Assembly: GCA_964423885.1 (NCBI GenBank)
Contig: CAYRGD010000002.1
Location: 18,128 to 82,127 of the forward strand
Origin: an uncultured Candidatus Saccharibacteria bacterium
Lineage (GTDB): Bacteria; Patescibacteriota; UBA1384; JACPKC01
Length of the DNA stretch: 64,000 nt
Reading direction: 5' to 3'
Each line of letters opens with the position of its first letter. Positions within the stretch are counted from its first letter, which is position 1. The translations under genes were made by a program, and so were the position numbers. Shown here in pieces: positions 1 through 64,000 of this stretch. The notes beneath the pieces were generated by a model. That model was not told the origin of the DNA, did not search any database, and worked only from the letters and a program-made list of their open reading frames with translations.

Positions 1-87
1 ATGCGGTGGTGCTCGACATCCTGACCGATGAACAGGCGACCCAGCAGCGTGAAACCGTCGCCAGGGCGCTCTTGGAGGATATCCTGA

Positions 88-1998
88 ATGGCCGCTGATT
101 CCCGCACCAACGCCCCGAAGCGACTGACGCGCCGCGTCATCCTCGCCCGTGCCCGTACGGCCGCGATCAGCCTTGTCGCGGTAGCGGCGGTACTGGCTGC
201 CGTCTATGCGGTGTTCGCATTCGGCTACCGCGGGCGCATGTACCCGCACCTGGCGATTGGTGCCGTGCAGGTCGGCGGCTTGACGCCCGAGGAGGCCAAG
301 CAGGCCGTTGCTGCCCAGCTGACTCCGTTCGTCGACGAGACCAAGGTGCTGCGGGTGGGCGACCAGGATGTGACGTTCGCCGCAAGCAGCGTCCATCCTG
401 ACTATGATCTCGACGATTCGGTCCGTCGCGCGTACGCCGTGGGGCGGAGCGGCGCGTTCCTCGACGATGTGGTCCGGCAGATCGGATTGGCCGTGTCGCC
501 GGTTTCGGTCGACCCGACCATGACGTTCCAGGCCGACGCGCTCGACGCGTTCCTCGATACGGTCAGCGCGTCCGTGGATACGCCCGAGCGGGACGCCTCG
601 TTCTCGATCGAGGACGGCGACGTTGCCGTGACGCCGGCTGTGAACGGCCAGCGCTTCGACCGCGCCCGGCTCAAGGAACAGCTGACGCGGTCGCTGTTCG
701 CGCTCCGCTATCCCGCCTCGATCGTCGCTCCGCTGGCGCCATCGGTAGCGAAGATCCAGGCCGACCAAGTGAAGCTGCTCGCGCCGTCGATCCTTCGCTT
801 GGCTGGCTCGCCGCTCATGCTGTCGTACGGCGAGTTCCACCAAGAAGTAACCACCGACCAGCTGTCGTCGTGGCTTGCGGTGCGGCCGGTCGGCATCGGT
901 GCAGGTACCGACGGCACGACAGCGCTGGCCCGGCTCGACATCGACCGCGAGCGGATCAAGCAGTACCTGGCCACGCTCGTCGACGCGCTTACGAGCGAGC
1001 CGCTCGATGCGAAGCTCACGATCGTGAACGGCAAGGCCACTGTGTTCCAGCAAAGCCGCGACGGCACGCAGCTCGACCTTGAGCAGAGCGCGCAGGCGGT
1101 GATAACGGCGCTCGAAGCCCGGCGCACCGCAGCCGTGGCGCCGACTGGCGACGTCACGCTCGCGGTCACCGTCAAGAAGCCGACCGTCTCGTCGGATACG
1201 CTCAATACCTTGGGCATTACCGAGCTTATCGGCCACGGCCAAACTGACTTTTCGGGATCGCCGAACAACCGCGTCCATAACATTACCGTCGGCACGAAGT
1301 ACTTGAACGGCTGGCTCGTGAAGCCGGGCGACACGTTCTCGACCGTCACCTCGCTTGGCCCGGTCGACAAGAGTACCGGGTACCTGCCGGAGCTCGTCAT
1401 CAAAGAAAATAAGACGATTCCGGAATACGGCGGCGGCCTGTGCCAGGTGTCGACTACCCTGTTCCGTGCCGTGCTCGACGCCGGGCTCAAGGTGACCGAA
1501 CGGAAGAACCATTCCTACCGGGTAAGCTACTACGAGCGGGGCGTCGGGCCCGGCCTTGATGCCACCGTCTACCTGCCGAAGCCGGACTTCCAGTTTCTGA
1601 ACGATACGCCGGGCTGGGTGCTCGTCCAAGCCGAAGTGACGGGTACGACCCTCACGTTCGACCTGTACGGCACCAAGGACGGCCGGACCTCGGAAGTCCA
1701 GGGGCCGTTCACCCTGTCGAAGACCGCGCCGCCGCCGCCCGTCTACGAAACGGTCAGTTCGCTCGCGCCTGGCCAGACGAAGGAAACCGAACACGCGCAC
1801 GAAGGCGCGCATACCGTCGCGACGTACATCGTCCGCCGCGACGGGCAGGAATTATTCCGTCAAACGTTCGAGTCGTTCTACAAGGCGTTGCCGGCCCACA
1901 TCCTCCGTGGTGCCGACGATGCGGGCGCCCCGGCCGGTGAGACCGGTGAGGCGCATACCGACGATTCGCCGTCGGCCGACGAGGTTCCGGCAGCCTGA
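88..1998 (+). CDS. VanW-family protein with N-terminal transmembrane anchor
   Basis: N-terminal hydrophobic helix, then a central region (GHGQTDFSGSPNNRVHNITVG...YGGGLCQVSTTLFRA...YYERGVGPGLDATVY) typical of the VanW / YoaR-like family. GGAGGA RBS before the ATG at 88. Confidence 0.65.
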   Translation: MAADSRTNAPKRLTRRVILARARTAAISLVAVAAVLAAVYAVFAFGYRGRMYPHLAIGAVQVGGLTPEEAKQAVAAQLTPFVDETKVLRVGDQDVTFAASSVHPDYDLDDSVRRAYAVGRSGAFLDDVVRQIGLAVSPVSVDPTMTFQADALDAFLDTVSASVDTPERDASFSIEDGDVAVTPAVNGQRFDRARLKEQLTRSLFALRYPASIVAPLAPSVAKIQADQVKLLAPSILRLAGSPLMLSYGEFHQEVTTDQLSSWLAVRPVGIGAGTDGTTALARLDIDRERIKQYLATLVDALTSEPLDAKLTIVNGKATVFQQSRDGTQLDLEQSAQAVITALEARRTAAVAPTGDVTLAVTVKKPTVSSDTLNTLGITELIGHGQTDFSGSPNNRVHNITVGTKYLNGWLVKPGDTFSTVTSLGPVDKSTGYLPELVIKENKTIPEYGGGLCQVSTTLFRAVLDAGLKVTERKNHSYRVSYYERGVGPGLDATVYLPKPDFQFLNDTPGWVLVQAEVTGTTLTFDLYGTKDGRTSEVQGPFTLSKTAPPPPVYETVSSLAPGQTKETEHAHEGAHTVATYIVRRDGQELFRQTFESFYKALPAHILRGADDAGAPAGETGEAHTDDSPSADEVPAA

Positions 1999-2000
1999 GT

Positions 2001-3677
2001 TCAGGCTGCGTGGAGCGCAGGTGCCGGTGCTGCTGCCCGGCTGCCGTTCCGGTCCATCGCTGCAGCCGCGAAAGCGCGGAAGAGCGGGTGAGGGGAGAGC
2101 GGCCGCGACTTGAATTCCGGATGGAACTGGCTGGCGATGAAGAACGGATGGACGGACTGTGGCAGTTCAAGGATCTCGGCGAGTTGGCCGTCAGGGGACG
2201 TACCAGAAAGAACCAGGCCCGCGGCCGTCAGTTGGTCGCAGTACCGATTATTGAGCTCGTACCGGTGACGGTGCCGTTCGTGGATCGTGGTCGCGCCGTA
2301 GGCGGCAGCGGCTAGACTCCCCTCTTTGAGTAGGGCAGGGAAGGACCCTAGGCGCATCGTGCCGCCGTATTCCTGCTTCAGCAGTTTCTTTTCTTGTTCT
2401 GGCATTACATGGACCACCGGATGGGCGGCGTCGGCCGCGATTTCCGTCGTGTGCGCGCCGTCCAAACCCGCCGCGTGCCGTGCATACTCGATGGCAGCCA
2501 GCTGCATCCCGTAGCAGAGTCCCAGGTAGGGAATGCCGTTGGTGCGTACGAACTCGATCGCCGCGATGATCCCCTCGATCCCCCGCTTCCCGAACCCGCC
2601 GGGGACAATGACGCCGTCGTAGGCCAAGAGCTCGGACAGTTTCTTCGGATCGGTTTCGTAGGCTTCCGAGTCGAGCCAGGTGAAGTCTGGGACCGCCCCG
2701 TTGGCCCACGAGCCGTGCTTGGCCGCCTCGATGACCGAGATGTACGAGTCGGCGAGCGTGAACTCCCCTGTCCCGAAGTACTTGCCGACGACCGCGATCT
2801 TCAGCCGCCGCTCGCTCGTCTTGACCGTTGTCATGAGTGAGCGCCAGACAGTGAGGTCGGCCGGCCGCGCTTCAAGTCCGAGCCGCTCCAACACCTTGCT
2901 CCCGAACCCCTCGTCTTCGAACAAGAGGGGAACGTCATAGATCGTGTCGACGTCGGGCGCCGAGATCGCGGCGTCTTTCTTGACGTTGCAGAAAACGGCC
3001 AGCCGCTCCTTGCGCGGTTCGTCGAGCGCCCGTTCGGACCGGGCCACGATAAAATCCGCCTGGATCCCGACGGAATTCAGGGAGCGGGAGGCGTGCTGGG
3101 TCGGCTTGGTCTTCATCTCCCCTACCATCCGCGGTACGGGCAGGTAACTCACGAGCACGAAGACGACGTCGTCCGGTTGCTCGAGCTTCATCATCCGGGC
3201 CGCTTCTAAAAAGAGGATGTTCTCGTACTCCCCGACCGTCCCGCCGACCTCGATAAGCGTGATGTCGGAATCCGTCGCGTCGGCCGCAGCCTTAATCCGT
3301 CGGATGATCTCGTAGGGGATGTGCGGCACGACCTGGACGCACTTGCCTTGGTACTCCAAGTTCCGTTCGCGCCCGATCACCGTCTGGTAGACGCGTCCGG
3401 TCGTCATGTAGTTGGTCGAGCCGATGTCTTGGTTCAAGAACCGTTCGTAGTTGCCGATGTCCTGGTCGGTCTCATCGGCGTCGTCGGTCACGAACACCTC
3501 GCCGTGTTCGGTGGGATTCATGGTGCCCGCGTCGACGTTGATGTACGGGTCGACCTTCATGGCCGTAACCTTGTAGTCCCGCGCCTGCAGGATATTGCCG
3601 AGCGAGGCGGTCACGATCCCCTTGCCGACCGAACTCATGACGCCGCCGACCACGAAGACGAATTTCCGTTTGGCCAT
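2001..3677 (-). CDS. pyrG: CTP synthase
   Basis: MAKRKFVFVVGGVMSSVGKGIVTASLG... N-terminus plus C-terminal glutamine amidotransferase region (GLCYGMQL). The ORF track starts 4 codons upstream (MEGKM) but the conserved N-terminus begins at MAKRK. Confidence 0.95.
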   Translation of the reverse strand: MAKRKFVFVVGGVMSSVGKGIVTASLGNILQARDYKVTAMKVDPYINVDAGTMNPTEHGEVFVTDDADETDQDIGNYERFLNQDIGSTNYMTTGRVYQTVIGRERNLEYQGKCVQVVPHIPYEIIRRIKAAADATDSDITLIEVGGTVGEYENILFLEAARMMKLEQPDDVVFVLVSYLPVPRMVGEMKTKPTQHASRSLNSVGIQADFIVARSERALDEPRKERLAVFCNVKKDAAISAPDVDTIYDVPLLFEDEGFGSKVLERLGLEARPADLTVWRSLMTTVKTSERRLKIAVVGKYFGTGEFTLADSYISVIEAAKHGSWANGAVPDFTWLDSEAYETDPKKLSELLAYDGVIVPGGFGKRGIEGIIAAIEFVRTNGIPYLGLCYGMQLAAIEYARHAAGLDGAHTTEIAADAAHPVVHVMPEQEKKLLKQEYGGTMRLGSFPALLKEGSLAAAAYGATTIHERHRHRYELNNRYCDQLTAAGLVLSGTSPDGQLAEILELPQSVHPFFIASQFHPEFKSRPLSPHPLFRAFAAAAMDRNGSRAAAPAPALHAA

Positions 3678-3825
3678 CTTGCCCTCCAATGCAACTCAAA
3701 CAAAAAAGGCACTCCTGGGGAACGATCCTTCGGCGCCCCAGCTACCCTACCGCAGCGCCCAGGCTGCGCGCAAGCTGGGGATGGCCCGTGATTCAGGGTA
3801 GAATACGGTGGACGAAAGGAGCCCT

Positions 3826-5172
3826 ATGGCATTCGACCCCTCGATCTTCAAGGCCTACGACGTCCGCGGTATCTATCCGACCCAACTCGACGCCACCATC
3901 GCCCGTGCGGTCGGCCAGGCGTTCGTGGCCGAAGTCCAGCCGAAGACCGTCGTGGTCGGCCACGACGTGCGCTTGAGCGGCCCGGAGCTGTACGACGCGC
4001 TCATCGACGGCCTGACGTCGGCCGGAGCGGATGTTGTGCGCATCGGCGGCATCTCGACCGAACAGCTGTATTTCGCCGTCGCGCATTTCGGCTACGACGC
4101 CGGCATCGCCGTGACGGCGTCGCACAACCCGGGCGAGTACAATGGCTTCAAGATGGTCCGCGCAGGCAGCGAGCCGATCTCGCTCAATTCAGGGCTGCAA
4201 GCGATCCGCGACCGGGTGCCGGTACTGCTTACTGATCCGGTTGCAGCCGCAGCGCCAGGTACGGTATCCGACCGCGACGTATTCCCCGCTTACAAGGACT
4301 TTATCTTAGGCTTCATCGACGTCTCGAAGCTGAAGCCGATGACGGTCGTCACCAACGCCAACTTCGGCTACCAAGGCCAGTTCGCCGCCCGCGTTTTGGA
4401 AGGCTTGCCGATCACCTTGAGCCAATTGAATGCCGAGCCGGATGGCACCTTTCCGAAAGGCCGGCCCGACCCGTTCGTGCCCGAAAACCGCGACGAGTTC
4501 GTGGCCAAGATCAACGCTGAACGGCCGGGGGCCGCCGTTGCCGACCGGGCGTTCTTCGCGACCGGTGACGGCACGTTCCTTGAGGCCTACTACATGAACG
4601 CGATCCTCGCGACCGCCTTGCTCCGCAAGCTTCCTGGCGAGCAGGTGCTCTACGACGTCCGCTATACCTGGGCCGTGGTCGACGCGGTCGAGGCGGCTGG
4701 CGGCCGGGCGATTCCCTGCCGGGTCGGCAGCTCGTTCATCAAGCAGGCGATGCGCGAGCATAATGCGCTCTTCTGCGGCGAGTCGAGCGGGCACTATTAC
4801 TTCCGCGACTACTTCGCCTGCGACACCGGCATGCTCCCCTTCCTGCTTGTATTGGAATTGCTATCGACCACGGGCCAGACGCTTGCCGAGCTGGCCGGCG
4901 ACCTCATGGAGCGGTACGTGGTGTCGGGCGAGATCAACCGCACTGTCGCGGATGCCGACGGTATCATCGAGCGGCTGAAAGAGCGGTACAAAGACGCGAC
5001 CGTGATCGACGAAACCGACCGCCTGACGATCGAATACGACCGCGACTGGCGCTTCAACGTCCGCACGAGCAACACCGAACCGTTGCTCCGCCTGAACGTC
5101 GAGGCGAACAGCCGGGAACTGATGGCAACGAAGCGCGACGAACTCTTGGCGCTGATCGGCGGAACGGCTTAG
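3826..5172 (+). CDS. phosphomannomutase/phosphoglucomutase (alpha-D-phosphohexomutase family)
   Basis: FKAYDVRGIYP, active-site TASHNPGEYNGFK and GGESSGHYYF motifs. GAAAGGAG RBS before the ATG at 3826. Confidence 0.9.
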   Translation: MAFDPSIFKAYDVRGIYPTQLDATIARAVGQAFVAEVQPKTVVVGHDVRLSGPELYDALIDGLTSAGADVVRIGGISTEQLYFAVAHFGYDAGIAVTASHNPGEYNGFKMVRAGSEPISLNSGLQAIRDRVPVLLTDPVAAAAPGTVSDRDVFPAYKDFILGFIDVSKLKPMTVVTNANFGYQGQFAARVLEGLPITLSQLNAEPDGTFPKGRPDPFVPENRDEFVAKINAERPGAAVADRAFFATGDGTFLEAYYMNAILATALLRKLPGEQVLYDVRYTWAVVDAVEAAGGRAIPCRVGSSFIKQAMREHNALFCGESSGHYYFRDYFACDTGMLPFLLVLELLSTTGQTLAELAGDLMERYVVSGEINRTVADADGIIERLKERYKDATVIDETDRLTIEYDRDWRFNVRTSNTEPLLRLNVEANSRELMATKRDELLALIGGTA

Positions 5173-6161
5173 AACACGAACCCGACGGCGTCTTTGACCT
5201 TGTGCATGGTCTGCTTGGCAAGCGGCTCGGCGTGGCGGGCGCCGGCACGCAGAAGTTCGGTCACGTGGTGTTCGTCGGCGCGGATGCCGGCGTAGCGCTC
5301 TTGGATCTGGGCAAGGAAGGCATTGATCGCCTCTGCTAGGTCAGACTTAAAATCGGCGTAGCCTTTGCCGATATAGCGGTTGGCAATCACTTCGGGCGTT
5401 CCGTCGGTTACGCCCGCGAAGATCGTCAGTAGGTTTTTGAGCGCGGGCTTGTCATCGGCGTACACGATCTCGGAGCCGGAATCAGTGACAGCTTTCTTGA
5501 CCTTGTTCCGGACCGTGTCGGCGTCGTCGGTCAGGGCGATGTAGTTGTACGCGCTCGCGGCCGACTTGCTCATTTTGACCGTTGGGTCGTCGAGCCCCAT
5601 GATCCGCGCGCCCTGCTCGGGGAGGAGTGCTTCGGGGATCGCAAAAACCTCGCCGAAGCGTTGGTTGAACCGCTTGGCCAGATCTCTCGCCAACTCCAGG
5701 TGCTGCACCTGGTCGTCGCCGATCGGTACCTTTTGGGCGTTGTAGAGCAGGATATCGGCGGCCATGAGCAGGGGATAGGCGAACAGCCCGACGCCCGACG
5801 CTCCCCGCTCGTCCCCTCTCCCCTTCTCTTTGAATTGGGTCATCCGTTCGAGTTCGCCCATGCTGGCGAGCGTGGTCAGGATCCACGCCAGCTCGGCATG
5901 CTCCGGCCGTTGGCTTTGCACGTACAGGATCGCCTGCTCGATATCCAAGCCTAACGCCAGGTAGAGCGCGGCCATATTCAAGGTGTGTTCTCGGAGCTTG
6001 GCGGGTTCCTGCGGTACGGTAATGGCGTGCAGGTCGACAATGAGGTAGACCGGCTGTTCGCTGCCTCCTTGGTTCTGCAACGCGAGCTGCTGCCGGATCG
6101 CGCCCAAGTAGTTGCCAATATGCACGATGCCGGAGGGTTGGATGCCGGAGAGGATACGCAT
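5169..6161 (-). CDS. trpS: tryptophan--tRNA ligase
   Basis: MRILSGIQPSGIVHIGNY (HIGH-type motif), KMSKS motif, class I aaRS of TrpRS length. Overlaps the stop of the upstream gene by 4 bp. Confidence 0.95.
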   Translation of the reverse strand: MRILSGIQPSGIVHIGNYLGAIRQQLALQNQGGSEQPVYLIVDLHAITVPQEPAKLREHTLNMAALYLALGLDIEQAILYVQSQRPEHAELAWILTTLASMGELERMTQFKEKGRGDERGASGVGLFAYPLLMAADILLYNAQKVPIGDDQVQHLELARDLAKRFNQRFGEVFAIPEALLPEQGARIMGLDDPTVKMSKSAASAYNYIALTDDADTVRNKVKKAVTDSGSEIVYADDKPALKNLLTIFAGVTDGTPEVIANRYIGKGYADFKSDLAEAINAFLAQIQERYAGIRADEHHVTELLRAGARHAEPLAKQTMHKVKDAVGFVF

Positions 6162-6202
6162 AGGGCTAGCCTAACAGAGCAGGCGTGCTACTATCAACAA
6201 CG

Positions 6203-7135
6203 ATGTTTTCGTCTGCCGAAGGGGCACTGCTGACGCCAGTGGTCTTTTTTGACCTCTTCGACAAGCCGCTCCGGCAAGCGGACCTGCCGGCGTTGGCCCA
6301 CGGCGTGGTGCTGGATCCGCCACTGGTCGAGACGTTGGTCGGTAACCTGGTGAGTCGGGGCGTTTTGGCACGTGCCGGCGAGTACCTGACCCTGCCCGGA
6401 CGCGAGGCGATCGCCGACGCATGGTTCGAGCGCGAGCTGACGCAGCGGTTACTCTGGGCCGAGGCCGAAGCGGTGGTGAGTTGCCTGGCCGCCGTCCCGT
6501 TCGTGCGGCTTGTCGCCGTGAGCAACTCGCTCGCGCTCGGTACCGCGACTGCCGAATCGGACATCGACCTAGTCGTGGTGGTGGAGCCGGGTGGGTTAGC
6601 CGTGGCCCGCGACCACCTGCTGGCCAGGCTCGAGGTGCTCGGCCGCCGGGCGCACCGGCTGCCTAAGCGGGGCAAGGCCTTTCCCGACGTGATGCTCACC
6701 ACGGAACGGCTCGAATTGGCGGCGTGGCAGTTGGAGCCGCTCGACATCTACCTGGATTACTGGCTCATGAGCTTGCAGCCGCTCATCGACCGTGGCAACG
6801 CGTACCGGCAGCTTGTCGCTGCCAACGGCTGGCTCGCCCAGACCTTTCCCGGCTGGCAGCCGCAGCAGAGCCGGTTGATTACGCCCGATCCCGTCCGCGA
6901 GGCGCACCGCAGCTCCTGGGAACGCTGGTACCGGTCGGCCCCGGGCCGGCTCATGGGTGCCGGGCAGACGCTGTGGTACGCCCAACGGATGCTCCGCTAC
7001 CAGGCAAAATTGCGTGAGCGCGCCACCGTCGTCGCCCAGGCCGACCTCCTGCGGATCCACGAGCCCGACAAGCGGCCGCAGTACCAACAGGCGTTCGCCG
7101 CCGCGTGGCAGCGGCTCGAGCGAATCGCGGCTTGA
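6203..7135 (+). CDS. winged-helix plus Pol-beta-type nucleotidyltransferase domain protein
   Basis: VAVSNSLALGTATAESDIDLVVV fits the minimal nucleotidyltransferase hG[GS]...DxD motif. The N-terminal ~70 aa look like a wHTH. The start could be 6185 (TTG) or the ATG at 6203; 6203 fits a TGcTACTAT -10-like element just upstream. Confidence 0.45.
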   Translation: MFSSAEGALLTPVVFFDLFDKPLRQADLPALAHGVVLDPPLVETLVGNLVSRGVLARAGEYLTLPGREAIADAWFERELTQRLLWAEAEAVVSCLAAVPFVRLVAVSNSLALGTATAESDIDLVVVVEPGGLAVARDHLLARLEVLGRRAHRLPKRGKAFPDVMLTTERLELAAWQLEPLDIYLDYWLMSLQPLIDRGNAYRQLVAANGWLAQTFPGWQPQQSRLITPDPVREAHRSSWERWYRSAPGRLMGAGQTLWYAQRMLRYQAKLRERATVVAQADLLRIHEPDKRPQYQQAFAAAWQRLERIAA

Positions 7136-7161
7136 CAAGCGGCCGTTTTACTCCATATAGT
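7132..7161 (+). promoter_or_regulatory. candidate sigma70-type promoter of groES-groEL (TTGACA-N18-TATAGT)
   Basis: Consensus TTGACA at 7132-7137 and TATAGT at 7156-7161 with an 18-nt spacer, ~100 nt upstream of groES. It overlaps the stop codon of the upstream gene. Confidence 0.45.
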
Positions 7162-7218
7162 CAAGCCATGGCGGGAGTAGCCAAGGTTTCCCCCTTACCT
7201 TCGGCTGTTCCGCCTCTT

Positions 7219-7237
7219 GCGTCCCGTTCGCGGACGC
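7219..7237 (+). promoter_or_regulatory. inverted repeat in the groES leader (GCGTCC-N7-GGACGC), candidate heat-shock operator
   Basis: Perfect 6-bp inverted repeat with a 7-nt spacer between the candidate promoter and the groES RBS. This is where CIRCE sits in other bacteria. Canonical CIRCE (TTAGCACTC-N9-GAGTGCTAA) is absent. Confidence 0.3.
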
Positions 7238-7264
7238 GGGAGCGTACTAACGGAAAGGAGACGT

Positions 7265-7561
7265 ATGGCACATCCGTCTATCCGTCCCCTTGGCGACCGG
7301 GTGCTCTTGGAGCTCCTGCCCGCCGAGGAGACGACCAAGTCCGGTATCCTCATTCCTGAGGCTGCCAAGGACCAGTCGCAACAGGCCAAAGTCGTTGCGG
7401 TCGGCCCGGGCAAACTTGATGACGCGGGCAAGCGCCTGCCGGTCGACGTAAAGGAACACGACACTGTCCTCATTCCGAAATACGGCGGGGACGAGTTTAA
7501 GTTCGAAGGGGAAGAGTACAAGATCGTGTCGGCCGACGATATCCTTGCGATCGTCGGTTAA
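7265..7561 (+). CDS. groES: co-chaperonin GroES
   Basis: MAHPSIRPLGDRVLLE...KSGILIP...KYGG; 98 aa. GGAAAGGAG RBS 7 nt before the ATG at 7265. The track ORF begins 16 codons upstream, but those residues are not conserved. Confidence 0.95.
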   Translation: MAHPSIRPLGDRVLLELLPAEETTKSGILIPEAAKDQSQQAKVVAVGPGKLDDAGKRLPVDVKEHDTVLIPKYGGDEFKFEGEEYKIVSADDILAIVG

Positions 7562-9211
<1,650 letters not shown>

Positions 9212-9230
9212 GGGGTCTGTTCAGGACAAG

Positions 9231-9269
9231 AAAGAGCCCCGGCACTCGCCGGGGCTCTTTTGGTTTGTT
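9231..9269. terminator. bidirectional rho-independent terminator between convergent groEL and the 9268-10527 gene
   Basis: Perfect 11-bp stem (AGAGCCCCGGC / GCCGGGGCTCT), 4-nt loop, followed by TTTTGGTTTGTT on the + strand and an A-run on the other side. Confidence 0.8.
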
Positions 9270-10527
9270 ACGGATTCGTTTTCTGTAGCAGCTGCCAGGT
9301 ACCGTCGTTCAATGTGTTCGGGTCGAAGTTGACGTTGTCCGATGTTATATATTCACCCTTCTGGTTGACCCAGTACTGGTTCCACCCGAGCGGCAGTTCC
9401 ACGAGCCCGCCGTTGACCGGGTCGTTGTAACTTTCGACGCCGCCCAGCGTTTGCCGGAACAGTTCGGCGTTGTGATCCTGCGACGCCGCGCGTTCGTTCA
9501 CCACCTGCTGCTGCAGGGCTTGGCTTTCGGCCCGGTACTGCTGCAACGCCTGGCCGAAGGCGACCGTGTCGTTCATCTGCTGGATGATGCCTTGGATAAA
9601 GAGCTTCTGCACCTGCCGGTAGGTGGCTTCCCATTCGACGGTCGTCGCCCGGCTGGCGATCACGGTCGAGGCGACGCCCTGCTGCTCGTCGAGTTCGCCT
9701 TTGGGTGCCCGGACCGATGTGGCGTAGTTGACGTACCAGGACGTGATGCCGTTGCTGCTCGAAAACAGCAGGGCGAACTGGACGTCTTCTTCCCATGGCG
9801 TGCCGTTCTGGTTGTACTCGTACCGCAATCGGTAGGCGTGCGCCTCGCCCGGGCCGCCGAAGAGGCGGATGAATTCGTTGGCGATCTCGGGAACGTCGGT
9901 GGTACGGACGAGCGTGGCACCTTGCAGGCGCGCAAGCGCGTTCGGCGCCCAAAACTCGGTGACGAACTGGGCGGGGTCGGTGATCGGCGGGACGTAGGCC
10001 TTACCCTGGTAGTTACCGCCTACTGGCGCACTGAAGCCGGCCGGTGCCTGAAACCACATGAAGTCCTGGATCGGCAGCCACTCGACCGTGGTACCGGTGG
10101 CGGGATCGGTTACTGTGGTATGGAGCTGCACCAGCCGTTCCCACTGGTGCATCCACTCGACGTTGCCCTGGCCCCGCCAGCCTTCCGGCGCTAGGAAGGA
10201 AAACGCGTCGACGTTACCCGCGGCCGGATCCTTGATCGTCTGCTTCAGGTACTTGACCGCCGGCCGCACGGCGGCCGCAGGAACGGATGGCTGTCCTGGC
10301 GACGACGGTTGTTGTGACGACGCCTGCTGCGCCGGCACGCGCGTGGCTTTGTAGTAGGCAGCGGCCCCGCCTACCACGGCCAGTACCAGGACTGCGGCAC
10401 CGATAATGACGCCGCGTCGACGTGGCCGAGCTAGCTGTGGCGGTTCGGGACTGGCAGGCGGTGCCGGCAGTACGACCGGCTGATCGACAGCCGGTTGGCT
10501 GACGATCGATTGTTCATTTTCGTTCAT
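9268..10527 (-). CDS. hypothetical membrane-anchored extracytoplasmic protein (N-terminal TM, proline-rich linker, C-terminal Gln-rich coiled-coil-like tail)
   Basis: The likely start is MNENEQSIV at 10527. The track ORF extends to 11010 but that part overlaps the convergent SdpI-like gene and has no coding character. It has one TM helix (VIIGAAVLVLAVVGGAAAYY). I do not recognise a conserved catalytic motif. Confidence 0.5.
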   Translation of the reverse strand: MNENEQSIVSQPAVDQPVVLPAPPASPEPPQLARPRRRGVIIGAAVLVLAVVGGAAAYYKATRVPAQQASSQQPSSPGQPSVPAAAVRPAVKYLKQTIKDPAAGNVDAFSFLAPEGWRGQGNVEWMHQWERLVQLHTTVTDPATGTTVEWLPIQDFMWFQAPAGFSAPVGGNYQGKAYVPPITDPAQFVTEFWAPNALARLQGATLVRTTDVPEIANEFIRLFGGPGEAHAYRLRYEYNQNGTPWEEDVQFALLFSSSNGITSWYVNYATSVRAPKGELDEQQGVASTVIASRATTVEWEATYRQVQKLFIQGIIQQMNDTVAFGQALQQYRAESQALQQQVVNERAASQDHNAELFRQTLGGVESYNDPVNGGLVELPLGWNQYWVNQKGEYITSDNVNFDPNTLNDGTWQLLQKTNP

Positions 10528-10591
10528 GCCTACAGCATAGCAAACTGGGTTGTCCCTAGTGTTTTTGCAGGAGTGGACGTACACTATTCCT

Positions 10592-11257
10592 ATGACAACA
10601 AAGACGGCGCACCTCATTTTCGCCTTGTTGGTACTCGCCTCGTTCGGATTGGCAGCCTGGGCGTACCCGCAGTTGCCGTCGGTCATCGCCAGCCACTGGA
10701 ACCTGGCGGGCCAGGTCGACGGGTATCTGCCCAAGGTCTGGGTGCTCGCGTTCGCGCCCGTTGCCACCGTGCTTATTTGGGGCCTGTGGGCGTTCATACC
10801 GCGGATCGATCCGCTGTCGGACAACCTCAGGCAGTTCGGGCGCGAGTACAATCTGCTTTTCCTTATGATCGCGCTCGTGCTGGTGGCGATCGACAAGGTG
10901 ACGCTCATCTGGAACCTTGGCCTACGGTTCCCGATGACGGGTGCCATCGTCGCCCTGCTCGGGCTGCTGTTCCTGGGCATCGGCACGCTACTGCCCCGCA
11001 TCCGGCGCAATTACTTCGTCGGGATCCGCACACCCTGGACGCTCGCGTCCGACGACGTATGGGCGTGGACGCATGCCCGTGCCGGCCGCTGGTTCTTGCT
11101 CGCTGGCTGCATCGCGATCCTGGCCGCGTTCCTGCCGCAGCCGTATGGGCCGTTGGTGGGCATCGCCGCGCCGGTGCTTGCCGCAGTCTGGTCAGTGGTC
11201 GACTCGTACCTTGGCTACCGCCGCGGACGGCACCTCGACAACCCCGGTCAAATCTGA
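10592..11257 (+). CDS. SdpI/YhfL-family membrane protein
   Basis: Multi-pass membrane protein with the conserved RNYFVGIRTPWTL motif of the SdpI/YhfL immunity-protein family. The start is MTTKTAHL; the track ORF begins 14 codons earlier. Confidence 0.6.
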   Translation: MTTKTAHLIFALLVLASFGLAAWAYPQLPSVIASHWNLAGQVDGYLPKVWVLAFAPVATVLIWGLWAFIPRIDPLSDNLRQFGREYNLLFLMIALVLVAIDKVTLIWNLGLRFPMTGAIVALLGLLFLGIGTLLPRIRRNYFVGIRTPWTLASDDVWAWTHARAGRWFLLAGCIAILAAFLPQPYGPLVGIAAPVLAAVWSVVDSYLGYRRGRHLDNPGQI

Positions 11258-11363
11258 TACTATTCACCGTTACCTGCTGCGCACCACCCGTGCGCGATGG
11301 ATGCCGAGCTAGATATCCCTATCTACCATCGCTGTTCATCGAACCAAGGTAGAAGGATTATCT

Positions 11364-12662
11364 ATGGAATTCCAAGACAGCCGTTCCGCATTCGCACGAC
11401 CGAAACCGCACGGTTCCGGATCGCGCCGTGACCAGCATGGCCGCGGCAACCGCCAGCGCCCGGACCGACCACATACCGACCGCCGCGACCGTCCGCCTCG
11501 GAGCGGTGGCCGTCGCCCGTCGTCGGGCGGCAAGCGCTTCCAGGGCCAGTACATCGCGCCGGAACGCTACGTCCGGCAGGCGGTCGAAGCCGCTGCCGAG
11601 GCACCGTTCACGCCGGTCCACGCCTTCGGCGATTTCGGCTTTTTGCCCCAGTTGACGGCGACGCTCGCCCGCCGCGGATTCACCGCGCCCACGCCGATCC
11701 AGGACGGCGTCATCCCGCTTGTGCTGCAAGGCCACGACGTGATCGGGCTGGCCAACACCGGCACCGGCAAGACGGCCGCGTTCCTGCTGCCGCTGCTCCA
11801 TCGTCTCAAGACTAAGCAGCAAGCCGGGACCGCGCTTGTCATTACCCCGACCCGCGAGCTGGCAGTCCAGATCGAGCAGGAATTCCGCATGTTCAGCGAA
11901 GGCCTGGGGCTCCGGGCCGTGCTCTGTGTCGGCGGCATGAGCCTGCACAACCAGATCGCGAAGCTGCGCCAGTCGCCCCAGGTGGTGATCGGGACGCCGG
12001 GCCGCCTCAAGGACCTGCGCGACCGCGGCGCGCTCCGTTTCGACACGGTCGGCTTCTTCGTGCTCGACGAGGTCGACCGGATGCTCGACATGGGCTTCGT
12101 CCGCGACATCGAGGCGATCATGGCCCAGCTGCCGGCCGGTCGGCAGTCGGTCTGCTTGAGCGCCACCATCACGCCGGCGATCGAACAGCTGCTTGCCCGG
12201 TTGCTGAAGCAACCGAAAACGGTCTCGGTCCGCCGGGGCGACACCAGCCAGGCGATCGAGCAGGGGATCGTCGAGTACGGATCCGACCAAGAAAAGTTTG
12301 ACCTGCTGCTCGGCCTGCTCGCCAAGCCGGAATTCGGCAAGGTCCTGGTGTTCGGCCAGACGAAGTACGGCGTCCAGAAGCTGGCCAACCACCTGGGCAC
12401 CTACGGCCTCAAGGTCGAGGCGATCCACGGCAACAAATCCCAGTCGCAGCGCCAGCGCGCGCTCACGGCTTTCAAGGGCGGCCGGGTCTCGGCGCTCATC
12501 GCCACCGACGTCGCCGCCCGCGGCCTGGACATCCCCGACGTGAGCCACGTGATTAACTTCGACGAGCCGATGACGTACGATGAGTACGTACACCGGATCG
12601 GGCGTACCGGCAGGGCGGGCAAGCGCGGGTTCGCGCTCACCTTCGTCCCGGCCCGGCGCTAA
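11364..12662 (+). CDS. DEAD-box ATP-dependent RNA helicase with N-terminal Arg/Gly-rich region
   Basis: Q motif, GTGKT (motif I), DEVD (motif II), SAT (motif III) and HRIGRTGRAG (motif VI). Confidence 0.9.
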   Translation: MEFQDSRSAFARPKPHGSGSRRDQHGRGNRQRPDRPHTDRRDRPPRSGGRRPSSGGKRFQGQYIAPERYVRQAVEAAAEAPFTPVHAFGDFGFLPQLTATLARRGFTAPTPIQDGVIPLVLQGHDVIGLANTGTGKTAAFLLPLLHRLKTKQQAGTALVITPTRELAVQIEQEFRMFSEGLGLRAVLCVGGMSLHNQIAKLRQSPQVVIGTPGRLKDLRDRGALRFDTVGFFVLDEVDRMLDMGFVRDIEAIMAQLPAGRQSVCLSATITPAIEQLLARLLKQPKTVSVRRGDTSQAIEQGIVEYGSDQEKFDLLLGLLAKPEFGKVLVFGQTKYGVQKLANHLGTYGLKVEAIHGNKSQSQRQRALTAFKGGRVSALIATDVAARGLDIPDVSHVINFDEPMTYDEYVHRIGRTGRAGKRGFALTFVPARR

Positions 12663-12680
12663 CGCACCCCAAGGAGGCGC

Positions 12681-13076
12681 ATGCACGGTTATCTCGACAA
12701 CATCGAAGCGGCGACGGTCGCCAATACCGACTACCGCCGGGTGGTCTACACGACCCCGAAATCACAGCTCGTGTTCATGCGTTTGAAACCGGGTGAGGAA
12801 ATCGGCAACGAGGTCCACAACGGCGACCAGTTCATCCGCGTCGAGGCCGGTACGGGCACGGCGCTGCTTAATAACACCGACGCATCGCCAGTATCCGACG
12901 GTACGGCGATCGTGGTACCCGCGGGCGTCTGGCACAATATCACCAACACCGGCACCGAGGACCTTGCCCTGTACACGCTCTATTCGCCGCCGCAGCACCT
13001 GCGCGACACCGTCCAGGCCACCAAGGCCGACGAGGTCGAGGACGAGTTCGACGGCCGCGTGAGCGAGGAGGCCTGA
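12681..13076 (+). CDS. cupin-domain protein
   Basis: Small beta-barrel signature G(x)5HxH...G pattern ([22 protein letters not shown]...[10 protein letters not shown]). GGAGG RBS. Confidence 0.65.
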
Positions 13077-13537
13077 TGGCCGCCGACCCGAAACGGCTCT
13101 ACCGTTCCGAATCCGACCGCGTGATCGGCGGCGTCGCCGGGGGGTTGGCCGAGTACTTCGGGATCGACGCGACGCTTGTCCGCCTCCTGTTTGTTCTGTT
13201 CGCGCTCCACGGCAGCGGCGTGTTCGTCTACCTGGTGCTCTGGGTGATTATCCCGACCGAGTCGTCGGTCCACCCGGCGGCGACCGAGCCGACGATCAAG
13301 GCCAACGTCAAGGAAGTCGAGCACAAGGTGAAGCATGCGGCCGGCGAGGCCGAGCACTGGGCCGGCACCACCGAGGCGCGGAACTGGCTCGGGATCGCCT
13401 TGCTGGCAGTCGGGCTCTGGTTTTTGTTCGTCAATTTCGGGCTCTTAAGCGTGCTCTTCGTCGGCAAGCTGTGGCCGGTACTGGTCATCCTGGTAGGCGT
13501 CGCCGTGCTCATGCGGTCGCAGCGGCGGGAGCGGTAG
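13076..13537 (+). CDS. PspC-domain membrane protein
   Basis: [35 protein letters not shown] matches the PspC N-terminal domain. Followed by TM helices. Confidence 0.75.
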
Positions 13538-13538
13538 G

Positions 13539-13904
13539 ATGGCCGGCCTCGTCCTGATCCTGATCGGCGGGCTGTTCCTGCTCCATAACTTCGGCTGGGT
13601 CGACTGGGCGGTGTTCGGGTTCCTCTGGCAGTTCTGGCCGGTGATCCTCATCCTGCTTGGCTTGAAGCTGCTGTCGGCGGGTTCGTACCTGGGCCGACAG
13701 CTGGTCGGCATCGCCGGGACGCTGCTCGTCGTCTACCTGTTCCTGTACGCGGTCTACGCAACGAGCCCAGTGAGCCGCGATATCTTGGCGCCGCTCGCGC
13801 CGTACTTCCCGCACAAGGAAGAGCAACGGCAGGAGCAACCTGCGCCAGGCATACCGGTACCGACCCGTTCGTACTACCGCCTGCCGCCGGCGCGGACCTT
13901 CTGA
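13539..13904 (+). CDS. small membrane protein (LiaF-N/DUF5668-like), coupled to the PspC gene
   Basis: Hydrophobic N-terminus LVLILIGGLFLLHNFGWVDW resembles the LiaF-like N-terminal domain. Starts 2 nt after the PspC stop. Confidence 0.45.
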   Translation: MAGLVLILIGGLFLLHNFGWVDWAVFGFLWQFWPVILILLGLKLLSAGSYLGRQLVGIAGTLLVVYLFLYAVYATSPVSRDILAPLAPYFPHKEEQRQEQPAPGIPVPTRSYYRLPPARTF

Positions 13905-14212
13905 TGGCGGTACTAGCCACCTTCCTGCAAGCGGTCGCAGCCTGGATCTTCGGGTTCGTACTTGTCTCTATGCTCGGCATCGGCAACGGGGCCGAGATCG
14001 TGGCGATCCCGCTTGCAATGGCCTTCGCGATCTGGGCGATTGGCGGCATGTTCGACCGGCGCCTGGCGACCGGGCCGGTGTTCTGGCGGATCACGCTGGC
14101 TGCCTTCGTGGGCGCGCTCATCATGGCTACGGGCTGGCTGCGTATTCTCGGCATCTTCCTGCCCATGATTTTCGGTATCGTCACCTACCGCGCCCTTGCC
14201 CGGCGCCGGTAA
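13904..14212 (+). CDS. small hypothetical membrane protein (third gene of the PspC cluster)
   Basis: Three predicted TM helices. ATGA overlap with the upstream gene. Confidence 0.4.
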   Translation: MAVLATFLQAVAAWIFGFVLVSMLGIGNGAEIVAIPLAMAFAIWAIGGMFDRRLATGPVFWRITLAAFVGALIMATGWLRILGIFLPMIFGIVTYRALARRR

Positions 14213-14225
14213 GCAAAGGAGGCCT

Positions 14226-15020
14226 ATGGATCGCACATCGCTCAAGGACTTGGTGTCGCTCGCCGGGAGTACAGCGCTCGTGACCGGCGGGGCGATGGGG
14301 ATCGGCGAGGGGATCGCCTACCGCTTGGCCGAAGCCGGCGCGAACGTGGTGATCGCTGACCTCGACGACGAGGCCGCTGCGGCAGCGGTGGCCGCGTACC
14401 AAGCCAAGGGTTGGTCGGCCGCAGCCGTGCATCTCGACGTCGCCGATCCGGAATCGGTCGGTGCTGCGATTGCGTTCGCGGTCGAGACGTACGGCAGCCT
14501 CGATATCCTGGTCAACAACGCCGGCATCTACCCGCAGAAGCTGGTCATGGAGATGACGCCCGACGACTTCGACCGCGTGATCGCGGTCAACCTGCGCGGG
14601 GTGTACCTGATGACCCACGTCGCGGCTGCCCAGATGATCAAGCAGGGCAAAGGCGGTCGGATCGTCAACGTCACCTCGGTCGACGCGCTCCACCCGTCGA
14701 TGACCGGCCTTGCCCACTACGACGCAAGCAAGCACGGCGTCTGGGGGTTCACCAAGAACGTCGCGCTCGAGCTGGCCGAGCACAATATCCGCGTGAACGC
14801 GCTCGCGCCGGGCGGGATCAGTACGCCAGGCGTCGCGAAGTTGTCAGGCGGCGGCCAGGCGGACGAGTCCGTCATTAAAGCCTTCGAGGCCAAGATTCCC
14901 ATGCACCGGTTCGGCGAGCCCGACGATATCGGCCGGGCAGCGCTGTTCCTCGCATCCGATTTGAGTTCGTACATGACCGGCGCCCAGGTGGTCGTCGACG
15001 GCGGCGTCCTGCTGCGCTAG
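14226..15020 (+). CDS. SDR-family NAD(P)-dependent oxidoreductase (FabG-like)
   Basis: TGGAMGIGEGIA (TGxxxGIG cofactor motif), NNAG, catalytic YDASK (YxxxK). AAGGAGG RBS before the ATG at 14226. Confidence 0.85.
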   Translation: MDRTSLKDLVSLAGSTALVTGGAMGIGEGIAYRLAEAGANVVIADLDDEAAAAAVAAYQAKGWSAAAVHLDVADPESVGAAIAFAVETYGSLDILVNNAGIYPQKLVMEMTPDDFDRVIAVNLRGVYLMTHVAAAQMIKQGKGGRIVNVTSVDALHPSMTGLAHYDASKHGVWGFTKNVALELAEHNIRVNALAPGGISTPGVAKLSGGGQADESVIKAFEAKIPMHRFGEPDDIGRAALFLASDLSSYMTGAQVVVDGGVLLR

Positions 15021-15038
15021 TAGATCCAAGGAGGGGCT

Positions 15039-15425
15039 ATGGCAACATCCAAGTACATTCCCGGCGTCTGCAATATCGGCCCGGGCCAAGTGCAGGTCCG
15101 CAGAGTCTTCGGCATGGTCGGGGCGCTGACTGCGATCGTCACCTGGGATCTGCTCATCCGCGTGGGTGCTAGTCCGGCATGGTACTGGCTACTCACCGTA
15201 CCGACCGCCGCGGCGGCACTCGGTTTCCTGCAGGCGGCGAGCCGGTTCTGTGCGGACTTCGGTCTGCGCGGCGTATTCAATATGGACCCGGCTGTTACGG
15301 GCAGCGACTCACCGGTCCAAGCGAAATACCGTGCCCAGGATCGGCGCAAGGCAATCGGCCTGCTTTTCTACTCGGTCGTGATCGGGTCGCTCGTCGCAGC
15401 CGCTGCGTTCGCGTTGGCGGCCTAG
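15039..15425 (+). CDS. hypothetical membrane protein
   Basis: AAGGAGG RBS. Two hydrophobic segments. No recognisable motif. Confidence 0.4.
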   Translation: MATSKYIPGVCNIGPGQVQVRRVFGMVGALTAIVTWDLLIRVGASPAWYWLLTVPTAAAALGFLQAASRFCADFGLRGVFNMDPAVTGSDSPVQAKYRAQDRRKAIGLLFYSVVIGSLVAAAAFALAA

Positions 15426-15429
15426 GCCG

Positions 15430-16665
15430 TTACTGCGGCCGGAGTACGCGCATCGAGCGGACCTGGCTCGTGGCGTAACCGCGCCCGCCGCCCAAGGGAT
15501 CTTCCATGAGGTAGTGGTCGCCGGACTTGCCCTCGACCACCACGAAGTGCGACGAGCCGTCGGCGTTCAGGGCGCCCACCTGCGGTAGGTACACGCTCAG
15601 GATTACCGGGTGGTTCTGCGCGAGTTCGGCATCCACTGTCCGCCAGTTGACCGGCCCTTGGTCGGTGACCACAAGTCCGAGGCCGCTCACGATCGTCGAG
15701 ACGAAGGCGTTACCGTTGCGGTCGAACCAGCTGGCGTGGTTGGCGATATCCGGAGGCGTCACCCGGTGGCCGTAGAACGTCGAGACCATGGCGATCGAAG
15801 TGACCAGACAGCCGTAGTCATGGATCGTGAACGGGCTGTTGCCCAGGGTCGTCTGGTAGTTGAGCTGGTTGTAGGCCCAGCTGGCCGAGCTGCTGGTCGA
15901 GATGATGTCGGTGCCCCAGCGCGCGGTGGCGGTAAGCACGCTCAGCTTCGCCTCGATCGCGAGCACCTGGGCTTGCAGCGCCTTCGCCTCGGTCGAGGCG
16001 GACTGCTGTTCGGCTACGGCCTGGGCCTGTTCGGCGAGCGTCGTCGCTTTGGCGGCGGCGATCTGCGCCTTGGCGCTTTCCTGCTTCGCCTTGAGCGCGG
16101 TCAGCTCGTCCTGCTGTTCCTTGAGGGCGTCCTGCTCCTGCTTGAGCGCGGCCTGCTTGGTTTTGATCTCGCCGATCGCCAGTTCGAGCGACTCGCTGAT
16201 CGAATTGAAGTACTGCTGGCGGTTAATGAGGTCGGATACGCTGTTGCTCGTGATGGCGGCCAGCGTCGGGTCGAACCCGCCTTCCTCGTACAGGTTGCGC
16301 AGGAGCTCGTCTTTGTTCCGGTTCTGGGTGTCGAGCGCGGCCTGCGCCTCGGCCATGGCGGCCTGCTTGTCGGCGATATTCTTGGTCACATCGCCTATCG
16401 TCTGCTCGGTTTGGGAAAGCTCGGCCTGGGTATCGGCCAGTTGGGCAGTCAGTGACTGCGCCTGGCTCTTGAACTGCGCCGCGTCCTTGGCCGCCTGCGC
16501 TGCTTCCTGCTGCTTGCGGGCGGCTTCTTCCTTCAGCTTCTTCTGTTGGTTCTGCAGTTGCTGCACCTGGCTCGAGGTCAATGCCTCGGCCGGCGCGCTC
16601 CCGAGCGCGAAAAACGACACTCCAAGGAGTGCCAGTACTACGTAGACCCGGAATCTGTGTCCCAT
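15430..16665 (-). CDS. secreted coiled-coil protein with C-terminal C39-like (papain-fold) cysteine peptidase domain; PcsB-like cell-wall hydrolase candidate
   Basis: Signal peptide, ~220 aa of Q/A/K/E-rich heptad-like coiled coil, then a C-terminal domain with a Cys in the YGCLVTSIAMV context and a downstream His, typical of Peptidase_C39_2-like folds. Confidence 0.6.
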   Translation of the reverse strand: MGHRFRVYVVLALLGVSFFALGSAPAEALTSSQVQQLQNQQKKLKEEAARKQQEAAQAAKDAAQFKSQAQSLTAQLADTQAELSQTEQTIGDVTKNIADKQAAMAEAQAALDTQNRNKDELLRNLYEEGGFDPTLAAITSNSVSDLINRQQYFNSISESLELAIGEIKTKQAALKQEQDALKEQQDELTALKAKQESAKAQIAAAKATTLAEQAQAVAEQQSASTEAKALQAQVLAIEAKLSVLTATARWGTDIISTSSSASWAYNQLNYQTTLGNSPFTIHDYGCLVTSIAMVSTFYGHRVTPPDIANHASWFDRNGNAFVSTIVSGLGLVVTDQGPVNWRTVDAELAQNHPVILSVYLPQVGALNADGSSHFVVVEGKSGDHYLMEDPLGGGRGYATSQVRSMRVLRPQ

Positions 16666-16814
16666 CCCGCTCCTTTCGTGCGGAGGTACTATAGCACACT
16701 ATCTCTCGCGGTACCGCTGGTTTGCCGGTGGCCGGCTGTGGAAATACGGGAGTTTGACATTTCCCACGTCCGGAGTTTGTATAGACATACTATATAGAGG
16801 GAAAGGAGCGGGGC

Positions 16815-17675
16815 ATGAGGAACGTACTTGCGCGGATGCGCGGACTGGTTGCGGTCGGGGCTGTGGTGCTGTCTGGGGTGTTTCCGGTGCTGGGCGCTGC
16901 CCAGATCGCAACGGCCGCCACACCGCCGACTTGGGATGTCCGCGGGAACTACACGGTTAACTTCCACTGCCTGACCGGCTGTTCCGGCGATTGGCTGCAC
17001 AGCATGCACGTGGCGAGCGAGAACTTCGGCAACGGCAACTTCGCCGGTACGGGTTACTATATCCCGGATACGAGCTACACCTGGAATATGACTGGCAACA
17101 CGACCGGTGACGCCGTGGCGTTCACGATCGTGTACACCGGCACCGAGGCGGGCTCGACCTACAATCTTGTCGGCACGATCGACGAGGACGGCCGCATGGC
17201 TGGCACGGCGAGCGGCAACGGCGCAACGTTCACCTGGGACGCGCCGACCGGCATGGCGATCGAGGTCGTGGGCAACGGCGTGAAGCCGGCGGGCTGCACC
17301 GGCACCTATACGAGCGTGATCCAGGGCACGAACGGCAACGATACCTTGAAGGGCACGGCCCAGAACGACCTTATCTTCGGCTACGGCGGCAACGATAAGA
17401 TCACCGGCGCGAGCGGCAACGACTGCATCGTCGGCGGGGCAGGCAAGGATACGATTGACGGCGGCTCGGGCAGCGACGTCATCTACGGCAAGGGCGGCGC
17501 GGACACAATCGACGGCGGTGCGGGCGATGATACGATCTACGGCAACGCCGGTGACGACAAGCTGTCGGGCGGTTCGGGCAACGACACGATCGTGGGTGGC
17601 AACGGCACCGACACTGCCGACGGCGGCACCGGCACGGATTCGTGCAGCGCCGAAACCACCAAGAAGTGCGAGTAA
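16815..17675 (+). CDS. secreted protein with RTX-type (hemolysin-type) calcium-binding nonapeptide repeats
   Basis: Signal peptide, then a C-terminal run of GGxGxDx[IL]x repeats (GYGGNDKITGASGNDCIVGGAGKDTIDGGSGSDVIYGKGGADTIDGGAGDDTIYGNAGDDKLSGGSGNDTIVGG). GGAAAGGAG RBS. Confidence 0.7.
   Translation: MRNVLARMRGLVAVGAVVLSGVFPVLGAAQIATAATPPTWDVRGNYTVNFHCLTGCSGDWLHSMHVASENFGNGNFAGTGYYIPDTSYTWNMTGNTTGDAVAFTIVYTGTEAGSTYNLVGTIDEDGRMAGTASGNGATFTWDAPTGMAIEVVGNGVKPAGCTGTYTSVIQGTNGNDTLKGTAQNDLIFGYGGNDKITGASGNDCIVGGAGKDTIDGGSGSDVIYGKGGADTIDGGAGDDTIYGNAGDDKLSGGSGNDTIVGGNGTDTADGGTGTDSCSAETTKKCE
17380..17650 (+). repeat. tandem 27-bp (nonapeptide GGxGxDxIx) coding repeats inside the RTX-like gene
   Basis: About 10 consecutive nonapeptide units are visible in the translation. 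Confidence 0.6.
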
Positions 17676-17735
17676 TACGCTCCTAGTAATGGAACGCGGT
17701 GCCACCGGGCGCCGCGTTTTTGGTACTGTACCCCT

Positions 17736-19235
17736 ATGAAGCTCCAGCTGACCAAGTCCGACTACATGATGTACCTCAAGCACCCGGCGTGGCTGTGGCT
17801 CAAAAAGCACGACAAGTCGAAGCTGCCCCCGGTCGACGACAACTTGCAGGCCGTATTCGACACCGGCCACAAGTTCGAGCCGTACGCCGAGGCACGGTTC
17901 CCCGGCGGCACCACGCTCGGGTTCAACGACTACGGCCAGTACCTGTCGTTGCCGAAGCGCACCCAGGCCGCGCTCGACGAGGGCGCCGCGACCCTGTTCC
18001 AGGGGCGGGTGGAGCACGGCCAGCTGACCTGCATCTTCGACGTGCTCGAACGTACGGAGGGCGGCTATAATCTGTACGAGATTAAGTCCGCTACCCGCGA
18101 AAAGCGCGAGCACCTGCTCGACCTGGCGTTCCAGAAGCACGTGCTCGAACTGGCCGGACTGCCGGTCAAGCGCTGTAGCGTCATCGTCGTCAACCCGCGC
18201 TACGTCCGCCGCGGCGACATCGAGGCGCGCAAGCTCACCCGTGTGATCGACGTGACCGCCGAGGTCGACGCGCTCGCCGAGCAGACCAAGACGGATATCG
18301 CCGCCGCGCTCGCGGTCATGGACTCTCCGACCCGACCGGACATCTCGCCCCGCTACGCCCAGGGCTATTACGTCAAAGATTGGATCGAGATCTTCCTGTC
18401 GCTGTCGGCTACGGATACCGACCCGTACAGCATATACCGGCTGTCGTCGCTCAAGGGTGATCTGCTCGGAGAACTCGAGGACCAGGGGATCCAAAAGATC
18501 AGCCAGATCCCGCCGGATTTCCCGCTGCAGCACGCCAAGTACCAGCGGGTGGTCGAGCTGTCGCGCCTGGGTGCGCCGGTCATCGACGCGGCCAAGGTGG
18601 CGGATTTTCTACGCACCTTTACGTTCCCGCTCTACTTCTTCGACTACGAAACCATGAGCAGCATCATCCCGCCGTTCGACGGCACGCGCCCGTTCCAGCA
18701 GCTGCCCACCCAGTACTCGCTCCACATCCTGCCCGCGCCCGGCGCCGAGCTCGTCCACAAGGAATTCCTCCACCGCGATTCGAGCGACCCGTGCCTGCCA
18801 TTGCTCAAGCAGCTAGTGGAGGATATCGGGACGGAAGGGACCGTGCTCGCGTGGTACGACAAGTTCGAAAAGGGCGTCAACGAATCGCTCGGCGAGCTCC
18901 ACCCCGACTACAAAGACCGAATGACGGCCCTGAACGACCGCATCCTCGACCTGATGACCCCGTTCTCGCAGGGTTGGTACGAGGACTACCGGTTTTTGGG
19001 CAGCGCCAGTATCAAGAAGGTGCTGCCAGTACTGGTGCCCGACCTGACCTATAAAACGCTTACCGTACAGAACGGCGAAGCCGCCCAGCGTCTTTGGATG
19101 GAAACCGTGCTCGAGGGCAAGAATCCCGACGGCAAGGAGCAGCTGTTCAAAGATCTCTTGGAATACTGTGGCCTGGACACCTACGCGATGGTGCGGATTT
19201 ACCAAGCCCTACTTGAGCGGAGTGCAGGGGCGTAG
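17736..19235 (+). CDS. DUF2779-domain protein
   Basis: The N-terminus MKLQLTKSDYMMYLKHPAWLWL matches the DUF2779 signature (S[KR].Y..G.QC.K.LWL-like). ~500 aa is typical for this family. Preceded by a TGGTACTGT-N6-ATG leaderless-type promoter. Confidence 0.55.
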   Translation: MKLQLTKSDYMMYLKHPAWLWLKKHDKSKLPPVDDNLQAVFDTGHKFEPYAEARFPGGTTLGFNDYGQYLSLPKRTQAALDEGAATLFQGRVEHGQLTCIFDVLERTEGGYNLYEIKSATREKREHLLDLAFQKHVLELAGLPVKRCSVIVVNPRYVRRGDIEARKLTRVIDVTAEVDALAEQTKTDIAAALAVMDSPTRPDISPRYAQGYYVKDWIEIFLSLSATDTDPYSIYRLSSLKGDLLGELEDQGIQKISQIPPDFPLQHAKYQRVVELSRLGAPVIDAAKVADFLRTFTFPLYFFDYETMSSIIPPFDGTRPFQQLPTQYSLHILPAPGAELVHKEFLHRDSSDPCLPLLKQLVEDIGTEGTVLAWYDKFEKGVNESLGELHPDYKDRMTALNDRILDLMTPFSQGWYEDYRFLGSASIKKVLPVLVPDLTYKTLTVQNGEAAQRLWMETVLEGKNPDGKEQLFKDLLEYCGLDTYAMVRIYQALLERSAGA

Positions 19236-19258
19236 CCGAAAAGTGATATATTCAAGGC

Positions 19259-19624
19259 ATGGCTTCTGAATTGCAGGAACTAACACGGCGGATCACCGCG
19301 TTCCGTGACGCGCGGGACTGGAAACAGTTCCACAACCCCAAAGACCTAGCGTTATCGTTAGTGCTAGAAGCCGCCGAGGTGATGGAGCACTTCCAGTGGA
19401 AGTCACCGGACGAAATCGCAGACTACGTACAATCAAACAAAGAGGATATTGCCGAGGAGCTGGCTGACACGCTCTACTGGACGCTGCTGCTCGCACACGA
19501 TCTGGATATCGACCTGGCCGACGCTTTTTCGCGCAAGATGGCGAAGAACGATGCAAAGTATCCTGCCGATCAAGCCAAGGGGCGGCACGATAAATATACG
19601 GCGTACCGTCGATCCAAGATTTGA
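19259..19624 (+). CDS. MazG-like all-alpha nucleotide pyrophosphohydrolase
   Basis: 121 aa. EExxE and ELADxLYW motifs of the MazG/NTP-PPase fold (LEAAEVMEHFQW...EELADTLYWTLLLAHDLDIDL). Intermediate GC (~54%). Its stop overlaps the RBS/start region of mod. Confidence 0.7.
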   Translation: MASELQELTRRITAFRDARDWKQFHNPKDLALSLVLEAAEVMEHFQWKSPDEIADYVQSNKEDIAEELADTLYWTLLLAHDLDIDLADAFSRKMAKNDAKYPADQAKGRHDKYTAYRRSKI

Positions 19625-19635
19625 GGAGTCTCAAC

Positions 19636-21537
19636 ATGCAGAACGATGAACTAGGGCATCTGAGCGGCGAGTCTTGGTTGCCACAGCATGAGCTTACTAA
19701 GGAGCTGAAAGAAAAATTCCCAGGAACGTTTTCGGAAAATAAGGTTGATTGCAAAAAGCTCAAGCAAGAGTTGGGTGAGGAGTTTGATGATGCCCCAGAG
19801 CGTTACGGTTTAAGTTGGGCAGGAAAGCAAAACGTTTTTAACGTTATCCAAGAACCAACGACGAAAACACTAAAGGTTGATCGCGATGAATCGGTTGACT
19901 TTGACACAAGTCAGAATCTGTTTATCGAGGGCGATAACCTAGAAGTGCTCAAAGTTTTGCAGCGCTCGTACTACGGCAAAATAAAAATGATTTATATTGA
20001 TCCGCCGTACAATACGGGCAAGGATTTCATCTACTCAGATAAATGGCAACAATCACGTGGGGAGTACGAGCAGGAAGCTGGTATACGAAATGCGGACGGC
20101 AATGTGCATGAAGTAAGTGGCTTGCGGCAAAATACCCGCGACAGCGGTCATTTTCATAGCAACTGGCTCAATATGATGTATCCGCGTCTTTACCTTGCCC
20201 GCAATTTATTGCGACAAGATGGCGTGATCTTCGTCTCGATTGATGATAACGAAGTGCATAATTTGCGCATGATTATGAACGAGATTTTTGGAGAAGAGAA
20301 TTTCATTGACTGTTTGGTTTGGAAGAAACGGTATGGAGGTGGTTCGAAGGAAAAATACTTTGTAACCGTTCATGAATATATTCTGGTTTACGCAAGGGAC
20401 TTAAATAATATCCTTGATATTGAAGTGCCACTGAGCCAAGAGTCCATTGACCGTTATTACACCGAAAAAGACGATCAATTCGAAAAACGGGGCCCTTTTA
20501 GAACCCACCCCTTGGAAGCAACGAGAAGTATGGGAGATCGCCCTAATTTGATTTTTCCAATCAAGGCTCCAGATGGAACAAATATTCTTCCGGAGCGACA
20601 ATGGCTTTGGTCTAAAGAAAGAGTCGCAGAAGCCCAAGATGGGGGTGAGATAAAATTTTATAAGGCTCAAGGTGTTTGGAAAGTTTCCACTAAACAATAC
20701 CTGAAAGATGCTAATGGAAATCTCAGAAATGGGAAAATGCAATCATTAATAGACGGTATATATGGACAGTATGGCACAAATGAGATCATTGAATTAATGC
20801 AAAATGCACAAGTTTTTCCATTTTCAAAACCCACCAAACTAATAGAAGGCTTACTTTCTGCTAGCTCAAGTTCTAACGATATGATATTAGATTTCTTTGC
20901 TGGTTCAGGATCCGCAGCGCATGCTGCCGAGCAATTGAATGCCCGGGACGGCGGTAATCGAAAATGGATTGCAGTACAGTTGGCAGAAGAAGTCGATGAT
21001 ACGAGCGAAGCCAAGAAAGCCGGCTTCAAGAATATTGCCCAACTTTCACGCGAACGAATTCGTCGAGCTGGCAAGAAAATCAGGGGAAATTATAAAGACA
21101 ATATCAAGAAACGAAAAACCCCAATTGATCTTGGATTCAAGGCTTTAAAGCTCGAAGAGACCAACTTTAAGATTTGGGATTCAAGCGTTCGCGACAAGAA
21201 ACAACTTGAGCATCAAATGAAAGCGATGCTGAATGTTATTCGAGACGACGCAGATGAAGGGGATTTGCTGCTTGAATTGATGCTGAAAAGCGGCATTGAG
21301 CCAACAGAAAAACAAGAGAAAGTTGAAACCGAAAGCGGTGAATTTTACCGAATCGGATTGGGAGAGCTTATTATTTGCCTGGCTGACAAAGTCAGTGAAA
21401 AGTTATTTTCTGACATCGTCAACCAAAAACCATCTAAAGTCATATTCTTAGAAAGAGCTTTGCTCCAAAATGATGTGCTTAAATCCAACGTTTTACTTTC
21501 TGCTGAAAAGCTCAACCTAGAAATCAGGATTGTTTAG
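19636..21537 (+). CDS. mod: Type III restriction-modification system methyltransferase (Mod), N6-adenine, beta class
   Basis: IYIDPPYNTG (motif IV DPPY) precedes FFAGSGSAAHAA (motif I FxGxG), the beta-class order. ~630 aa is typical of Mod. GAGGAG RBS before the ATG at 19636. Confidence 0.9.
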   Translation: MQNDELGHLSGESWLPQHELTKELKEKFPGTFSENKVDCKKLKQELGEEFDDAPERYGLSWAGKQNVFNVIQEPTTKTLKVDRDESVDFDTSQNLFIEGDNLEVLKVLQRSYYGKIKMIYIDPPYNTGKDFIYSDKWQQSRGEYEQEAGIRNADGNVHEVSGLRQNTRDSGHFHSNWLNMMYPRLYLARNLLRQDGVIFVSIDDNEVHNLRMIMNEIFGEENFIDCLVWKKRYGGGSKEKYFVTVHEYILVYARDLNNILDIEVPLSQESIDRYYTEKDDQFEKRGPFRTHPLEATRSMGDRPNLIFPIKAPDGTNILPERQWLWSKERVAEAQDGGEIKFYKAQGVWKVSTKQYLKDANGNLRNGKMQSLIDGIYGQYGTNEIIELMQNAQVFPFSKPTKLIEGLLSASSSSNDMILDFFAGSGSAAHAAEQLNARDGGNRKWIAVQLAEEVDDTSEAKKAGFKNIAQLSRERIRRAGKKIRGNYKDNIKKRKTPIDLGFKALKLEETNFKIWDSSVRDKKQLEHQMKAMLNVIRDDADEGDLLLELMLKSGIEPTEKQEKVETESGEFYRIGLGELIICLADKVSEKLFSDIVNQKPSKVIFLERALLQNDVLKSNVLLSAEKLNLEIRIV

Positions 21538-22247
21538 TGCCTGTAAATTATCAACAAAAATTTCTAGATAGTATGGGTGAGGTGGATAAATTGGCATCCA
21601 CGCCCGATCTCATTAGGCAATTTGCCGTGGATGTACTTGTAAAATCTTTGGAGACGCCCGGAATCACCCATTCCGTAGCCAGTGCAATTCGGAACGCAAA
21701 AACTGCGTTGGAAAACATTAGAGATCAATCGATAGCAAATAGATATAGTGCCATCTATTCACAGATGTGCGTATTGGCGTCCTCCGCACTCGAGGTGACA
21801 GTAAAAGAATATTTTGAGAATTTAGCTTTTCATTCTGCCAACTTAAACAAATCTAATCTGAGCGACCTAAAAATTACCCTGAGGGAAGTTGTGGAAAACG
21901 ATCTGAGATTTGGAGGCAAACTCGGAAAGTTAATTCTTGATAAAGACAACTCAATAAATTTTCAGGATCTCGGTTCAATTAAAAGAGTTTTTGAAAAATA
22001 CTTCGAAAGAAAAATAGTTAGATTTGATAGCGAATTGGCGAAGAAGGCAAATTTTTATCTTCAAGCAAGGCATGTACTGGTTCATAAAGGCGGGGTAGTT
22101 GATCAGTCATTCCTGGACTCTAATTCTAAGTATCAATCAAATATCAAGAATTACGCTTTAGGGGAGCGCATTAAGTTAGACGTAACTGATTGGGTGGATA
22201 TTCGGGCAAGTTTTCTTCACATCATAGAAAGTGTGGTGGCAAGATGA
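21537..22247 (+). CDS. hypothetical all-alpha protein embedded between mod and res; candidate HEPN-like ribonuclease (R-x4-H motif RHVLVH near the C-terminus)
   Basis: 236 aa, same low GC as mod/res. GTG start overlaps the mod stop by 1 nt, and its TGA overlaps the res ATG (ATGA). Predicted helical throughout. The only conserved-looking motif is QARHVLVHKGG, which fits the HEPN R[NHQ]xxxH pattern. Confidence 0.6.
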   Translation: MPVNYQQKFLDSMGEVDKLASTPDLIRQFAVDVLVKSLETPGITHSVASAIRNAKTALENIRDQSIANRYSAIYSQMCVLASSALEVTVKEYFENLAFHSANLNKSNLSDLKITLREVVENDLRFGGKLGKLILDKDNSINFQDLGSIKRVFEKYFERKIVRFDSELAKKANFYLQARHVLVHKGGVVDQSFLDSNSKYQSNIKNYALGERIKLDVTDWVDIRASFLHIIESVVAR

Positions 22248-24952
22248 AGCTTCGATTTGATGCCAACCAGAACTATCAACTAGATGCTATTCAATCGGTT
22301 GTCGATTTATTTGAAGGCCAATTACTTCAGAGTGATAATCTTTCTGTAACAAAATCAAAGATATATCGTAGTGATTCGCGACAGACAGCGTTGGTTGAGG
22401 AGACTGCTGCAGCAAATAATCGATCAATCGATGTTGAACAGCTCTACCGAAATACACACAATATTCAAAAGCGGAATAACATTTCTCAGGACTATTGGTT
22501 GCCGGAATGGGATGAAGAGGGTTGGAATCAAGAAAAAATCTTTGAGGTAAAGCGATCATTTGAGAAGCACTTCACGGTCGAAATGGAAACGGGTACCGGA
22601 AAAACGTATGTGTATCTTCGTACAATCCACGAACTCTATAAAACGTATGGTTTCAAAAAATTTATTGTCGTTGTTCCGAGTGTTGCGATCAAAGAGGGGG
22701 TGCTAAAGAACTTAGAAATTACGCGGGAGCACTTTGCTCAACTGTACGGTAATCCTTCGCTCGATTGGTACGAGTGGAATTCAAAAAAGCGAGGCCAGGC
22801 CCGACAATTTGCAACCAACGATAGCTTGCAAATTATGGTTATCAATATCGATTCGTTTACGCGAGCGGAGAACATTATTAATCAGCAATCGGATTACGGC
22901 ACGCCGATTCAGTTTATTACAGCCACCAATCCAATTGTGATTGTCGATGAACCGCAGAACATGGAGACCGATACGCGGAAGGCTGCAATTGAATCACTCA
23001 ATCCGCTTTGTACACTTCGCTATTCGGCAACCCATAAAAATGAATATAACCTGCTGTATAAGCTCGATCCCGTGAAGGCGTACGATCTTGGCTTGGTGAA
23101 GAAGGTTGAGGTTGACTCAGTTGTTTCGGAGAATGCATACAATACTGCGTACATCAACGTAAAAAAGATTGCCAGGAAGGGTAAAAGTGCCTTGATTGCA
23201 CATGTCGAGGTAGATAAAGATGACGCAGCTGGTTTGCAACGTAAAGAGCTGAAGCTCGAAGTCGAAGATGACTTAGCTGAGATTACCGGACGCCAGATTT
23301 ACGAAGACTATGTTGTTACGAGGATTAGCTTGGAAGAAAAGTGCATCGAGTTTTCGAATGGTAAAGAATTTTGTATTGGCGAGATGCGAGAAGATCTGCG
23401 CGATGAAGTGGTGAAGTTCCAGATTGAACGAACGATAGAAAACCATTTTGAGAAAGAGAAGCGATTGCAACCGCTAGGAATTAAGGTGCTCTCCCTATTC
23501 TTTCTTGATCGAGTGGCAAATTACCGCATCCATTCAGCAGATGGCAACCAAAAAGGTAAGTTCGCAATGTGGTTTGAGGAAGCGTACGAGAGGATCAGAG
23601 CAAAACCGCAATTTGCAGGTGTGCTAGAGCACTCGGCTGATCAAGTGCACAATGGGTATTTCTCAAAGGATAGACGCGGAAATGTTAGTGACACATCTGG
23701 CACAGCCAGGGCTGATGACGATACTTATGGGCTCATTATGAAGGACAAGGAACGTTTGTTGAGTTTGAACGAGCCACTGCGATTCATTTTTAGTCATTCG
23801 GCGTTGCGCGAGGGTTGGGATAATCCAAACGTCTTTCAAATCTGTACGCTCAATGAGACGCACGAGGATATAAAAAAGCGTCAAGAAATCGGTCGAGGCA
23901 TGCGTTTGCCAGTTAATGCTAATGGCGAGCGCGTGTTTGATGAAAACGTCAATATCCTGACCGTTATTGCAAATGAAAGCTATGAAGACTTTGCATGCCA
24001 TCTTCAGGCTGAGATTCAGGATGAAACAGGTGTCGTTTTTGCGAGTAATCGAATTAAGGATAAGAGAAAGCGGCGGACTGCGGCATTGAAAAAGAACTAT
24101 CAGCTTGATGAGAATTTTCAAGAACTATGGAGCCGAATCGACAAAAAAACTCGCTACCATGTGACGTTCGATTCTCAGGACTTAGTACGTAAAACGTGCG
24201 AAATGCTGAGCGACGTAATTATTCGAAAAGCAAAGGTAGTAAGTACGAAGGCATTGCTTAACATGGACGAAGGCGGCATTGCGACCGAGGTAAGATCAAC
24301 TGCGGTACGGCGAGATGACGGTACGCAAAAACAACTTCCTATTCCGGATGTATTGGGGAAGATTCAGCAACATACAAAGTTAACGCGAGCGACGATATTT
24401 TCGATATTAGATCGGTCTGGAATGGTAGAAAAAATTTTGGTGAATCCTCAGCAAGTTATTGACGAAGTGACTAGAGTGATTAATCAAGTAATGAAAGCAT
24501 TGATGGTCGACGGTATTAAATATGAGCGCTTAGATGGTGAAGTATGGGAGCTGCAACGCTTTAAGGATGAGGAACTAGAAAGTTATTTAGAAAATCTTGT
24601 TGAGGTGCAAAAACAAGAAAAGACGCTATATGACCATATCCTTGTAGATTCAGACGTCGAGCGCTCTTTCGCTCATGAGTGTGAAGCTCGTGATGATGTG
24701 AGGTTTTACTTCAAGTTGCCGAGTTGGTTCAAAATCGATACGCCACTTGGAAGCTACAACCCCGATTGGGCGCTAGTGTTTGAGAATGATGAACGAATAT
24801 ATTTTGTCGCCGAAACGAAGGGCACTAGTGATTCATCTCGTATTTCTGAGATTGAGCGATTGAAAATTAAGAGCGGTCGGAAGCACTTTGAAGTGCTGGA
24901 CGGCGTTGAATTCAAGGCGCCAGTTGAGAATCTGTCTCAAGTAGTAGATTGA
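22244..24952 (+). CDS. res: Type III restriction enzyme Res subunit (SF2 helicase plus C-terminal PD-(D/E)xK nuclease)
   Basis: Helicase motif I-like (TGTGKT), motif II (IVIDEPQN), and a C-terminal PDW...VAETKG nuclease motif. ~900 aa. ATGA-coupled to the upstream gene. Confidence 0.9.
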   Translation: MKLRFDANQNYQLDAIQSVVDLFEGQLLQSDNLSVTKSKIYRSDSRQTALVEETAAANNRSIDVEQLYRNTHNIQKRNNISQDYWLPEWDEEGWNQEKIFEVKRSFEKHFTVEMETGTGKTYVYLRTIHELYKTYGFKKFIVVVPSVAIKEGVLKNLEITREHFAQLYGNPSLDWYEWNSKKRGQARQFATNDSLQIMVINIDSFTRAENIINQQSDYGTPIQFITATNPIVIVDEPQNMETDTRKAAIESLNPLCTLRYSATHKNEYNLLYKLDPVKAYDLGLVKKVEVDSVVSENAYNTAYINVKKIARKGKSALIAHVEVDKDDAAGLQRKELKLEVEDDLAEITGRQIYEDYVVTRISLEEKCIEFSNGKEFCIGEMREDLRDEVVKFQIERTIENHFEKEKRLQPLGIKVLSLFFLDRVANYRIHSADGNQKGKFAMWFEEAYERIRAKPQFAGVLEHSADQVHNGYFSKDRRGNVSDTSGTARADDDTYGLIMKDKERLLSLNEPLRFIFSHSALREGWDNPNVFQICTLNETHEDIKKRQEIGRGMRLPVNANGERVFDENVNILTVIANESYEDFACHLQAEIQDETGVVFASNRIKDKRKRRTAALKKNYQLDENFQELWSRIDKKTRYHVTFDSQDLVRKTCEMLSDVIIRKAKVVSTKALLNMDEGGIATEVRSTAVRRDDGTQKQLPIPDVLGKIQQHTKLTRATIFSILDRSGMVEKILVNPQQVIDEVTRVINQVMKALMVDGIKYERLDGEVWELQRFKDEELESYLENLVEVQKQEKTLYDHILVDSDVERSFAHECEARDDVRFYFKLPSWFKIDTPLGSYNPDWALVFENDERIYFVAETKGTSDSSRISEIERLKIKSGRKHFEVLDGVEFKAPVENLSQVVD

Positions 24953-25030
24953 ATCTTGCACATAATAATTGGAGATCTAGTAGAAGGATCCTCTGGATAA
25001 AGTTGTTCCTTTCTTTTACACTTCGCCCTC

Positions 25031-25999
25031 ATGCACTACGGATTCTGGGAGAAGCTCCCGCGGCCATTTTTCGTGCTTGCGCCGATGGCGAACGTAACCG
25101 ATACGGTCTTTCGCCAGATTATCGTGGCGCATAGTCGGCCGGACGTGCTCTTTACCGAATTCGTGTCGTGCGACGGGCTCATGTCGCGCGGGTATGACGC
25201 GCTCATCCGCGACTTGTCGTACGCGCCGGTGGAGCGCCCGATCGTGGCCCAGGTCTTCGGGGCGACGCCCAAGAATTTTTACGGTACCGGCAAGCTCGTG
25301 GCCGAGCTGGGGTTCGACGGCTTGGATATCAACATGGGGTGCCCGGACAAGGCGGTGGTAAAGCAGGGTGCGGGTGCGGGGCTGATCAAAACGCCGTCGC
25401 TGGCGCTCGAACTCATCGCTGCGGCGCGCGAAGGGACGAAGGCGGGCGGACGCGAGCTGCCAATTTCGGTCAAAACCCGCCTAGGCGGCAGTGTCGACGA
25501 GGCTGACCGCTGGATCCCGCAGTTGTTGTCGGCCACGATCCCGGCGCTCACCGTGCACTGTCGGACGCGCAAGGAAATGTCGAAGGTACCCGCGCACTGG
25601 GAGCGGATGAAGGACATCGTGGCGATGGCGGCTGGTATCGGCACAATCATTGTCGGCAACGGCGACGTGCTGTCGGTGGCCGACGGCCGCGCGAAAGCCG
25701 AGGCGAGCGGTGTCGACGGGCTCATGCTCGGGCGGGCAATCTTCGGCAACCCGTGGCTGTTCCGCGACGGCTACGCGCCGAGCGTCCGCGAACGGCTTAC
25801 CGTGATGGTCGAGCACACGCGGCTCTTTGCCAGCACCTGGGGCGACACCAAAAACTTTGAAACCATGAAGAAGCACTACAAGGCGTATGCCAATGGCTTT
25901 CCCGGCGCGCACGAACTGCGGGCCGAGCTGATGACGCTCCACGACGCCGAGGCTGTTGCCACGACGGTCGAGCGGTTCCTTGCGGGCGTAGCGGCCTAG
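25031..25999 (+). CDS. dus: tRNA-dihydrouridine synthase
   Basis: FVLAPMANVTDTVFRQ, GLDINMGCP, and an FMN-binding TIM-barrel pattern typical of the DusB family. Confidence 0.9.
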   Translation: MHYGFWEKLPRPFFVLAPMANVTDTVFRQIIVAHSRPDVLFTEFVSCDGLMSRGYDALIRDLSYAPVERPIVAQVFGATPKNFYGTGKLVAELGFDGLDINMGCPDKAVVKQGAGAGLIKTPSLALELIAAAREGTKAGGRELPISVKTRLGGSVDEADRWIPQLLSATIPALTVHCRTRKEMSKVPAHWERMKDIVAMAAGIGTIIVGNGDVLSVADGRAKAEASGVDGLMLGRAIFGNPWLFRDGYAPSVRERLTVMVEHTRLFASTWGDTKNFETMKKHYKAYANGFPGAHELRAELMTLHDAEAVATTVERFLAGVAA

Positions 26000-26235
26000 T
26001 AGTTGTAGATCGAGCCGCCGGCCCCGCCGACTGCGGCGCTCGGGGTGTCTCTGGTAGTCGGCGTGGCACTGTACGGATCGGCTGCCGGGTGTTTGGCCTT
26101 CCAGGCCGTGAAGCCGGCGTAGTACACGATGCCGCCGATCACCAGGTAGAGCAGTACCCAGGCCCAGACCGGCATGCCCGCCTTGCCGTAGCCGTACGCG
26201 CCGCCTGCCGGCTCGGGTTTCGTTGTGTCCGCCAT
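25996..26235 (-). CDS. small hypothetical membrane protein
   Basis: AAAGGAGGGG RBS before the ATG (MADTTKPEP). One TM helix (VWAWVLLYLVIGGIVYYAGF). Overlaps the 3' end of dus by 4 bp on the opposite strand. Confidence 0.4.
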   Translation of the reverse strand: MADTTKPEPAGGAYGYGKAGMPVWAWVLLYLVIGGIVYYAGFTAWKAKHPAADPYSATPTTRDTPSAAVGGAGGSIYNY

Positions 26236-26343
26236 ACCCCTCCTTTTTGTTGCTTTCGGCCAGTATACGCCTTCGAGGCCGGGGTGCCAGGTAGGCAAGC
26301 GGCCGACGCTGCGCTATACTGTAAGCCACTTAGCAAATTCCCG

Positions 26344-27996
26344 ATGAAAGGGGCACTCCGCATGCACGCGCTTCCCGCCGGCCGTAAATGGTCGATCCTC
26401 CTGGTATTGAGCCTTGCGCTCGCGATTATCATCCTGGATACGACGCTCTTGAACGTCTCGCTCGCGGCGATCATCCGCGACTTGAGCACCGACATCCAGG
26501 GCATCCAGTGGGTGATCACGGGCTACTCGCTGGTGCTGGCCGCACTCACGATCACGGGAGGCCGCCTGGGCGACTTGTTCGGCCGCCGCCGGATGTTCGT
26601 CGTGGGGGCGGTGCTGTTCGCGATCGGTTCGTTCGTGACGTCGGTCAGCACCACCGTGCCGCAGATGATTATCGGCGAGGCGTTGATCGAAGGCATGGGC
26701 GCGGCGCTCATGATGCCGGCCACGGCGTCGATCCTCGTGTCGATTTTCCACGGCCGCGAGCGTGCGATCGGGTTCGGGATCTGGGGCGCGGTCGCCGGTT
26801 CGTCGGCGGCGCTCGGCCCGATCGTGGGCGGGTACCTGGCCACCAACTACAGCTGGCGCTGGGGATTCCGGATCAACATCCTGGTCGCAGCCTTGCTCGT
26901 GCTCGGCAGCCTCATCATTCCCGAAGCCCGCGATACCGAAGAAAAGCCGCGTCTCGACGTGGTCGGGATCCTGACCTCGGGCCTGGGATTGCTGCTCTTC
27001 GTGTTCGGCGTCATCGAGTCGTCGACCTACGGCTGGTGGACCGCTAAGAAACTCTTTACGATCGGCGGCACCGTGATCGGGTTCGGCAACCTGTCGATCG
27101 TGCCCACGGCCATGCTCTTCGGCGTGGTGCTCCTGCTGCTCTTCGTACTGTGGGAACAGGAAGTCGAGCGGTCGGGCGGGACGCCGCTCGTGTCGATGCG
27201 GTTGTTCGGTAACCGCCAATTCACCTCGGGCGCGCTCGTGACCGCCATCCTGTCGCTCGGCATGTCGGGCATCATCTTTTCGATCCCGGTCTTTCTGCAG
27301 GCGGTCCGTAAGCTCGACGCGCTCCATACCGGCTACAGCCTGCTGCCGCTCTCGCTGACCTTGCTCGTGGTCTCGCCGCTCGGGGCCGCGCTGTCGGGCA
27401 AGCTGCGGCCGAAATTGCTTATCCAGCTTGGGCTGCTCGCCAACGTCGGGGCGGCACTGGTGCTCCGCCACGCGTTCCGGGTCGAGGCGGTCGCGGCCGA
27501 TTTCGCACCGGGCCTGGCCCTGTTTGGGTTCGGGATGGGGCTCGTGATGTCACAGATCAACAACCTGACGCTGTCGGCGGTGTCGCCGCAGCAGGCCGGC
27601 GAGGCGTCGGGCGTCAACAACACGCTCCGCCAGATGGGGACGTCGTTCGGGTCGGCGATCATCGGGACAGTATTGCTGACCACCCTGTCGTCGCACCTGG
27701 TGAGCGGCGTCCAGGCGAGCCCGGTCATCCCGGACGCGTCCAAGGCGCAGATCGCGGCCGCGGTGTCGACCCAGAGCAGCAACGTCGAGTTCGGCGGCGG
27801 CGCCCAGTTGCCGGCCGGTACCCCGCCGGCGATCGGCCAGGAACTCGCGGCTATCGGCGCGGCGGCCACGGTCGCGGCCAACAAGCAGGCGATGCTCTAC
27901 GGGATCTGGTTCGCCATCTTGGGATTCCTGGTGTCGTTCACGATCCCGAATACCAAAAAGATCGAAACGGAACAGTCGTTGGCCGGCGGCCACTAG
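26344..27996 (+). CDS. MFS transporter, DHA2 (EmrB/QacA, 14-TMS) type
   Basis: 14 hydrophobic segments with the G-R-L-x-D-x-x-G-R-R motif (GGRLGDLFGRRRMF) after TM2. The track ORF has a long non-coding-looking 5' extension; the start is taken at MKGAL. Confidence 0.85.
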   Translation: MKGALRMHALPAGRKWSILLVLSLALAIIILDTTLLNVSLAAIIRDLSTDIQGIQWVITGYSLVLAALTITGGRLGDLFGRRRMFVVGAVLFAIGSFVTSVSTTVPQMIIGEALIEGMGAALMMPATASILVSIFHGRERAIGFGIWGAVAGSSAALGPIVGGYLATNYSWRWGFRINILVAALLVLGSLIIPEARDTEEKPRLDVVGILTSGLGLLLFVFGVIESSTYGWWTAKKLFTIGGTVIGFGNLSIVPTAMLFGVVLLLLFVLWEQEVERSGGTPLVSMRLFGNRQFTSGALVTAILSLGMSGIIFSIPVFLQAVRKLDALHTGYSLLPLSLTLLVVSPLGAALSGKLRPKLLIQLGLLANVGAALVLRHAFRVEAVAADFAPGLALFGFGMGLVMSQINNLTLSAVSPQQAGEASGVNNTLRQMGTSFGSAIIGTVLLTTLSSHLVSGVQASPVIPDASKAQIAAAVSTQSSNVEFGGGAQLPAGTPPAIGQELAAIGAAATVAANKQAMLYGIWFAILGFLVSFTIPNTKKIETEQSLAGGH

Positions 27997-28700
27997 TCCT
28001 TGAAGCGGAACGAGACGGCCGCGGCGTCAAAGACCGCCGGGCCGTCGACGGTAGCGGGATCGTAAGTGAGCGCCAGACGGTAGAACTTGCCTTGGTGGCT
28101 CAATTCGGTTTCGATCGTTTCCCTGGTGCCGTCGGCGTACCGTTGCCGGGTGCCACGTTCGCCGTCGACCGTGATATCGGCCTGGTCGAGCAGGTCGGCA
28201 TGATCGGTTGCGGTTGCTGCGGCCGTGACCGTAACGAGGAACGTCGCGTTCGTGCGGCTCGCTTCGAGGCGGATGGGTTCGGTGCTGCCGGAATGCTGGT
28301 TGAGCTTCACGCTCCACGAGCCTGCGAGCGAGGCGGCGAAGTAATTGGTACTTAGCGACGCGGTGCCGGTGCCCAGCGATGATGACGGTTTCGTCGTGTC
28401 CGTGGCCGTGCTGTCATTGGCGTCCGCCGGATCGTCCGATGCAGCCGGAAGGCCCGATTGCCCGCCAATCGCCGCCTCGATCCGGTCGCCCAGGAAATCA
28501 CCGATCACCGGCAGGTACTTCAGAGGTTGGATGACAAGCGAGAGGATCCAGAGCACGGCCGCCAGTCCGAGCGTCGAACCGACACCGGTGAGCAGGCCCT
28601 GCCAGACCGGCCGTTTCCACGAGGTAAGAATCCTGTTCTGCCGCTCGACGGCCCTGGTAAGCCGGGCAGTCTCGGATTCCGGCGGCATGATCACTCCCAT
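27993..28700 (-). CDS. hypothetical membrane-anchored extracytoplasmic protein, last gene of the ABC-transporter operon
   Basis: One N-terminal TM helix then a ~170-aa Ser/Thr/Ala-rich exported domain. Start overlaps the permease stop by 10 bp. I do not recognise the domain. Confidence 0.5.
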   Translation of the reverse strand: MGVIMPPESETARLTRAVERQNRILTSWKRPVWQGLLTGVGSTLGLAAVLWILSLVIQPLKYLPVIGDFLGDRIEAAIGGQSGLPAASDDPADANDSTATDTTKPSSSLGTGTASLSTNYFAASLAGSWSVKLNQHSGSTEPIRLEASRTNATFLVTVTAAATATDHADLLDQADITVDGERGTRQRYADGTRETIETELSHQGKFYRLALTYDPATVDGPAVFDAAAVSFRFKD

Positions 28701-29893
28701 CGCAGCGCCTTGATGGGATCCAGCTTAGCGGCCCGGTAGGCCGGCGCGATCCCGAACACGAGCCCTACGATCACGCCGACACTCGCGGCGAGCGCTACGG
28801 CTGCCGGCGTGACCGCAGGCGACAGGGTCGAGAAGCGGGTCACGAGCATGGCCGCGCCGTAGGCGAGCCCGACCGCGACGGCCGATCCCAGAAGCGACAA
28901 AATCACCGATTCCACCAGGAACTGGAGCAGGATCGCGCCAGTGGTGGCGCCGACCGCTTTGCGGATCCCGATCTCTTTCGTGCGTTCCGTGACCGACACC
29001 AGCATGATGTTCATGATCCCGACGCCGGCCACCAGGAGCGAGATGGCGGCGATGCCGGTGATGGCGGCCGTGAGCAGTGTCAGCACCGTGTCGACTACGC
29101 CCACCAGGTCGTCGGACGACAGCACGCTCACCTCGTCGTCGTGGTGGCGGGCAAGGAGCGCGGACGTCACCGTTTCTTTGTACGTCTTGGTATCTACGCC
29201 GTCTTTCAAGCGGACGATCATGCGGAAGATCCGGTCGCTGCCGGCCAGGTCGTTGCTCGTGCCGTGCGGGATAAGTGTCATGGCGGCCAGGTCGCCGCTC
29301 ACGAGCGAGTTGCTTTCGCTCACCTTCGTGACGCCGATCACCGAGAAATCCTCCTTGCCGACGGTCACTTGTTTGCCGACCGGGTCGGCGTCGCCGAAGA
29401 GCGCGGTCGCGACCGTCGGCCCCAAGACGATTACCCGATCACGGCGCGTGTCCTCGGCGGGCGTGAAGAACCGCCCGCTGCCAAGCTCGATCACGCCATA
29501 GAGGTCAAGGAAATTCGGGGTGACGCCCAGAAGCAGGGCCGACGGGGCGGGCGTCGTACCGGCGCGGACCGTGCCGCCCACCAACGACATCTGGGCGACG
29601 TCGCGTACGCCCGGCAGAGCGGCGATATCGGCCGCGTCGGCCGGCTCGAGTACGTCGCCGGACAGCGCGCTGGTGTTGGGTGCGCCGCCCGACAGCTTGC
29701 CGGGAATGACGGTAAGCACGTTCGAGCCCAGGCTCGTGATCTCGTGGCTCACGTCGCGCCGCAGGCCCTCGCCCACGGCCATGAACATCACCACCGACCC
29801 GACACCGATGATAATGCCGAGCATCGTCAGGAACGACCGGGCCTTGCTGCCAAGGATCGAGCCCACGGCCATCCGTACGGTTTCGAAGATCAT
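28691..29893 (-). CDS. ABC transporter permease, MacB/FtsX family
   Basis: TM1, a large extracytoplasmic domain (MacB_PCD-like), then three C-terminal TMs with the FtsX signature (ERTKEIGIRKAVGAT). Confidence 0.85.
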   Translation of the reverse strand: MIFETVRMAVGSILGSKARSFLTMLGIIIGVGSVVMFMAVGEGLRRDVSHEITSLGSNVLTVIPGKLSGGAPNTSALSGDVLEPADAADIAALPGVRDVAQMSLVGGTVRAGTTPAPSALLLGVTPNFLDLYGVIELGSGRFFTPAEDTRRDRVIVLGPTVATALFGDADPVGKQVTVGKEDFSVIGVTKVSESNSLVSGDLAAMTLIPHGTSNDLAGSDRIFRMIVRLKDGVDTKTYKETVTSALLARHHDDEVSVLSSDDLVGVVDTVLTLLTAAITGIAAISLLVAGVGIMNIMLVSVTERTKEIGIRKAVGATTGAILLQFLVESVILSLLGSAVAVGLAYGAAMLVTRFSTLSPAVTPAAVALAASVGVIVGLVFGIAPAYRAAKLDPIKALRWE

Positions 29894-30576
29894 CGCAGCC
29901 TCCCGTCCTTCATCTCGAGCACTTGGTGGGCGAGCGCGGCCACGCCGTGGTCGTGGGTCACGATCACGATCGTCTGGCCGTCGCGGTTCAAGTCCTGCAA
30001 GAGCTTCAAGACCAATGCGCCGTTGTCCGAATCCAGGTTGCCAGTCGGTTCGTCGGCCAGCAGTACCTTCGGCGAGTTGATGAGTGATCGCGCGATCGCG
30101 ACGCGTTGCTGTTCGCCGCCGGACAGCTGGTTGGGGCGGTGGTGGAGCCGGTGGGCGAGGCCGACGGTTTTCAACAGGTAGCGGGCCCGCTCGCGCCGGT
30201 TCGGCAGGCGGCTGTAGATGGCCGGCATCGCGACGTTGTCGAGCGCGCTCTGGCGCGGCAGCAAATTAAATTGCTGGAAGATGAACCCGAGCTTTTCGCG
30301 CCGCAGCCGCGCCCGGTCGTCGTCACTCTGCAAGTCCTCGGTGGGTGCGCCGTCGAGCTTGTACTGGCCGCTGCTTGGGCGGTCTAAGAGGCCGATCAGG
30401 TTAAGTACCGTACTCTTGCCCGACCCGCTCGGCCCGATGACCGCAGTGATCGAGCCCGCCGGGATCGCGAACGAGATCCCGCGCACGGCATGCGTTTTAG
30501 CGTTGCCCTCGCCGTAGGTCTTGCTCACGTCGTCGAACGTGATCACGGGCGGAGCCGGCGGCAGGGGGCGGGTCAT
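29890..30576 (-). CDS. ABC transporter ATP-binding protein (MacB/LolD-type)
   Basis: Walker A GPSGSGKST, signature LSGGEQQRVAIARSL, Walker B LLADEPTGNLD. Start at MTRPLPP; the ATG overlaps the ogt stop (ATGA). The track ORF carries a 40-codon non-conserved extension. Confidence 0.9.
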   Translation of the reverse strand: MTRPLPPAPPVITFDDVSKTYGEGNAKTHAVRGISFAIPAGSITAVIGPSGSGKSTVLNLIGLLDRPSSGQYKLDGAPTEDLQSDDDRARLRREKLGFIFQQFNLLPRQSALDNVAMPAIYSRLPNRRERARYLLKTVGLAHRLHHRPNQLSGGEQQRVAIARSLINSPKVLLADEPTGNLDSDNGALVLKLLQDLNRDGQTIVIVTHDHGVAALAHQVLEMKDGRLR

Positions 30577-30881
30577 CGCGCTACCGTCCGGTCGGCGCCG
30601 ATCCGCCAACCCTCGGCCGTCAACAAGGCGATCTTGGCGTCGGTACCGCCGTTGAAGCCGCCCAGGCGTCGGCTGGCCGCGACCACCCGGTGGCACGGCA
30701 CTGCGTCGGGATCGCCGGCAGCGGTCACAAAGGACTTGGGATTACCGCGCATGATCGCGCCGACTGCCCGGGCCGCCTTGGGGTTGCCGGCAGCAGCCGC
30801 CACCTCACCGTAGGTCATCACCTGGCCGCTCGGGATCGAACGGACCACGGCGTACACCTGTTCCTTAAACGCACTGTTCAT
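30573..30881 (-). CDS. ogt: methylated-DNA--protein-cysteine methyltransferase (DNA-binding/active-site domain only)
   Basis: ~100 aa with MTYGEVAAAAG...PCHRVV (PCHR active-site cysteine motif) and a helix-turn-helix. GGAGG RBS. ATGA overlaps at both ends. Confidence 0.8.
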   Translation of the reverse strand: MNSAFKEQVYAVVRSIPSGQVMTYGEVAAAAGNPKAARAVGAIMRGNPKSFVTAAGDPDAVPCHRVVAASRRLGGFNGGTDAKIALLTAEGWRIGADRTVAR

Positions 30882-31387
30882 GCTGCCTCCGGGACTGCGG
30901 CCGCGGCCGCTTTCGGTTCGGTTGATTTGAGTACCACGATCCGCTTGGGCGTTACTTTGACGATCTCGTCGCGGCTGATCACCCGTTCGGGCCCGAACAG
31001 CTTGTTGACGTGGAGCTTGGCGACCCGTTCCAAGTCGGTATCCACGACTACGTCGGCCACGGTGCCGAGCACGTCGCCGTCCTCGCTTTCCACCTTCTTG
31101 CCCTGCCACCGGTCGCGCTGCGCGTATACCGCTTTGAACGGTTGGACGTCGTCAGGAGACACGAGCACGTCGGCGGTGCGGATCACGATCCCGCGCTCTT
31201 CATACCCCACCACGTCGCGCGCCGATAGCGCCCGCCGCGCCGCGAACCAGCCGGCAGGTTTCACCCAAAAGCCCACGACCTCGCCGGTACGTGGGTGGAT
31301 GAGTGTCCCGTCAATCATCCCGACGGCGGATTCGGTATCCAACGTCGCTACGGGAATGCCCTGTAAGTGGCTGGCTTCGATGAGCAT
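30878..31387 (-). CDS. PRC-barrel domain protein (two PRC-like repeats), first gene of the operon
   Basis: Two ~75-aa repeats with the G.V.D...D..G.V.G.V pattern of PRC barrels. Preceded by TGGTAGCAT-N6-ATG (leaderless-type promoter). Confidence 0.65.
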   Translation of the reverse strand: MLIEASHLQGIPVATLDTESAVGMIDGTLIHPRTGEVVGFWVKPAGWFAARRALSARDVVGYEERGIVIRTADVLVSPDDVQPFKAVYAQRDRWQGKKVESEDGDVLGTVADVVVDTDLERVAKLHVNKLFGPERVISRDEIVKVTPKRIVVLKSTEPKAAAAAVPEAA

Positions 31388-31470
31388 GTATCCATGCTAC
31401 CACCACCGGCCCGCTCGACATACTCCGGCAGGTGCTGCGATACTGGAGCCAACCAAGGAGGTACCGCTTC

Positions 31471-34044
31471 ATGACGCACCGACGACTACTTGCGCTGGTA
31501 TTGCTCGTATCCCTCCAAGCACTAGGTCTCCAGATCACAGCCCCGAGCCGTGACGACACTGCTACGGCCGCCGCCCAATCCGCCTTCGCCAACCTCCCCC
31601 TCGCCTTCGAACCCAACCTCGGCCAGGCCGAGGATTCGGTGGATTTTGTAGTCCATCACGGCCAAGCCGTGACCGCCTTCTCCAGTACCGGTACCACGAC
31701 AAGTGTGGGCGGCACGCAGGTGACGATGTCGCTTACCGGTGCTGCGGAACAGCAATTCGCCGGTACCGACGAACTCCCGAGCAAGACGAACTACTTTCTG
31801 GGGAACGACCAGTCGAAGTGGCAATCGGATATCCCAAACTACGGCAAGCTGCTGGCCAAGGACGTGTATCCCGGCATCGACCTCGCTTACTACGGGACGA
31901 ACTCACAGCTGGAACACGACTTCATCGTGGCCCCGGGCGTCGATTACAAGCAGATCGCCTTCGGCTTTGCCGGGCAGGACGATCTGTCGCTCGATGACAA
32001 CGGGAACCTTGTCCTCAAAGCGGGCGACGAGATGCTGACCCTCAACGCCCCGGTCACGTACCAGACCGACACCAATTCGAAACACACCATCCCGAGCAGC
32101 TTCGAGCTCAACGGCGGCACCGTCACGGTCGCGGTGGCTGACGCGTATGATCCCGCGAAGCCACTGATCATCGACCCGGTGTTGTCGCTTGTGTATTCGA
32201 CGTATTTGGGAGGGAACGGGGATGATCTTGGCAATGCTATCGCAGTCGATCCTTCTGGAAACACGTATGCGATTGGTCAGACCACCTCGGCCGACTTTCC
32301 GACCAGTTCACCATTTCAAGGTAGTAAGGGCGCGGGGATTGACGTTTATATTACAAAACTCAATCCGACCGGTTCTTCCCTCGTGTATGCAACATATTTG
32401 GGCGGGAGTGGGCATGACATTGGTCGTGGGATCGCGGTGGATATTTCAGGAAACGCCTACGTCACAGGGCAGACCGGCTCGACCAATTTCCCAACCAGTT
32501 CGCCGTTCCAGGCGGCAAATGCAGGCGCGACCAATGTCTTTGTTGCTAAGCTCAATGCGGCTGGTTCAGCGCTGACGTACTCAACCTATCTCGGCGGTAG
32601 TGCTAATGATCTTGGATACAGTATTGCTATCGATGCGGGTGGCAGCGCATATATAACTGGGTCTGCTGGGTCGGCCAACTTTCCAACTGCCTCGCCGTTT
32701 CAAGGAAGTAGGGTGGGTGGCCCAGATGCCTTCGTGACGAAATTGAACGCGGCTGGTTCAGCGCTTGTCTATTCGACATATTTAGGCGGGTCGTTAACTG
32801 ATCAAGGAGAGAGGATCGCAGTAGATAGTGGCGGGAATGCTTATGTAGCCGGCTGGTCGGATAGTAGCAATTTCCCCACAGCGTCACCCATTCAGGCAAG
32901 CAAGGCGGGGAACGATGATGCGATTGTTTTCAAATTCAATCCGTCCGGCTCATCGCTCGTCTATTCAACGTATTTGGGCGGTACGGCGTTTGATCATGGG
33001 TATGGCTTGGCAATTGACAGCTCGGGCAGCGCATATGTAGTCGGCAGAACTGCGTCGACGAACTTCCCAACCGTATCGCCGTTTCAGAGCACGAATGCTG
33101 GCGGCGCAGATGACATTTTCATCACGAAGGTAAATGCTGCTGGCTCAGTCTGGGCATATTCAACGTACCTTGGTGGAAGTGGGGATGACTGGGGGCGTGG
33201 GGTCGACCTTGATACGTCAGGTAACTTCTATGTAACCGGCTGGACTTCGTCGACAAACTTCCCAACGGCGTCTGCGCTTCAGAATACGAATGGCGGCGGT
33301 AGCTATGATGTGTTCGTCGCGAAATTCAATGCGGCTGGTTCGTCGCTCGGCTACTCAACCTACCTCGGTGGCAGTGGAGATGAGCTTGGATATGGGATCG
33401 CGCTTGGTTTAAATGGCAACGCAAACGTCATCGGCCACACTGCGTCAACCAATTTTCCGACCAGCTTGCCGTATCAATCCACGAATAACGGTGGGGCATA
33501 CGATGCCTTCGTGTTCCAACTCACCGAACACAATGTGGATCTTGAAGCCCGTGTGAACCCGACCCTCACCTTCACCGTCGGGAGTACGAGTTGCGCGCTC
33601 GGCGCACTCTCGACCACCCAGACCCGGCAGTGCACGTACACAATGTCGGCAGCCACGAACGGGCAATCCGGGTACGGTATTTCGTACCTGCCAGCTGCGA
33701 CGTTAACCAGTGGCGGGAATACGATTACAGCGCTAGGTTCTCCGACTGCCAGTACGCTCAATACCGAACAGTTCGGGTTGAACTTGGCTGCGAACACCGC
33801 TGCTGGCTCGCATACGGCAACGGACTTCGGGGCGGCTCCGAGCGGCGGCGTTGGTGCTGCGGCAGCCAACTACGCTACGGCCAACTCGTTCAAGTTCGCC
33901 ACTGCCGGTGAGCAAGTCGCCTCGTCGGCCGGTCCGTCGCTTGCGACCACGTACACCGTGTCGACCATTGCCAACATCGGGAACACGACGGAGGCCGGGG
34001 TATATAGCACGATGGTGACGTTCAATGTGGTGGCAGGGTACTAG
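31471..34044 (+). CDS. secreted beta-propeller-repeat (SBBP-type) protein, ~858 aa
   Basis: Signal peptide (MTHRRLLALVLLVSLQALG), then ~10 tandem ~50-aa repeats of YSTYLGGSGDDxGxGIAVDxSGNAYVTGxTxSxNFPTxSPFQ. AAGGAGG RBS before the ATG at 31471. Confidence 0.75.
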   Translation: MTHRRLLALVLLVSLQALGLQITAPSRDDTATAAAQSAFANLPLAFEPNLGQAEDSVDFVVHHGQAVTAFSSTGTTTSVGGTQVTMSLTGAAEQQFAGTDELPSKTNYFLGNDQSKWQSDIPNYGKLLAKDVYPGIDLAYYGTNSQLEHDFIVAPGVDYKQIAFGFAGQDDLSLDDNGNLVLKAGDEMLTLNAPVTYQTDTNSKHTIPSSFELNGGTVTVAVADAYDPAKPLIIDPVLSLVYSTYLGGNGDDLGNAIAVDPSGNTYAIGQTTSADFPTSSPFQGSKGAGIDVYITKLNPTGSSLVYATYLGGSGHDIGRGIAVDISGNAYVTGQTGSTNFPTSSPFQAANAGATNVFVAKLNAAGSALTYSTYLGGSANDLGYSIAIDAGGSAYITGSAGSANFPTASPFQGSRVGGPDAFVTKLNAAGSALVYSTYLGGSLTDQGERIAVDSGGNAYVAGWSDSSNFPTASPIQASKAGNDDAIVFKFNPSGSSLVYSTYLGGTAFDHGYGLAIDSSGSAYVVGRTASTNFPTVSPFQSTNAGGADDIFITKVNAAGSVWAYSTYLGGSGDDWGRGVDLDTSGNFYVTGWTSSTNFPTASALQNTNGGGSYDVFVAKFNAAGSSLGYSTYLGGSGDELGYGIALGLNGNANVIGHTASTNFPTSLPYQSTNNGGAYDAFVFQLTEHNVDLEARVNPTLTFTVGSTSCALGALSTTQTRQCTYTMSAATNGQSGYGISYLPAATLTSGGNTITALGSPTASTLNTEQFGLNLAANTAAGSHTATDFGAAPSGGVGAAAANYATANSFKFATAGEQVASSAGPSLATTYTVSTIANIGNTTEAGVYSTMVTFNVVAGY
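32190..33480 (+). repeat. tandem ~150-bp coding repeats (beta-propeller blades) within the SBBP gene
   Basis: Repeated YSTYLGG...NFPT...KLN..GS units are visible in the translation. The DNA copies are divergent but periodic. Confidence 0.6.
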
Positions 34045-34102
34045 CCGAAGGCTTGCCAACGCCGCGGGATCGCCTAGAGTCTAGGAACAAAGCGAGGGAA
34101 CC

Positions 34103-35314
34103 ATGCTCATCCAATCGGTTGTCGGACGGAAAATCCTGGATTCACGGGCGAACTGGACGTTGGAAGTCGAGGTGCACGGCGACGACGGCACCGTGGGGCG
34201 GGCTGCCGTCCCGTCGGGCGCGGCCGCCGGGACGTACGAGGCAGTGAAGCTCACTGACATCGACCAGGCGGTGGGGAACGTGCAGGGGATCGCGTCGTCG
34301 CTCGTGGGCAAGGCGCTCACCGCCCAGGCCGATATCGACCAGACCCTGATCGGCCTCGACGGCACGGCCGACAAGTCGAACCTGGGCGCGAACGTGCTCT
34401 ACGGCATTTCGATGGCCGCGGCCGCAGCGGCCGCCTCGGCGCAGGGGATCGCGCTCTACCAGTGGATCCAGCAGCTGTCCGGTCACGCCAACCCCAGCCT
34501 GCCCGATCCGTTGTTCAACCTTATCAACGGCGGCAAACATGCCAACAACAACCTGCCGTTCCAGGAGTTCTGCATCGCGCCCAAACCCGGCGCGTCGTTC
34601 ACCGACCAGCTGGCGATGGGGCTTGCGGTCGCCCGGTCGCTCAAGGAACTGCTGCACGAGCGCGGCCACAGCACCACCGTGGGCGACGAAGGCGGCTACG
34701 CGCCGTGGATCCACCGCAACGAAGAGGCGCTCGACCTGTTGGTGGAGGCGATCCAGGCCGCCGGCTACCAGCCGGGCACGGATATCGCGCTGGCGCTCGA
34801 CGTGGCGGCGAGCAACATTCCCGACCTGACCGCCATCACGTACCCGATGCGCTCGGTCGACTACTACGCCAAGCTCACCGAGCAATATCCGATCACGGTG
34901 CTCGAAGATCCGCTCGACCAAGAGGACTGGGCCGGCTGGAGCGAGCTCACCAAGCAGTTGGGCGGCCGGCTGACCGTGGTCGGCGACGACCTGTTCGCGA
35001 CCAACGCCGCGCGGCTTGGGCGTGGGATTACCGAGCGCGCCGCCAACGGGATCTTGGTGAAACCCGACGACGTCGGCACGCTCACCGAGGTGCTGGCGAC
35101 GGTCAAGCTCGCCCAGACCAACAACTACAAGGTGCTCATTTCGCACCGTGCGGGCGAGACGGAGTCGACGCTCATCGCCGACTTGGCAGTGGGTATCGGC
35201 GCGGCGTTCTTGAAAGCCGGCGGCCTGTCGCGCAGCGAGCGCACGGCCAAGTACAACCAGCTGAAGCGGATTGCGGGTGTGTTGAGCGAAACCGGCGCCA
35301 AGAGCTGGGCGTAA
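34103..35314 (+). CDS. eno: enolase (divergent, short form)
   Basis: N-terminal ILDSRANWTLEVEV and C-terminal ISHRAGETESTLIADLAV...KYNQLKRI motifs. 403 aa, shorter than the canonical ~430. Confidence 0.88.
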   Translation: MLIQSVVGRKILDSRANWTLEVEVHGDDGTVGRAAVPSGAAAGTYEAVKLTDIDQAVGNVQGIASSLVGKALTAQADIDQTLIGLDGTADKSNLGANVLYGISMAAAAAAASAQGIALYQWIQQLSGHANPSLPDPLFNLINGGKHANNNLPFQEFCIAPKPGASFTDQLAMGLAVARSLKELLHERGHSTTVGDEGGYAPWIHRNEEALDLLVEAIQAAGYQPGTDIALALDVAASNIPDLTAITYPMRSVDYYAKLTEQYPITVLEDPLDQEDWAGWSELTKQLGGRLTVVGDDLFATNAARLGRGITERAANGILVKPDDVGTLTEVLATVKLAQTNNYKVLISHRAGETESTLIADLAVGIGAAFLKAGGLSRSERTAKYNQLKRIAGVLSETGAKSWA

Positions 35315-35374
35315 GCGGGTACGCGGACGGGCTCCGATCGGAGCCCGTTGTTGTGCGATGGCGCAGCGTGCCGG

Positions 35375-35938
35375 TTAGCCGTTGACGCGTTCGACGTATT
35401 CGCCGGTAACGGTGCTGACGCGTACGGTTTCGCCCTGCTTGATGAAGAGCGGAACGTTCACTTCGAGCCCGGTTTCCAAGGTGGCCGGCTTCAATGTGCC
35501 GGACTGGGTGTCGCCCTTGAAGCCCGGTTCGGTGTAGGTGATCACGAGGTCGACCTTGGCGGGCAGTTCCACGGCCAGGATCTGGCTGTTGTAGAGCATG
35601 AGGTTGAGTTCCAAGCCTTCTTTGAGGTACTTCGCGTCGCTGCCGAGCTTCGCGAGGCCGATCTCATGCTGCTCGAACGACTCGGCTTCCATGAAGGTGG
35701 CGTTCGTGCCGTCGGCGTAGAGGAACTGGCCCTTGCGACGGGCGATGTCGGCTTCGTCGAACTGTTCGCTGCCCTTGAAGGTGCGTTCGTAGACGGCGCC
35801 GGTGAGCAGGTTGCGGATCTTGGTGCGCAGAACCGCGCCGGCCCGGCCGGTTTTGGAATGTTCGTAGGACAGTACCTGGTGCGGTACGGCGTCGAGCTCG
35901 AAGAACGTACCTGTTTTCAGGTCGGTGATCGAAAGCAT
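35375..35938 (-). CDS. efp: elongation factor P
   Basis: 187 aa. KGSEQ loop region and three-domain EF-P pattern (KPATLETG...VPLFI). Confidence 0.95.
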   Translation of the reverse strand: MLSITDLKTGTFFELDAVPHQVLSYEHSKTGRAGAVLRTKIRNLLTGAVYERTFKGSEQFDEADIARRKGQFLYADGTNATFMEAESFEQHEIGLAKLGSDAKYLKEGLELNLMLYNSQILAVELPAKVDLVITYTEPGFKGDTQSGTLKPATLETGLEVNVPLFIKQGETVRVSTVTGEYVERVNG

Positions 35939-35944
35939 CGGGAA

Positions 35945-36160
35945 TTACCGGGTGGCGTAGGGGACGAGCGCCAGGAACCGGCCGCGCTTGACCGCTTCGG
36001 CCAGGAGTCGCTGGTGGCGGGCGCAGGTGCCGGTGTCCTTGGCCGTGCGGATCTTGCTCCACGTGCCCATGTGGCGGCGGAGCAGGCCGGCGTCCTTATA
36101 GTCGATCCATTCGACGTGCTTGCGGCAGAACTGGCAGGTCCGTTTGCGTTGCTGAGCCAT
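35945..36160 (-). CDS. rpsR: 30S ribosomal protein S18
   Basis: 71 aa, CQFCRKHVEWIDYKD...RFLALVPY. Confidence 0.95.
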   Translation of the reverse strand: MAQQRKRTCQFCRKHVEWIDYKDAGLLRRHMGTWSKIRTAKDTGTCARHQRLLAEAVKRGRFLALVPYATR

Positions 36161-36172
36161 AAAAGTCCTTCG

Positions 36173-36661
36173 TTAGAACGGGATGTCGTCGAGGTTGATT
36201 TCGTCCGGTACGGTGGCCGGGGCCTCGGCTGGGTTGGTAGCTCCCTCTTTCGCGGCGGTTTTCTTCGGTGCCATGCTCGGCATGGCCGGGGCGTCCATCG
36301 CGCCGCCCTCGCCAGACTGGTCGCCGTGCCGGCTCGGGCCGGTGGCGCTCAGCTGGTCGGCGATGACTTCGGTGGAGTAGCGCTTGATGCCGTCCTGGCC
36401 TTCCCACTGGCGGGTGCGCAGCCGGCCGACCACCAGCACCTTGCGGCCCTTGTACAGGATCTGGCCGCAGATTTCGGCCAACTTGCCCCAGGCGACGATG
36501 TTATGGAATTCGGTCTCTTCCTGTTGCTGGCCGTCTTTGTTGGTCCAGCGGCGGTTGGTGGCGATCGAGAACGAAGCGACGGTCGCGCCGCTCGTAGTCG
36601 AGCGCAGTTCCGGATCTTTCGTCAGGTTGCCGAGAATGATCGCCTGGTTGAAATCCGCCAT
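36173..36661 (-). CDS. ssb: single-stranded DNA-binding protein
   Basis: OB-fold N-terminus (MADFNQAIILGNLTKDPELR...FHNIVAWGKLAE), Gly/Pro-rich linker and acidic C-terminal tip DDIPF. Confidence 0.95.
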   Translation of the reverse strand: MADFNQAIILGNLTKDPELRSTTSGATVASFSIATNRRWTNKDGQQQEETEFHNIVAWGKLAEICGQILYKGRKVLVVGRLRTRQWEGQDGIKRYSTEVIADQLSATGPSRHGDQSGEGGAMDAPAMPSMAPKKTAAKEGATNPAEAPATVPDEINLDDIPF

Positions 36662-36676
36662 ACCGCCTCCTTGGTA

Positions 36677-37141
36677 TTACTGCTCGAGCGGGGCGTCGGC
36701 CGGGCCGGCGTCGTCGCTCAAGAGCTTGTCGAGTTGTTCGTCGAGCTTCTTCGACCGTTCCTTGTCGTCGGCGGCCGGGGCTGCGGGAGCGGTTTCACCG
36801 CCGAGCTCCTTGGCTTCTTTGAGTTCCTCGCCTTCGTCGAGCGAGGCGGACAGCTTGGCGACCGGCAGCGAGACCAGCAGATGCCGCAACAGGTCGGACA
36901 TCAGACGGAATTCCTTGGTGAGCTGGGCGGTGGCGGCGGGGTCGAGGGACAGCTGGTAGGCGGTGTAGAACCCGGCCGTTTCTTTGTTGATCGGGTATGC
37001 GAAACTGCGCCGCCCCAGGCTGTGCTGGGCAACAATCGTGCCGCCGGCGCGCGCAATCGCCTGCTCGACGGCAGGAAGCTGTTCGTCTCGGGTGATCGTG
37101 GTCAGTTCGTAGTCTCGTACGCTCACGGTGCTCCTTGGACT
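36677..37141 (-). CDS. rpsF: 30S ribosomal protein S6 (GTG start) with acidic C-terminal extension
   Basis: VRDYELTTIT...GGTIVAQHSLGRRSFAYPI. AAGGAG RBS followed by GTG. The track ORF has a 22-codon non-conserved extension. Confidence 0.85.
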   Translation of the reverse strand, partial: SPRSTVSVRDYELTTITRDEQLPAVEQAIARAGGTIVAQHSLGRRSFAYPINKETAGFYTAYQLSLDPAATAQLTKEFRLMSDLLRHLLVSLPVAKLSASLDEGEELKEAKELGGETAPAAPAADDKERSKKLDEQLDKLLSDDAGPADAPLEQ

Positions 37142-37209
37142 TGCATATCGCCGCACGCTCACAGGTGCAGTACCCGCGACTCTACCAGGTGGCGCCTCGG
37201 TTGGCAAGC

Positions 37210-38313
37210 TTACACGTTGAACTTGAACTCGATCACGTCGCCGTCGCGGACGACGTACTCCTTGCCTTCTTGGCGGAGCTTGCCGGCGGTGCGGGCGCCG
37301 GCCTCGCCGTTGCCAGCCACGTAGTCGCTGAACCCGATCACCTCGGCCTTGATGAAGCCGCGCTCGAAGTCGGTGTGGATGACGCCGGCCGCTTGGGGCG
37401 CACTCGCCTGGCGGGGGATCGTCCAGGCACGGACTTCTTTGACGCCGGCGGTGAAGTACGTGTGCAGGCCGAGTAGGGCGAAGGCCTCGCGGATCAGGCG
37501 GTTGAGTCCCGGTTCAGTCAGACCCAGCTCCCCCAAAAATTCGGTTTGCTCGGCAGGGGAGAGCTCGGCGACTTCCTGCTCGATCTTGGCCGAAATCGGG
37601 ACGATCGTGGCGGTCGCGAGGTCGGGCCGGCCGGCACGCAGCGCGTCGACCCGCTCCCCTCCCCTGGCGGCGGCCGACTCGTCGACATTCAAGACAAACA
37701 TGAGCGGCTTGGCGGTTAGGAGCTGCAGGCCATGGAGGAGCGGGCGTTCGGCGTCGGCAAGGGGAAGCGAGCGCACTCCCCTGCCTTGGTCGAGTTCGGC
37801 CTTGAGGCGGGCGAGCAGGTCGCGGAGCAGCACGGCGTCCTTGTTCCCCGCTTTCACTTGGCCGTCGATCCCCTGGAGCCGTTTGTCGACCGTTGCCAAA
37901 TCCGCCAATGCCAGCTCGGTTTCGATCGTCTCGATGTCGCTTAGAGGATCGACCGCGCCGGCCACGTGGGTGACGTTCGGGTCGGTAAAGTCGCGCACGA
38001 CCATGGCGCTCGCGTCGACCTCGCGGATGTGGGCCAGGAACTTGTTGCCCAGGGCGTCGCCCTTGGAGGCGCCGCGCACCAGGCCGGCGATGTCGACGAA
38101 GGTGACGGTCGCGGGGACTACCCGTTCCGGGTGGATGATCGCTGCCAGCTGATCGAGCCGCGGATCAGGCAGGTCGACGATCCCGATATTGGGTTCGATC
38201 GTGGTGAACGGGAAGTTCGACGCCTGCGCGCTCATTTTTTTGACGAGCGCGTTGAAGAGCGTCGATTTCCCGACGTTCGGCAGGCCGACGATACCGATTT
38301 TGAGCGATGACAT
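37210..38313 (-). CDS. ychF: ribosome-binding ATPase YchF (Obg-family GTPase)
   Basis: MSSLKIGIVGLPNVGKSTLFNAL, DIAGLV, and the C-terminal TGS domain. TGATACACT-N6-ATG upstream. Confidence 0.95.
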   Translation of the reverse strand: MSSLKIGIVGLPNVGKSTLFNALVKKMSAQASNFPFTTIEPNIGIVDLPDPRLDQLAAIIHPERVVPATVTFVDIAGLVRGASKGDALGNKFLAHIREVDASAMVVRDFTDPNVTHVAGAVDPLSDIETIETELALADLATVDKRLQGIDGQVKAGNKDAVLLRDLLARLKAELDQGRGVRSLPLADAERPLLHGLQLLTAKPLMFVLNVDESAAARGGERVDALRAGRPDLATATIVPISAKIEQEVAELSPAEQTEFLGELGLTEPGLNRLIREAFALLGLHTYFTAGVKEVRAWTIPRQASAPQAAGVIHTDFERGFIKAEVIGFSDYVAGNGEAGARTAGKLRQEGKEYVVRDGDVIEFKFNV

Positions 38314-38325
38314 GGCGGGAGTGTA

Positions 38326-39186
38326 TCAGGTTTGCTGCCACCGGGCGACGAGGCCGGTCGAGAGGAGGCGGCCCGAACCGGATTCCTGGAGCGCCAGCTC
38401 GCCGGCGTCGACCGTGCCGCCGAGTTGCAAGTCGCCAAGCATGTTTTCGAGCATGATCGCCGAGGCCGAGATCGCGTAGGCGTTCACGAGCAGGCAGCGC
38501 GGCCGGTCGGTCAGGATTCGGGCGCAGGCGTCTAACAGTTCCGGGAACTGCTTGGCGAAGTCCCACGGCTCGCCATTGGGGCCGTGGCCGATGACCGGCG
38601 GATCCATAAGAATGGCGTCGTACCGGCCGCCGCGCCGTTCCTCGCGTGCCACGAATTTCAGGGCGTCGTCGAGGATCCAGCGGATCGGCTTGTCAGCTAA
38701 GCCCGAGGCGGCTTGGTTGTCTCGGGCCCAACCGACCGTGGGCCGCGAAGCGTCGACGTGTGTGACTGAGGCGCCGGCCTTGGCGGCCACGAGCGAGGCG
38801 CCGCCGGTGTAGCCGAACAGGTTGAGCACCTTGGTATCGGCCGTCGCGCCGGCGAGTTGTTTAGTGAGCCACTGCCAGTTGGACCGTTGTTCGGGAAAGA
38901 TGCCGGTGTGCTTGAACGGCGTCAGTTTGGCGGCAAGGACGATGCCGTCGCTTGCGAGTGGCCAGGATTCGGGCACGGCCGTGCGCCGTTCCCACTGCCC
39001 GCGCCGGCCGTCGTCGACGAAGGTAGCGTCGGCACTATTCCAGGCATCGACGGGCCGGTGCGGCTGCCAGAGGGCCTGCGGGTCCGGCCGGTCGAGCACG
39101 AAGCGGCCGAACCGCTCTAACCGCCGGCCGAGGCCGGAGTCCAAGAGTTCGTAGTCGTCCCAGGAGTTTGCCACGATTGTCCGCAT
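38326..39186 (-). CDS. class I SAM-dependent rRNA methyltransferase (RlmI/YwbD-like)
   Basis: VLNLFGYTGGASLVAA (motif I) and AILMDPP (motif IV) in the order seen in RlmI-type 23S rRNA m5C methyltransferases. The exact target specificity cannot be told from sequence. Confidence 0.65.
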   Translation of the reverse strand: MRTIVANSWDDYELLDSGLGRRLERFGRFVLDRPDPQALWQPHRPVDAWNSADATFVDDGRRGQWERRTAVPESWPLASDGIVLAAKLTPFKHTGIFPEQRSNWQWLTKQLAGATADTKVLNLFGYTGGASLVAAKAGASVTHVDASRPTVGWARDNQAASGLADKPIRWILDDALKFVAREERRGGRYDAILMDPPVIGHGPNGEPWDFAKQFPELLDACARILTDRPRCLLVNAYAISASAIMLENMLGDLQLGGTVDAGELALQESGSGRLLSTGLVARWQQT

Positions 39187-39321
39187 ACCCCGTACTGTAC
39201 CAGGTTGTCCACATAGCTGACAGGAGTGTTACTGCCTGTTCGCCGGTTGCATATTCAGGCGGTATACCCTATAAGTAGTCGCGCAATTAATAATCATAAA
39301 CAAAGGAAGGAGGTGGCGCGC

Positions 39322-39762
39322 GTGACCGCGATGCCGGATTTGGAGTTCGTCGTTACGAACCGTGCATTCGTCGAATTGGCGGCGACGCAGGGATTCGAGA
39401 TCGACGCGGTGAAAGCGGAGCTCGCACGGGATATCGAGCGCGAGCTCGGCAAGCTGGTTGAGACCGACGCGGCCTTGATCGCCCACCACCGGCGGCATAT
39501 CACGCACCGCGTGGTAGCCGACTGGTTGGCCCACTTCTTCGACTACCGCAGCGCTGAAGAATGGCTGCGGACGTTGCCGGAGTGGACCGCGCGGGTCCGA
39601 CAAGCACTGACGGGCATATCGGCCCGAAACACACCCTGCCCGTGGAGGGTTCAAGCGAACGGAATCCTCTATTACTTCGACGGCGACAAATTGACGCATG
39701 TCGCCAAACTAAAACCGAAACCGAAGCCCAAGGCAAAACGCCGACGGGTATCTGATCACTAA
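39322..39762 (+). CDS. hypothetical protein with basic PKPKPKAKRRR C-terminal tail
   Basis: GGAGGTGG RBS then GTG (alternative ATG 9 nt downstream). No recognisable domain. The track ORF extends upstream without coding character. Confidence 0.4.
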   Translation: MTAMPDLEFVVTNRAFVELAATQGFEIDAVKAELARDIERELGKLVETDAALIAHHRRHITHRVVADWLAHFFDYRSAEEWLRTLPEWTARVRQALTGISARNTPCPWRVQANGILYYFDGDKLTHVAKLKPKPKPKAKRRRVSDH

Positions 39763-39809
39763 AAGGACAGTGTCATACAGGACACCGTCCTTTTTTCTTT
39801 GCCGAAACC

Positions 39810-41201
39810 TTAGCGGACGACGACGCCGCTGTTCCCGAACGCGCCCCAGTTGGCGCGGAGCTGGTTCGTAGTCCAAGTCAACTGTCCGGCGGCCGGGTCG
39901 TTGATGATGAAGCTGGTCGGATTCTCTTCCGATCCGGTAAAGCCGATCACGAGCCGGGTGTGCTCGCCGACCCACGCGTCGATCGTCGCGCCGTCGGGCG
40001 TCTGCCAGGTATCGCGCCGGGCACGGCCGATCGTGCCCCAGATCTCGACCGGGTTGCCGACGGCCAGTTCGTGCGCCAGATCGGCGACAGACCAGCCGCT
40101 GAAGGCTTCTGCTGGGCGGTAGCTACTTGCCACGCGGGCGATCGGCCTCCAGTGGACGCCGTAGCCGGTGCTATTTTGGCGTCCCATGATGTCACCCACG
40201 AACGCGGCGTTCGGGTCGCCCCAGACGCCGTCGGCGCGGACTAGCGGTTCGGCTACTCCCAGTGTGTCTATGAGCGCGTCTTCGCCGACCGCGACACCCT
40301 TGTAGACGAGCGCCATCTTGAGCGCTGCGACCTCGCAGCTCAACGGCTTGTCCTGGCGGTCGTTCGCGATCGCGAGCACGGTTTTGGGTTCGGGCGGCCG
40401 TGGCGCGGCCACGATTTTCTTCGGTACTGCTGTCGGTGCGGCTACCGGCGGCGGATCGGCCTTGACGGCGAACCTGATTTGGAAGCTCGTGGTAGCGGCG
40501 GTATCGGGCAGCGACGGCTCGGCCGTCAACACGTATGACAGGCCGGCCTCGAAGCAGTCGGCTGCCCGGACCGTGTACGCACTACCGTTCTCGGACAACT
40601 CGACCGCGAGCGGGCGTGCCGGTTCGGTGCTTACCGTGAACGTTCCTGCGGTGGCGACCGGCCGGTCGAGCGTCAGCGTGATCGGTTCGCACGCGGCGAC
40701 GTCCGTAGCGCCGTCGGCCAGCGAGCTCGCCGTGACCGCCGGGAACGCGCCGGTATCGAATGAGACGACCTCGTTGCTCGGGTAGAGTGAGGTAAGTGAC
40801 CGGGCATCACCTAGGCGCACCACGTAGCGGGTGTCGGGCAGGAGCGTCCCGGCGGGCGTAAAGACCATGCCGCGGTAGAGCGTGCTCCCCAGGATCGGAT
40901 CGACGTACTCCCAAGTGCCGCCGGCCGACGGAAACAGTTCCGGTCGGACCGTATCCTTGAGTACCGGCTTGGTAAAGGCGATCCGGACGGATTCCTGGAC
41001 GCCGTGCGGTTCGGCCGCGGCGAGCGGGGTGGGGGAGGGCGGGAGCAGGAGCGTGGTGGCGATGAGCGCGACGTTGACGACGAAGAGCAGCGTCCGGACC
41101 AGCCGTCGGTCGAAGGCTTGCAGCACGAGGTCGCGGTTGACCCGCCACCGTTTCGGATGTCCGTGCTTGCGCGCGTGGCGCCGTCGGTCGTGTGCGGCCA
41201 T
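39810..41201 (-). CDS. membrane-anchored protein with Ig-like/beta-sandwich repeats and C-terminal C39-like cysteine peptidase domain
   Basis: AAGGAGGGG RBS before the ATG at 41201 (MAAHDRRRH). TM helix, Pro/Ala linker, then a C-terminal domain with a Cys in the KPLSCEVAALKMAL context and downstream His/Asp, as in Peptidase_C39_2/YvpB-like proteins. Confidence 0.55.
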   Translation of the reverse strand: MAAHDRRRHARKHGHPKRWRVNRDLVLQAFDRRLVRTLLFVVNVALIATTLLLPPSPTPLAAAEPHGVQESVRIAFTKPVLKDTVRPELFPSAGGTWEYVDPILGSTLYRGMVFTPAGTLLPDTRYVVRLGDARSLTSLYPSNEVVSFDTGAFPAVTASSLADGATDVAACEPITLTLDRPVATAGTFTVSTEPARPLAVELSENGSAYTVRAADCFEAGLSYVLTAEPSLPDTAATTSFQIRFAVKADPPPVAAPTAVPKKIVAAPRPPEPKTVLAIANDRQDKPLSCEVAALKMALVYKGVAVGEDALIDTLGVAEPLVRADGVWGDPNAAFVGDIMGRQNSTGYGVHWRPIARVASSYRPAEAFSGWSVADLAHELAVGNPVEIWGTIGRARRDTWQTPDGATIDAWVGEHTRLVIGFTGSEENPTSFIINDPAAGQLTWTTNQLRANWGAFGNSGVVVR

Positions 41202-41257
41202 TCCCCTCCTTCGTGCCGTTCGGACGTACGTATCGCATCGTATCATGCCGGCCCGGC

Positions 41258-41292
41258 CAAGAAAAAAGGGACCCCATGCGGGGTCCGTCTGC
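41258..41292 (-). terminator. candidate rho-independent terminator (minus strand) downstream of the Xer recombinase gene
   Basis: GGGACCCC-ATGC-GGGGTCC hairpin followed on the minus strand by a TTTTTT run. Confidence 0.45.
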
Positions 41293-41577
41293 TAGTCGGG
41301 AATGTTCATTCCCTTTCGTTTTCGTTTCGCGTTTGGCTGCGCGCCGGTGTCCGGCGCCACGCCGAAACGGCTATGGTCGTTGTCGGTCGTCAGGCGTTTC
41401 GCCGTTTCTTTCTTTCGTATCCGGCGGCACGACAAGCTCTCGCCTTCAAGAAGATCGGCCTGCGACGGTTGGCCGTCGGCGACCGGGGCAGGATCGGATT
41501 CGTCCACGAGGATCCGCCTCCGCGTTGCATGATTTGCGGGGCTACCGCAGCAACCGACATAGGATAGCCCTCCTGCG

Positions 41578-42462
41578 CTACTTCTTCAAGCGGCCGTGGA
41601 ACGCCTTGTGGACTTCTTTTAAGTGCGTGTCGGTGAGATGGGTGTAGCGCTGGGTGGTTACCACCGACGAGTGTCCGAGCAGGGATTGGACGGCGCGCAG
41701 ATCGGCGCCGGAGCGTAAAAGGTCGGTCGCGAACGAGTGGCGGAGCGTGTGCGGCGTGACGTGGTCGGCGATGCCGGCCGCTGCCGCGTAGTACTTGATG
41801 ATGCGTTGGACGCTTCGGACAGTCAGGCGATTGTCCCCTTCCCTGTCCGCTCGCTCGCGGATGAACAGCGCCGGATCCTGGTCGGCGCGACGGCGCAGGT
41901 AGGCTGTGATGGCGGCTTGGGCGGATGCCGATAGGAACACCACGCGCCGTTTCTTGCCCTTGCCGAGCACGCTCACCTCTTCCCTGCCTTCGACGTCGGT
42001 CCGGTCGAGCCGCGTCAGCTCGGCTACCCGCAGGCCGGTGGAAAAGAGCGTTTCCAGCAAGGCGCGGTCGCGGATGCCGGCCGGGGTGCCGGGGTCCGGC
42101 GCGGCCAGCAGGCGTTCGAGCGCGTCGGCATGCAGGACGCTCACCTCGGGCTCGTCGACGCCGGGAAGGTCGACCGTGTCCGACGCCAGGCTCGGGATAT
42201 TGCGCCGGGCCAGCCAGGCCAGGAACGCGCGGAGCGCGACTAAGTGGTAGTTCTGCGTCGCCTTACCGAGCGCTTCGTTCCGGTTCAAGTCGAGCCGCCA
42301 GCGGCGGACGAGCTCGCCGTCGATCCGTTCGACCGGCGTGCTGCCCGCGAAGAGCGCGAACCGTTCCAAGTAGTGCCGGTAGTTGGCGATTGTCCGTTCG
42401 GACAGCCCTTGGGCGAGCTCGCAGTCTTCCAGAAACCGTCGGACGGCGTCGGCAAGTTCCAT
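41578..42462 (-). CDS. tyrosine site-specific recombinase, XerC/XerD family
   Basis: N-terminal SAM-like core-binding domain and C-terminal catalytic R...HxxR...Y pattern (HTLRHSFATDLL...LLGHSSVVTTQRYTHL). Start at MELADAV, directly preceded by an extended -10 element. Confidence 0.88.
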   Translation of the reverse strand: MELADAVRRFLEDCELAQGLSERTIANYRHYLERFALFAGSTPVERIDGELVRRWRLDLNRNEALGKATQNYHLVALRAFLAWLARRNIPSLASDTVDLPGVDEPEVSVLHADALERLLAAPDPGTPAGIRDRALLETLFSTGLRVAELTRLDRTDVEGREEVSVLGKGKKRRVVFLSASAQAAITAYLRRRADQDPALFIRERADREGDNRLTVRSVQRIIKYYAAAAGIADHVTPHTLRHSFATDLLRSGADLRAVQSLLGHSSVVTTQRYTHLTDTHLKEVHKAFHGRLKK

Positions 42463-42511
42463 GCCGCCAGTATACCAGGCGCGCCGGCTGCTCCTTTGGT
42501 ATGATGCCCGC
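42463..42511. promoter_or_regulatory. back-to-back divergent leaderless promoters (TGGTATACT-N6-ATG for the Xer gene; TGGTATGAT-N6-ATG for the PAP2 gene)
   Basis: Each start codon lies exactly 6 nt downstream of an extended -10 (TGnTAnnnT) with no Shine-Dalgarno sequence. The whole intergenic region is 49 bp. Confidence 0.5.
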
Positions 42512-43102
42512 ATGGAATCCCTGCTTGCCCTCGATACGCGCGTCAGCCTGTGGTTCCAAGCGGCAGCGCCAACGCTGCCCGAGCTCTGGAAGCTGCTCGC
42601 GATTTTCGGCGTCTACGCGGTGCCGGCGGCGTTGCTCTGGTCGTGGTTTCGCGGCGACAAGCTCACCGCCTTCCGGGCGGGTCTCACCGGTATCGCCGCC
42701 TGGTTCCTCTTGAACGGCCTCATTAGCCGGCTGTTGCCGCGCGACCGGCCGCCGCAACTGCCGTTCCTCAACTTTCCTGCGCATGAGTTCCTGTTCGACC
42801 GGCCCGGGCCGTCATTCCCGTCCGACCACGCGGCATTCATGACCACGGTTACGCTGGTGTTCGCGTTGGCCGGCCAGCACCGGATCGCTACGTTCCTTGC
42901 CTGGGTGACGGCGGCCACGTTGCTCGCGCGGGTCGTGACCGCCCAGCACTGGGCGGGGGATATCGCCGCTGGCGTCGCTGTCGGCGCCGTCGCGGCCTGG
43001 CTGTCGAACCTCGCACGCCCGGCCGTCGACCGGTACGTAGGGCAGCCGCTCGTAGCCGTCTGGCGTCGCCTGACTGGATCCGATGTTCGGCCTGACGCTT
43101 GA
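42512..43102 (+). CDS. PAP2-superfamily phosphatase (undecaprenyl-diphosphatase-like)
   Basis: Membrane protein with PSFPSDH and ...HW.GD motifs (PAP2 KxxxxxxRP / PSGH / SRxxxxxHxxxD pattern, partly divergent). Confidence 0.7.
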   Translation: MESLLALDTRVSLWFQAAAPTLPELWKLLAIFGVYAVPAALLWSWFRGDKLTAFRAGLTGIAAWFLLNGLISRLLPRDRPPQLPFLNFPAHEFLFDRPGPSFPSDHAAFMTTVTLVFALAGQHRIATFLAWVTAATLLARVVTAQHWAGDIAAGVAVGAVAAWLSNLARPAVDRYVGQPLVAVWRRLTGSDVRPDA

Positions 43103-43685
43103 CGAACTCGTCCGCGCATTGGGATATGCCGGCGTCGCCGGGATCCTCTTTGCCGAGTCCGGCCTGTTCGTCGGCTTTTTCCTGCCCGGCGACAGCTTGC
43201 TCTTCGCTGCCGGGCTCGTTGCCGCCCAAGGCCATCTCAACCTCGCGGCGCTCATCGTGGTCTCGAGCGTGGCCGCTATCCTGGGCGACAGTGTCGGGTA
43301 CGCGTTCGGCCGCCGGGTCGGGACCGCCCTGCTCAAGCGTCCGGACAGCCGGCTGTTCCGCCGCGAACACCTAGTTCGCGCCTCGGCGTTTTACGAGCGC
43401 CATGGTAGCAAGACGATCGTCCTTGCCCGGTTCGTGCCGATCGTCCGCACGTTCGCCCCGATCCTTGCGGGCGTCGCCCGGATGTCCTACCCTACCTTCG
43501 TCATATACAACGTGGTCGGCGGCGTATTCTGGGCGGCCAGTCTGCCGCTGCTCGGCTACTTCCTGGGGAGCCGCATCCCCGACATCGACCGGTTCGTCCT
43601 GCCGGTGATCGGGCTGGTTATCGTTGTCTCCCTGCTCTCGCCGGCGCTCCAGTATCTTGGCCGTGCACGAAAGGATTCTCAATGA
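43083..43685 (+). CDS. DedA-family (VTT/SNARE-associated domain) membrane protein
   Basis: FxPGDSLLFAAG and ARFVPIVRTFAPILAG signatures of DedA/TVP38. Confidence 0.85.
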   Translation: MFGLTLDELVRALGYAGVAGILFAESGLFVGFFLPGDSLLFAAGLVAAQGHLNLAALIVVSSVAAILGDSVGYAFGRRVGTALLKRPDSRLFRREHLVRASAFYERHGSKTIVLARFVPIVRTFAPILAGVARMSYPTFVIYNVVGGVFWAASLPLLGYFLGSRIPDIDRFVLPVIGLVIVVSLLSPALQYLGRARKDSQ

Positions 43686-44959
43686 TCGACGCGACAAAAA
43701 CCGTACTCGGCAACGGCTTGCGGCTGCTCACGGTACCGCAACATGAAACCAAAGCGGTGACGCTGCTCTTTTTGGTGGGCACGGGTTCACGGTTCGAGGT
43801 GCCGGAACAGAACGGCATCTCGCACTTTCTCGAGCACATCCTGTTCAAGGGTACCGAGAAGTACCCGAGCCCGCTCCTGTTGTCCGAGGCGCTCGACGGC
43901 ATCGGCGCGAACTTCAACGCCTACACCTCGCAGGAATACACCGGGTTCTACATCCAGGCCGAGGCCAGCCACTTCCCGCTCCTTGCCGACGTGCTCCACG
44001 AGATGTTCTACCGCCCGCGGTACGCGCCCGAGGATATCGAGCGGGAAAAAGGCGTCATCGTCGAAGAGATCAACATGTACCGTGACCTGCCGCAGCGGCA
44101 CGTGGGCGACCTGCTCTTTTCGCTCATGTACGGCGCAGAGACACCGCTCGGCCGCAACATCGCCGGCACGAAAGAGACAGTGACGAGTTTCACGAGCACG
44201 ACCTTCGCCGACTACCAAGGGCAGTTTTATACGCCCGACAACATCATCGTGTCGGTGGCCGGCAATCCGGGCAGTCACGGCTGGGAACGCGAGCTGGCCG
44301 CACTCTTGGGAAACAAGACTGGAGCCAAGGCGCGCGGCTTCGAGTCGGCGGCGTACGTCCAGTCGGCGCCACGCGTGCTGACGGAGCGCCGCGAGACCGA
44401 CCAGACCCATCTGGTGCTCGGCATCCCGATGCTCAAGGAAACCGACGAACGGTTGCCGGTGCTGACTGCACTCAACACGATCCTGGGCGGTTCGATGAGC
44501 TCTCGGCTGTTTTCGGAAATCCGCGAGAAGCGGGGACTCGCCTACTACGTCCGGTCGGGCGAGGACACGTTCCACGATACCGGCCTGCTCGGTATCGCGA
44601 CCGGCGTCCGCAACGCCGAGGCGAAGGAAGCGGTATCGCTCATCCTTACCGAGGTCAAGCGCCTGAAAGACGAGCCCGTGACGGCGGCCGAGCTCGCGAA
44701 GGCGAAGGAACACTTCAAGGGCAAACTGGCGCTCGGGCTTGAGGGATCGTCGGAAGTGAGCTCGTACGTAGCGCAGCAGGAACTCTACCATGGGAAACTC
44801 ATCCAACCCGAGACGCTCGCCGAGAAGGTCGAGCAGGTGACGGCCGCCCAGATCCAGGAGCTTGCGAACGAGCACTTCCGCCCCGACCGGCTCAACCTGG
44901 CCGCGGTCGGCCCGTTCGCCGAAGGCGATTTCCTGCCGATCCTCGAACGCTGGCAGTAA
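43682..44959 (+). CDS. M16-family zinc peptidase (insulinase-like)
   Basis: HFLEHILFKGT (inverted zincin HxxEH motif) and a downstream E in ...VIVEEI.... ATGA overlap with dedA. Confidence 0.85.
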   Translation: MIDATKTVLGNGLRLLTVPQHETKAVTLLFLVGTGSRFEVPEQNGISHFLEHILFKGTEKYPSPLLLSEALDGIGANFNAYTSQEYTGFYIQAEASHFPLLADVLHEMFYRPRYAPEDIEREKGVIVEEINMYRDLPQRHVGDLLFSLMYGAETPLGRNIAGTKETVTSFTSTTFADYQGQFYTPDNIIVSVAGNPGSHGWERELAALLGNKTGAKARGFESAAYVQSAPRVLTERRETDQTHLVLGIPMLKETDERLPVLTALNTILGGSMSSRLFSEIREKRGLAYYVRSGEDTFHDTGLLGIATGVRNAEAKEAVSLILTEVKRLKDEPVTAAELAKAKEHFKGKLALGLEGSSEVSSYVAQQELYHGKLIQPETLAEKVEQVTAAQIQELANEHFRPDRLNLAAVGPFAEGDFLPILERWQ

Positions 44960-44981
44960 CCCGACGCCGAGGAGGGCGCAC

Positions 44982-46145
44982 GTGACGGAATTCCTAGTCG
45001 GTTTGCTCGCAACGGTCATCGTGGTGGCCGGCATCCTGCCGCCCGCGAACCGGCGGGCGCTGCTCAAGGCTTGCTACATCTACGGGATCGTGATGCTGCC
45101 CGGCCGGCGGTGGCACCTGCCGGCGTTCCTGTCGTCGCGGATCGAACGGCACGAACCGGTGCTCGCCATGCCAGGCCGGACGTTGACACCCGACCTGTAC
45201 CGACCGGTTGGTCGCGCTCCGGCACGACGTCCGGCCGTGATCGTATACGCGCCGCTCGCGCCGGAAGGCAAGCGGAACAAGTACGTCGTCAACCTGCTCG
45301 AAGGTCTGGCTCGGTCCGGCCTGGTCGTGTTGGTACCGCACTGGCCAGCGCGCCCGCTGGGACTCATCGACGATGCCGACGTGCAGGAACTCGAGCAGTC
45401 GGTCGCGTTCCTGACCGAGCAGCCGTACGTCGACCCCGACCGGATCGGGATCGTGGCGGTGAGCTACGGGGCGGGCCCGGCGCTTATCGCCGCCTCACGG
45501 CCGAACATCGGGAAGCGGCTCCGCTACGTCTTGAGCTTCGGCGGCTACGTCGACCTATGGTCGGTCTTCCACTTCGCGGGGTCGGGGAAGACGCACGTCC
45601 ACGGCGCGCCGGTCGATCTGTCGCCCCACCCGTACATGCACTACGTCATCCTGCGGACCCTGTCCCGCTGGCTGCCCGACAAAAAGGACCGGGCGGCCCT
45701 GACCGCCTTTTTGCAGAACATCGGCGACGTGAACGCGCCGGTCGATCTGGCCCGGGTCCAAGCCCTGGTCAGTCCGAAGAGCCGTGAGCTCATCGAATCA
45801 ATCGAGCAGGCGAGCTCGCTTTCGACGCGCCAGCTCCGGGCCCAGTTCCCGCCCGAGGTCAGAAAGAAAGGCGATGCGCTCTCGATGCGCTCGTCGATGT
45901 TCGATCGGATCGATGCCAAAATCATGATCATCCATACCACGAACGACAATCTGGTGCCGTACGCCGAGGCGACCAAGCTTTGGCAGCACCTCCGCGCTGA
46001 GCAGCGGCTGAACTGGACGACGCTGTCGGGTTTCGACCACACGCTTCCGCCGTCGCTCACGCCTGTGAACCTCTTCACGGTCTACCTGCCGAACATGGTC
46101 CGGCTGCTCACCATGCTCTACCAGTTTTTCCTGCTGCAGGAGTAG
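44982..46145 (+). CDS. alpha/beta-hydrolase-fold protein with N-terminal TM helix
   Basis: GAGGAGGG RBS then GTG. Nucleophile elbow GIVAVSYGAGPA (GxSxG-like) and a later D/H. The family assignment is approximate. Confidence 0.55.
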   Translation: MTEFLVGLLATVIVVAGILPPANRRALLKACYIYGIVMLPGRRWHLPAFLSSRIERHEPVLAMPGRTLTPDLYRPVGRAPARRPAVIVYAPLAPEGKRNKYVVNLLEGLARSGLVVLVPHWPARPLGLIDDADVQELEQSVAFLTEQPYVDPDRIGIVAVSYGAGPALIAASRPNIGKRLRYVLSFGGYVDLWSVFHFAGSGKTHVHGAPVDLSPHPYMHYVILRTLSRWLPDKKDRAALTAFLQNIGDVNAPVDLARVQALVSPKSRELIESIEQASSLSTRQLRAQFPPEVRKKGDALSMRSSMFDRIDAKIMIIHTTNDNLVPYAEATKLWQHLRAEQRLNWTTLSGFDHTLPPSLTPVNLFTVYLPNMVRLLTMLYQFFLLQE

Positions 46146-46200
46146 CCGGCTTCTGCAGCGGCCGTCTTTCCGGTAGGATTGCACCCGAAGGAGCCATACT

Positions 46201-46671
46201 ATGCACACAGAACAGACCTTGATGATCGTGAAACCGGACGCGGTGACGCGCGGCCTCGTCGGCGAGATCCTGCACCGGGTGGAGCGGAAAGGATTCAAGA
46301 TCGTCGGAATGAAGTTCCTGCACTTGCCGACCGACCTGCTCGAAGAGCACTACGCGCACCTCAAAGACAAGCCGTTCTTCCCCGGTATCGTCGCGTTCAT
46401 GCAGAGCGCGCCGTCGCTCGCGGTGGTGCTCGAAGGCAAGAATGTCGCGGGCGCGGTCCGGATGATGGCCGGCGTGACGAACGCGGCCGAGGCGTTGCCC
46501 GGCACGCTGCGGGGCGATTACGCCTTGTCGATCCAGCAAAACGTCGTCCACGTGAGCGAGAACGCCGAAATCGCCAAGGCGGAGGTCGAGCGGTTCTTTA
46601 AGCCGGCCGAGCTGTTCAAGTACGACCGGGCCGACGTCGCCGCGCTGTACGCCGCCGACGAACGCGGCTGA
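46201..46671 (+). CDS. ndk: nucleoside-diphosphate kinase
   Basis: EQTLMIVKPDAV...GEI, active-site NVVHVSEN (His) region. GAAGGAG RBS. Confidence 0.95.
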   Translation: MHTEQTLMIVKPDAVTRGLVGEILHRVERKGFKIVGMKFLHLPTDLLEEHYAHLKDKPFFPGIVAFMQSAPSLAVVLEGKNVAGAVRMMAGVTNAAEALPGTLRGDYALSIQQNVVHVSENAEIAKAEVERFFKPAELFKYDRADVAALYAADERG

Positions 46672-46679
46672 CCGCGACG

Positions 46680-47732
46680 ATGGACGTGGCGCCGCTCGCA
46701 TTGCCGTTCGTCGCCGCGTTGGCACTGTCGGCCTGCCTGGTGCCGGCGGTGCGCCGGTTTGCGGTCCGCGTGGGAGCGGTGTCGCAACCGGGCGGACGGC
46801 ATATCCATGCCACGCCGACGCCACGCCTCGGCGGCCTGGCGGTTGCCGGCAGCTTCTTTGCCGTCGTTGCCGCCATACTCCTGCTCGCACCCGAGCAGCT
46901 CCGCTTCGTGCCTGAGCAGGCACTCGGCATCGACCGCAACCTGTTCGGTGTCCTGTTCGGGGCGCTCATCCTGCTTGTCGCCGGGGTCATCGACGATCGG
47001 TTCGACCTGAATCCCTGGCTGAAACTCGGCCTGCAGGTGGCTGCAGCCGGTTGCGTTGTCGCGTCCGGAGTAACCATCCACTGGCTGTCGAACCCGTTCG
47101 GCGGCGATCCGTTCGTGCTCGGCGGTTTGTCCATTGTATTGGTACCGGCCTGGCTGCTGCTCATGATCAACGCGACGAATCTCATCGACGGCCTCGACGG
47201 CCTGGCCGCCGGCCTGTCGGCGATCGCGGCCGCGGCGCTGGTGTTCCTGTCGCTCCAGCCGGTCGTCGACCAGCCGGCCACCGCGCTGTTAGCCGCAATC
47301 CTTACTGGCGCGATCCTCGGTTTCCTGCCGTACAACTGGAATCCCGCCAAGATTTTTTTGGGCGACACCGGTTCGATGTTCCTGGGTTACATGGTGGGCG
47401 TCTTCGCGATCATCTCGGGCGCAAAATTGGCGACCGCCGCGCTCGTGCTGGCGTTGCCGATCCTGGATATCGGCTGGGTCTTTATGCGTCGGTTGCTGAA
47501 CGGCCAGTCGCCGATGAAGGCTGACACGCTTCACCTGCACCACCGGTTCCTGCGGGCCGGTTTTTCTCCTCGGGCGACCGTGCTTGTCCTCTACGCCGTC
47601 GCCGCCGGGTCCGGTATGATCGCGCTCATGAACGGGACGCAAGGAAAAACCGCCGCGTTGCTCGCGCTCGCCGTCGCCGCCGTCTGCCTTGCGGCCGGTT
47701 TGGTCGCGGCCGGCAAGCGGAGGACGGCATGA
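46680..47732 (+). CDS. glycosyltransferase family 4 phospho-sugar transferase (WecA/TagO/MraY-like)
   Basis: NATNLIDGLDGLA (DDxxD-equivalent motif), 10-11 TMs, ~350 aa as for WecA-type UDP-GlcNAc:undecaprenyl-P transferases. Confidence 0.85.
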   Translation: MDVAPLALPFVAALALSACLVPAVRRFAVRVGAVSQPGGRHIHATPTPRLGGLAVAGSFFAVVAAILLLAPEQLRFVPEQALGIDRNLFGVLFGALILLVAGVIDDRFDLNPWLKLGLQVAAAGCVVASGVTIHWLSNPFGGDPFVLGGLSIVLVPAWLLLMINATNLIDGLDGLAAGLSAIAAAALVFLSLQPVVDQPATALLAAILTGAILGFLPYNWNPAKIFLGDTGSMFLGYMVGVFAIISGAKLATAALVLALPILDIGWVFMRRLLNGQSPMKADTLHLHHRFLRAGFSPRATVLVLYAVAAGSGMIALMNGTQGKTAALLALAVAAVCLAAGLVAAGKRRTA

Positions 47733-47839
47733 AACGGACGAAGTTCGGGCGCTGGGCCGTGATCGTGTTCGTGGTCTGCACGATCGCGTCGATGATCCTG
47801 CTCTACTTCGTGCCGGCGATCCAGAGCACCCCGCAATGA
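47729..47839 (+). CDS. candidate 36-aa single-TM micro-protein, ATGA-coupled between the WecA-like gene and the bPH-like gene
   Basis: MKRTKFGRWAVIVFVVCTIASMILLYFVPAIQSTPQ. Its ATG overlaps the WecA stop and its TGA overlaps the next ATG. Hydrophobic core of 20 aa. Confidence 0.35.
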   Translation: MKRTKFGRWAVIVFVVCTIASMILLYFVPAIQSTPQ

Positions 47840-48354
47840 CGTACGACGTGAACGCCGACTACTTTTCCGGCTTGCGCGACGGTGAAACGATCCGCGCTGT
47901 GTGGCGCCGGAACCCGTGGACGATGATCAAGCCGTGGGCGGCCTCACTCGCGCTGACGCTCATCGTGTTCGCGGTGTTCGTCGCGTTCGGTGCGAGCCTG
48001 CCGACCTCGGTCGCGATCGGGCTGTGGCTCGTGATCGTGCCGAGCTTGCTCGGTTATGCGTGGTACGTTTGGCATCAGAACACGTACGTGCTCACGAGTG
48101 AGCGGCTCATTGATATCAACCAGCCGCACCCGTTGCGCCGCGCCGTCGCCGAAATCCCGATGGAGATCGTCCAGGACGTGACATACGAAGTCAGCGGCCC
48201 GATAGGGCTCGCGCTCAACTTCGGTTCGGTGATCGTGCAGACGGCGTCGTACACCGAGGTGACGATGACGATGATGACCGATCCGCAGGTCGTCCAACAA
48301 GCAGTGCTTACGGCCGCCAAGCAGTTCCGGAAAGAGAATACCGTTACGCCGTAA
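47836..48354 (+). CDS. membrane protein with bacterial PH-like (YdbS/bPH_2-type) domain
   Basis: Two TM helices followed by YVLTSERLIDINQ..., matching the bPH_2 Y.[IL]T..R[IL] pattern. Confidence 0.5.
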   Translation: MTYDVNADYFSGLRDGETIRAVWRRNPWTMIKPWAASLALTLIVFAVFVAFGASLPTSVAIGLWLVIVPSLLGYAWYVWHQNTYVLTSERLIDINQPHPLRRAVAEIPMEIVQDVTYEVSGPIGLALNFGSVIVQTASYTEVTMTMMTDPQVVQQAVLTAAKQFRKENTVTP

Positions 48355-49162
48355 GCCGGACGGTGTCTCCTGCCGAGGTCGTGAAGCCTTCCTGCTCCAG
48401 CGCGTGCAGTAAACCGTAGAACCGTTCGCGCGGTACGTCGATCTTGCTCGCGATCCGGTCGAAGAGGTCGTCGTTCGTTGTGGGCGCAACACGGAGCGCG
48501 TCGAGGATCCGGCCGCGCAGATAGCGGTTCGAGCCGACGAACCGTTCGGTTTCCTTCTTCTTGCTCGGTCTTGGACGTTTCGAGCGCAGCTCGGCCGAGG
48601 CGTAATCCATCATCGCGTGCAACCAGACGTGCGGCATACCTCTCGGCATCACGGCCGAAGCCAGCTCGTAGTACGCGTTTTCGTTCCGTGGGTTCTTCGT
48701 CGGCAGCATGACGTCGAGAAACAGGCGGACGTTCGTGTCGACGGCCGGCGTATCGATGCCGAACGCGAAGTTCATGACCGCGCCGGCAGTGTAGCGGCCC
48801 ACGCCGGGGAGCGCGCGAAGCCCGTCGACCGTGCTGGGAAATTGACCGTTTAGATCGGTGACGACCATTCGAATCGCCCGCTGCAGGTTGAGCGCGCGGC
48901 GGTTGTATCCTAGACCTTTCCACTCGCGGATCACGTCGGCCGGGCTCGCGTCCGCCAGCGACCGCATGGTCGGAAACCGCTCGAAAAACGCCAGGTATTT
49001 CGGGATCACGCGCGGCACCTGCGTCTGCTGGAGCATGATCTCGCTCACCAAAATCTTGTACGGGTCGTGCGTCTGCCGCCACGGCAAGTCTCGCCGGTTC
49101 GCTTCGTACCAGTCGAGCACGGTGCGCTGGATCTCGGCGATACGTTGTTTGCTCAGTCTCAT
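48344..49162 (-). CDS. HhH-GPD superfamily DNA glycosylase (EndoIII/MutY-like) without Fe-S cluster cysteines, with C-terminal winged-helix-like extension
   Basis: ILVSEIMLQQT, LPGVGRYTAGAVMNFAFG (helix-hairpin-helix GxG) and VDTNV (catalytic Asp). No C-x6-C-x2-C-x5-C motif. A ~90-aa C-terminal extension. Confidence 0.7.
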   Translation of the reverse strand: MRLSKQRIAEIQRTVLDWYEANRRDLPWRQTHDPYKILVSEIMLQQTQVPRVIPKYLAFFERFPTMRSLADASPADVIREWKGLGYNRRALNLQRAIRMVVTDLNGQFPSTVDGLRALPGVGRYTAGAVMNFAFGIDTPAVDTNVRLFLDVMLPTKNPRNENAYYELASAVMPRGMPHVWLHAMMDYASAELRSKRPRPSKKKETERFVGSNRYLRGRILDALRVAPTTNDDLFDRIASKIDVPRERFYGLLHALEQEGFTTSAGDTVRLTA

Positions 49163-49213
49163 CTTCGAAGCCTACCAAAGAAAAAGGCCCCGAAGGGCCT
49201 GGCTGTCGTAGTG

Positions 49214-49822
49214 TTATGCGGTCCGCTCAGCGGGTTCGTGGCTGTCGACGTGGGTACGCAACCAGGCAGCGAACTGCCCGTACCACCGTCCGTGCCGGGC
49301 CGAGCTTTCGGCCCGTTCCTGGTCGCAGAGTTCAGCCTCGACATTGCTGCACCCGACCGGAACAAAGATCCGGTCGAGCGATGACCAAGTTCGGGGATTG
49401 GCCCGCAAGCTGGCCTCTTCGGCAACCATGCCGTGGATCGTCCGCTCAAAGAGCTTTGGCTCGGTGAGGTATTGGTCGGCATACGCCAGCGCATGCCGGA
49501 ACTCGCATCGTCGATCCCGTTTGTGGGCCATCAGGTCAAGGATGCCCTCGATACCAATCGTGTCGAGGACGAAGTTGACCTGCGTTTTCGGAAAACCGTT
49601 GAGTGCTGGAATGAAGAAGCCCGCATCGATGGCGATTACCGGCTGTCTGAAGCGTGCGAACGCTTCCAGGGCTTTTTCCTGTGCGATGATAGCTGGTTCC
49701 ATCGAGCGTGATTCTATGAGCTCGACATGTTCGGTCACGACCGCCACGCCAAGTTCTTGGAGTCGGTTGACCAACGACTGCTTCTTGCCGCTGTTGGTCG
49801 TACAGAGCCGTACTGTTAACAA
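49214..49822 (-). CDS. non-canonical purine NTP pyrophosphatase (RdgB/Ham1/ITPase family)
   Basis: TTNSGKKQSL (N-terminal NxGK motif), DAGFFIPALNGFPK and FVPVG motifs. AGGAGG RBS then a TTG start. The track ORF extension upstream is non-coding-looking. Confidence 0.7.
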   Translation of the reverse strand: MLTVRLCTTNSGKKQSLVNRLQELGVAVVTEHVELIESRSMEPAIIAQEKALEAFARFRQPVIAIDAGFFIPALNGFPKTQVNFVLDTIGIEGILDLMAHKRDRRCEFRHALAYADQYLTEPKLFERTIHGMVAEEASLRANPRTWSSLDRIFVPVGCSNVEAELCDQERAESSARHGRWYGQFAAWLRTHVDSHEPAERTA

Positions 49823-49930
49823 GTGTTCTCTACCTCCTATTTCGTCTATTGCTACTGTCCCACAGCGCGGCCTCGAGACAAGTGGAAAACCGGGGCGGAC
49901 AGAGCGGCGGGCATGTGAGATGGTTCCGAT

Positions 49931-50419
49931 ATGCAAGAAAAAGCGCAGCAACAGATCGTGGTCGCGGGCGCAGTCGTGTTCGACGGCCAGGGCAACGTGC
50001 TGCTGACGCGGCGCAACCAGCCAGACCTGCCCGGTGCGCACGGGCGCTGGGAACTACCGGCCGGCAAGGTGGAGTTCGGGGAGCTGCCCCACGACACCGC
50101 AGCGCGCGAGGTGCTCGAAGAAACCGGCTACCAGGTGCGGATCGACCCGCGCCGGTCGTCGGTCAAGGCCATGATTTGGGAGGCCGACGCCAAGGATACG
50201 CACACGATTTTGCTCGCATTCCGCGCGGCCCTGGTCGGTGGCGAACGGAAGGTGCAAGGCGGCAAGGTCGCCGATGTTCGGTGGTGGCCTGTGTCGGCGC
50301 TGCCGCTCGACAATATCCTTCCGCTTGATGACGAGATGATCCTTGCGCTAGCGGACGAGCAGGACGCGCTCCTGGCCCAGCCGCTGGTTGAGATCGAACA
50401 CCAGATTATTCGTCAGTGA
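49931..50419 (+). CDS. NUDIX hydrolase (MutT-like)
   Basis: NUDIX box GKVEFGELPHDTAAREVLEETG (Gx5Ex7REVxEExG). Confidence 0.8.
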   Translation: MQEKAQQQIVVAGAVVFDGQGNVLLTRRNQPDLPGAHGRWELPAGKVEFGELPHDTAAREVLEETGYQVRIDPRRSSVKAMIWEADAKDTHTILLAFRAALVGGERKVQGGKVADVRWWPVSALPLDNILPLDDEMILALADEQDALLAQPLVEIEHQIIRQ

Positions 50420-53400
50420 GATTTTGAGGTTGGTGGCCAGGGACTTGGGTTCCGGCCCCTGCAGGATGCAGGTGACGGGAATGTCACCTGCCGACTTCGA
50501 CAGCTCGTCTTTGACCGCATGCAAGATCGCGCGGTCGACCGTGCTGTCGATCAAGAGGTGAAGCATCTTTACGCCGTCGGTGTTGACGGGCGCTGCCGCC
50601 ACCGGTTTCGGCGCTTCTTTGAGCTGGGTCGACCGCGACCGCACGGTGGTGTCGGCGAGGGATGCGGCGTGGTCGACGATGATCTTGCGTTCGTTGTCGC
50701 GGTCGTTGACCTTGCCTTTGACGATGAGTACGGCGTCGGGCACCCAGAGCGCCGGGTTTTCCTTGAGCGTTTTCGGAAACACCACGACCTCGATGGCGCC
50801 GGTCATGTCTTCGAGCTTCCCGAATGCCATTGCCTCGCCGTTCTTGGTCGTGATGGTTTTCAATTGCGTAATGATGCCGCCGATCGCCACTTTCGCCTCG
50901 GGCTTGGCTTGGTCGAGCGCACGGATCGGGTCGAGGTTGGCGAGCTTGTCTTTGTAGTCGCCGAGCGGATGTTCGCTCACGTACACCGACAGCAGCTCTT
51001 TCTCCCAGGCGAGCCGCTGCTGCTTGCTAGCCGGCGCGCCCGCAACCAGTTGCAGGTGGTGCTGCGGCGCGGCCTGTTCCATGCCGCCGAACAGGCTCGC
51101 TTGCTGGCTGTTCTTGGCTTTGTCGTAGCCCTGGATGAACTTCAGGATTAGATCGGCGTTGTCGAGCAGCTGCTGGCGCTCGGCCAGTTCGTCGAGCGCG
51201 CCGCACATCGCCAGGCTTTCCAAGACCTTGCGGTTGATGACGCTGCCGCCCAGGCGGGTGCAGAAGTCTTCCAAGCTCGTGTACGGGCCGTTCTTCCGTT
51301 CGTCGACGATCTTTTCGGCCACGGCCTCGCCGATGTTTTTGATGGCGGCCAGGCCGAACCGGATTTGCTTGCCGTCGCCGGCGACGCCGAACTCGCTGTA
51401 GGATTCTTTGACCGACGGCGGGAGCACGGTCAGGCCCATCTTTTCGGCCTCGGAGATCTCGATCGAGATACGGTCGAGGTTATGGATGTCCGACGTCATG
51501 AGTGCGGCCATGAATTCGGCCGGGTAGTGGGCTTTCAAGTACGCGGTTTGGTACGCGACCAGTGCGTAGCAGGCGGCGTGGCTCTTGTTGAACCCGTACT
51601 TGGCCCAGGCGAGCCATTCCTGCCAGACCTCGCGGGCCTGGTGCTCGGTGATCGAGCCGACCTTGGCGCACCCCTCGACGAACTGCGGCTCGATTTTGTC
51701 CAGGATCTTCTTGACCTTCTTGGCGACGCCCTTGCGGAGCGTGTCGGCCTCGCCGCGGGTGAAGCCGGCCAGGATGCGGGACAGCTGCATCATCTGTTCC
51801 TGGTAGACCATGATCCCGTAGGTAGGTTTCAAGACGCTTTCGGCGCTCGGATGGATGTAGTTGATCGCCTTCCGGCCGTGCTTGCGCGCGATGAAGTCGG
51901 GGATGAATTCCATCGGGCCCGGGCGGTAGAGCGCGCACATGGCGATGATGTCCTCGAACTCGGACGGTTTGAGTTCCTTGAGATACCGTTTCATGCCGTC
52001 GGATTCCAACTGGAACACCCCGGTCGTTTCGGCGCGCGACAGGAGCGCGTAGGCCGCTTTGTCGTCGAGCGGCAGGGCGCTGATATCGATATCGACGTCG
52101 TGGCGTTTCTTGATAATGCGGAGCGCGTTCTTGATGACGGTCAAGTTCGACAGGCCCAGGAAGTCCATTTTGAGGAGGCCGATCGTCTCGCAGTCCTTCA
52201 TGCCGAACTGGGTGAGCGCGGTCATCGGGCCTTTTTGGTTGACCGTGAGCGGCAGGTATTCGGTTAGCGCCTGGTCGGCCACGATCACGCCGCAGGCATG
52301 GGTCGAGGCGTGGCGGGCGACGCCCTCGAGCTTCATGGCCATGTCGATGAGGCGCTTCATCTCGGGCTCGGTATCGTAGATCTGTTTGAGTTCGGCGACC
52401 TCGAGCGATTCCTTGAGCGTAGTGCCGGGTTTGGGCGGGATCAGTTTGGCGATGCGGTCACCGTCGGCAAAACTCATCCCGAGCGAACGGGCGACGTCGC
52501 GGATCGAGCCGCGGGCGGCCATCGTACCGAACGTGATGATCTGGCCGACCCGTTCCTCGCCGTACTTTTCCTGGACGTAGCGTAGTACTTCGTCGCGGCG
52601 GTTGTCAGCGAAGTCGATGTCGATATCCGGCATCGAGATGCGGTCGGGGTTCAGGAACCGCTCGAAAAGCAGGTCGTATTTCAAGGGGTCGAGGTCGGTG
52701 ATACCGAGGCAGTAGGCCACGATCGAGCCGGCGGCCGAACCGCGGCCCGGCCCCACGACGACGCCGTTGTTCTTCGACCACTGCACGAAGTCGGACACGA
52801 TCAGGAAGTAGTCGGCGAAGCCCATGTTCTTGATGACGTCGAGCTCGAACTTTAATCGTTCGTCGGCCTCAGGCGTACCCTCGCCGTAGCGGTTCCGGTA
52901 CCCGGCCCACGACAACTCCTCGAAGTGCGTCTGGGCGTCGGCCTTGCCGGTAGGCAGCGGAAACTTCGGCAGGATGTTCTTGCCGAGCTCGAATTCCAGG
53001 TCGACCGACTCGGCGACACGGAGCGTGTTCTCGACCGCGCCTTCGTACCCGGCGAAGCGGGTCAGCATTTCGTCGGGCGTCGACAATGACAGGTCGACAT
53101 CCTTGAGCGTCATGCGGTCGGCGTCGTCGACGTCCTTACCGGTCGCCACGGCCAACAGGACTTCGTGCGCTTCCTGGTCGTCGTGGCTCAAATAGTGGCT
53201 GTCGCCGGTCGCGATGAGCGGTACGTTGAATTCCTTACTGAACTGCTCAAGCGCCTGGTTGACGATGCCTTGGTCCTTGAGCGCCGGGTGATGCTGGACT
53301 TCCAGGTATACGAACTCGCGGCCGAAGGTGTCCAGGTAATACTTGATGAGCGCCTTGGCGTCGTCGAGTCGGTTGTCCAGGATGTCGCGCGACAGTTCGC

Positions 53401-53818
53401 TGTTCAAGCAGCCGGTCAGGATCGTGACGCCCTCGGCATGGTGCTTCATGAGGTCTTTGTCGACGCGTGGCCGGTAGTAGAAGCCCTCGAGGTGCGAGAC
53501 CGATACCATCTTGACCAGGTTCTTATAGCCGGCAAGGTTCCGGGCCAGCATGGTCAGGTGGTAGGGCTTGGCGTCGAACCGCGCCTCGCGGTCGTGGAGC
53601 GTCCGGCGGGCGACGTAGCCTTCCACGCCGATAATCGGCTTGATTTCGGCCGCCTTCGCCTTCTGATAGAATTCGATCGCTCCGTACATGACGCCGTGGT
53701 CGGTGAGCGCCATCGCCGGCATCCCGAACTCCTTGGCGCGCGCGACCAGGCCGTCGATCTTCGACAGGCCGTCGAGGAGCGAGTAGTGGCTATGGGTATG
53801 CAGATGAACGAAACTCAT
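50348..53818 (-). CDS. dnaE: DNA polymerase III subunit alpha
   Basis: PHP domain N-terminus (SFVHLHTHSHYSLLDG), polymerase core, OB domain. 1156 aa. Confidence 0.97.
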   Translation of the reverse strand: MSFVHLHTHSHYSLLDGLSKIDGLVARAKEFGMPAMALTDHGVMYGAIEFYQKAKAAEIKPIIGVEGYVARRTLHDREARFDAKPYHLTMLARNLAGYKNLVKMVSVSHLEGFYYRPRVDKDLMKHHAEGVTILTGCLNSELSRDILDNRLDDAKALIKYYLDTFGREFVYLEVQHHPALKDQGIVNQALEQFSKEFNVPLIATGDSHYLSHDDQEAHEVLLAVATGKDVDDADRMTLKDVDLSLSTPDEMLTRFAGYEGAVENTLRVAESVDLEFELGKNILPKFPLPTGKADAQTHFEELSWAGYRNRYGEGTPEADERLKFELDVIKNMGFADYFLIVSDFVQWSKNNGVVVGPGRGSAAGSIVAYCLGITDLDPLKYDLLFERFLNPDRISMPDIDIDFADNRRDEVLRYVQEKYGEERVGQIITFGTMAARGSIRDVARSLGMSFADGDRIAKLIPPKPGTTLKESLEVAELKQIYDTEPEMKRLIDMAMKLEGVARHASTHACGVIVADQALTEYLPLTVNQKGPMTALTQFGMKDCETIGLLKMDFLGLSNLTVIKNALRIIKKRHDVDIDISALPLDDKAAYALLSRAETTGVFQLESDGMKRYLKELKPSEFEDIIAMCALYRPGPMEFIPDFIARKHGRKAINYIHPSAESVLKPTYGIMVYQEQMMQLSRILAGFTRGEADTLRKGVAKKVKKILDKIEPQFVEGCAKVGSITEHQAREVWQEWLAWAKYGFNKSHAACYALVAYQTAYLKAHYPAEFMAALMTSDIHNLDRISIEISEAEKMGLTVLPPSVKESYSEFGVAGDGKQIRFGLAAIKNIGEAVAEKIVDERKNGPYTSLEDFCTRLGGSVINRKVLESLAMCGALDELAERQQLLDNADLILKFIQGYDKAKNSQQASLFGGMEQAAPQHHLQLVAGAPASKQQRLAWEKELLSVYVSEHPLGDYKDKLANLDPIRALDQAKPEAKVAIGGIITQLKTITTKNGEAMAFGKLEDMTGAIEVVVFPKTLKENPALWVPDAVLIVKGKVNDRDNERKIIVDHAASLADTTVRSRSTQLKEAPKPVAAAPVNTDGVKMLHLLIDSTVDRAILHAVKDELSKSAGDIPVTCILQGPEPKSLATNLKISLTNNLVFDLNQRLGQERVLLVR

Positions 53819-54958
53819 GATTCCCCTCTCCTGGCCGTCGTCTTGGGCCGTTCCGAACAGCTCTCAACGTATGAGCTGCGAGCGGTCTTGGGCCGGCTCG
53901 GCTGCCATATTCGTGACCTTACCGTAACAAGCGGCGTCGCCCTCGTCAAAGCCGACCCTGCTCCTGATACCGGGTGGTTCCGGCAGCTGGGCGGCGCGGT
54001 CAAGGCGGGACGGGTGGAGGCGGATTCCCTTCCTGATCGTGCGTCGGTCGGCGACGCGCTTGCAGCCCTTGTCGACCAGCCGGTGGTCGGTATTTCCAGT
54101 GTCGCCAGCGGTATTGCCGCCGGGCCGTTGGCGGCCGCGCTCAAGTCGGCCCATGACGCGGTCAAACGCTATGCGGTGCCGGCGGACGGACCGTTCCTGT
54201 CGGCCGCGCAATCCAAAGGGATCCGGGATGCTGGCGGCTCCGAATGGCTGGTGCTCGGCGCTGCCGGTGCGTATTCGCTGGTACGGATCACGGACGTGCA
54301 AGATATCGACGATTACACCCGACGCGACCGCCAGCTGCCCGCCGTCGACATGAAGCGCGGCGTGTTACCCACCAAGCTGGCGCGGATGATGGCCAATATC
54401 GCCCTAGGGGAACAGCCGCTCGCGCCCGGCGCGGTCCTGCTCGATCCGTTCTGCGGTACCGGCAGGATCCTCTTGGAAGGCAGGCTGCTCGGCAATCCTA
54501 TCCTTGGTTCGGATATCGACCCCGCCGCCGTAGACGCGACCCGGCGGAACCTAGTTTGGGCGGCCGGTACCTACGGCATGACTGCTCCTGATCCCGATTC
54601 GATCCTCACCGCGCCCATCGACAAGCTTGCCGGTCTCCTGTCGCCGCAGAGTATCGCGGCGATCGCGACTGAGCCGTTCCTCGGTCCGCCGGCTACCAGG
54701 GCGTTGACGCCGCCTGAGCGCGACGCGCTGTTCGACCGGCTGTTGCCGCAGTACGAGGCGTTGCTCCGTTCGGCCAAGGCCTTGCTGGTTCCCGGCGGGC
54801 GGTTAGCGGCCGTGTTTCCGCTCGTGGACGGCCAGTCGCTCTTCGCCAGGTTCGTTGACAGGCTACCCCGCTTCGGCTACCATCTCCTCGATTCAATACC
54901 GGTTACCCGATCCGACCAGTGGATCGCACGAGATATCGTCCTGCTCCGAGCGGAGTAG
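53806..54958 (+). CDS. class I SAM-dependent RNA methyltransferase (THUMP/Trm11-RlmL-like)
   Basis: LLDPFCGTGRILLEG (motif I, as in COG0116/COG1041 methyltransferases) and ARMMANIA. The N-terminus (LLAVVLGRSEQLSTYEL) resembles the start of these proteins. The start codon is uncertain, and the chosen ATG overlaps the dnaE start on the opposite strand by ~13 bp. Confidence 0.6.
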
Positions 54959-54973
54959 GCCACAAGAGGTTGT

Positions 54974-55288
54974 ATGGCGCATAAGAAAGCTGCAGGTTCA
55001 ACCCGATTAGGCCGCGATTCGCAGTCCAAGCGGCTGGGCGTCAAACGCTACGGCGGCCAGATCGTTGCCCAGGGTGAGGTGATCATCCGCCAGCGCGGTA
55101 CCAAGTTCCACGCGGGCACGAACGTCGGCCGCGGAGCCGACGACACGCTCTTCGCCATGGTGCCCGGCACCGTGTCGTTCCAACGTAAAAAGCACCGCCG
55201 GTTCACGAACGCGCTCCGTTCCGTCCAGTTCGTCCACGTGACGCCAGCCGGCCAGCCGGTTCCGGTTACTCGGAAGGCGGCCCGATGA
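54974..55288 (+). CDS. rpmA: 50S ribosomal protein L27 with C-terminal extension
   Basis: [28 protein letters not shown]...[14 protein letters not shown]. Confidence 0.95.
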
Positions 55289-55815
55289 ACGCCGCGCTGC
55301 TCGCCGCCGCCTCGGCTGCGTCGCTCAAGAAGAACGTCCCGACCCTTCGGGCCGGCGACATCGTCCGCGTCCACCAGAAGGTAAAGGAAGGTAACAAAGA
55401 ACGCATCCAGGTCTTCGAAGGCGTCGTGCTCGTGGTCCGCGGCGGCCGCGGTACGGGCGGCACCTTCACCGTCCGGCGCGTGAGCGGCGGGATCGGCATC
55501 GAGCGCGTGTTTCCCCTGCATCTGCCGTCGATCACCAAGATCGAAAAGTTGCGCCGGCTCGATATCCGCCAGTCGCGGCCGTACTACCTGCGCGACCTGA
55601 CGCCGCGCCAGATCGCCCGTAAGTCGAAGGGTGAGCTCAAGGAATTCGCGGTCTGGGAAGAGGCTGACGCCGAAGCGGAAGCCGAGGCGATCAAGGCATC
55701 CCAGGAAGCCGAAGCCCAGGCCCGCGACGATGCGGAAGCCAAAGCCGACGCGGATGCCGACGCGAAAGTCGAAGCCGCCAAGGCCAAGCACGAAGAAGCG
55801 GCCGAGAACGCGTAA
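55285..55815 (+). CDS. rplS: 50S ribosomal protein L19 with Ala/Glu-rich C-terminal tail
   Basis: [25 protein letters not shown]...[18 protein letters not shown], plus a ~60-aa EAEAEA/KA-rich tail. ATGA overlap with rpmA. Confidence 0.95.
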
Positions 55816-55913
55816 ATCTCCCAATCCCTCTGCACGCAGCGCCCGATGTCGGGCGCTGTTGCTTTTTACGGTGAGACGTGTACAGTCGGCCTGTAGTTGG
55901 AAGGGAGGCAGTC

Positions 55914-56459
55914 ATGCCACGACCGGTATCGCACTCGCAGCAACTCGTACTCGCGCTCACTGCGCTCGTCGTCCTTGGCGGCGGAGTGGCAGCGGCAGCC
56001 AACCGTTCGGCGTTCAACGCAGCCGGCGTGCAGGCCGACAGCGACGACCAGGCTGCGACGCTTGAGCTCGCACCCGCCCTGGCGGTCGACGAGCCGCTCG
56101 CGTCCGTCGTCGCTGATCCTGACGCGGCCGCAGTATCTCCGGGTGCCGTTTCCCAGGGTAGCGGCGACACCCAAGAGACGGTCCGCGTTACGGTCGACGG
56201 TACGGCGGTCGAGCCGGATACGTTCGGTGACCATGCCGTGTCGGTCGACACCTCGAGCACCAATACGCTCGACGGCTCGAACAATGGCACCGACGTCGAC
56301 GTCCGTCGTTCGGTCGACACCGACGTGAGCAACCGCCACTCCGAACGCAATAACCCGGATATCAAGGTCAATGTCGGCAAGAACGACGTCTCGGGCAATA
56401 AGAACCCGGTCACGGTGCGCCCTGGAAACGTCAGCATCAACTTCAGCCTGCCGCGCTAA
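55914..56459 (+). CDS. hypothetical secreted/membrane-anchored protein, Asp/Val/Ser-rich
   Basis: AAGGGAGG RBS. N-terminal TM/signal segment (LVLALTALVVLGGGVAAAA), low-complexity body. Confidence 0.4.
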   Translation: MPRPVSHSQQLVLALTALVVLGGGVAAAANRSAFNAAGVQADSDDQAATLELAPALAVDEPLASVVADPDAAAVSPGAVSQGSGDTQETVRVTVDGTAVEPDTFGDHAVSVDTSSTNTLDGSNNGTDVDVRRSVDTDVSNRHSERNNPDIKVNVGKNDVSGNKNPVTVRPGNVSINFSLPR

Positions 56460-56466
56460 GGCGGCC

Positions 56467-56811
56467 GTGCACGACACTAAGGTACTCGGCGACACCGGTG
56501 AAGACCGGGCCGCCGAGTACCTTTCGCGTTCGGGCTATACCGTTCTTGAACGGAATAAGCGGTATCGCTTGGGCGAGATCGATATCCTGGCGAGCGACGG
56601 CGAGGTGTTGGTGATCGTCGAGGTGAAAGCCGGCAAGACCGGCAAGTTCGGCTACGCGATCGAGCGGGTCGGCTATGAAAAGCAGCGGAAGTTGCGCCAG
56701 TTGGCTGCCCGGCTATCGCAGGACTATCCGAATGCACAGCTGCGCATCGATGTCGTGAACGTGGACGGCGACGAGATCATCCATATCCCGAACGCGATCG
56801 GACTGCAATGA
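56467..56811 (+). CDS. yraN: YraN-family (UPF0102) endonuclease-like protein
   Basis: GEDRAAEYLSRSGYTVLERNKRYRLGEIDILA...VIVEVK... (PD-(D/E)xK-like ExK). GTG start. Confidence 0.8.
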   Translation: MHDTKVLGDTGEDRAAEYLSRSGYTVLERNKRYRLGEIDILASDGEVLVIVEVKAGKTGKFGYAIERVGYEKQRKLRQLAARLSQDYPNAQLRIDVVNVDGDEIIHIPNAIGLQ

Positions 56812-57455
56812 AGAGGTTCCGGCCCATACCGGACGAAGCTCACGAACGGGGATTACGTACGGCCGGACATACGCACATCGTCGGGATCGACGAGGTCGGG
56901 CGTGGTGCCTGGGCCGGACCCCTGGTAGTGGGCGCCGTCATCCTGCCTCACGACCGTAGGATCTTGCAGTTGCGCGACTCGAAACTCCTCGGCCGCTTGG
57001 CCCGTGAGCAGCTGTCACGGCGGATTAAGCGGGTCGCGGTCAGTTGGGCAATCGGCATCGTCGATCTGCCCGAATTGGACGAGATCGGGTTAGCGGCAAG
57101 CTTGGCGCTGGCGGCCGAGCGGGCGATTGCGCGACTGGCAGTACGGCCGACCGTCGCGCTCGTCGACGGCAAGTACCCGTTCAAGGGACTCGCGATTGAA
57201 CAAGCCGCTGTCGTGAAGGGCGATCAGCTCATCCGCTGCGTCGCGGCCGCGAGCGTCGTCGCCAAAGTCGAACGCGACCGCATGATGCGGACGCTGCACA
57301 GGAACGAGCGATCCGTCCGACCGTTCCGGTTCGATCGGAACAAGGGCTATCCGTCACCATCGCACCAAGAACAGTTACGCAGTATCGGTCCCTCTGCGCA
57401 TCACCGCACGAGCTTCTCCCCAATCCGAACCATGGTTGCCAACCAAGTCACCTGA
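56808..57455 (+). CDS. rnhB: ribonuclease HII
   Basis: VGIDEVGRGAWAGPLVVGAVIL and DSKLL motifs. ATGA overlap with yraN. Confidence 0.9.
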   Translation: MKRFRPIPDEAHERGLRTAGHTHIVGIDEVGRGAWAGPLVVGAVILPHDRRILQLRDSKLLGRLAREQLSRRIKRVAVSWAIGIVDLPELDEIGLAASLALAAERAIARLAVRPTVALVDGKYPFKGLAIEQAAVVKGDQLIRCVAAASVVAKVERDRMMRTLHRNERSVRPFRFDRNKGYPSPSHQEQLRSIGPSAHHRTSFSPIRTMVANQVT

Positions 57456-57492
57456 TACAACTGTTCCAGCTAGCGAAAGGGGACATTAATCC

Positions 57493-58029
57493 TTGGAGAG
57501 CAATGGAAAGCTGAAAACGGCGTACATCGGCGGGGCGCTCACGGATATTCGTCTGACAATTCAGGAGACACTCGAGGTGCTTAATGCCCGCCATGAAATG
57601 AGTATGCAAGCGGCCTTGGAAGATCGACGCGATCAGAAGACTGATGACCTGAAGCGATTCTATGAGCAGCTCGCCTTAGCTTGGGAGCGCGTAATGGGTG
57701 TTTCAGCCTTCGTACCACATCACTACTACGATCCGAAACAGAACGTGGTTGCGACACCCGAGGAAGTGTACGCGTTCGAGCGAGCGCAGATCATGGAACG
57801 GACATCCGTCTTGATCGTGGTCGCGGACGAGCCGTCGTGGGGCGGTGGCATGGAAGTCGGATGGGCTGACGAGAAGCGTATTCCTATCATCATGCTGCGA
57901 TCGGGAGGCGTGTCCCGGCTTTTGCGGGGCACACGTGCGCTTCACCGCGATCTCGTCTATACGACAATCGAGGACGCACTCCGGCAATTCGAATCGGTGA
58001 TCCCGTCGCTCAATCTCGTGCGAGCATAA
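57493..58029 (+). CDS. nucleoside 2-deoxyribosyltransferase-like superfamily protein (family uncertain)
   Basis: KTAYIGGALTD at the N-terminus and VLIVVADEPSWGGGMEVGWADEKRIPII near the C-terminus resemble the flavodoxin-like NDT fold (nucleophile Glu in an E.G.A context). TTG start with a GAAAGGGGA RBS. Confidence 0.45.
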   Translation: MESNGKLKTAYIGGALTDIRLTIQETLEVLNARHEMSMQAALEDRRDQKTDDLKRFYEQLALAWERVMGVSAFVPHHYYDPKQNVVATPEEVYAFERAQIMERTSVLIVVADEPSWGGGMEVGWADEKRIPIIMLRSGGVSRLLRGTRALHRDLVYTTIEDALRQFESVIPSLNLVRA

Positions 58030-58082
58030 CCAATCCTTTCAGGGCCCTTCGGGGCTCTTTCTCTTTTCAGACCCTGCTGGGT

Positions 58083-59549
58083 GTGACACCATATCCGCAT
58101 ATGGAACCTGCACCGAACCCTGTCCGCGTCCGTTTCGCACCGTCGCCGACCGGGGAACTGCATCTGGGCGGCGCACGGACCGCGCTCTATAACTACCTGC
58201 TCGCGAAGCAAACGGGCGGCACGATGGTGTTGCGGATCGAGGATACCGACCAAAAGCGCTATGTCGAAGGCAGCATGGACCGCTTTATGGACGATCTGGC
58301 CTGGCTCGGCATCAACGTCGACGAGGGTCCGGAGCAGGGCGGGCCGTATGCGCCGTACATCCAGTCCGAGCGCGCGGAGCGGCACCGTGAGGTCGCGCAT
58401 GAGCTCGTCGCGCGCGGTGCGGCCTACTACGAGTTCGGCGGCAGTGCCGACGGCGGTGCGAGGACTGACGACGAGTACCGGTCTGGCCGGACGGCCTACC
58501 GCGGCAGCGCGCGCGACGCCGATCCTGCGGACGCCAAGCCGCGGATCGATGCCGGTGAGCCGTTCGTCGTCCGCCTCAAGGTGCCGCTCAAGGGATCGGT
58601 CACGGTCAGCGACCTGGTCCGCGGCGAGGTCTCGTTCGACCTTGCCTCCGTCGACGATGCCGTACTGCTCAAGTCCGATGGCATGGCCACCTACCACTTG
58701 GCGGCGATGGTCGACGACCACGATATGGCGATCACGCATGTACTCCGCTCGGAAGAATGGCTGCCGAGCACGCCCAAGCATCTGCTTGTCTTCCAAGCGA
58801 TGGCGTGGGAGCCCCCGCAGTTCGCTCATCTGCCCTTGCTCCTGGCCGACGACCGCAAGAAGTTGAGCAAGCGTTTGCACGGCGCGGCAGTATGGATCCG
58901 TACCTATCGCGACGAGGGGTATTTGCCGGCTGCGCTCGTCAATTACCTGGCGCTGCTCGGCTGGAATCCGGGCGGCAACGACGAGCTGTTCGATCGTGCG
59001 GGTCTGGTCGAGCGGTTCTCGCTCGAACGCGTCCATAAGGCAGGTGCGGCGGTCGATCCCGTGAAGCTCGACGCGTTCCAGCGCCACTACGTCCAGGCGC
59101 TGCCGACCGAGGAGCTCATTGCCGTCGTCCGCCCGTTCGCGCCGGACGGCATCGACGACGCGCTGCTCGGGCGGCTGGCAGCGGTAGCGCAGGGGCGTCT
59201 GGGTAAGCTGTCCGGGTTCGCCGAGCAGGTAGGCTACTTCCTCGAGCTCCCTGCCCTCGACCCGTCGCTGCTCGTGTTTAAAAAGTCCACGCCCGAGGCG
59301 ACCGCGCGCGGTCTGGCGGCGGCGCTCGAACGGTTGCGAGCGGCTGACAACAATACGTGGCAGGAAGAATCGCTCCTGGCCGAATTACTCGACCAGGTCG
59401 TCGCCGACCATAGGCTCGCGAACGGGGATGTCTTCTGGCCGGTGCGCGTTGCGCTGACCGGTCAGGAACGCAGCCCGTCGCCGGCCGAGTGCCTGTGGGT
59501 GCTCGGCAGGGCCGAGAGTCTGCGGCGGCTTGAGGCGGCTCACGTATGA
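58083..59549 (+). CDS. gltX: glutamate--tRNA ligase
   Basis: RFAPSPTGELHLGGARTALYNY (HIGH-type), KLSKR (KMSKS-type). The start could be 58083 or the ATG at 58101. Confidence 0.95.
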   Translation: MTPYPHMEPAPNPVRVRFAPSPTGELHLGGARTALYNYLLAKQTGGTMVLRIEDTDQKRYVEGSMDRFMDDLAWLGINVDEGPEQGGPYAPYIQSERAERHREVAHELVARGAAYYEFGGSADGGARTDDEYRSGRTAYRGSARDADPADAKPRIDAGEPFVVRLKVPLKGSVTVSDLVRGEVSFDLASVDDAVLLKSDGMATYHLAAMVDDHDMAITHVLRSEEWLPSTPKHLLVFQAMAWEPPQFAHLPLLLADDRKKLSKRLHGAAVWIRTYRDEGYLPAALVNYLALLGWNPGGNDELFDRAGLVERFSLERVHKAGAAVDPVKLDAFQRHYVQALPTEELIAVVRPFAPDGIDDALLGRLAAVAQGRLGKLSGFAEQVGYFLELPALDPSLLVFKKSTPEATARGLAAALERLRAADNNTWQEESLLAELLDQVVADHRLANGDVFWPVRVALTGQERSPSPAECLWVLGRAESLRRLEAAHV

Positions 59550-61183
59550 TCGAGCGGCTCAAACGGCTCGCTTCGCGTGAAAATTCGCTCACCGGCGCGA
59601 CGGTGATCCTGGTGGGCACCTCGCTTCTGTCCAATATCCTGGGCCTTGTCCGCGACCGGTTCCTGGCCCAGAAAATCGCGACCGATGCGCTCGATACGTA
59701 CTTCGCTGCGTTCCGCGTGCCGGATTTCCTGTTCAACTTCCTGATCTTGGGCACTGTGAGCGCCGCCTTCATCCCGGTGTTCGTCCAGTACCGCGCCAAG
59801 AGCGAACGGGCGGCCTGGGAGGTTGCCTCGGTCATGATCACGCTGTCGCTCGCGGTGTTGGTCGTGCTCTGCCTGATACTCGCGCTCGTGATGCCGACGC
59901 TCATCCCTCGGGTTGTTCCCGACTTTTCACCGGACAAGCAAGCGACCACCGTCATGCTCGCACGGATCATGCTCATCCAGCCGGTGTTCTTCGGCCTCTC
60001 ATACCTGTTTTCGGGCGTCTTGAACGCCATGAAGCGGTTCACGATCTACGCGCTGGCGCCGCTCATCTACACGCTGTCGATCATCGTCGCCACCGTCGGG
60101 TTCGCTGACCGGTACGGCGTCTACGCCGTGGTCTGGGGTGTCGTCGCGGGCGCGTTCCTGCACATGCTCACCCAGTTCCTGACGCTCCGGCACCTGGGCG
60201 TCAAACTGGTACCCGAGTTCAATCTGCGTCACCCGGCGCTCGGCCGGATCTTGGCCATGATGTGGCCGCGCTCGATCGCATTGGGCGCCATGCAGACCAT
60301 GCTCCTGACCTTCACCGCGATCGGATCGTCGCTCGGCGCCGGCTCGGTGGCGGTCTACAGCCTCGCCGACAACATCCAGACGATGCCCACGGCCGTGTTC
60401 GCGCTATCGTTCACGACCGCGCTCTTTCCCACCATCGCCGAGGCGGCCGCCGGCCGCCGGCGCACCCAGCTGGCGGCGCTCGTATGGCGAGGACTTCGCT
60501 ACCTGGCCGTGATCATGGTGCCTTCGGGAATCGGTCTTATCCTTATACGCAGCCAGCTCGTGCGGCTCTTGCTCGGCACCGGCCACTTCGGCTGGGACGC
60601 GACCGTCGCTACCGCCACGGCGCTCGGCTACTTCGCGCTCTCGCTCGTCGCCCAGAGTATCGTCGTCCACCTGTCGCGGACCTTCTACGCGCTCCACGAC
60701 ACCAAGACGCCCACGCTGTTCAACGTGATCGGCTACGCGGTGTCGATTGCGGCCGCGTACCTGCTAGCGCCGGCAGCCGGGGCGGGTATGGGCGTCGCCG
60801 GCCTGGCGCTCGCCTTCACGATCGGCAGTTACGTGAACATGGCGCTCCTCTACTGGAAGATCCGACATGCCTTGCCTGAACTTACGCGGTACGAGGCTGG
60901 TGCGGAACGGCTGTTCGGTCAGATCGTGGTCGCCGCGCTCGCGCTCTGCCTTGCCGTGCAGCTTGCCAAGGCCGGCATCGGGGCTGTCGTCGATATGGAC
61001 CGGTTCTGGGGCGTACTGGTCCAGACGACTACTGCCGTCGCGGCCGGGGCCGGCGCCTACTGGTTGGTGCTCCGCGCCTTCCGCGTACCTGAACTCAATG
61101 AGCTCACTGGCATCGTCGCCGCCCGGTTCCGTGCCGGTCCGGCGGCCACGCAAGCCCTTGCCGGGCAGGCCGATGAAGATTGA
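59546..61183 (+). CDS. murJ: lipid II flippase MurJ (MviN)
   Basis: 14-TMS MOP-superfamily protein, N-terminal TSLLSNILGLVRDRFLAQ...YFAAFRVPDFLFN typical of MurJ. ATGA overlap with gltX. Confidence 0.9.
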   Translation: MIERLKRLASRENSLTGATVILVGTSLLSNILGLVRDRFLAQKIATDALDTYFAAFRVPDFLFNFLILGTVSAAFIPVFVQYRAKSERAAWEVASVMITLSLAVLVVLCLILALVMPTLIPRVVPDFSPDKQATTVMLARIMLIQPVFFGLSYLFSGVLNAMKRFTIYALAPLIYTLSIIVATVGFADRYGVYAVVWGVVAGAFLHMLTQFLTLRHLGVKLVPEFNLRHPALGRILAMMWPRSIALGAMQTMLLTFTAIGSSLGAGSVAVYSLADNIQTMPTAVFALSFTTALFPTIAEAAAGRRRTQLAALVWRGLRYLAVIMVPSGIGLILIRSQLVRLLLGTGHFGWDATVATATALGYFALSLVAQSIVVHLSRTFYALHDTKTPTLFNVIGYAVSIAAAYLLAPAAGAGMGVAGLALAFTIGSYVNMALLYWKIRHALPELTRYEAGAERLFGQIVVAALALCLAVQLAKAGIGAVVDMDRFWGVLVQTTTAVAAGAGAYWLVLRAFRVPELNELTGIVAARFRAGPAATQALAGQADED

Positions 61184-61328
61184 CCGGACAGAGCCGTTCT
61201 ACGCTGAACTGGACCGCCCGCGTGCGCGCGGTAAGGGTTCGTGCTGTACGCTGTGGAGCTTTTACCTGCTCTTCGCTACACTGGCAGTCATAGGGTTCGT
61301 GGCCATTCTCTGGCTGCGACGGGGGTAA
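61173..61328 (+). CDS. candidate 51-aa single-TM micro-protein coupled between murJ and the next gene
   Basis: The ATG overlaps the murJ stop (out of frame). MKIDRTEPFYAELDRPRARGKGSCCTLWSFYLLFATLAVIGFVAILWLRRG ends 2 nt before the next ATG. Confidence 0.3.
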   Translation: MKIDRTEPFYAELDRPRARGKGSCCTLWSFYLLFATLAVIGFVAILWLRRG

Positions 61329-61330
61329 TC

Positions 61331-62047
61331 ATGGCAATCACGCGCCGCGCAACCGGACATACGCCGCTGACCAAGCCGTCGGCGAAAGACGACCTGTTCG
61401 CCGACCTCGACGGTTCGGAACGCAGAAAGCCGGGCTGCATGAGCTGCCGGAATCTCGGCTGCCTGTTCCTGTTCGCCGGCATGCTCGTGGTCGTCGGTAT
61501 CCTTGGCGTCGTTGCCGAGACCGGGCTCGTCAAGATCCCGGTGCTGTCGTCGGTGCTCTACGCCCAGGCGCCCCGGCCGATCCGGCCGGTGACGCCTGTC
61601 GGTGTGACCGATCCCCTGGCGCTCCTGAAAGGCAAGGCGGCGGAGAGCGGCGGCGCCCAGGTGTCGGTGACCGAGGGTGAGCTCACCCAGCTCGTGCAAG
61701 AGCCCCGCACTAACGGCCAGGTACCGGTGAAGCAGGCGCAGGTCGCGATCGAACCGCAGTTCGTCGAGCTGTACGGCCTGCTGTCGATCGACCAGGGCGC
61801 GTCGACCACGGTCATGCGCGTCCGGCTGGTGCCTAGTAGTGTGCCGGGCGAGTTCCGCCTGTCCGACATCCATATTGGCTACGTCCGCGTGCCGCTCGAA
61901 CTCGCCAAATTTATCGTCAAAACCGCGACCGGGATCACGCCGCCGGATGCGGTATCGGCCGCCTCACTGGGCGTCCGGTCGGTCGTGCTCGGCCAGGGCG
62001 TGGCGACTGTCGATCTCGATACCTCGGCCTTTACGGGATCGAACTAG
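61331..62047 (+). CDS. hypothetical membrane-anchored extracytoplasmic protein
   Basis: TM helix (LFLFAGMLVVVGILGVVA) then a ~190-aa exported domain with no motif I recognise. Confidence 0.45.
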   Translation: MAITRRATGHTPLTKPSAKDDLFADLDGSERRKPGCMSCRNLGCLFLFAGMLVVVGILGVVAETGLVKIPVLSSVLYAQAPRPIRPVTPVGVTDPLALLKGKAAESGGAQVSVTEGELTQLVQEPRTNGQVPVKQAQVAIEPQFVELYGLLSIDQGASTTVMRVRLVPSSVPGEFRLSDIHIGYVRVPLELAKFIVKTATGITPPDAVSAASLGVRSVVLGQGVATVDLDTSAFTGSN

Positions 62048-62056
62048 GTCCAGGCG

Positions 62057-62950
62057 TCAGAGCCCCGCCGTGGATTCCTGGATTTCGGCCGAGTAGCTGC
62101 GGACCAGTTTCGAGCGGACCACCAAGCGGTTGAGCGCAGTGCCGACCGGTACACAGGTCATGAGCGACAGCGTCGGCGTCGGTGTCGGATCGGTGACCGA
62201 GACATCGCTGGGACTCACGGTTTTCTTGTCGGTCATTTCGTAGAGATATACCCGGTTTTGATATTGGACGAACAGCTGGTCGCCAGGTACCAGTTCGCTG
62301 ATCGTCGCGAACACGGTCTTGTACTTGCCCTTGTCCCACCAGTAGTAGCTCGAGTGGCCGGTGACGAACACGTTGCCGTTCTTGTCGTTCGGCAGCGACG
62401 TGAACCCGTAGTGTGCGACGCCTTTTTGCAAGTTCGCGAGCATCGTCGCTTCGTCGGCGCTCGAGTTCCAGACGATCGGGACGCGGATGTTCAACTTCGG
62501 AATGACCAACAGGTTGTCGGCAAGTCCGAGCGAGGTGCTCGCGAGCTTGGCGGTCGTGCGTTTCGCCGCGTTCGTATCCGTTGGTTGGTCGGCTGTGCTG
62601 TCAACCTGGGGCGGCGCCGGCAGATCGGTCAGGGCTGCCTCGATAGCTGCGCCTGACAGCGAACCCGCGTCACTCGCCGTGTCGATTACTACTTGCGGCT
62701 GCGAGCGGCTGCGCAAGTGGGTCAGGATGTACGACAGTTTGACGAACAGCGACGGGCCGACGATCACCAGGTAGACCGCCCCTGCGGCGCCCAGGAACAC
62801 CGCGGCGTTCTTGAGCGCGCCGAACGCCGGACGGGTGCGTCGAACCGGCTGCTGTTGGGGTGGAAGCAGCGGCGGCAGCGGTGGAGCGCTGGGAGCCGGT
62901 ACGGGCGCAGCCGGGGCCGGATTCGTCCAGCTTGGATCGATCGCCGCCAC
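62057..62950 (-). CDS. sortase-family transpeptidase
   Basis: N-terminal TM anchor. Catalytic His in VFVTGHSSY, Cys in the TLSLMTCVP (TLxTC) context, and a downstream Arg (LVVRS). GTG start. Confidence 0.75.
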   Translation of the reverse strand: MAAIDPSWTNPAPAAPVPAPSAPPLPPLLPPQQQPVRRTRPAFGALKNAAVFLGAAGAVYLVIVGPSLFVKLSYILTHLRSRSQPQVVIDTASDAGSLSGAAIEAALTDLPAPPQVDSTADQPTDTNAAKRTTAKLASTSLGLADNLLVIPKLNIRVPIVWNSSADEATMLANLQKGVAHYGFTSLPNDKNGNVFVTGHSSYYWWDKGKYKTVFATISELVPGDQLFVQYQNRVYLYEMTDKKTVSPSDVSVTDPTPTPTLSLMTCVPVGTALNRLVVRSKLVRSYSAEIQESTAGL

Positions 62951-62956
62951 AGGCGC

Positions 62957-63937
62957 CTACTTTGCGTGCCCGGTACGTTTCGGGCGGTATGTCAGGATCG
63001 TTGCGGCCGCCAGGATCCACGCGGCGATGAGGCCGAGGACAAGCGGGTTTTCGCCGGTCGAGACCAGCGTCCGCGGCTGCTCGGTGACGCCGCTGCTCGG
63101 CGTGTCGGTACCGGCGATCGAGCCATTGACCAGGATCGGCGACGGATTCGGGTTGCTGCTCATACCCGACGAGACAAGTACGGTCTGCGTGGCGGCTTGG
63201 GTGCCGCTCCGGAGCGAGACCGTGTACGTGCCGGCGTTCGGGTAGATGTGGGTCACCTGCGACGGGCCGTGGTCGACCGACTGGACCGTGCCGTCGCCGA
63301 AGTCCCAGATGAGGTCGGTGAGGGTGCCCGTGTGCGACGCCGTGACGGTGAGCGGCGCCTGGCCTTCGCCCGGCGCTACCGTGAACGCGACCGGGTCGGC
63401 CGTCGAGCCGGCTGTCGCCGTTGCCGCTACGACGGTGAACGTAGCGTTCTTCGTGACCGGGGCCGATGTGCCGGTGACCGTGTAGCTCACTGTTACCACG
63501 TACGTGCCAGGGCTAACCGCTGCACCAGCGGCGGTCTTTTGGTCCCAATTCCAGGCACGGCTCTGGTTCGTGGCCAGCGAGTCGAACGAGCCTTGGGCGG
63601 GCGGATCGAAGATCGTCTGGCTATCGGCGCCGCTCGTGATCGGTGTCCGGATCACGTAGGGCTTGGCGTCGTCCATGGTGACCGTGGCTGGTCCCAGGTT
63701 CTGGAGCGTGAACGCGACCGGTTCGCCCACGGTAAACGTCGGTTTCGACGTGGTGAGTGTGGTCGTTGCCGTCGGCTGGGACGTGACCGTAATCGTCTGG
63801 GTCGAGGTCTGGCCGTTGCAGGTCATGGTGGCCGTGTAGGTCCCAGGGGTGCCGTACGCGTGGCTCAGGCTCTGGGCGGTTGACAATGACACGTCGGCCG
63901 TGCCGTCGCCGAAGTTTACCGTGCAGACCGTACCCAA
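62957..63937 (-). CDS. surface protein with PKD-like repeats and C-terminal cell-wall sorting signal (LVSTG motif, TM, basic tail); 5' end may lie beyond the window
   Basis: Repeated FGDGT...H.Y...G.YTV PKD-type units. The C-terminus is TLVSTGENPLVLGLIAAWILAAATILTYRPKRTGHAK, i.e. an LPXTG-like motif, a hydrophobic helix and a basic tail, immediately upstream of the sortase gene. Confidence 0.65.
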   Translation of the reverse strand: MGTVCTVNFGDGTADVSLSTAQSLSHAYGTPGTYTATMTCNGQTSTQTITVTSQPTATTTLTTSKPTFTVGEPVAFTLQNLGPATVTMDDAKPYVIRTPITSGADSQTIFDPPAQGSFDSLATNQSRAWNWDQKTAAGAAVSPGTYVVTVSYTVTGTSAPVTKNATFTVVAATATAGSTADPVAFTVAPGEGQAPLTVTASHTGTLTDLIWDFGDGTVQSVDHGPSQVTHIYPNAGTYTVSLRSGTQAATQTVLVSSGMSSNPNPSPILVNGSIAGTDTPSSGVTEQPRTLVSTGENPLVLGLIAAWILAAATILTYRPKRTGHAK

Positions 63938-64000
63938 GCTGTCGGTCCGGGTAGCGGTAACGGTGAGCGGCGCCTGACCGGCGGCGGGCGCAATCGCAAA

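Follow-up and report, generated by a model that had tools for sequence, protein, structure and literature searches.

Type III restriction-modification (R-M) enzymes hemimethylate an asymmetric site of 5-6 bp and cut the DNA 25-27 bp away in an ATP-dependent manner, for which inversely oriented unmethylated sites are needed. Among the genes that accompany R-M systems, PrrC has been described as an R-M guardian (PMC12707154), and at least 16 HEPN clades have been linked to R-M, with the analogy to PrrC drawn (PMC3710099). In this study, we analysed a stretch of 64,000 nucleotides (the window), in which the Type III genes mod and res and an embedded gene, here called emb, lie in GC-rich DNA. We consider it likely that this Type III R-M locus is an island gained by horizontal transfer and that emb is a HEPN-like accessory gene. 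It is a defence island of a well-known kind, and only emb is mildly new.

Composition, borders and flanks of the island

The left host flank (17736-19235, + strand) encodes a DUF2779 protein (Pfam, 1e-37) with an N-terminal RecB/Cas4-like nuclease region, which gave weak Cas4 and TM0106 RecB-like matches; the GC3 of this gene was host-like (0.86). The right host flank is dus, encoding tRNA dihydrouridine synthase (25031-25999, + strand; Pfam Dus, 5.5e-54; GC3 0.83). The best genome matches of dus were all MAGs of Patescibacteria/CPR, with identities of 66% or less, and the host is a Patescibacteria (CPR) bacterium. Between the DUF2779 gene and mod lies a gene for a MazG-like all-alpha NTP pyrophosphohydrolase of 121 aa (19259-19624, + strand; Pfam MazG-like, 8.7e-16).

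The first-pass annotation had described a drop of the GC content from about 65% to about 40% and an abrupt return at dus, and both windowed GC and a two-state likelihood fit bore this out. The GC content fell from approximately 0.64 to 0.40-0.45 (about 0.42) across the island and went back up at dus; the 1-kb windows from 20 to 25 kb lay 7.8-9.8 sd lower than the average of the 58 remaining windows (0.639, sd 0.025). Furthermore, the tetranucleotide distance reached a peak of 0.74 in the island (median 0.136), the sole outlier within the 64 kb. The likelihood fit placed the edges at 19,590 and 25,023, the left edge lying at about 19,590-19,625. GC3 was 0.42 for mod, 0.38 for emb and 0.44 for res, as against 0.83-0.86 for the DUF2779 gene and dus. 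The strictly low-GC block consists of mod, emb and res with a 78-nt tail and measures approximately 5.4 kb, not the 5.8 kb given earlier, with the MazG-like gene being only intermediate (GC 0.54, GC3 0.66). The AT-rich 3′ tail (24953-25023, + strand; GC 0.38), which ends at the likelihood right edge, is now the upstream region of dus. No plus-strand terminator-like site was found between res and dus, and promoter and terminator scans gave results no better than those for shuffled sequence.

The absence of an integrase, a tRNA and flanking repeats, which had also been reported at first reading, was reproduced by our scans. Neither the tRNA scan nor the Rfam scan gave a match, no direct or inverted flanking repeat exceeded 9 nt, with 9-mers close to chance, and no integrase or recombinase was present among the neighbour genes. 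The block thus combines the atypical composition, sharp borders and absence from a relative that characterise a horizontally acquired island, and it carries no mobility machinery of its own and no insertion scars. Since there are no integrase or att marks, the cassette probably arrived by recombination. The completely unameliorated GC3 fits poorly with the old insertion that had been suggested as a possibility.

The DUF2779 gene and dus had been proposed as the flanks to compare across relatives. Indeed, relative L002 showed an empty-site-like arrangement, DUF2779-RTX-dus with no R-M; its DUF2779 orthologue was 58% identical, and its similarity to the window began only about 8 nt ahead of the dus ATG. 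The most similar MazG homologue (83% identity) lies on a 17.6-kb contig of ENA ERZ27297709; LiaF-TM and SDR genes are upstream of it, as in the window, and, according to the gene table alone, a Type I R-M system follows directly, with the MazG homologue overlapping hsdM. These two observations suggest that the slot is a variable defence slot and back the earlier idea of a replacement at a variable locus. A 237-aa gene of the Type I contig was also considered as a possible Emb homologue, and when the family clusters were searched for members of comparable length, none came from that contig.

Two other explanations concern what was acquired, if anything. The low-GC block could be a chimera produced during assembly or binning, or could reflect native heterogeneity in composition, with no real insertion; the sequence comes from a metagenome-assembled genome, and proteins identical to those encoded here were found in one sample only. 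However, a separately listed Logan contig of 10,135 nt (window 16000-26134), that is, a second assembly, showed 100% identity over both junctions, and we therefore rejected the chimera. Moreover, the reading frames and ribosome-binding sites run on from MazG into mod, the island tail extends to 8 nt before the dus start, and a GC3 shift of more than 0.4 limited to three defence genes is a classic signature of horizontal transfer, which leaves this explanation highly improbable. The other explanation is that of the first-pass annotation, in which the MazG-like gene, mod, emb and res form one cassette acquired together. The pyrophosphatase would then be a functional defence component, which could clear modified dNTPs by which phages escape restriction. 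The head-to-tail coupling underlying this claim held: an 11-nt gap separates the MazG stop (19624) from the mod ATG (19636), and the Shine-Dalgarno sequence GGAG, 7 nt ahead of that ATG, overlaps the MazG stop. The GC3 of the MazG-like gene is also below the 0.83-0.86 of its neighbours, and 3 of 5 sampled MazG contexts were linked to defence; in L147, the MazG homologue overlaps a Schlafen-like helicase gene, which adjoins trypsin and HEPN genes. Membership of the MazG-like gene in the cassette did not hold up equally well. Its GC3 differs widely from that of the R-M genes (0.38-0.44) and falls inside the host range, among the lower host values (GroES 0.70, Ham1 0.68, others 0.64-0.70), and no MazG gene was present at any related Type III locus examined. 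Two other MazG contexts were without defence genes, none following the MazG homologue in L141 and L143-146. With more than 7,900 homologues at 65-83% identity, mostly from CPR, the family is very large, and its conservation in CPR resembles that of a housekeeping gene; the proximity of different R-M types is equally expected of a hotspot anchor. Acquisition of all four genes together is consequently doubtful. A literature search found no description of MazG-R-M linkage. Whether the MazG-like gene belongs to the island is ambiguous, and it probably serves as a conserved anchor on the left side of the variable defence slot.

The Type III R-M genes and the embedded gene

The gene mod (19636-21537, + strand) encodes a Type III modification/specificity subunit of 633 aa, a beta-class N6-adenine methyltransferase. 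It matched PADLOC MTase_III over the full length (3.7e-187) and Pfam N6_N4_Mtase (1.5e-37), as well as the Mod proteins of H. pylori (6k0w, 1.5e-66) and EcoP15I (4zcf_A, 2.5e-64), and the DPPY motif at residue 122 precedes FAGSG at 421, which is the motif order of a Type III Mod. The gene res (22244-24952, + strand) encodes a Type III restriction subunit of 902 aa, comprising an SF2 helicase/ATPase and a C-terminal PD-(D/E)xK endonuclease. It matched PADLOC REase_III (2.2e-279), Pfam ResIII (1.5e-16), DEAD and RE_endonuc (2.5e-37) and EcoP15I Res (4zcf_C, 7.7e-58), and the motifs TGTGKT116, DEPQ235, QEIGRGMR547 and PDW...ETK840 are those of a Type III Res. As in a Type III operon, mod and res are co-directional on the + strand with mod first, and emb is inserted between them; the mod stop overlaps the GTG start of emb by 1 nt, and the emb stop overlaps the res ATG by 4 nt (ATGA). 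No phase-variable repeats were found in mod and res. The PADLOC matches, the homology to EcoP15I and the complete set of catalytic motifs uphold the earlier claim of a complete Type III R-M system and, as judged from the sequence, Mod and Res are intact, full-length EcoP15I-type proteins with every catalytic motif. By reference to EcoP15I-type enzymes, a Mod dimer would recognise a short asymmetric site and methylate one strand (m6A), and Mod2Res would use ATP to slide along the DNA and would cleave approximately 25-27 bp from the site, given two inversely oriented unmethylated sites.

The first-pass annotation had noted the embedded gene without giving it an identity, and we now read it as a HEPN-like (Rx4H) accessory gene. 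The gene emb (21537-22247, + strand) encodes an all-helical protein of 236 aa, predicted to be a HEPN-type RNase and an accessory guardian or Abi protein, in which the motif RHVLVH at residues 178-183 conforms to HEPN Rx4-6H. In a family alignment of 53 sequences with an average column identity of 29%, R178 and H183 were the only invariant columns. The AF2 model of Emb was all alpha (pLDDT 89.8). Emb matched Pfam HEPN_RiboL-PSP (PF18735) at 8.7e-4 and 19.7 bits, under the gathering cut-off of 28.4. Of the 53 family members, 14 matched the same profile (E ≤ 0.1, lowest value 1.5e-7), and it was the sole Pfam family to recur; when ten distant members were checked singly, one scored 19.4 bits. 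A fold search retrieved no solved HEPN structure, a PDB sequence search with the family profile gave no meaningful match, and Emb matched nothing in PADLOC, NCBIfam and PHROGs. No NTPase domain of the kind found in PrrC and RloC was detected with Pfam, NCBIfam and PADLOC, and no HTH or other DNA-binding domain was detected. Kinship with the Abi_C and DUF4145 proteins of the oral Saccharibacteria TM7 locus described below was also considered, and hhalign showed none. A literature search yielded no earlier description of the family. The Emb family is unnamed and comprises about 800 clusters at 50% identity; from sequence comparison, it looks like a separate sister clade to RiboL-PSP-HEPN.

Source of the cassette and possible role of Emb

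The closest Res proteins were 61-63% identical and mostly from CPR; with a best match of only 63%, the donor is unsampled. The R-M subfamily was AT-rich wherever examined (GC 0.38-0.46). A related cassette, L089, is on a conjugative element, another, L087, adjoins a serine recombinase, and the R-M family occurs on 115 IMG/VR viral contigs. The 5.4-kb mod-emb-res cassette would thus have been acquired horizontally by a GC-rich Patescibacteria (CPR) genome, between the MazG-like gene and dus; the source would have been richer in AT and was probably a different CPR organism or a mobile element belonging to it. On this likely reading, the locus is a textbook horizontally acquired R-M cassette in a defence-variable slot and provides, with a clear empty-site comparison, a record of how a Type III R-M subfamily has been exchanged between CPR/Patescibacteria lineages that differ greatly in GC content. 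In the viral contigs, more than 600 nt were present at the mod/res junction in 17 of 73 loci, and the inserts included RhuM, Schlafen, YhcG/DUF1016, PLD-like and Bro-N genes and an IS. In this subfamily, accessory toxins (RhuM, Schlafen, PD-(D/E)xK, HEPN) accordingly dock repeatedly at the mod/res junction, which parallels the situation known from Type I operons.

We also examined the neighbourhoods of Emb homologues. A Type III res gene was downstream at 31 of 54 loci, most of these 31 belonging to one oral Saccharibacteria lineage, a Type I hsdR gene at 3 of 54, and a PIN-like gene at two further loci; where the sequence continued for 2 kb or more downstream, only 5 loci had neither a restriction gene nor a PIN-like gene. 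The Emb homologues lay just 5′ of the restriction gene in Type III operons and Type I operons alike, often overlapping it. No R-M adjoined the homologues in L085, L086 and L115, and no Emb homologue was found in the IMG/VR viral contigs. Whether their context was Type I, Type III or another, the homologues stood at about the same distance from the window Emb (40-44%), which argues against tight co-evolution with one R subunit.

The best reading of Emb is a HEPN guardian or abortive-infection RNase, for which we infer the RNase role. By analogy with PrrC/EcoprrI and the HEPN-R-M associations of Anantharaman et al. 2013, Emb would be a HEPN RNase co-translated with Res. The intact R-M complex would hold it silent, and a phage that disables restriction would release it; released Emb would cleave tRNA or mRNA and thereby abort the infection. 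This mechanism, drawn from analogy, is put forward tentatively and is somewhat less than an even prospect. Emb could instead be an autonomous selfish toxin or stand-alone Abi gene, without cross-talk with R-M, for which lodging in a permissive mod/res or hsdS/hsdR junction would provide expression and linkage. The mod/res junction indeed takes many unrelated passengers, an IS element included, the Emb homologues shift freely among Type I, Type III, PIN-associated and unlinked contexts, and Emb lacks both a sensor and an NTPase domain. A HEPN toxin expressed constitutively and alone, without an antitoxin, should nevertheless be lethal, and no conserved antitoxin-like partner lies beside emb in the window. 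Furthermore, the place of Emb immediately 5′ of the R gene in two R-M types is specific and more regular than random lodging, and we regard an autonomous toxin as rather unlikely. A still weaker candidate is a non-catalytic helical adaptor or regulator that would help the restriction subunit in its assembly, its specificity or the control of its expression. The lack of a solved HEPN structure in the fold search, the score of the window Emb below the Pfam threshold and the translational coupling of emb to res are compatible with such a protein. In contrast, the only residues invariant across the 53 sequences are the Arg and His of Rx4H, which points to catalysis, no DNA-binding domain such as an HTH was detected, and the closest Res homologues (L087 and L089) function without an Emb-like gene, making an adaptor improbable.

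Because Emb is located strictly just 5′ of restriction-subunit genes in two R-M types, the guardian reading makes it a simple, testable candidate for back-up defence. The family, which is absent from PADLOC, NCBIfam and PHROGs, would be PrrC-like in this role without the ATPase sensor of PrrC. A broader reading, which we consider unlikely as a whole, is that Emb may define widespread minimal HEPN "restriction guardians" and that the MazG-like gene may be more than a bystander. [quoted passage not shown] The MazG-like gene might be a leader gene that recurs, or the anchor of a defence hotspot shared across CPR, and could hydrolyse the modified dNTPs that phages need for restriction-resistant DNA, and the locus would represent a three-layer system.

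Comparison with described systems

With EcoP15I/EcoP1I (PDB 4ZCF), the window system shares the order of mod followed by res, a beta-class m6A Mod with DPPY before FxGxG, and an SF2 Res with TGTGKT, DEPQ and QxxGRGxR and a C-terminal PD...ExK nuclease; both proteins match significantly over the full length. The two systems are nevertheless only distant sequence relatives (E of about 1e-58 to 1e-64), and the window system differs in having an extra gene of 236 aa between mod and res, a CPR host and a mod without phase-variable repeats. RiboL-PSP-HEPN (PF18735), which is distantly related to AbiD/AbiF (Abi2), is the only Pfam family recurrently matched by the Emb family, and these matches span nearly the whole profile, including the Rx4H region. 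Unlike this family, the window Emb and most Emb-family members are below the gathering cut-off, and Emb has neither the L-PSP fusion nor the ParB operon among the contexts listed in PMC3710099.

The Type III loci of oral Saccharibacteria TM7 (e.g. CP058260, "oral taxon 488") have the same R-M subfamily (Mod 45%, Res 53%) and an Emb homologue (42%) directly 5′ of res and overlapping it. In these loci, three more genes, namely a DUF4145/Swt1-like HEPN gene, Abi_C and a 65-aa ORF, lie between mod and the Emb homologue, and a Fic gene lies upstream, whereas the window has Emb alone and the MazG-like gene upstream. In PrrC, of the EcoprrI Type Ic locus, and in RloC, an N-terminal ABC-ATPase domain (Rad50/SbcC-like) is fused to a C-terminal HEPN domain. 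Emb, with its 236 aa, lacks this N-terminal part, its sequence shows no similarity to that of PrrC, and the window Emb belongs to a Type III system. The analogy with PrrC thus lies only in position and logic, with masking by R-M and tRNA cleavage being proposals for Emb. In position, the likeness is close: a HEPN Rx4-6H gene directly precedes the restriction-subunit gene in both cases, and in Type I operons the Emb homologues hold exactly the hsdS/hsdR position that PrrC holds in EcoprrI.

Composition and gene content of the low-GC block

The GC content of the window showed a plateau of about 0.64 on either side of a trough of 0.35–0.46 at about 19.6–25.0 kb. The five 1-kb windows in the trough were 7.8–9.8 standard deviations under the mean of the other 58 (0.639, sd 0.025), and a two-state likelihood fit placed the edges of the island at 19,590 and 25,023. 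Tetranucleotide distance, measured against the remainder of the window, peaked at 0.74 at the island (median, 0.136), which was the sole outlier in 64 kb. Furthermore, both island junctions recur in a second listed assembly, as a 10,135-nt Logan contig (sample SRR12712864) was 100% identical to window positions 16000–26134. All these measures, together with the GC3 values of mod (0.42), emb (0.38), and res (0.44) against those of DUF2779 (0.86) and dus (0.83), bear out the GC drop described in the first-pass annotation. The low-GC island itself stands, but its extent, given there as about 5.8 kb, does not: the island proper is about 5.4 kb and consists of mod, emb, res, and a 71-nt tail. Its composition is unameliorated, which argues against the old insertion that had been considered. 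A milder second GC dip at 31432–34044 (GC 0.55–0.58, GC3 0.64) corresponds to the gene for an 870-aa SBBP beta-propeller/DUF7948 protein, which may be a surface protein with an origin of its own.

The gene calls were annotated with Pfam, PADLOC, and NCBIfam. On the plus strand, the locus comprises genes for a DUF2779 protein with a RecB/Cas4-like N-terminus (17736–19235), a MazG-like NTP pyrophosphohydrolase (19259–19624), a Type III Mod (19636–21537; PADLOC MTase_III, 3.7e-187), a 236-aa protein without annotation, designated Emb (21537–22247), a Type III Res (22244–24952; PADLOC REase_III, 2.2e-279), and Dus (25031–25999). The subunits of EcoP15I (PDB 4ZCF) were matched by Mod at 2.5e-64 and by Res at 7.7e-58. 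All catalytic motifs were kept in Mod (DPPY122 ahead of FAGSG421) and in Res (TGTGKT116, DEPQ235, QEIGRGMR547, and PDW...ETK840). These matches establish mod and res as genes of a predicted intact EcoP15I-type enzyme pair, and the earlier assignment of a complete Type III R-M system holds. From established knowledge of Type III enzymes, Mod would recognise a short asymmetric site and methylate adenine on one strand, and Mod2Res would diffuse along DNA using ATP and cut about 25–27 bp from the site, for which two unmethylated, inversely oriented sites would be needed. The mod ATG is preceded, at a distance of 7 nt, by a GGAG that overlaps the stop codon of the MazG-like gene. The overlap is 1 nt between mod and emb and 4 nt (ATGA) between emb and res, and emb is translationally coupled to res. 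No simple-sequence repeats of the phase-variation type were found in mod or res.

The insertion site and the MazG-like gene

The best 80 genome matches of Dus were all Patescibacteria/CPR MAGs (top identity, 66%), and the host is therefore a CPR bacterium. A GC content of about 64% is unusually high among CPR bacteria. The host species seems to be without a close representative among the GTDB species genomes searched. The first-pass annotation had named DUF2779 and dus as the flanks between which an empty site might be sought in relatives. Indeed, at L002, the locus of the top Dus match (GC about 0.50), the order is DUF2779, an RTX-repeat gene, and dus, with 91 nt between the latter two, and MazG, mod, emb, and res are all absent. 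This arrangement is empty-site-like, with an RTX/DUF2779 order differing from that of the window. The order is RTX, DUF2779 in the window (16815–19235) and DUF2779, RTX in L002 (5–1834), all on the same strand as dus, suggesting a local rearrangement beside the insertion site. Upstream of DUF2779, a peptidase C39-like gene on the minus strand adjoins the gene for the 286-aa RTX calcium-binding-repeat protein (15430–17675), and the two may form a secreted-protein/processing pair.

Ahead of dus, the window and L002 become similar only about 8 nt before the start codon, in agreement with the likelihood edge at 25,023. The AT-rich island tail (24953–25030) comes as close as 8 nt to the start of dus, and no terminator-like site was found on the plus strand between res and dus; transcription of dus may thus have come to rely on island sequence or on read-through of the R-M operon. 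As the first-pass annotation had noted, mobility marks were absent: no tRNA or Rfam match was found at the locus, flanking repeats were only chance-level 9-mers, and no recombinase was found among the neighbour genes of the island.

The MazG-like gene had been counted as a fourth member of the cassette. The tight joining of mod, emb, and res was confirmed, but the MazG-like gene is more likely a conserved anchor of the variable slot than cargo. Its GC3 of 0.66 is far from that of the R-M genes (0.38–0.44) and inside the low tail of host genes (GroES, 0.70; Ham1, 0.68), and a MazG gene was absent from all related Type III loci examined. The family is very large, well conserved, and common in CPR (>7,900 matches, 65–83% identity). 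The closest homologue (83% identical) lies on the 17.6-kb ENA contig ERZ27297709, known here from its gene table. On this contig, LiaF-TM, SDR, two unknown genes, DUF433, and DUF5615 precede MazG, which is followed by HsdM (overlapping the MazG stop), Fic, an unknown gene, HsdS, a 237-aa gene without a Pfam domain, and HsdR. The window likewise has LiaF-TM (13539–13904) and then SDR (14196–15020) upstream. We interpret the contig as coming from a syntenic relative whose slot behind MazG is occupied by a Type I, not a Type III, system. This supports the proposed replacement at a variable locus, MazG forming the left anchor. Aligned as nucleotides, the two MazG genes had a mean column identity of 80% across the aligned region, which includes flanks; the similarity reached the 3' end of the gene and went no further.

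A third MazG homologue overlaps a gene for a Schlafen-group-3-like helicase, adjoining trypsin and HEPN genes (L147, 5001–9196); no defence neighbours were found beside two further homologues. The MazG-like gene is translationally coupled to a downstream defence module in three of the five sampled lineages: Type III R-M in the window (19259–19636), Type I R-M with Fic in the ENA contig, and the helicase, trypsin, and HEPN genes in L147. Such coupling might reflect a defence hotspot in CPR or a functional relationship, and a role of MazG in defence is possible.

Relatives of the Type III cassette

Among 5.8 billion sequences searched, the closest Res proteins were only 61–63% identical and mostly from CPR lineages, with no direct donor among them. 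In the loci of these proteins, mod and res were directly adjacent and followed by a serine recombinase (L087), adjacent within a conjugative element that carries TraG, TraC, PrgI, and relaxase genes (L089), or separated by two other genes of unknown kind (L088). The mobility genes beside the two closest Res homologues lie at 10787–12076 (L087) and 11639–18754 (L089); in CPR-like genomes, this R-M subfamily may plausibly use such contexts as vectors. The same Type III family was found on 115 IMG/VR viral contigs. The R-M genes were AT-rich (0.38–0.46) in the related loci examined, with a GC content under that of their own flanks in four of five; hence, the cassette has its own composition, extreme here only against a GC-rich host. 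Taken together, the reading of an acquired complete Type III R-M system without mobility marks in a variable locus holds.

The gene between mod and res

Emb has 82 close homologues, and 796 clusters reached E ≤ 1e-3 in a profile search of 1.84 billion representatives. When 53 diverse members were aligned (mean column identity, 29%), the sole invariant columns were R178 and H183, which form RHxxVH, an Rx4H motif. HEPN, an RNase-toxin superfamily with an Rx4-6H motif, was represented in the Pfam scan by HEPN_RiboL-PSP, matched by 14 of the 53 (best, 1.5e-7), and no other Pfam family recurred among them; the window protein scored 19.7 bits, below the 28.4-bit cut-off. Emb is therefore predicted to be a HEPN-like accessory gene.

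We examined 54 loci with Emb homologues, 49 from the metagenome scan and five from other contigs. Type III res was directly downstream in 31; these are mostly from one oral Saccharibacteria lineage and are thus not independent. Saccharibacteria such as CP058260 carry the same Type III subfamily (Mod 45% and Res 53% identical to the window) in the order Fic, mod, DUF4145 (Swt1-like HEPN), Abi_C, a 65-aa ORF, an Emb homologue (42%), and res. In TM7 loci L082–L084 (about 3400–11550), three HEPN-type genes (DUF4145/Swt1-like, Abi_C, and the Emb homologue) and the 65-aa ORF lie between mod and res; together with the Fic toxin gene immediately before mod, they make up a very dense multi-toxin R-M operon. 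In three loci (L092, L093, and L129), with two HsdR subfamilies, the homologue lies between hsdS and hsdR of Type I operons, separated from hsdR by an extra 263-aa ORF in L092. In the identical loci L091 and L096 (5980–7988), it is followed after 14 nt by a gene for a 417-aa PIN_8 (PIN-like nuclease) protein with no R-M nearby, a different two-gene pairing for the family. Only five loci among those with at least 2 kb downstream lack Type III res, Type I hsdR, and PIN_8. Whether they came from a Type I, a Type III, or another context, homologues lay at about the same distance from the window protein (40–44%), indicating that the gene moves between R-M types.

Anantharaman et al. (2013) linked at least 16 HEPN clades to R-M operons (PMC3710099) and, taking PrrC/EcoprrI as the model, proposed that the RNase is kept inactive by the R-M enzyme until restriction is neutralised by a phage (PMC3710099; see also PMC12707154). 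By analogy, an Emb RNase would be held silent by the R-M enzyme until a phage disables restriction. In the main rival reading, Emb would be a toxin or Abi gene that acts autonomously and merely lodges in a permissive junction. Of the viral-contig loci of this Type III family, 73 have mod upstream of res; the two genes were adjacent in 51 of them and more than 600 nt apart in 17. The inserts included RhuM (twice), a Schlafen AlbA_2/HATPase_c_4 protein, a YhcG/DUF1016 PD-(D/E)xK nuclease, a PLD-like protein, a Bro-N protein, and a Mutator-family transposase; no Emb homologue was found among them or elsewhere on viral contigs. Hence, the slot is used by many accessory genes, of which Emb is one. 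As for a restrained RNase, Emb shares its position with PrrC but lacks the ABC-ATPase of PrrC, and is thus not a member of that family. What is modestly new here is limited to two elements: the Emb family, which has no name, and the position of its members immediately before the R gene in Type I as well as Type III operons.

Follow-up and report, generated by a model that had tools for sequence, protein, structure and literature searches.

A probable composite, leaderless operon in a clade of Patescibacteria: a MacB-type machine with a candidate membrane-anchored partner and a putative Ogt passenger

Gene order, junctions and promoter

The window, a stretch of 64,000 nucleotides from an uncultured Candidatus Saccharibacteria bacterium (contig CAYRGD010000002.1), carries a string of five open reading frames on its minus strand (Table 1). 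All five were found at the coordinates claimed in the initial annotation, and its domain calls proved correct in profile matches. As that annotation proposed, the genes are co-oriented and tightly coupled, and their transcription as one unit is likely. Three junctions are true ATGA overlaps, namely PRC/Ogt (gcATGAac), Ogt/ABC (cgATGAcc) and ABC/FtsX (cgATGAtc); overlaps of 4 bp are not rare in the window, where a crude map of open reading frames yields at least four further candidates. A GGAGG or GGGAG(G) Shine-Dalgarno (SD) sequence precedes three of the four internal genes of the operon.

Table 1. Positions in the window of the promoter element and the five genes of the operon
Feature	Position	Strand	Description
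Extended -10 element TGGTAGCAT (TGn + TAGCAT)	31402..31394	(-)	6 nt upstream of PRC ATG
Gene 1, PRC-barrel protein	31387..30878	(-)	169 aa; PF05239 at 42 bits
Gene 2, single-domain Ogt/MGMT	30881..30573	(-)	102 aa; PF01035 101 bits, TIGR00589 82 bits
Gene 3, MacB/LolD/FtsE-kind ABC ATPase (Type VII)	30576..29890	(-)	228 aa; PF00005 120 bits
Gene 4, MacB-type permease	29893..28691	(-)	400 aa; PF12704 146 bits + PF02687 71 bits
Gene 5 (P5), bitopic membrane protein	28688..27993	(-)	231 aa; DUF5665 28.5 bits

The fourth overlap, previously described as 10 bp long, probably reflects a mis-chosen start. The ATG at 28700 that would create it exists and arises from the C-terminal permease codons CGA TGG GAG TGA; three relatives (L088, L091 and L093) have no overlapping ATG, and their last gene starts 1–2 nt past the permease stop. 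Because the ATG at 28688 is the equivalent of the relatives' start, lies 5 nt after a GGGAG, and begins the 231-aa form held as an NCBI-sourced database copy (P0001), the permease and P5 are most probably separated by a gap of 2 nt, still a tight junction; the ATG at 28700 would give a protein of 235 aa. In L001 the overlapping ATG is the sole usable start of P5.

The arrangement TGGTAGCAT-N6-ATG was found at 31402..31385, matching the leaderless-type promoter described earlier, and no SD sequence precedes the PRC ATG in the window or in the relatives. TAnnnT stands at the identical 6-nt distance from the first ATG in all eight aligned relatives, and the TGn of the extended box is kept in seven of them; this recurrence lends the leaderless promoter comparative support, and the spacing places the predicted transcription start on the A of the ATG or on an adjacent position.

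At least eight distinct contigs or relatives show the order PRC-Ogt-ABC-FtsX-(DUF5665); across them (47–68% GC) the three 4-bp overlaps and the -10 box are also kept, and the linkage of ogt to a MacB-type transporter is therefore not unique to the genome of the window. The order is intact in window/L086, L082, L088, L091/92 and L093, is kept with one insertion in L089/90, and is seen truncated by contig ends in L083, L084/85, L087, L094 and L001. The PRC gene always lies downstream of efp and ribosomal genes, and synteny across distant relatives extends over all genes from ychF to the permease (ychF-rpsF-ssb-rpsR-efp-...). Two distant Saccharibacteria that serve as outgroups (L002 and L005) carry efp-PRC-ABC-FtsX without Ogt, the PRC and ABC genes being separated by two unrelated genes in L002; unrelated genes are likewise inserted elsewhere in the same array in other lineages, for example a NudE-like NUDIX gene between the permease and P5 in L089. 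In both the window and L001, a gene for a DHA2 MFS efflux pump faces the operon in convergent orientation. No division genes were found nearby.

Properties of the gene products

The best NCBIfam matches of gene 3 are the MacB NBD (239 bits) and LolD (229 bits), all under the equivalog cut-offs, and its catalytic motifs are all present (Walker A, GPSGSGKST; signature, LSGGEQQRV; Walker B, LLADEPT; H-loop, VTHD). The permease consists of TM1, an extracytoplasmic Porter/Sabre domain (MacB_PCD) and TM2–4 (FtsX domain); by phmmer it matches solved MacB over its full length (5gko, 6e-60; 5lil, 1e-57), as it does the S. pneumoniae MacB-like permease 5xu1 (8e-44). Against FtsX models it scores far under every cut-off (48 bits vs 250), and its match to solved FtsX is confined to the TM helices (3e-6). 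MacB-type transporters are thought to act on extracytoplasmic or membrane substrates rather than cytoplasmic ones, and by mechanotransmission instead of transmembrane transport; stimulation of the MacB ATPase needs the N-terminal TM helix and the cytoplasmic region of MacA (PMC5985334).

The closest known arrangements are S. pneumoniae Spr0693-0694-0695 (5xu1) and B. subtilis YknXYZ, both of Gram-positive-type envelopes, with which the operon shares a LolD/MacB-type ATPase, separate or fused, and a four-TM permease with a Porter/Sabre ectodomain. Unlike them, it has no MacA/HlyD-type adaptor gene in it or near it, the candidate partner being a bitopic DUF5665 plus PsbP-like protein, and it also carries the PRC-barrel and Ogt genes. 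Among the Type VII systems characterised to date, each is reported to work with an extracytoplasmic protein of its own; FtsEX-EnvC/PcsB, LolCDE-LolA and YbbAP-TesA belong to one superfamily with the operon, under a common logic of one ABC/permease pair with one specific extracytoplasmic partner. The genes of the operon differ from FtsEX and LolCDE in falling far under the FtsX, LolC/E and LolD equivalog cut-offs, and the PsbP-like fold of P5 differs from the coiled coil plus LytM of EnvC, from LolA and from TesA.

P5 is predicted to lie N-in/C-out, with a cytoplasmic helix, a DUF5665 TM helix, a Ser/Thr/Pro-rich linker and a PsbP-like ectodomain. DUF5665 scores 28.5 bits against a cut-off of 27 and matches in all 14 members of the P5 family, and PsbP_2 matches in 8 of the 14. 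In the AF2 model, pLDDT exceeds 90 for residues 111–235, and Foldseek relates the ectodomain to PsbP (E 5e-5) and also to Tsi3, DUF1795 (Eag) chaperones, LpqN and DcrB (E 5e-5 to 2e-2; target-normalised TM 0.4–0.55), a fold shared with PsbP/CyanoP, at a sequence identity of only 8–18% to solved PsbP/Mog1-like structures. Where PsbP/Mog1-like proteins have a lipid anchor or signal peptide, P5 ties this fold to the membrane through its N-terminal DUF5665 TM helix. LpqN, which is reported as an MmpL3/MmpL11 accessory, is a precedent for such a fold serving a transporter, although LpqN is linked to an RND pump and P5 to a MacB-type ABC system.

The P5 protein evolves fast (26–50% identity), its TM segment having a mean pairwise identity of 52% vs 28% for the ectodomain, with W33, G35, G39, G41 and G45 invariant. 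Its gene follows that of the permease in all relatives whose contigs include the region, at a junction that varies from -10 to +11 nt and reaches +562 nt in L089, where the NUDIX gene intervenes. The family was found in this clade only, being absent from the outgroups and from the vicinity of 80 other MacB-type loci, so the link between P5 and the permease rests on a single evolutionary lineage. The initial annotation's suggestion that the last gene encodes an accessory subunit is plausible, given its constant place behind the permease, its best-conserved TM helix and its PsbP-like ectodomain; P5 may plausibly be a new, previously undescribed membrane-anchored extracytoplasmic partner of a MacB-type machine.

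The product of gene 1 is a cytoplasmic tandem PRC-barrel protein, whose AF2 model (mean pLDDT 83) contains two beta-barrels that superpose on the chains of archaeal CdpB1/CdpB2 (entry 8qzo), the best PDB matches (E 2e-9, TM 0.61–0.68). No sequence-level match to a solved structure and no NCBIfam family match were found, and the likeness to CdpB1/CdpB2 is one of fold. In archaea, CdpB1/CdpB2 are SepF-binding proteins that organise the FtsZ ring; gene 1 shares the PRC-barrel fold with these division proteins and with bacterial YlmC/YmxH, differing from the archaeal pair in fusing both barrels in one bacterial polypeptide, and from all of them in its genomic partners, efp and the ABC system. Its homologues (47–68% identity) head the same cluster every time.

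Gene 2 encodes an O6-alkylguanine-DNA alkyltransferase that consists of the C-terminal MGMT domain alone, aligning to residues 96–178 of human MGMT and keeping the equivalents of Y114, R128, N137, C145, H146 and E172, with the PCHR site intact. It thus has the complete catalytic and DNA-binding domain of Ogt/Ada/MGMT (Tyr, Arg finger, Asn hinge, PCHR, Glu), and unlike them it has no N-terminal domain and is set in a transporter operon, not among repair genes. The 16 closest clusters share a subfamily-specific 9-residue loop insertion, KSF(L/V)xxxxDPxA, that separates the Asn hinge from PCHR; in them the spacing from ARAVG to PCHR is 20 (19 in one) instead of the usual 11–12. Single-domain forms of 84–120 aa that bear the Cys, such as the 'MGMT family proteins' of Patescibacteria, are widespread: 1484 database clusters match at E <= 1e-10, and proteins in this size range make up most of the 120 listed. 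Alkyltransferase-like proteins (Atl1; E. coli YbaZ, PDB 3gva) are also built of one MGMT-like domain of about 100–130 aa. These proteins are not known to carry the acceptor cysteine (PWHRV/PAHRV); in the Ogt alignment, in contrast, the Cys is invariant, and the match of Atl1 to gene 2 is weak (2.5e-5, residues 5–49 only).

A composite reading and its rivals

We regard it as moderately probable that the locus is a composite, leaderless operon of a Patescibacterial clade, in which a MacB-type machine with P5 as its partner is combined with an Ogt passenger. It would be a single constitutive, translationally coupled unit, inherited across a clade of Saccharibacteria-like Patescibacteria. A dimer of the ATPase would drive the four-helix permease by Type VII mechanotransmission, with the work being done outside the cytoplasmic membrane of a presumably monoderm cell. 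P5 would take the place of a MacA-like adaptor: its glycine-rich DUF5665 helix may pack on the permease helices, and its PsbP/LpqN/DcrB-like ectodomain, on a flexible linker, may bind or hand over a substrate, putatively an envelope lipid, lipoprotein or peptide. The PRC gene is a longer-standing neighbour of those for the transporter, and its product may serve as an adaptor. Ogt is proposed to have entered a pre-existing efp-PRC-ABC-FtsX array in the clade ancestor and to have been retained for the steady co-expression it gained rather than for any pathway in common with the transporter.

The fold of the PRC protein also suggests a role in division or envelope remodelling, in which PRC-ABC-FtsX-P5 would be FtsEX-like, the PRC protein tying the ATPase to the cytoplasmic division apparatus and P5 controlling an extracellular activity on the wall or surface, again with Ogt as a passenger. 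The adjacency of PRC, ABC and FtsX predates Ogt and P5, being present in both outgroups, and FtsEX itself belongs to the Type VII ABC systems and has an extracytoplasmic partner; this reading is nevertheless unlikely, since the permease is of the MacB Porter/Sabre kind, the genes between PRC and ABC in L002 are unrelated, division genes are missing from the surroundings, and the constant position of PRC behind efp and ribosomal genes may make the adjacency plain synteny. Synteny might even account for the whole string, such that only the ATPase and permease cooperate, PRC, Ogt and P5 being neighbours frozen in a compact housekeeping block and P5 an independent surface protein. The conservation of the ychF-to-permease block fits this explanation, as do the variable P5 junction, the fast evolution of P5 and its absence from the outgroups. 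We consider it improbable, because PRC is immediately preceded by a conserved promoter, the first four genes at least are tied by their overlaps into one unit of coupled translation, P5 remains behind the permease in every lineage, even past a gene insertion, and its conserved part is the TM helix rather than the ectodomain, which is unusual for a simple anchor.

The initial annotation went further and proposed that the operon couples the export of alkylating toxins to DNA repair. Such a module might defend against alkylating or membrane-active toxins, for example those of actinobacterial hosts: exposure would be lowered by the transporter, perhaps aided by the adjacent DHA2 pump, and the DNA damage repaired by Ogt; alternatively, an Ogt-like alkylation sensor might modulate the ATPase. 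Several observations point this way: throughout the clade Ogt stays linked to the cluster and has an ATGA overlap on each side, the cluster is where every close Ogt homologue examined for context lies, the subfamily-specific insertion adjoins the active site, and the efflux pump is convergent with the operon. Counted against the passenger reading were the conserved 4-bp overlaps of Ogt with PRC and ABC in every clade member and a conservation of Ogt (61–79% identity in the clade) equal to that of the ATPase, features that would also suit a recruited function.

Functional coupling of this kind is very unlikely all the same. The orthologous array of both outgroups has no Ogt, and none was found at any of 80 other MacB-type loci when 6 kb on each side of the permease gene, or the sequence up to the contig end, was inspected; more distant single-domain MGMTs of other Patescibacteria occur in other contexts, with uracil-DNA glycosylase (UDG) as the neighbour in two lineages out of three checked; the array takes up other unrelated genes; MacB-type systems are thought not to use cytoplasmic substrates (PMC5985334); and the evidence for coupling comes from one lineage, hence from a single evolutionary event. 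Since the DNA-repair residues are all retained, there is no sign of a new Ogt function. On these grounds Ogt is read as co-expressed only, and from its sequence gene 2 is most likely a genuine repair protein, a suicide alkyltransferase, accompanying a Type VII ABC system without mechanistic coupling to it. Ogt may have been lost in the outgroups instead of gained in the clade, the Ogt-less outgroup loci numbering only two, and the clade-specific loop insertion by the active site would fit a recruited function of Ogt as well.

Gene string and its conservation among relatives

The five consecutive reading frames proposed in the initial annotation, which lie on the minus strand, were borne out together with their named domains by Pfam and NCBIfam matches (Table), and the three ATGA overlaps described for the first three junctions are visible directly in the sequence. 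The 10-bp overlap described for the last junction stands in part: the ATG that produces it (28700) exists, but it is a by-product of the permease's final codons (CGA TGG GAG TGA), and the junction is tight either way. In relatives L088, L091 and L093, which lack an overlapping ATG, the gene for P5 (the membrane-anchored protein encoded by gene 5) begins 1–2 nt past the permease stop; the window's ATG at 28688 matches this start and lies five nt after GGGAG, and the NCBI-sourced database copy (cluster P0001) is the 231-aa form that begins there. ATG 28688 is therefore taken as the likely start. Four-bp overlaps are not unusual in the window, where a crude GC3-filtered ORF map holds at least four other candidates. 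A search of the window for further paralogues of Ogt, PRC, P5 or MacB found none, and Rfam and tRNA scans of it gave no matches.

Table. Coordinates of the operon and of neighbouring features in the window
Feature	Position	Strand	Remarks
PRC-barrel gene (gene 1)	31387..30878	minus	169 aa, PF05239
Ogt gene (gene 2)	30881..30573	minus	102 aa, PF01035 and TIGR00589
ABC ATPase gene (gene 3)	30576..29890	minus	228 aa, best models MacB and LolD
Permease gene (gene 4)	29893..28691	minus	400 aa, MacB_PCD and FtsX
P5 gene (gene 5)	28700 or 28688..27993	minus	235 or 231 aa, DUF5665 on TM segment
DHA2/EmrB-type MFS efflux gene	26368..27996	plus	convergent with operon
DUF7948/SBBP beta-propeller gene	31432..34044	plus	divergent from operon
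ychF-rpsF-ssb-rpsR-efp block	38313..35375
Low-GC island	19259..24952	plus	type III restriction-modification-like set
MazG-like gene	19259..19624	plus	precedes restriction-modification-like set
N6/N4 DNA methylase	19621..21537	plus	low-GC island
HEPN-like protein	21537..22247	plus	low-GC island, 236 aa
Res helicase	22190..24952	plus	low-GC island, 920 aa, with RE_endonuc domain

The linkage is not peculiar to this genome, a prospect that the initial annotation had raised against itself, and is conserved in relatives of the clade. PRC homologues of 47–68% identity all stand first, in their contigs, in a PRC-Ogt-ABC-permease string; in the reverse approach, starting from Ogt, the three nearest homologues whose contigs are long all lie within the same cluster. 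The full five-gene order occurs in the window (own contig L086), L082, L088, L091/92 and L093, and in L089/90 with a NUDIX gene inserted ahead of the last gene, while L083, L084/85, L087, L094 and L001 show a consistent order up to their contig ends. The first three junctions are 4-bp overlaps nearly everywhere, apart from L089, where one overlap is 1 bp long, and L083, where one is 7 bp. Because the contigs range from 47% to 68% GC and their permeases share 50–66% identity with that of the window, the operon's holders form a clade rather than a few strains. A metagenome scan with a narrow PRC alignment added two further loci only, L087 and L088, both from Hainich H41 groundwater (L086 belongs to run SRR12712864), and a permease scan of genome contigs yielded no member of the Ogt-bearing clade, only relatives of at most 42% identity. 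In the species-representative genome set, the permease has its closest relatives among Candidatus Saccharibacteria MAGs, at about 40% identity; relatives of the PRC gene carry the database labels Patescibacteria group or Candidatus Berkelbacteria. The window probably comes from a high-GC member of the Patescibacteria.

The ychF-rpsF-ssb-rpsR-efp block is common to the window and its relatives; in the window, an enolase gene and the divergent SBBP beta-propeller gene stand between this block and the operon. Insertions also occur within the array. One lineage has a NudE-like NUDIX hydrolase gene inserted after the permease gene and ahead of the DUF5665 gene (L089 9207..9758; L090 3603..4154); a DNA-repair theme drawn from this gene was rejected, as it is NudE-like (a weak match) and not MutT-like. 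In the low-GC saccharibacterium L002 (3408..5104), two unrelated genes, encoding a 180-aa multi-TM protein and a 344-aa protein without a family match, separate PRC from the ABC ATPase.

MacB-type ABC system and its putative extracytoplasmic partner

The ABC ATPase retains the full set of catalytic motifs, and in the permease TM1 and TM2 of a four-TM FtsX-type domain (PF02687, 70.6 bits) are separated by a MacB periplasmic core domain (PF12704, 146 bits, profile positions 1–205 of 207). Full-length permease matches were obtained to solved MacB (6e-60) and to the S. pneumoniae MacB-like permease (8e-44), with 5gko, 5lil, 5nik and 5xu1 as the structures, whereas the match to solved FtsX is confined to the TM helices (3e-6). 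An FtsEX identity was rejected, with FtsX_actino at 48 bits against a cut-off of 250 and FtsE at 205 against 265, below the MacB and LolD scores; similarly, LolCDE was rejected with lolCE at 27 bits against 362 and LolD at 229 against 308. Owing to the full-length MacB matches and the wide failure of the FtsX and LolC/E cut-offs, genes 3 and 4 are assigned on sequence grounds to the MacB kind of Type VII ABC system; the NBD is encoded separately, and a MacA-type adaptor gene is lacking. In E. coli-type MacB the NBD is fused to the permease, whereas the two are separate genes in the window, and the equivalog model of that type (NF007826, cut-off 966) scored 239 and 209 bits. No HlyD/MFP domain, characteristic of MacA-type adaptors, was found by Pfam in the five operon genes or their neighbours, nor did the genes called in related loci include a MacA/HlyD-type adaptor. 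The ABC/permease pair belongs to a large family and is unexceptional within it; among 80 MacB-type loci from the permease scan, serving as a negative control, Ogt or P5 was found in none and PRC in two.

The constant neighbour of this pair in the clade is P5, whose architecture, by the positive-inside rule, would comprise a basic cytoplasmic helix, a Gly-rich TM helix, a Ser/Thr/Pro-rich linker and a C-terminal domain outside the membrane. Its single Pfam match, DUF5665 (PF18910) on the TM segment, is marginal (28.5 bits against a gathering score of 27), and the same model matches all 14 aligned family members (best E 1.8e-10). The C-terminal ectodomain is modelled at pLDDT >90, and its Foldseek matches are PsbP, Tsi3, DUF1795 chaperones, LpqN and DcrB; the PsbP match has an E of 5e-5 and a probability of 1.0 with a target-normalised TM score of only 0.45–0.55. 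Pfam PsbP_2 matches 8 of the 14 relatives (best E 4.3e-5), with no Pfam PsbP match in the window's own P5. The TM helix is the most conserved part (mean pairwise identity of 52% vs 28% in the ectodomain), and W33, G35, G39, G41 and G45 are invariant in its region. The family is small, with 22 clusters in an exhaustive HMMER search of 1.8 billion representatives; this search was needed, as a word-indexed search recovered only P5 itself and one relative. Ten of the database clusters (P0011, P0013 and P0016–P0023) are proteins of 82–129 aa that lack the PsbP-like domain and consist solely of the DUF5665 helix region.

The most likely mechanism for the five genes as a whole is that a leaderless, constitutive operon would supply a MacB-type mechanotransmission complex, in which P5 would act as the extracytoplasmic partner in place of a MacA adaptor, with Ogt as a co-expressed repair protein and the PRC protein as an older neighbour. 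Contact between P5 and the permease would be made through the conserved TM helix, in parallel with MacA, whose N-terminal TM helix and cytoplasmic region are required to stimulate MacB. The PsbP-like domain may bind or hand over an envelope substrate; this role is suggested by the precedent of LpqN with MmpL3/11 and by the rule that every Type VII system works with a partner of its own. Type VII ABC systems take their definition from the object they push on outside the membrane, and the characterised ones each work with a different partner (MacA, LolA, EnvC and TesA). A MacB-type system with a constant TM-anchored PsbP-like neighbour would add a new partner class. The setting is Patescibacteria, a group whose envelope biology and attachment to hosts are little understood and whose membrane proteins mostly lack annotation, and the operon supplies DUF5665 with a testable context. 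Every domain is already known. The searchable literature yielded no description of the conserved gene combination or of a DUF5665-PsbP_2 protein that constantly neighbours a MacB-type permease; searches on DUF5665, and on PsbP together with MacB-like or FtsX-like proteins, gave nothing relevant, and the main text of a Saccharibacteria Tn-seq paper does not mention the operon genes.

Ogt and PRC-barrel proteins beside the transporter

Gene 2 is well supported as an O6-alkylguanine-DNA alkyltransferase domain by PF01035 (101.2 bits, cut-off 27) and TIGR00589 (82.4 bits, cut-off 46.4). The HMMER alignment to human MGMT (1eh6) covers human residues 96–178 and retains the equivalents of Tyr114, Arg128, Asn137, the acceptor Cys in PCHR, His146 and Glu172; among 19 aligned Ogt sequences, Y24, R38, C63, R65 and E90 are invariant, and N47 and H64 nearly so. 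The N-terminal domain of full-length Ogt/Ada-C/MGMT (about 80–90 residues) is missing, the Pfam domain starting from residue 4 and the Ogt equivalog NF007626 being matched at positions 88–168 of 171 only (66.8 bits, cut-off 192); by these alignments, gene 2 is the C-terminal domain of MGMT alone. In ATL proteins, the active-site Cys is replaced (by Trp or Ala) and damage is bound without alkyl transfer; an ATL identity was rejected for gene 2, since the PCHR Cys and the other MGMT residues are kept. Single-domain, Cys-bearing MGMTs are common (1484 database clusters at E <= 1e-10). Among the 120 matches listed, most are 84–120 aa long; PCHRV, which the window protein has, recurs in 117 of the 118 relatives in which both motifs were found, the sole exception being PCLRV in cluster P0045. 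The 16 closest clusters have 9 residues, KSF(L/V)xxxxDPxA, inserted just ahead of PCHR.

The initial annotation suggested that the operon couples the export of an alkylating toxin to DNA repair, which the comparison does not favour; its results argue that the Ogt-transporter linkage is probably one inherited event rather than a shared pathway. In the two nearest outgroups, the low-GC Saccharibacteria L002 and L005, efp-PRC-ABC-permease occurs but both Ogt and P5 are absent, and none of the 80 other MacB-type loci holds Ogt within 6 kb on either side of the permease, or to the contig end. Distant single-domain MGMTs of other Patescibacteria sit elsewhere, two of the three checked adjoining uracil-DNA glycosylase in a repair context, and unrelated genes have been accommodated in the array, between PRC and ABC in L002 and between permease and P5 in L089/90. 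All catalytic and DNA-binding residues of Ogt are kept. Moreover, a pump-plus-repair logic for a DNA-alkylating toxin is mechanistically weak, because current evidence is against MacB-type machines moving substrates out of the cytoplasm (PMC5985334). Two points speak for a shared pathway instead: Ogt is conserved to the same degree as the ATPase, and it carries a clade-specific loop beside its active site. With two outgroups only, the event may have been a loss of Ogt and not a gain. The Ogt result is mainly cautionary: a within-clade linkage, even with overlapping codons, counts as a single evolutionary event and is not proof of a shared pathway.

A bolder reading, which is judged quite improbable, is that the PRC tandem barrel and the insertion-bearing Ogt-like protein are subunits or regulators of an undescribed, Patescibacteria-specific Type VII ABC machine with the DUF5665/PsbP-like protein as its outside partner. 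For example, a CdpB-like adaptor could tie the ATPase to the division or host-contact apparatus, or an Ogt module that accepts alkyl groups could act as an irreversible switch of the machine under alkylation stress.

PF05239 matches the second barrel of gene 1 (42.1 bits, cut-off 21.2), the AF2 model shows two PRC barrels with confidence, and its Foldseek matches are CdpB1/2 (archaeal division proteins, the best in the PDB), MTH1859 and the RC H subunit; at the sequence level, gene 1 matched no solved structure. CdpB-type division proteins are defined by SepF binding, midcell localisation and strict co-occurrence with FtsZ (preprints), whereas the likeness of gene 1 to them is one of fold alone; the modelled CdpB-like architecture keeps a division link open. 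A literature search for PRC-barrel with FtsX returned nothing relevant.

In two loci of other Patescibacteria (L095 5001..5938; L099 1452..2323), the gene for an 89-aa single-domain MGMT has a uracil-DNA glycosylase gene directly after it; the two form a small repair pair that recurs, with a CsoR-type repressor and a copper P-type ATPase downstream.

Start of the operon and flanking genes

The leaderless-type promoter of the initial annotation gained comparative support. In all eight aligned high-GC relatives, TAnnnT is invariant exactly 6 nt ahead of the PRC ATG, preceded by TGn in seven of them, while the flanking bases have diverged; GGAGG/GGGAGG motifs precede the Ogt and permease starts, and no SD is present before the PRC ATG. 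The spacing of this extended -10 places the predicted start of transcription on the A of the ATG or beside it and, together with the missing SD, supports a leaderless promoter and a predicted transcription unit beginning at PRC and not at the upstream efp. The operon promoter went unflagged in a generic promoter/terminator scan, so its support comes from the comparison of relatives; the scan's terminator matches were at chance level. The TGnTAnnnT-N6-ATG arrangement makes a clear comparative case for a leaderless operon in Patescibacteria, and comparative evidence for it was not found described in the searchable literature.

About 14 nt upstream of the -10, a GTGTCTAG(G/A)GGA element is conserved in L083, L087, L091 and L093, and could be a shared -35 or operator. 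At this place (about 31415..31420), the window has TGTCGAG, the reverse complement of the -35-like TCGACA that the scan assigned to the divergent SBBP gene. This gene, encoding a DUF7948 and SBBP beta-propeller protein of 870–880 aa, also adjoins the operon divergently in L091 (371..3010) and L092 (170..2809); in other relatives it is absent from this position, and efp or enolase is found there instead. Its true start in the window is probably the ATG at 31471, as the mechanically called GTG start precedes the predicted -10. At the other end of the operon, the stop of the convergent MFS efflux gene overlaps the P5 stop by 4 bp, leaving no room for terminators between the two units; a DHA2/EmrB-type MFS gene is likewise convergent with the operon in L001. 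Farther away, the type III restriction-modification-like set lies in an island of 41–43% GC against about 65%, which was probably acquired horizontally.

Follow-up and report, generated by a model that had tools for sequence, protein, structure and literature searches.

Genes and boxes in the window

In the 64,000-nt stretch of DNA analyzed here (the window), a tyrosine recombinase gene (xer) and a PAP2 phosphatase gene stand back to back with 49 bp between their ATGs, and each start codon is preceded, at a distance of exactly six nucleotides, by a box of the form TGnTAnnnT. Related boxes were found in front of genes throughout the window (table 1), in which ~13 of the ~64 genes, about a fifth, are of this -10-adjacent type. 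Two back-to-back divergent pairs had been described in a first-pass annotation of this DNA and both are present, the second being formed by trpS and the gene for a 310-aa protein (ATG-to-ATG gap of 41 bp); the description was incomplete, as a third pair, with a gap of 64 bp, exists between 10527 (minus strand) and 10592 (plus strand). No other promoter-like sequence was detected in any of the three intergenic spaces.

The seven N6 sites that had been listed earlier (xer, PAP2, trpS, PRC-barrel, DUF2779, MazG-like, and ychF) were all found where they had been placed, as were the looser N8 versions in front of 6203 and 25031. The gene names proposed along with them were corroborated by Pfam, except for "nucleotidyltransferase", which had only a sub-threshold match to NTP_transf_2 (E = 0.0016). 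Four sites had escaped that listing: the strict N6 sites of the 419-aa hypothetical and HhH-GPD glycosylase genes, the N7 site of the methyltransferase gene, and the TG-less N6 site of the SdpI/DUF1648 gene. Some boxes share letters with, or directly adjoin, neighboring signals: the T of the TGG in the DUF2779 box is the final T of the upstream terminator's T-tract, the TGA of the ychF box doubles as the stop of the methyltransferase gene lying upstream, and the HhH-GPD box is located immediately 3' of a terminator hairpin (49200-49185). The PRC-barrel gene is the first in an operon that continues with MGMT-like, ABC ATPase, FtsX, and DUF5665 genes, the internal genes being linked by ATGA overlaps. 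Neither Rfam families nor tRNAs were detected in the window.

Table 1. Genes of the window preceded by a -10-like box close to the start codon, with the extent of box plus ATG
Gene (coordinates)	Site	Strand	Box, spacer, and start	Remark
trpS (5169-6161)	6159-6176	-	TGTTAGGCT-N6-ATG	
310-aa gene, weak nucleotidyltransferase match (6203-7135)	6186-6205	+	TGCTACTAT-N8-ATG	loose
419-aa hypothetical gene (9268-10527)	10525-10542	-	TGCTATGCT-N6-ATG	
SdpI/DUF1648 membrane protein gene (10592-11257)	10577-10594	+	ACGTACACT-N6-ATG	without TG; box and ATG 10580-10594
DUF2779 gene (17736-19235)	17721-17738	+	TGGTACTGT-N6-ATG	
MazG-like gene (19259-19624)	19244-19261	+	TGATATATT-N6-ATG	inside 23-nt gap after DUF2779 gene
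dus (25031-25999)	25014-25033	+	TTTTACACT-N8-ATG	loose, without TG
PRC-barrel gene (30878-31387)	31385-31402	-	TGGTAGCAT-N6-ATG	
ychF (37210-38313)	38311-38328	-	TGATACACT-N6-ATG	
SAM-dependent methyltransferase gene (38326-39186)	39184-39202	-	TGGTACAGT-N7-ATG	
xer, tyrosine recombinase (41578-42462)	42460-42477	-	TGGTATACT (42469-42477)-N6-ATG (42462-42460)	
PAP2 phosphatase gene (42512-43102)	42497-42514	+	TGGTATGAT (42497-42505)-N6-ATG 42512	
HhH-GPD glycosylase gene (48344-49162)	49160-49177	-	TGGTAGGCT-N6-ATG	

The scan of the window against shuffled controls showed that the recurrent pattern noticed in the first-pass annotation is real and far above chance, with nine occurrences of TGnTAnnnT-N6-ATG where ~0.3-0.4 would be expected. 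Written as TGNTANNNT-N6-ATG, the nine sites compare with an expectation of 0.32 from dinucleotide shuffles (maximum of 2 in 100 shuffles), for which a Poisson estimate gives P ~5e-10. The composite counts for spacers N0 to N15 were 0, 0, 1, 0, 0, 0, 9, 1, 2, 0, 0, 1, 1, 0, 0, and 1, a profile sharply peaked at N6 and followed by a single case at N7 and two at N8. No GTG or TTG was observed at N6 behind the box in the window, and TGNTANNNT alone showed no enrichment there (33 vs 32.9 expected), so the signal resides in the coupling of box to ATG.

Start codons and Shine-Dalgarno-led genes

All nine ATGs behind strict N6 boxes open ORFs that look coding, and in six of the nine the proposed ATG is also the first start codon of its ORF. 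In eight of the nine genes a Pfam domain begins only a few residues from the proposed ATG, in most at a distance of 1-12 residues; the 419-aa hypothetical, the product of the ninth gene, had no Pfam match. It could be argued that the boxes are promoters but that the true start codons lie up- or downstream, the ATG at N6 being incidental or one of several. The three remaining ATGs (10527, 42462, and 42512), which are not the first start codons of their ORFs, speak in favor of this possibility, and so does the groES promoter (TTGACA-18-TATAGT), whose -10 box is also followed at N6 by an ATG (7168) that was rejected as a start because it opens no credible gene. We nevertheless consider such displaced starts improbable, given that the excess is specific to an ATG at exactly N6 and that the domain positions described above, as well as the N-termini of related proteins, converge on the same codons. 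For xer, the earlier preference for 42462 over 42513 as the start is borne out by homologues, whose first residue coincides with aligned residue 1 in 66 of 80 loci, and by a Pfam SAM-like domain that opens at residue 8 when the short form is assumed, and the N-terminus of the PAP2 protein agrees in length with that of its orthologue in L004, a related MAG. Furthermore, longer versions of xer and the 419-aa gene would run into neighboring genes or both promoters, the 580-aa ORF of the latter overlapping the SdpI-like gene on the opposite strand. Based on these Pfam positions and on the N-termini of orthologues and homologues, the ATG downstream of the box appears to be the true translation start, 6203 apart: the choice of 6203 rather than 6185, likewise made in the first pass, is consistent with the promoter model, and the 310-aa protein had no homologue in any comparison locus.

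An additional candidate, the minus-strand ORF 39229-39699 behind TAGTTT-N6-ATG, was rejected as a gene, its product being arginine-rich and devoid of Pfam matches. The plus-strand ORF 39313-39762, located opposite to it, looks like a real gene.

Operon-internal genes do have the GGAGG sites and the ATGA overlaps that were also claimed previously: the window contains seven ATGA stop-start overlaps, and GGAGG/AAGGAG sites were observed at groESL, rpsR, ssb, rpmA, pyrG, eno, ndk, and dnaE. The highly expressed genes (groESL, ribosomal proteins, eno, and ndk) rely on Shine-Dalgarno (SD) sites or ATGA overlaps, and the groESL leader lacks a CIRCE operator. The proposal of a dual regime in which operon-first genes are leaderless holds insofar as genes of both types are present, but among the genes at the head of a transcription unit it applies to no more than about half. 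The unit-heading genes with SD sites and short or long leaders comprise groES, pyrG, a glmM-like gene, eno, ndk, and dnaE, in addition to two C39-like genes, an RTX gene, and an SBBP gene. Nor do ychF and the MazG-like gene qualify as the operon starts they had been taken for, since they follow a same-strand gene at 12 and 23 nt, respectively, which makes their boxes internal promoters. No terminator separates either gene from the preceding one, and read-through transcripts in which the ychF and MazG-like ATGs are internal and SD-less probably also exist.

Box architecture, relatives, and controls

When the 13 sites were aligned, T was found at -15 in 12 and G at -14 in 11 of them (the base composition predicts TG at ~6%), and the T, A, and T of the hexamer were invariant. 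Eight of the nine strict N6 sites have a pyrimidine at -1. No -35 consensus and no conserved column upstream of -16 were found in the same alignment, and a two-hexamer -35/-10 scan of the window up to 24 kb and from 44 kb onward revealed no enrichment of classical promoters and listed none of the sites. The 6-nt spacers contain no GGAGG-type core at a functional distance and leave no room for a 5' UTR. The box was also observed farther from the start at leadered genes with an SD site, for example where TGCTATAGT is followed by AAAGGAG and then by ATG 16665; its position at promoter distance from SD-led genes indicates that it works as a promoter element rather than a ribosome site.

In the orthologous upstream regions of related Patescibacteria MAGs, conservation was restricted to the ATG and to the TG, T, A, and T of the box. 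In L001-L003 (78-91% YchF identity), TGnTAnnnT-N6/7-ATG is retained within otherwise diverged sequence upstream of the orthologues of ychF, the methyltransferase gene, and the PRC-barrel gene, the methyltransferase orthologues exhibiting an N6 spacer in place of the N7 of the window; PRC-barrel orthologues were examined in L002 and L004. The L004 MAG (46% GC) has kept the divergent xer/PAP2 pair, with TGCTAGGAT-N8-ATG at the PAP2 orthologue, divergent from xer. Among Xer homologues from metagenomes, TANNNT was located exactly 6 nt before the residue-1-aligned ATG in 21 of 65 distinct upstream regions, and the other genes on these contigs yielded 21 cases at N6 and 14 at N7, with 0-5 at most other spacers (exceptions: N1 = 11 and N9 = 8). 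In total, the pattern recurs at orthologous genes of relatives with 46-63% GC. As for the controls, alphaproteobacterial loci (67% GC, 142 kb) gave zero N6 cases, and loci from Melainabacteria and SAR86 showed no N6 peak. There was also no clear N6 peak in the ychF-neighborhood loci of low-GC Saccharibacteria (L017, L029, L044, and L055; 55 kb), hence our claim does not extend to the Saccharibacteria as a whole. Contigs from Logan SRR12712864 carrying the window's edge proteins added no new site, in only ~5 kb of extra sequence.

The core reading put forward in the first-pass annotation, in which extended -10 promoters give rise to leaderless mRNAs beside SD-led genes, is supported in silico by the exact N6 spacing, the exclusive use of ATG, the missing -35 element, the pyrimidine at -1, the conservation footprint, and the controls without an N6 peak. 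We infer, with considerable confidence, that the sites are sigma-70-type extended -10 promoters that lack a -35 element and yield leaderless mRNAs. The pattern with its statistics, its location at gene starts, and its conservation in relatives are observed in the sequences; where transcription begins and how the mRNA is translated are deduced from them. According to this model, RNA polymerase would melt the DNA at A(-11) and T(-7), and transcription would begin with the A of the ATG, seven bases past the box, as suggested by the N6 spacing together with Y at -1 and A at +1. The 5' end of the mRNA would then be the AUG itself, with neither a 5' UTR nor an SD site, and this 5'-terminal AUG would be bound by 70S or 30S ribosomes through the leaderless route of translation. 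The genes with N7 or N8 spacers may produce transcripts with a leader of 1-2 nt, and for the 310-aa gene at 6203 a leader of 0-2 nt is predicted.

A box that functions in the RNA, as an A/U-containing, non-SD contact for the ribosome or S1 within a longer 5' UTR, would be an alternative to a promoter, considering that non-SD upstream signals are known in other phyla such as the Bacteroidetes (PMC6028130, group B) and that same-strand transcription from upstream is likely at ychF and the MazG-like gene. Such a signal seems quite unlikely to us, for the motif matches the exact sigma-70 extended -10 consensus in its three invariant positions plus TG, and its spacing equals the optimal distance between a -10 box and the start site. 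Moreover, the strong GGAGG sites in the same genome indicate that the anti-SD is in use, no other promoter-like sequence was seen in the 41-64 bp between the ATGs of each divergent pair, and the box recurs at promoter distance upstream of SD-led genes. Finally, although AT-rich words do gather between genes in GC-rich genomes and TGNTANNNT as such is no more frequent than expected, a chance or compositional origin from rare AT-rich words of a high-GC genome is effectively refuted by the ninefold occurrence at N6 with nearly empty adjacent spacings, by its absence from the GC-rich alphaproteobacterial control, and by its recurrence at orthologous genes in relatives of differing GC content.

Known leaderless systems and the range of the trait

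The architecture in the window is that of the classic leaderless type in which a -10 box adjoins the ORF (GeneMarkS-2 group C; Mycobacterium, Deinococcus). In group C, first genes have a Pribnow box 6-8 nt from their start, and an RBS is used elsewhere (PMC6028130). The leaderless promoters of Mycobacterium tuberculosis consist of TANNNT without a -35 element and with C/T at -1; tRNA synthetase genes are frequently leaderless there and ribosomal-protein genes never are, juxtaposed divergent promoters are common, and the TGn extension is found on 7% of TANNNT promoters (PMC3898074). The window shares the following features with group C, of which M. tuberculosis and other Actinobacteria are typical: TANNNT in first genes at a distance of 6-8 nt from the start codon without a -35 consensus, a preference for a pyrimidine at -1 and for a purine at +1, use of SD sites at internal and other leadered genes, a tRNA synthetase gene of the leaderless type beside ribosomal-protein genes that are not, tightly juxtaposed divergent promoters, and high GC. 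It differs from M. tuberculosis in that TGn, present on 11 of 13 boxes, is almost obligatory, and from mycobacteria, which also use GTG, in employing ATG only. Unlike the type cases of group C, its lineage belongs to the Patescibacteria and not to the Actinobacteria.

The Deinococcus system, from a different phylum, is similar in that a bare TANNNT a few bp before the ORF suffices as a promoter, with a specific spacing relative to the start codon, and coexists with classical promoter-plus-RBS genes; it covers ~30% of ORFs, comparable to the ~20% found here. The main text of the Deinococcus paper never uses the word "extended", so apparently no TGn extension was described, in contrast to the window, and that system was validated by reporters and RNA-seq, whereas our evidence is sequence-based. 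In the extended -10 promoters of E. coli and Gram-positive bacteria, TG at -15/-14 offsets a missing -35 element (Mitchell et al. 2003, as cited in PMC12641261). Most boxes of the window likewise have TG at -15/-14, separated from the -10 hexamer by a single base, but are fixed 6 nt from the ATG, whereas a 5' UTR and an SD site normally follow in those bacteria.

We found no description of leaderless expression in Saccharibacteria, Patescibacteria, or the candidate phyla radiation (CPR) in the searchable full-text literature. With the present observations, -10-adjacent leaderless expression, known from Actinobacteria and Deinococcus-Thermus, would also reach a high-GC lineage of Patescibacteria and its metagenomic relatives. 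The understanding of leaderless expression itself is left unchanged, its mechanism being textbook knowledge for other phyla. Whether TGn-extended expression of this -35-less, leaderless kind is lineage-wide and quantitatively major in a Patescibacteria/Saccharibacteria-related branch of the CPR (~40-64% GC), where it would allow bidirectional regions of 41-64 bp, is in our view evenly balanced, and the trait may have to do with the CPR's reduced ribosomes and compact genomes. In the compact design seen at the divergent pairs, two genes would share one such regulatory region that consists solely of a pair of extended -10 boxes placed back to back. Gene callers geared to SD sites are expected to misplace the start of about one gene in five in such MAGs; the N6 rule would fix these start codons, as it does in selecting 42462 for xer and the 419-aa form over the 580-aa ORF.

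An extended -10 box coupled to ATG

The window has a GC content of ~64% with a single island of 42% GC, and neither tRNA genes nor Rfam matches were found in it. By itself, TGNTANNNT is not enriched in the window (33 matches vs. 32.9 in shuffles). The composite TGNTANNNT-N6-ATG (N6 denoting six nucleotides between box and ATG) occurred 9 times against 0.32 expected, with a maximum of 2 among 100 shuffles, in agreement with the recurrent pattern proposed in the first-pass annotation. Across spacings N0-N15, the TGNTANNNT-ATG counts were 0,0,1,0,0,0,9,1,2,0,0,1,1,0,0,1 (expectation ~0.4 per spacing); with GTG or TTG as the start, there were zero cases at N6 and no outstanding spacing at all in the window. 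These N6- and ATG-specific counts revealed that the signal consists of a strict coupling between the extended -10 box and an ATG six bases 3′ of it. Leaderless initiation depends on a 5′-terminal AUG, which the restriction to ATG fits.

All seven strict (TGnTAnnnT-N6-ATG) and two looser (N8) sites of that annotation were recovered; absent from its list were the strict sites 10527 (-) and 49162 (-) and the N7 site 39186 (-). In an alignment of 13 boxes (nine strict, one N7, two N8, and one N6 without TG), three hexamer bases (T, A, and T) were invariant in 13/13, with T at -15 in 12/13 and G at -14 in 11/13 (aligned on the -10 box). No column upstream of the box was conserved among these 13 sites, which therefore lack a -35 element; a scan for classical two-hexamer promoters showed no enrichment and did not list the 13 sites in the regions scanned (the window outside 24-44 kb). 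RNA polymerase usually prefers a pyrimidine at -1 and a purine at +1, and the C or T preceding the ATG in 8/9 strict sites corresponds to this preference. Most of the intergenic space in each of three divergent pairs is taken up by the two boxes. At 17736 and 49162, the T-tract of the preceding terminator ends in the T of the box TG, thus supplying the T of a TGG extension and forming a terminator-promoter-ATG unit of ~50 nt, and the TGA within the ychF box also serves the upstream gene as stop codon.

Coordinates of the boxes, divergent pairs, and other features of the window
Feature	Position (strand)	Particulars
xer box	42477 down to 42460 (-)	TGGTATACT-GGCGGC-ATG
PAP2 box	42497 to 42514 (+)	TGGTATGAT-GCCCGC-ATG
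Back-to-back pair, xer and PAP2	42462 (-), 42512 (+)	49 bp between ATGs
Back-to-back pair, trpS and 310-aa gene	6161 (-), 6203 (+)	41 bp between ATGs
Back-to-back pair, 419-aa gene and SdpI-like gene	10527 (-), 10592 (+)	64 bp between ATGs
Terminator hairpins fused to next putative leaderless promoter	17700-17738; 49160-49200	
groESL promoter	7132-7170	TTGACA-18-TATAGT
Low-GC island	19636-24952	42% GC within 64%-GC genome
Gap, xer to C39-like peptidase gene	41202-41577	376 nt
MGMT/Ogt-like small gene	30573-30881 (-)	PCHRV motif
dnaE and methyltransferase-like 5′ ends	53804-53843	dnaE ATG 53818 (-)

Gene starts with and without a box

According to a codon-usage/GC3 gene map and Pfam searches, all nine strict-site ATGs open real-looking genes, namely trpS, xer, ychF, and the DUF2779, MazG-like, PRC-barrel, PAP2, and HhH-GPD glycosylase genes, together with that of a 419-aa hypothetical protein, which has coding potential only and no Pfam match. 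The ATG is the first start codon of the ORF in 6/9. The short form of xer, with its start at 42462 as previously proposed, is corroborated by the SAM-like Pfam domain, which begins at long-form residue 25 and short-form residue 8, and by 66/80 metagenomic homologues with an ATG exactly at the codon aligned to short-form residue 1; the long form would read across the two promoters and overlap the ATG of PAP2. An alternative 580-aa ORF of the 419-aa gene would extend into SdpI/DUF1648, a Pfam-supported gene of the opposite strand, and the predicted start 6203 of the 310-aa gene fits the box model.

A box adjoins the ATG in 13 of the ~64 window genes (~20%). The earlier proposal that operon-first genes are leaderless holds in part, as ~8/18 genes starting at divergent junctions (counted from the gene map) carry an ATG-adjacent box, whereas the remaining ones have leaders and Shine-Dalgarno (SD) sites. 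Nor do the boxes mark operon starts exclusively: the ychF and MazG-like promoters sit inside same-strand gene strings, and read-through transcripts are probably made alongside the predicted leaderless ones. The SD-led genes include groES (leader ~95 nt), pyrG, the glmM-like gene, eno, ndk, dnaE, rpmA-rplS, both C39-like genes, and the rpsF-ssb-rpsR-efp cluster, in which no SD site was flagged for efp. Operon-internal genes exhibit, as had been noted, GGAGG/AAGGAGG sites or ATGA stop-start overlaps (n = 7 overlaps). TGnTAnnnT also precedes SD-led genes at promoter distance, e.g., 16688-16696 (-) with ATG 16665, which argues that the box works on DNA as a promoter element.

What is directly observed is the sequence pattern with its statistics and conservation; from the sequence we infer a -35-independent promoter of the extended -10 type, at which transcription would start on the A of the ATG, so that the resulting mRNA would begin with AUG and be translated without an SD site. 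The pattern noted in the first-pass annotation is confirmed, and the reading of the boxes as leaderless promoters is supported.

Conservation and known leaderless systems

The nearest YchF relatives (91, 83, and 78% identity) belong to three Patescibacteria/Saccharibacteria MAGs, in which the loci show synteny to the 28-42 kb part of the window. Their ychF, methyltransferase, and PRC-barrel orthologues all have TGnTAnnnT-N6/7-ATG, and alignments of the upstream regions showed invariant columns only at TG, T, A, T, and ATG within diverged surroundings. The divergent xer/PAP2 pair is retained in a more distant MAG (L004; 46% GC, 60% Xer identity), with TGCTAAATT-N6-ATG and TGCTAGGAT-N8-ATG. Among metagenomic xer homologues (~50% identity, 36-54% GC), TANNNT lies exactly 6 nt before the ATG in 21/65 distinct upstream regions; for other genes on these contigs, N6 counted 21 and N7 14, most spacings counting 0-5 except N1 (11) and N9 (8). 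Alphaproteobacterial control loci (142 kb, 67% GC) yielded zero N6 cases, Melainabacteria and SAR86 loci no spacing peak, four low-GC Saccharibacteria loci no clear peak, and Vicinamibacteria loci a broader N6-N10 excess. Because of this conservation and these controls, the trait is assigned to the lineage of the window and a group of its relatives, short of the whole phylum.

The same architecture defines GeneMarkS-2 group C, in which the starts of first genes are 6-8 nt away from a Pribnow box and an RBS precedes other genes; 90% of actinobacterial and 97% of Deinococcus-Thermus genomes fall into this group (PMC6028130). Reporters validated the architecture in Deinococcus (PMC12340547), and the MetaGeneMark-2 preprint gives a mean bacterial promoter spacer of 6 nt. 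Experimentally mapped Mycobacterium tuberculosis promoters have a TANNNT box, no -35 consensus, and C or T at -1, are commonly in close juxtaposition when divergent, and serve 7/14 tRNA synthetase but zero ribosomal-protein genes among leaderless genes (PMC3898074). In contrast, the TGn extension is near-obligatory here (11/13 boxes vs. 7% there), and the lineage differs from those of the known systems. A full-text literature search found no paper on leaderless genes in Saccharibacteria, Patescibacteria, or the candidate phyla radiation (CPR). The phenomenon is a further lineage with an already known leaderless architecture, its mechanism being unsurprising; it is of use when start codons are annotated in CPR MAGs and provides a tidy case of minimal bidirectional promoters.

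Additional observations

In the unrelated, high-GC Vicinamibacteria/Acidobacteriota loci L058, L059, L062, and L065, where TGNTANNNT is in excess before ATG over a broad N6-N10 range, TATAAT lies 6-9 nt before the ychF ATG. Translation of leaderless mRNA is reportedly regulated by YchF, as cited in PMC12641178. Upstream of the xer ATG in the metagenomic homologues (L081-L160), the word ATGTCGCACAAT / TTTGCGACA, also as reverse complement ATTGTGCGACAT, recurs at 10-35 nt, adjoining or overlapping the -10 box in many (e.g., L081, L086, L095, L116, L127); possible roles are those of an operator or of a dif-like site adjacent to the recombinase gene, and none occurs in window 42463-42511.

The groESL promoter, which has no CIRCE element, is the sole near-consensus two-hexamer promoter. 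Its -10 box has ATG 7168 at N6, so that the groESL leader would start with AUG; as a gene start this ATG was rejected, its frame overlapping groES out of frame and looking non-coding. The xer-C39 gap has no convincing ORF or Rfam match, and at its end, just upstream of 41246, is a strong terminator-like hairpin (GGACCCCGCATGGGGTCC, then a T-run); the matching gap in comparison locus L003 is only ~100 nt. The low-GC island was probably acquired horizontally and carries genes for a restriction-modification system resembling Type III (N6_N4 DNA methylase; ResIII helicase with RE_endonuc domain); Mod and Res are separated by a weak HEPN (RiboL-PSP) gene. The 5′ ends of dnaE and a divergent plus-strand methyltransferase-like gene overlap or nearly abut, and the candidate starts of the latter (ATG 53804 or TTG 53843) lack an SD site as well as a -10 box. 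ATGA overlaps link the MGMT/Ogt-like gene with the PRC-barrel gene on its upstream side and with an ABC ATPase gene downstream, the true start of the latter being ATG 30576, not GTG 30696.
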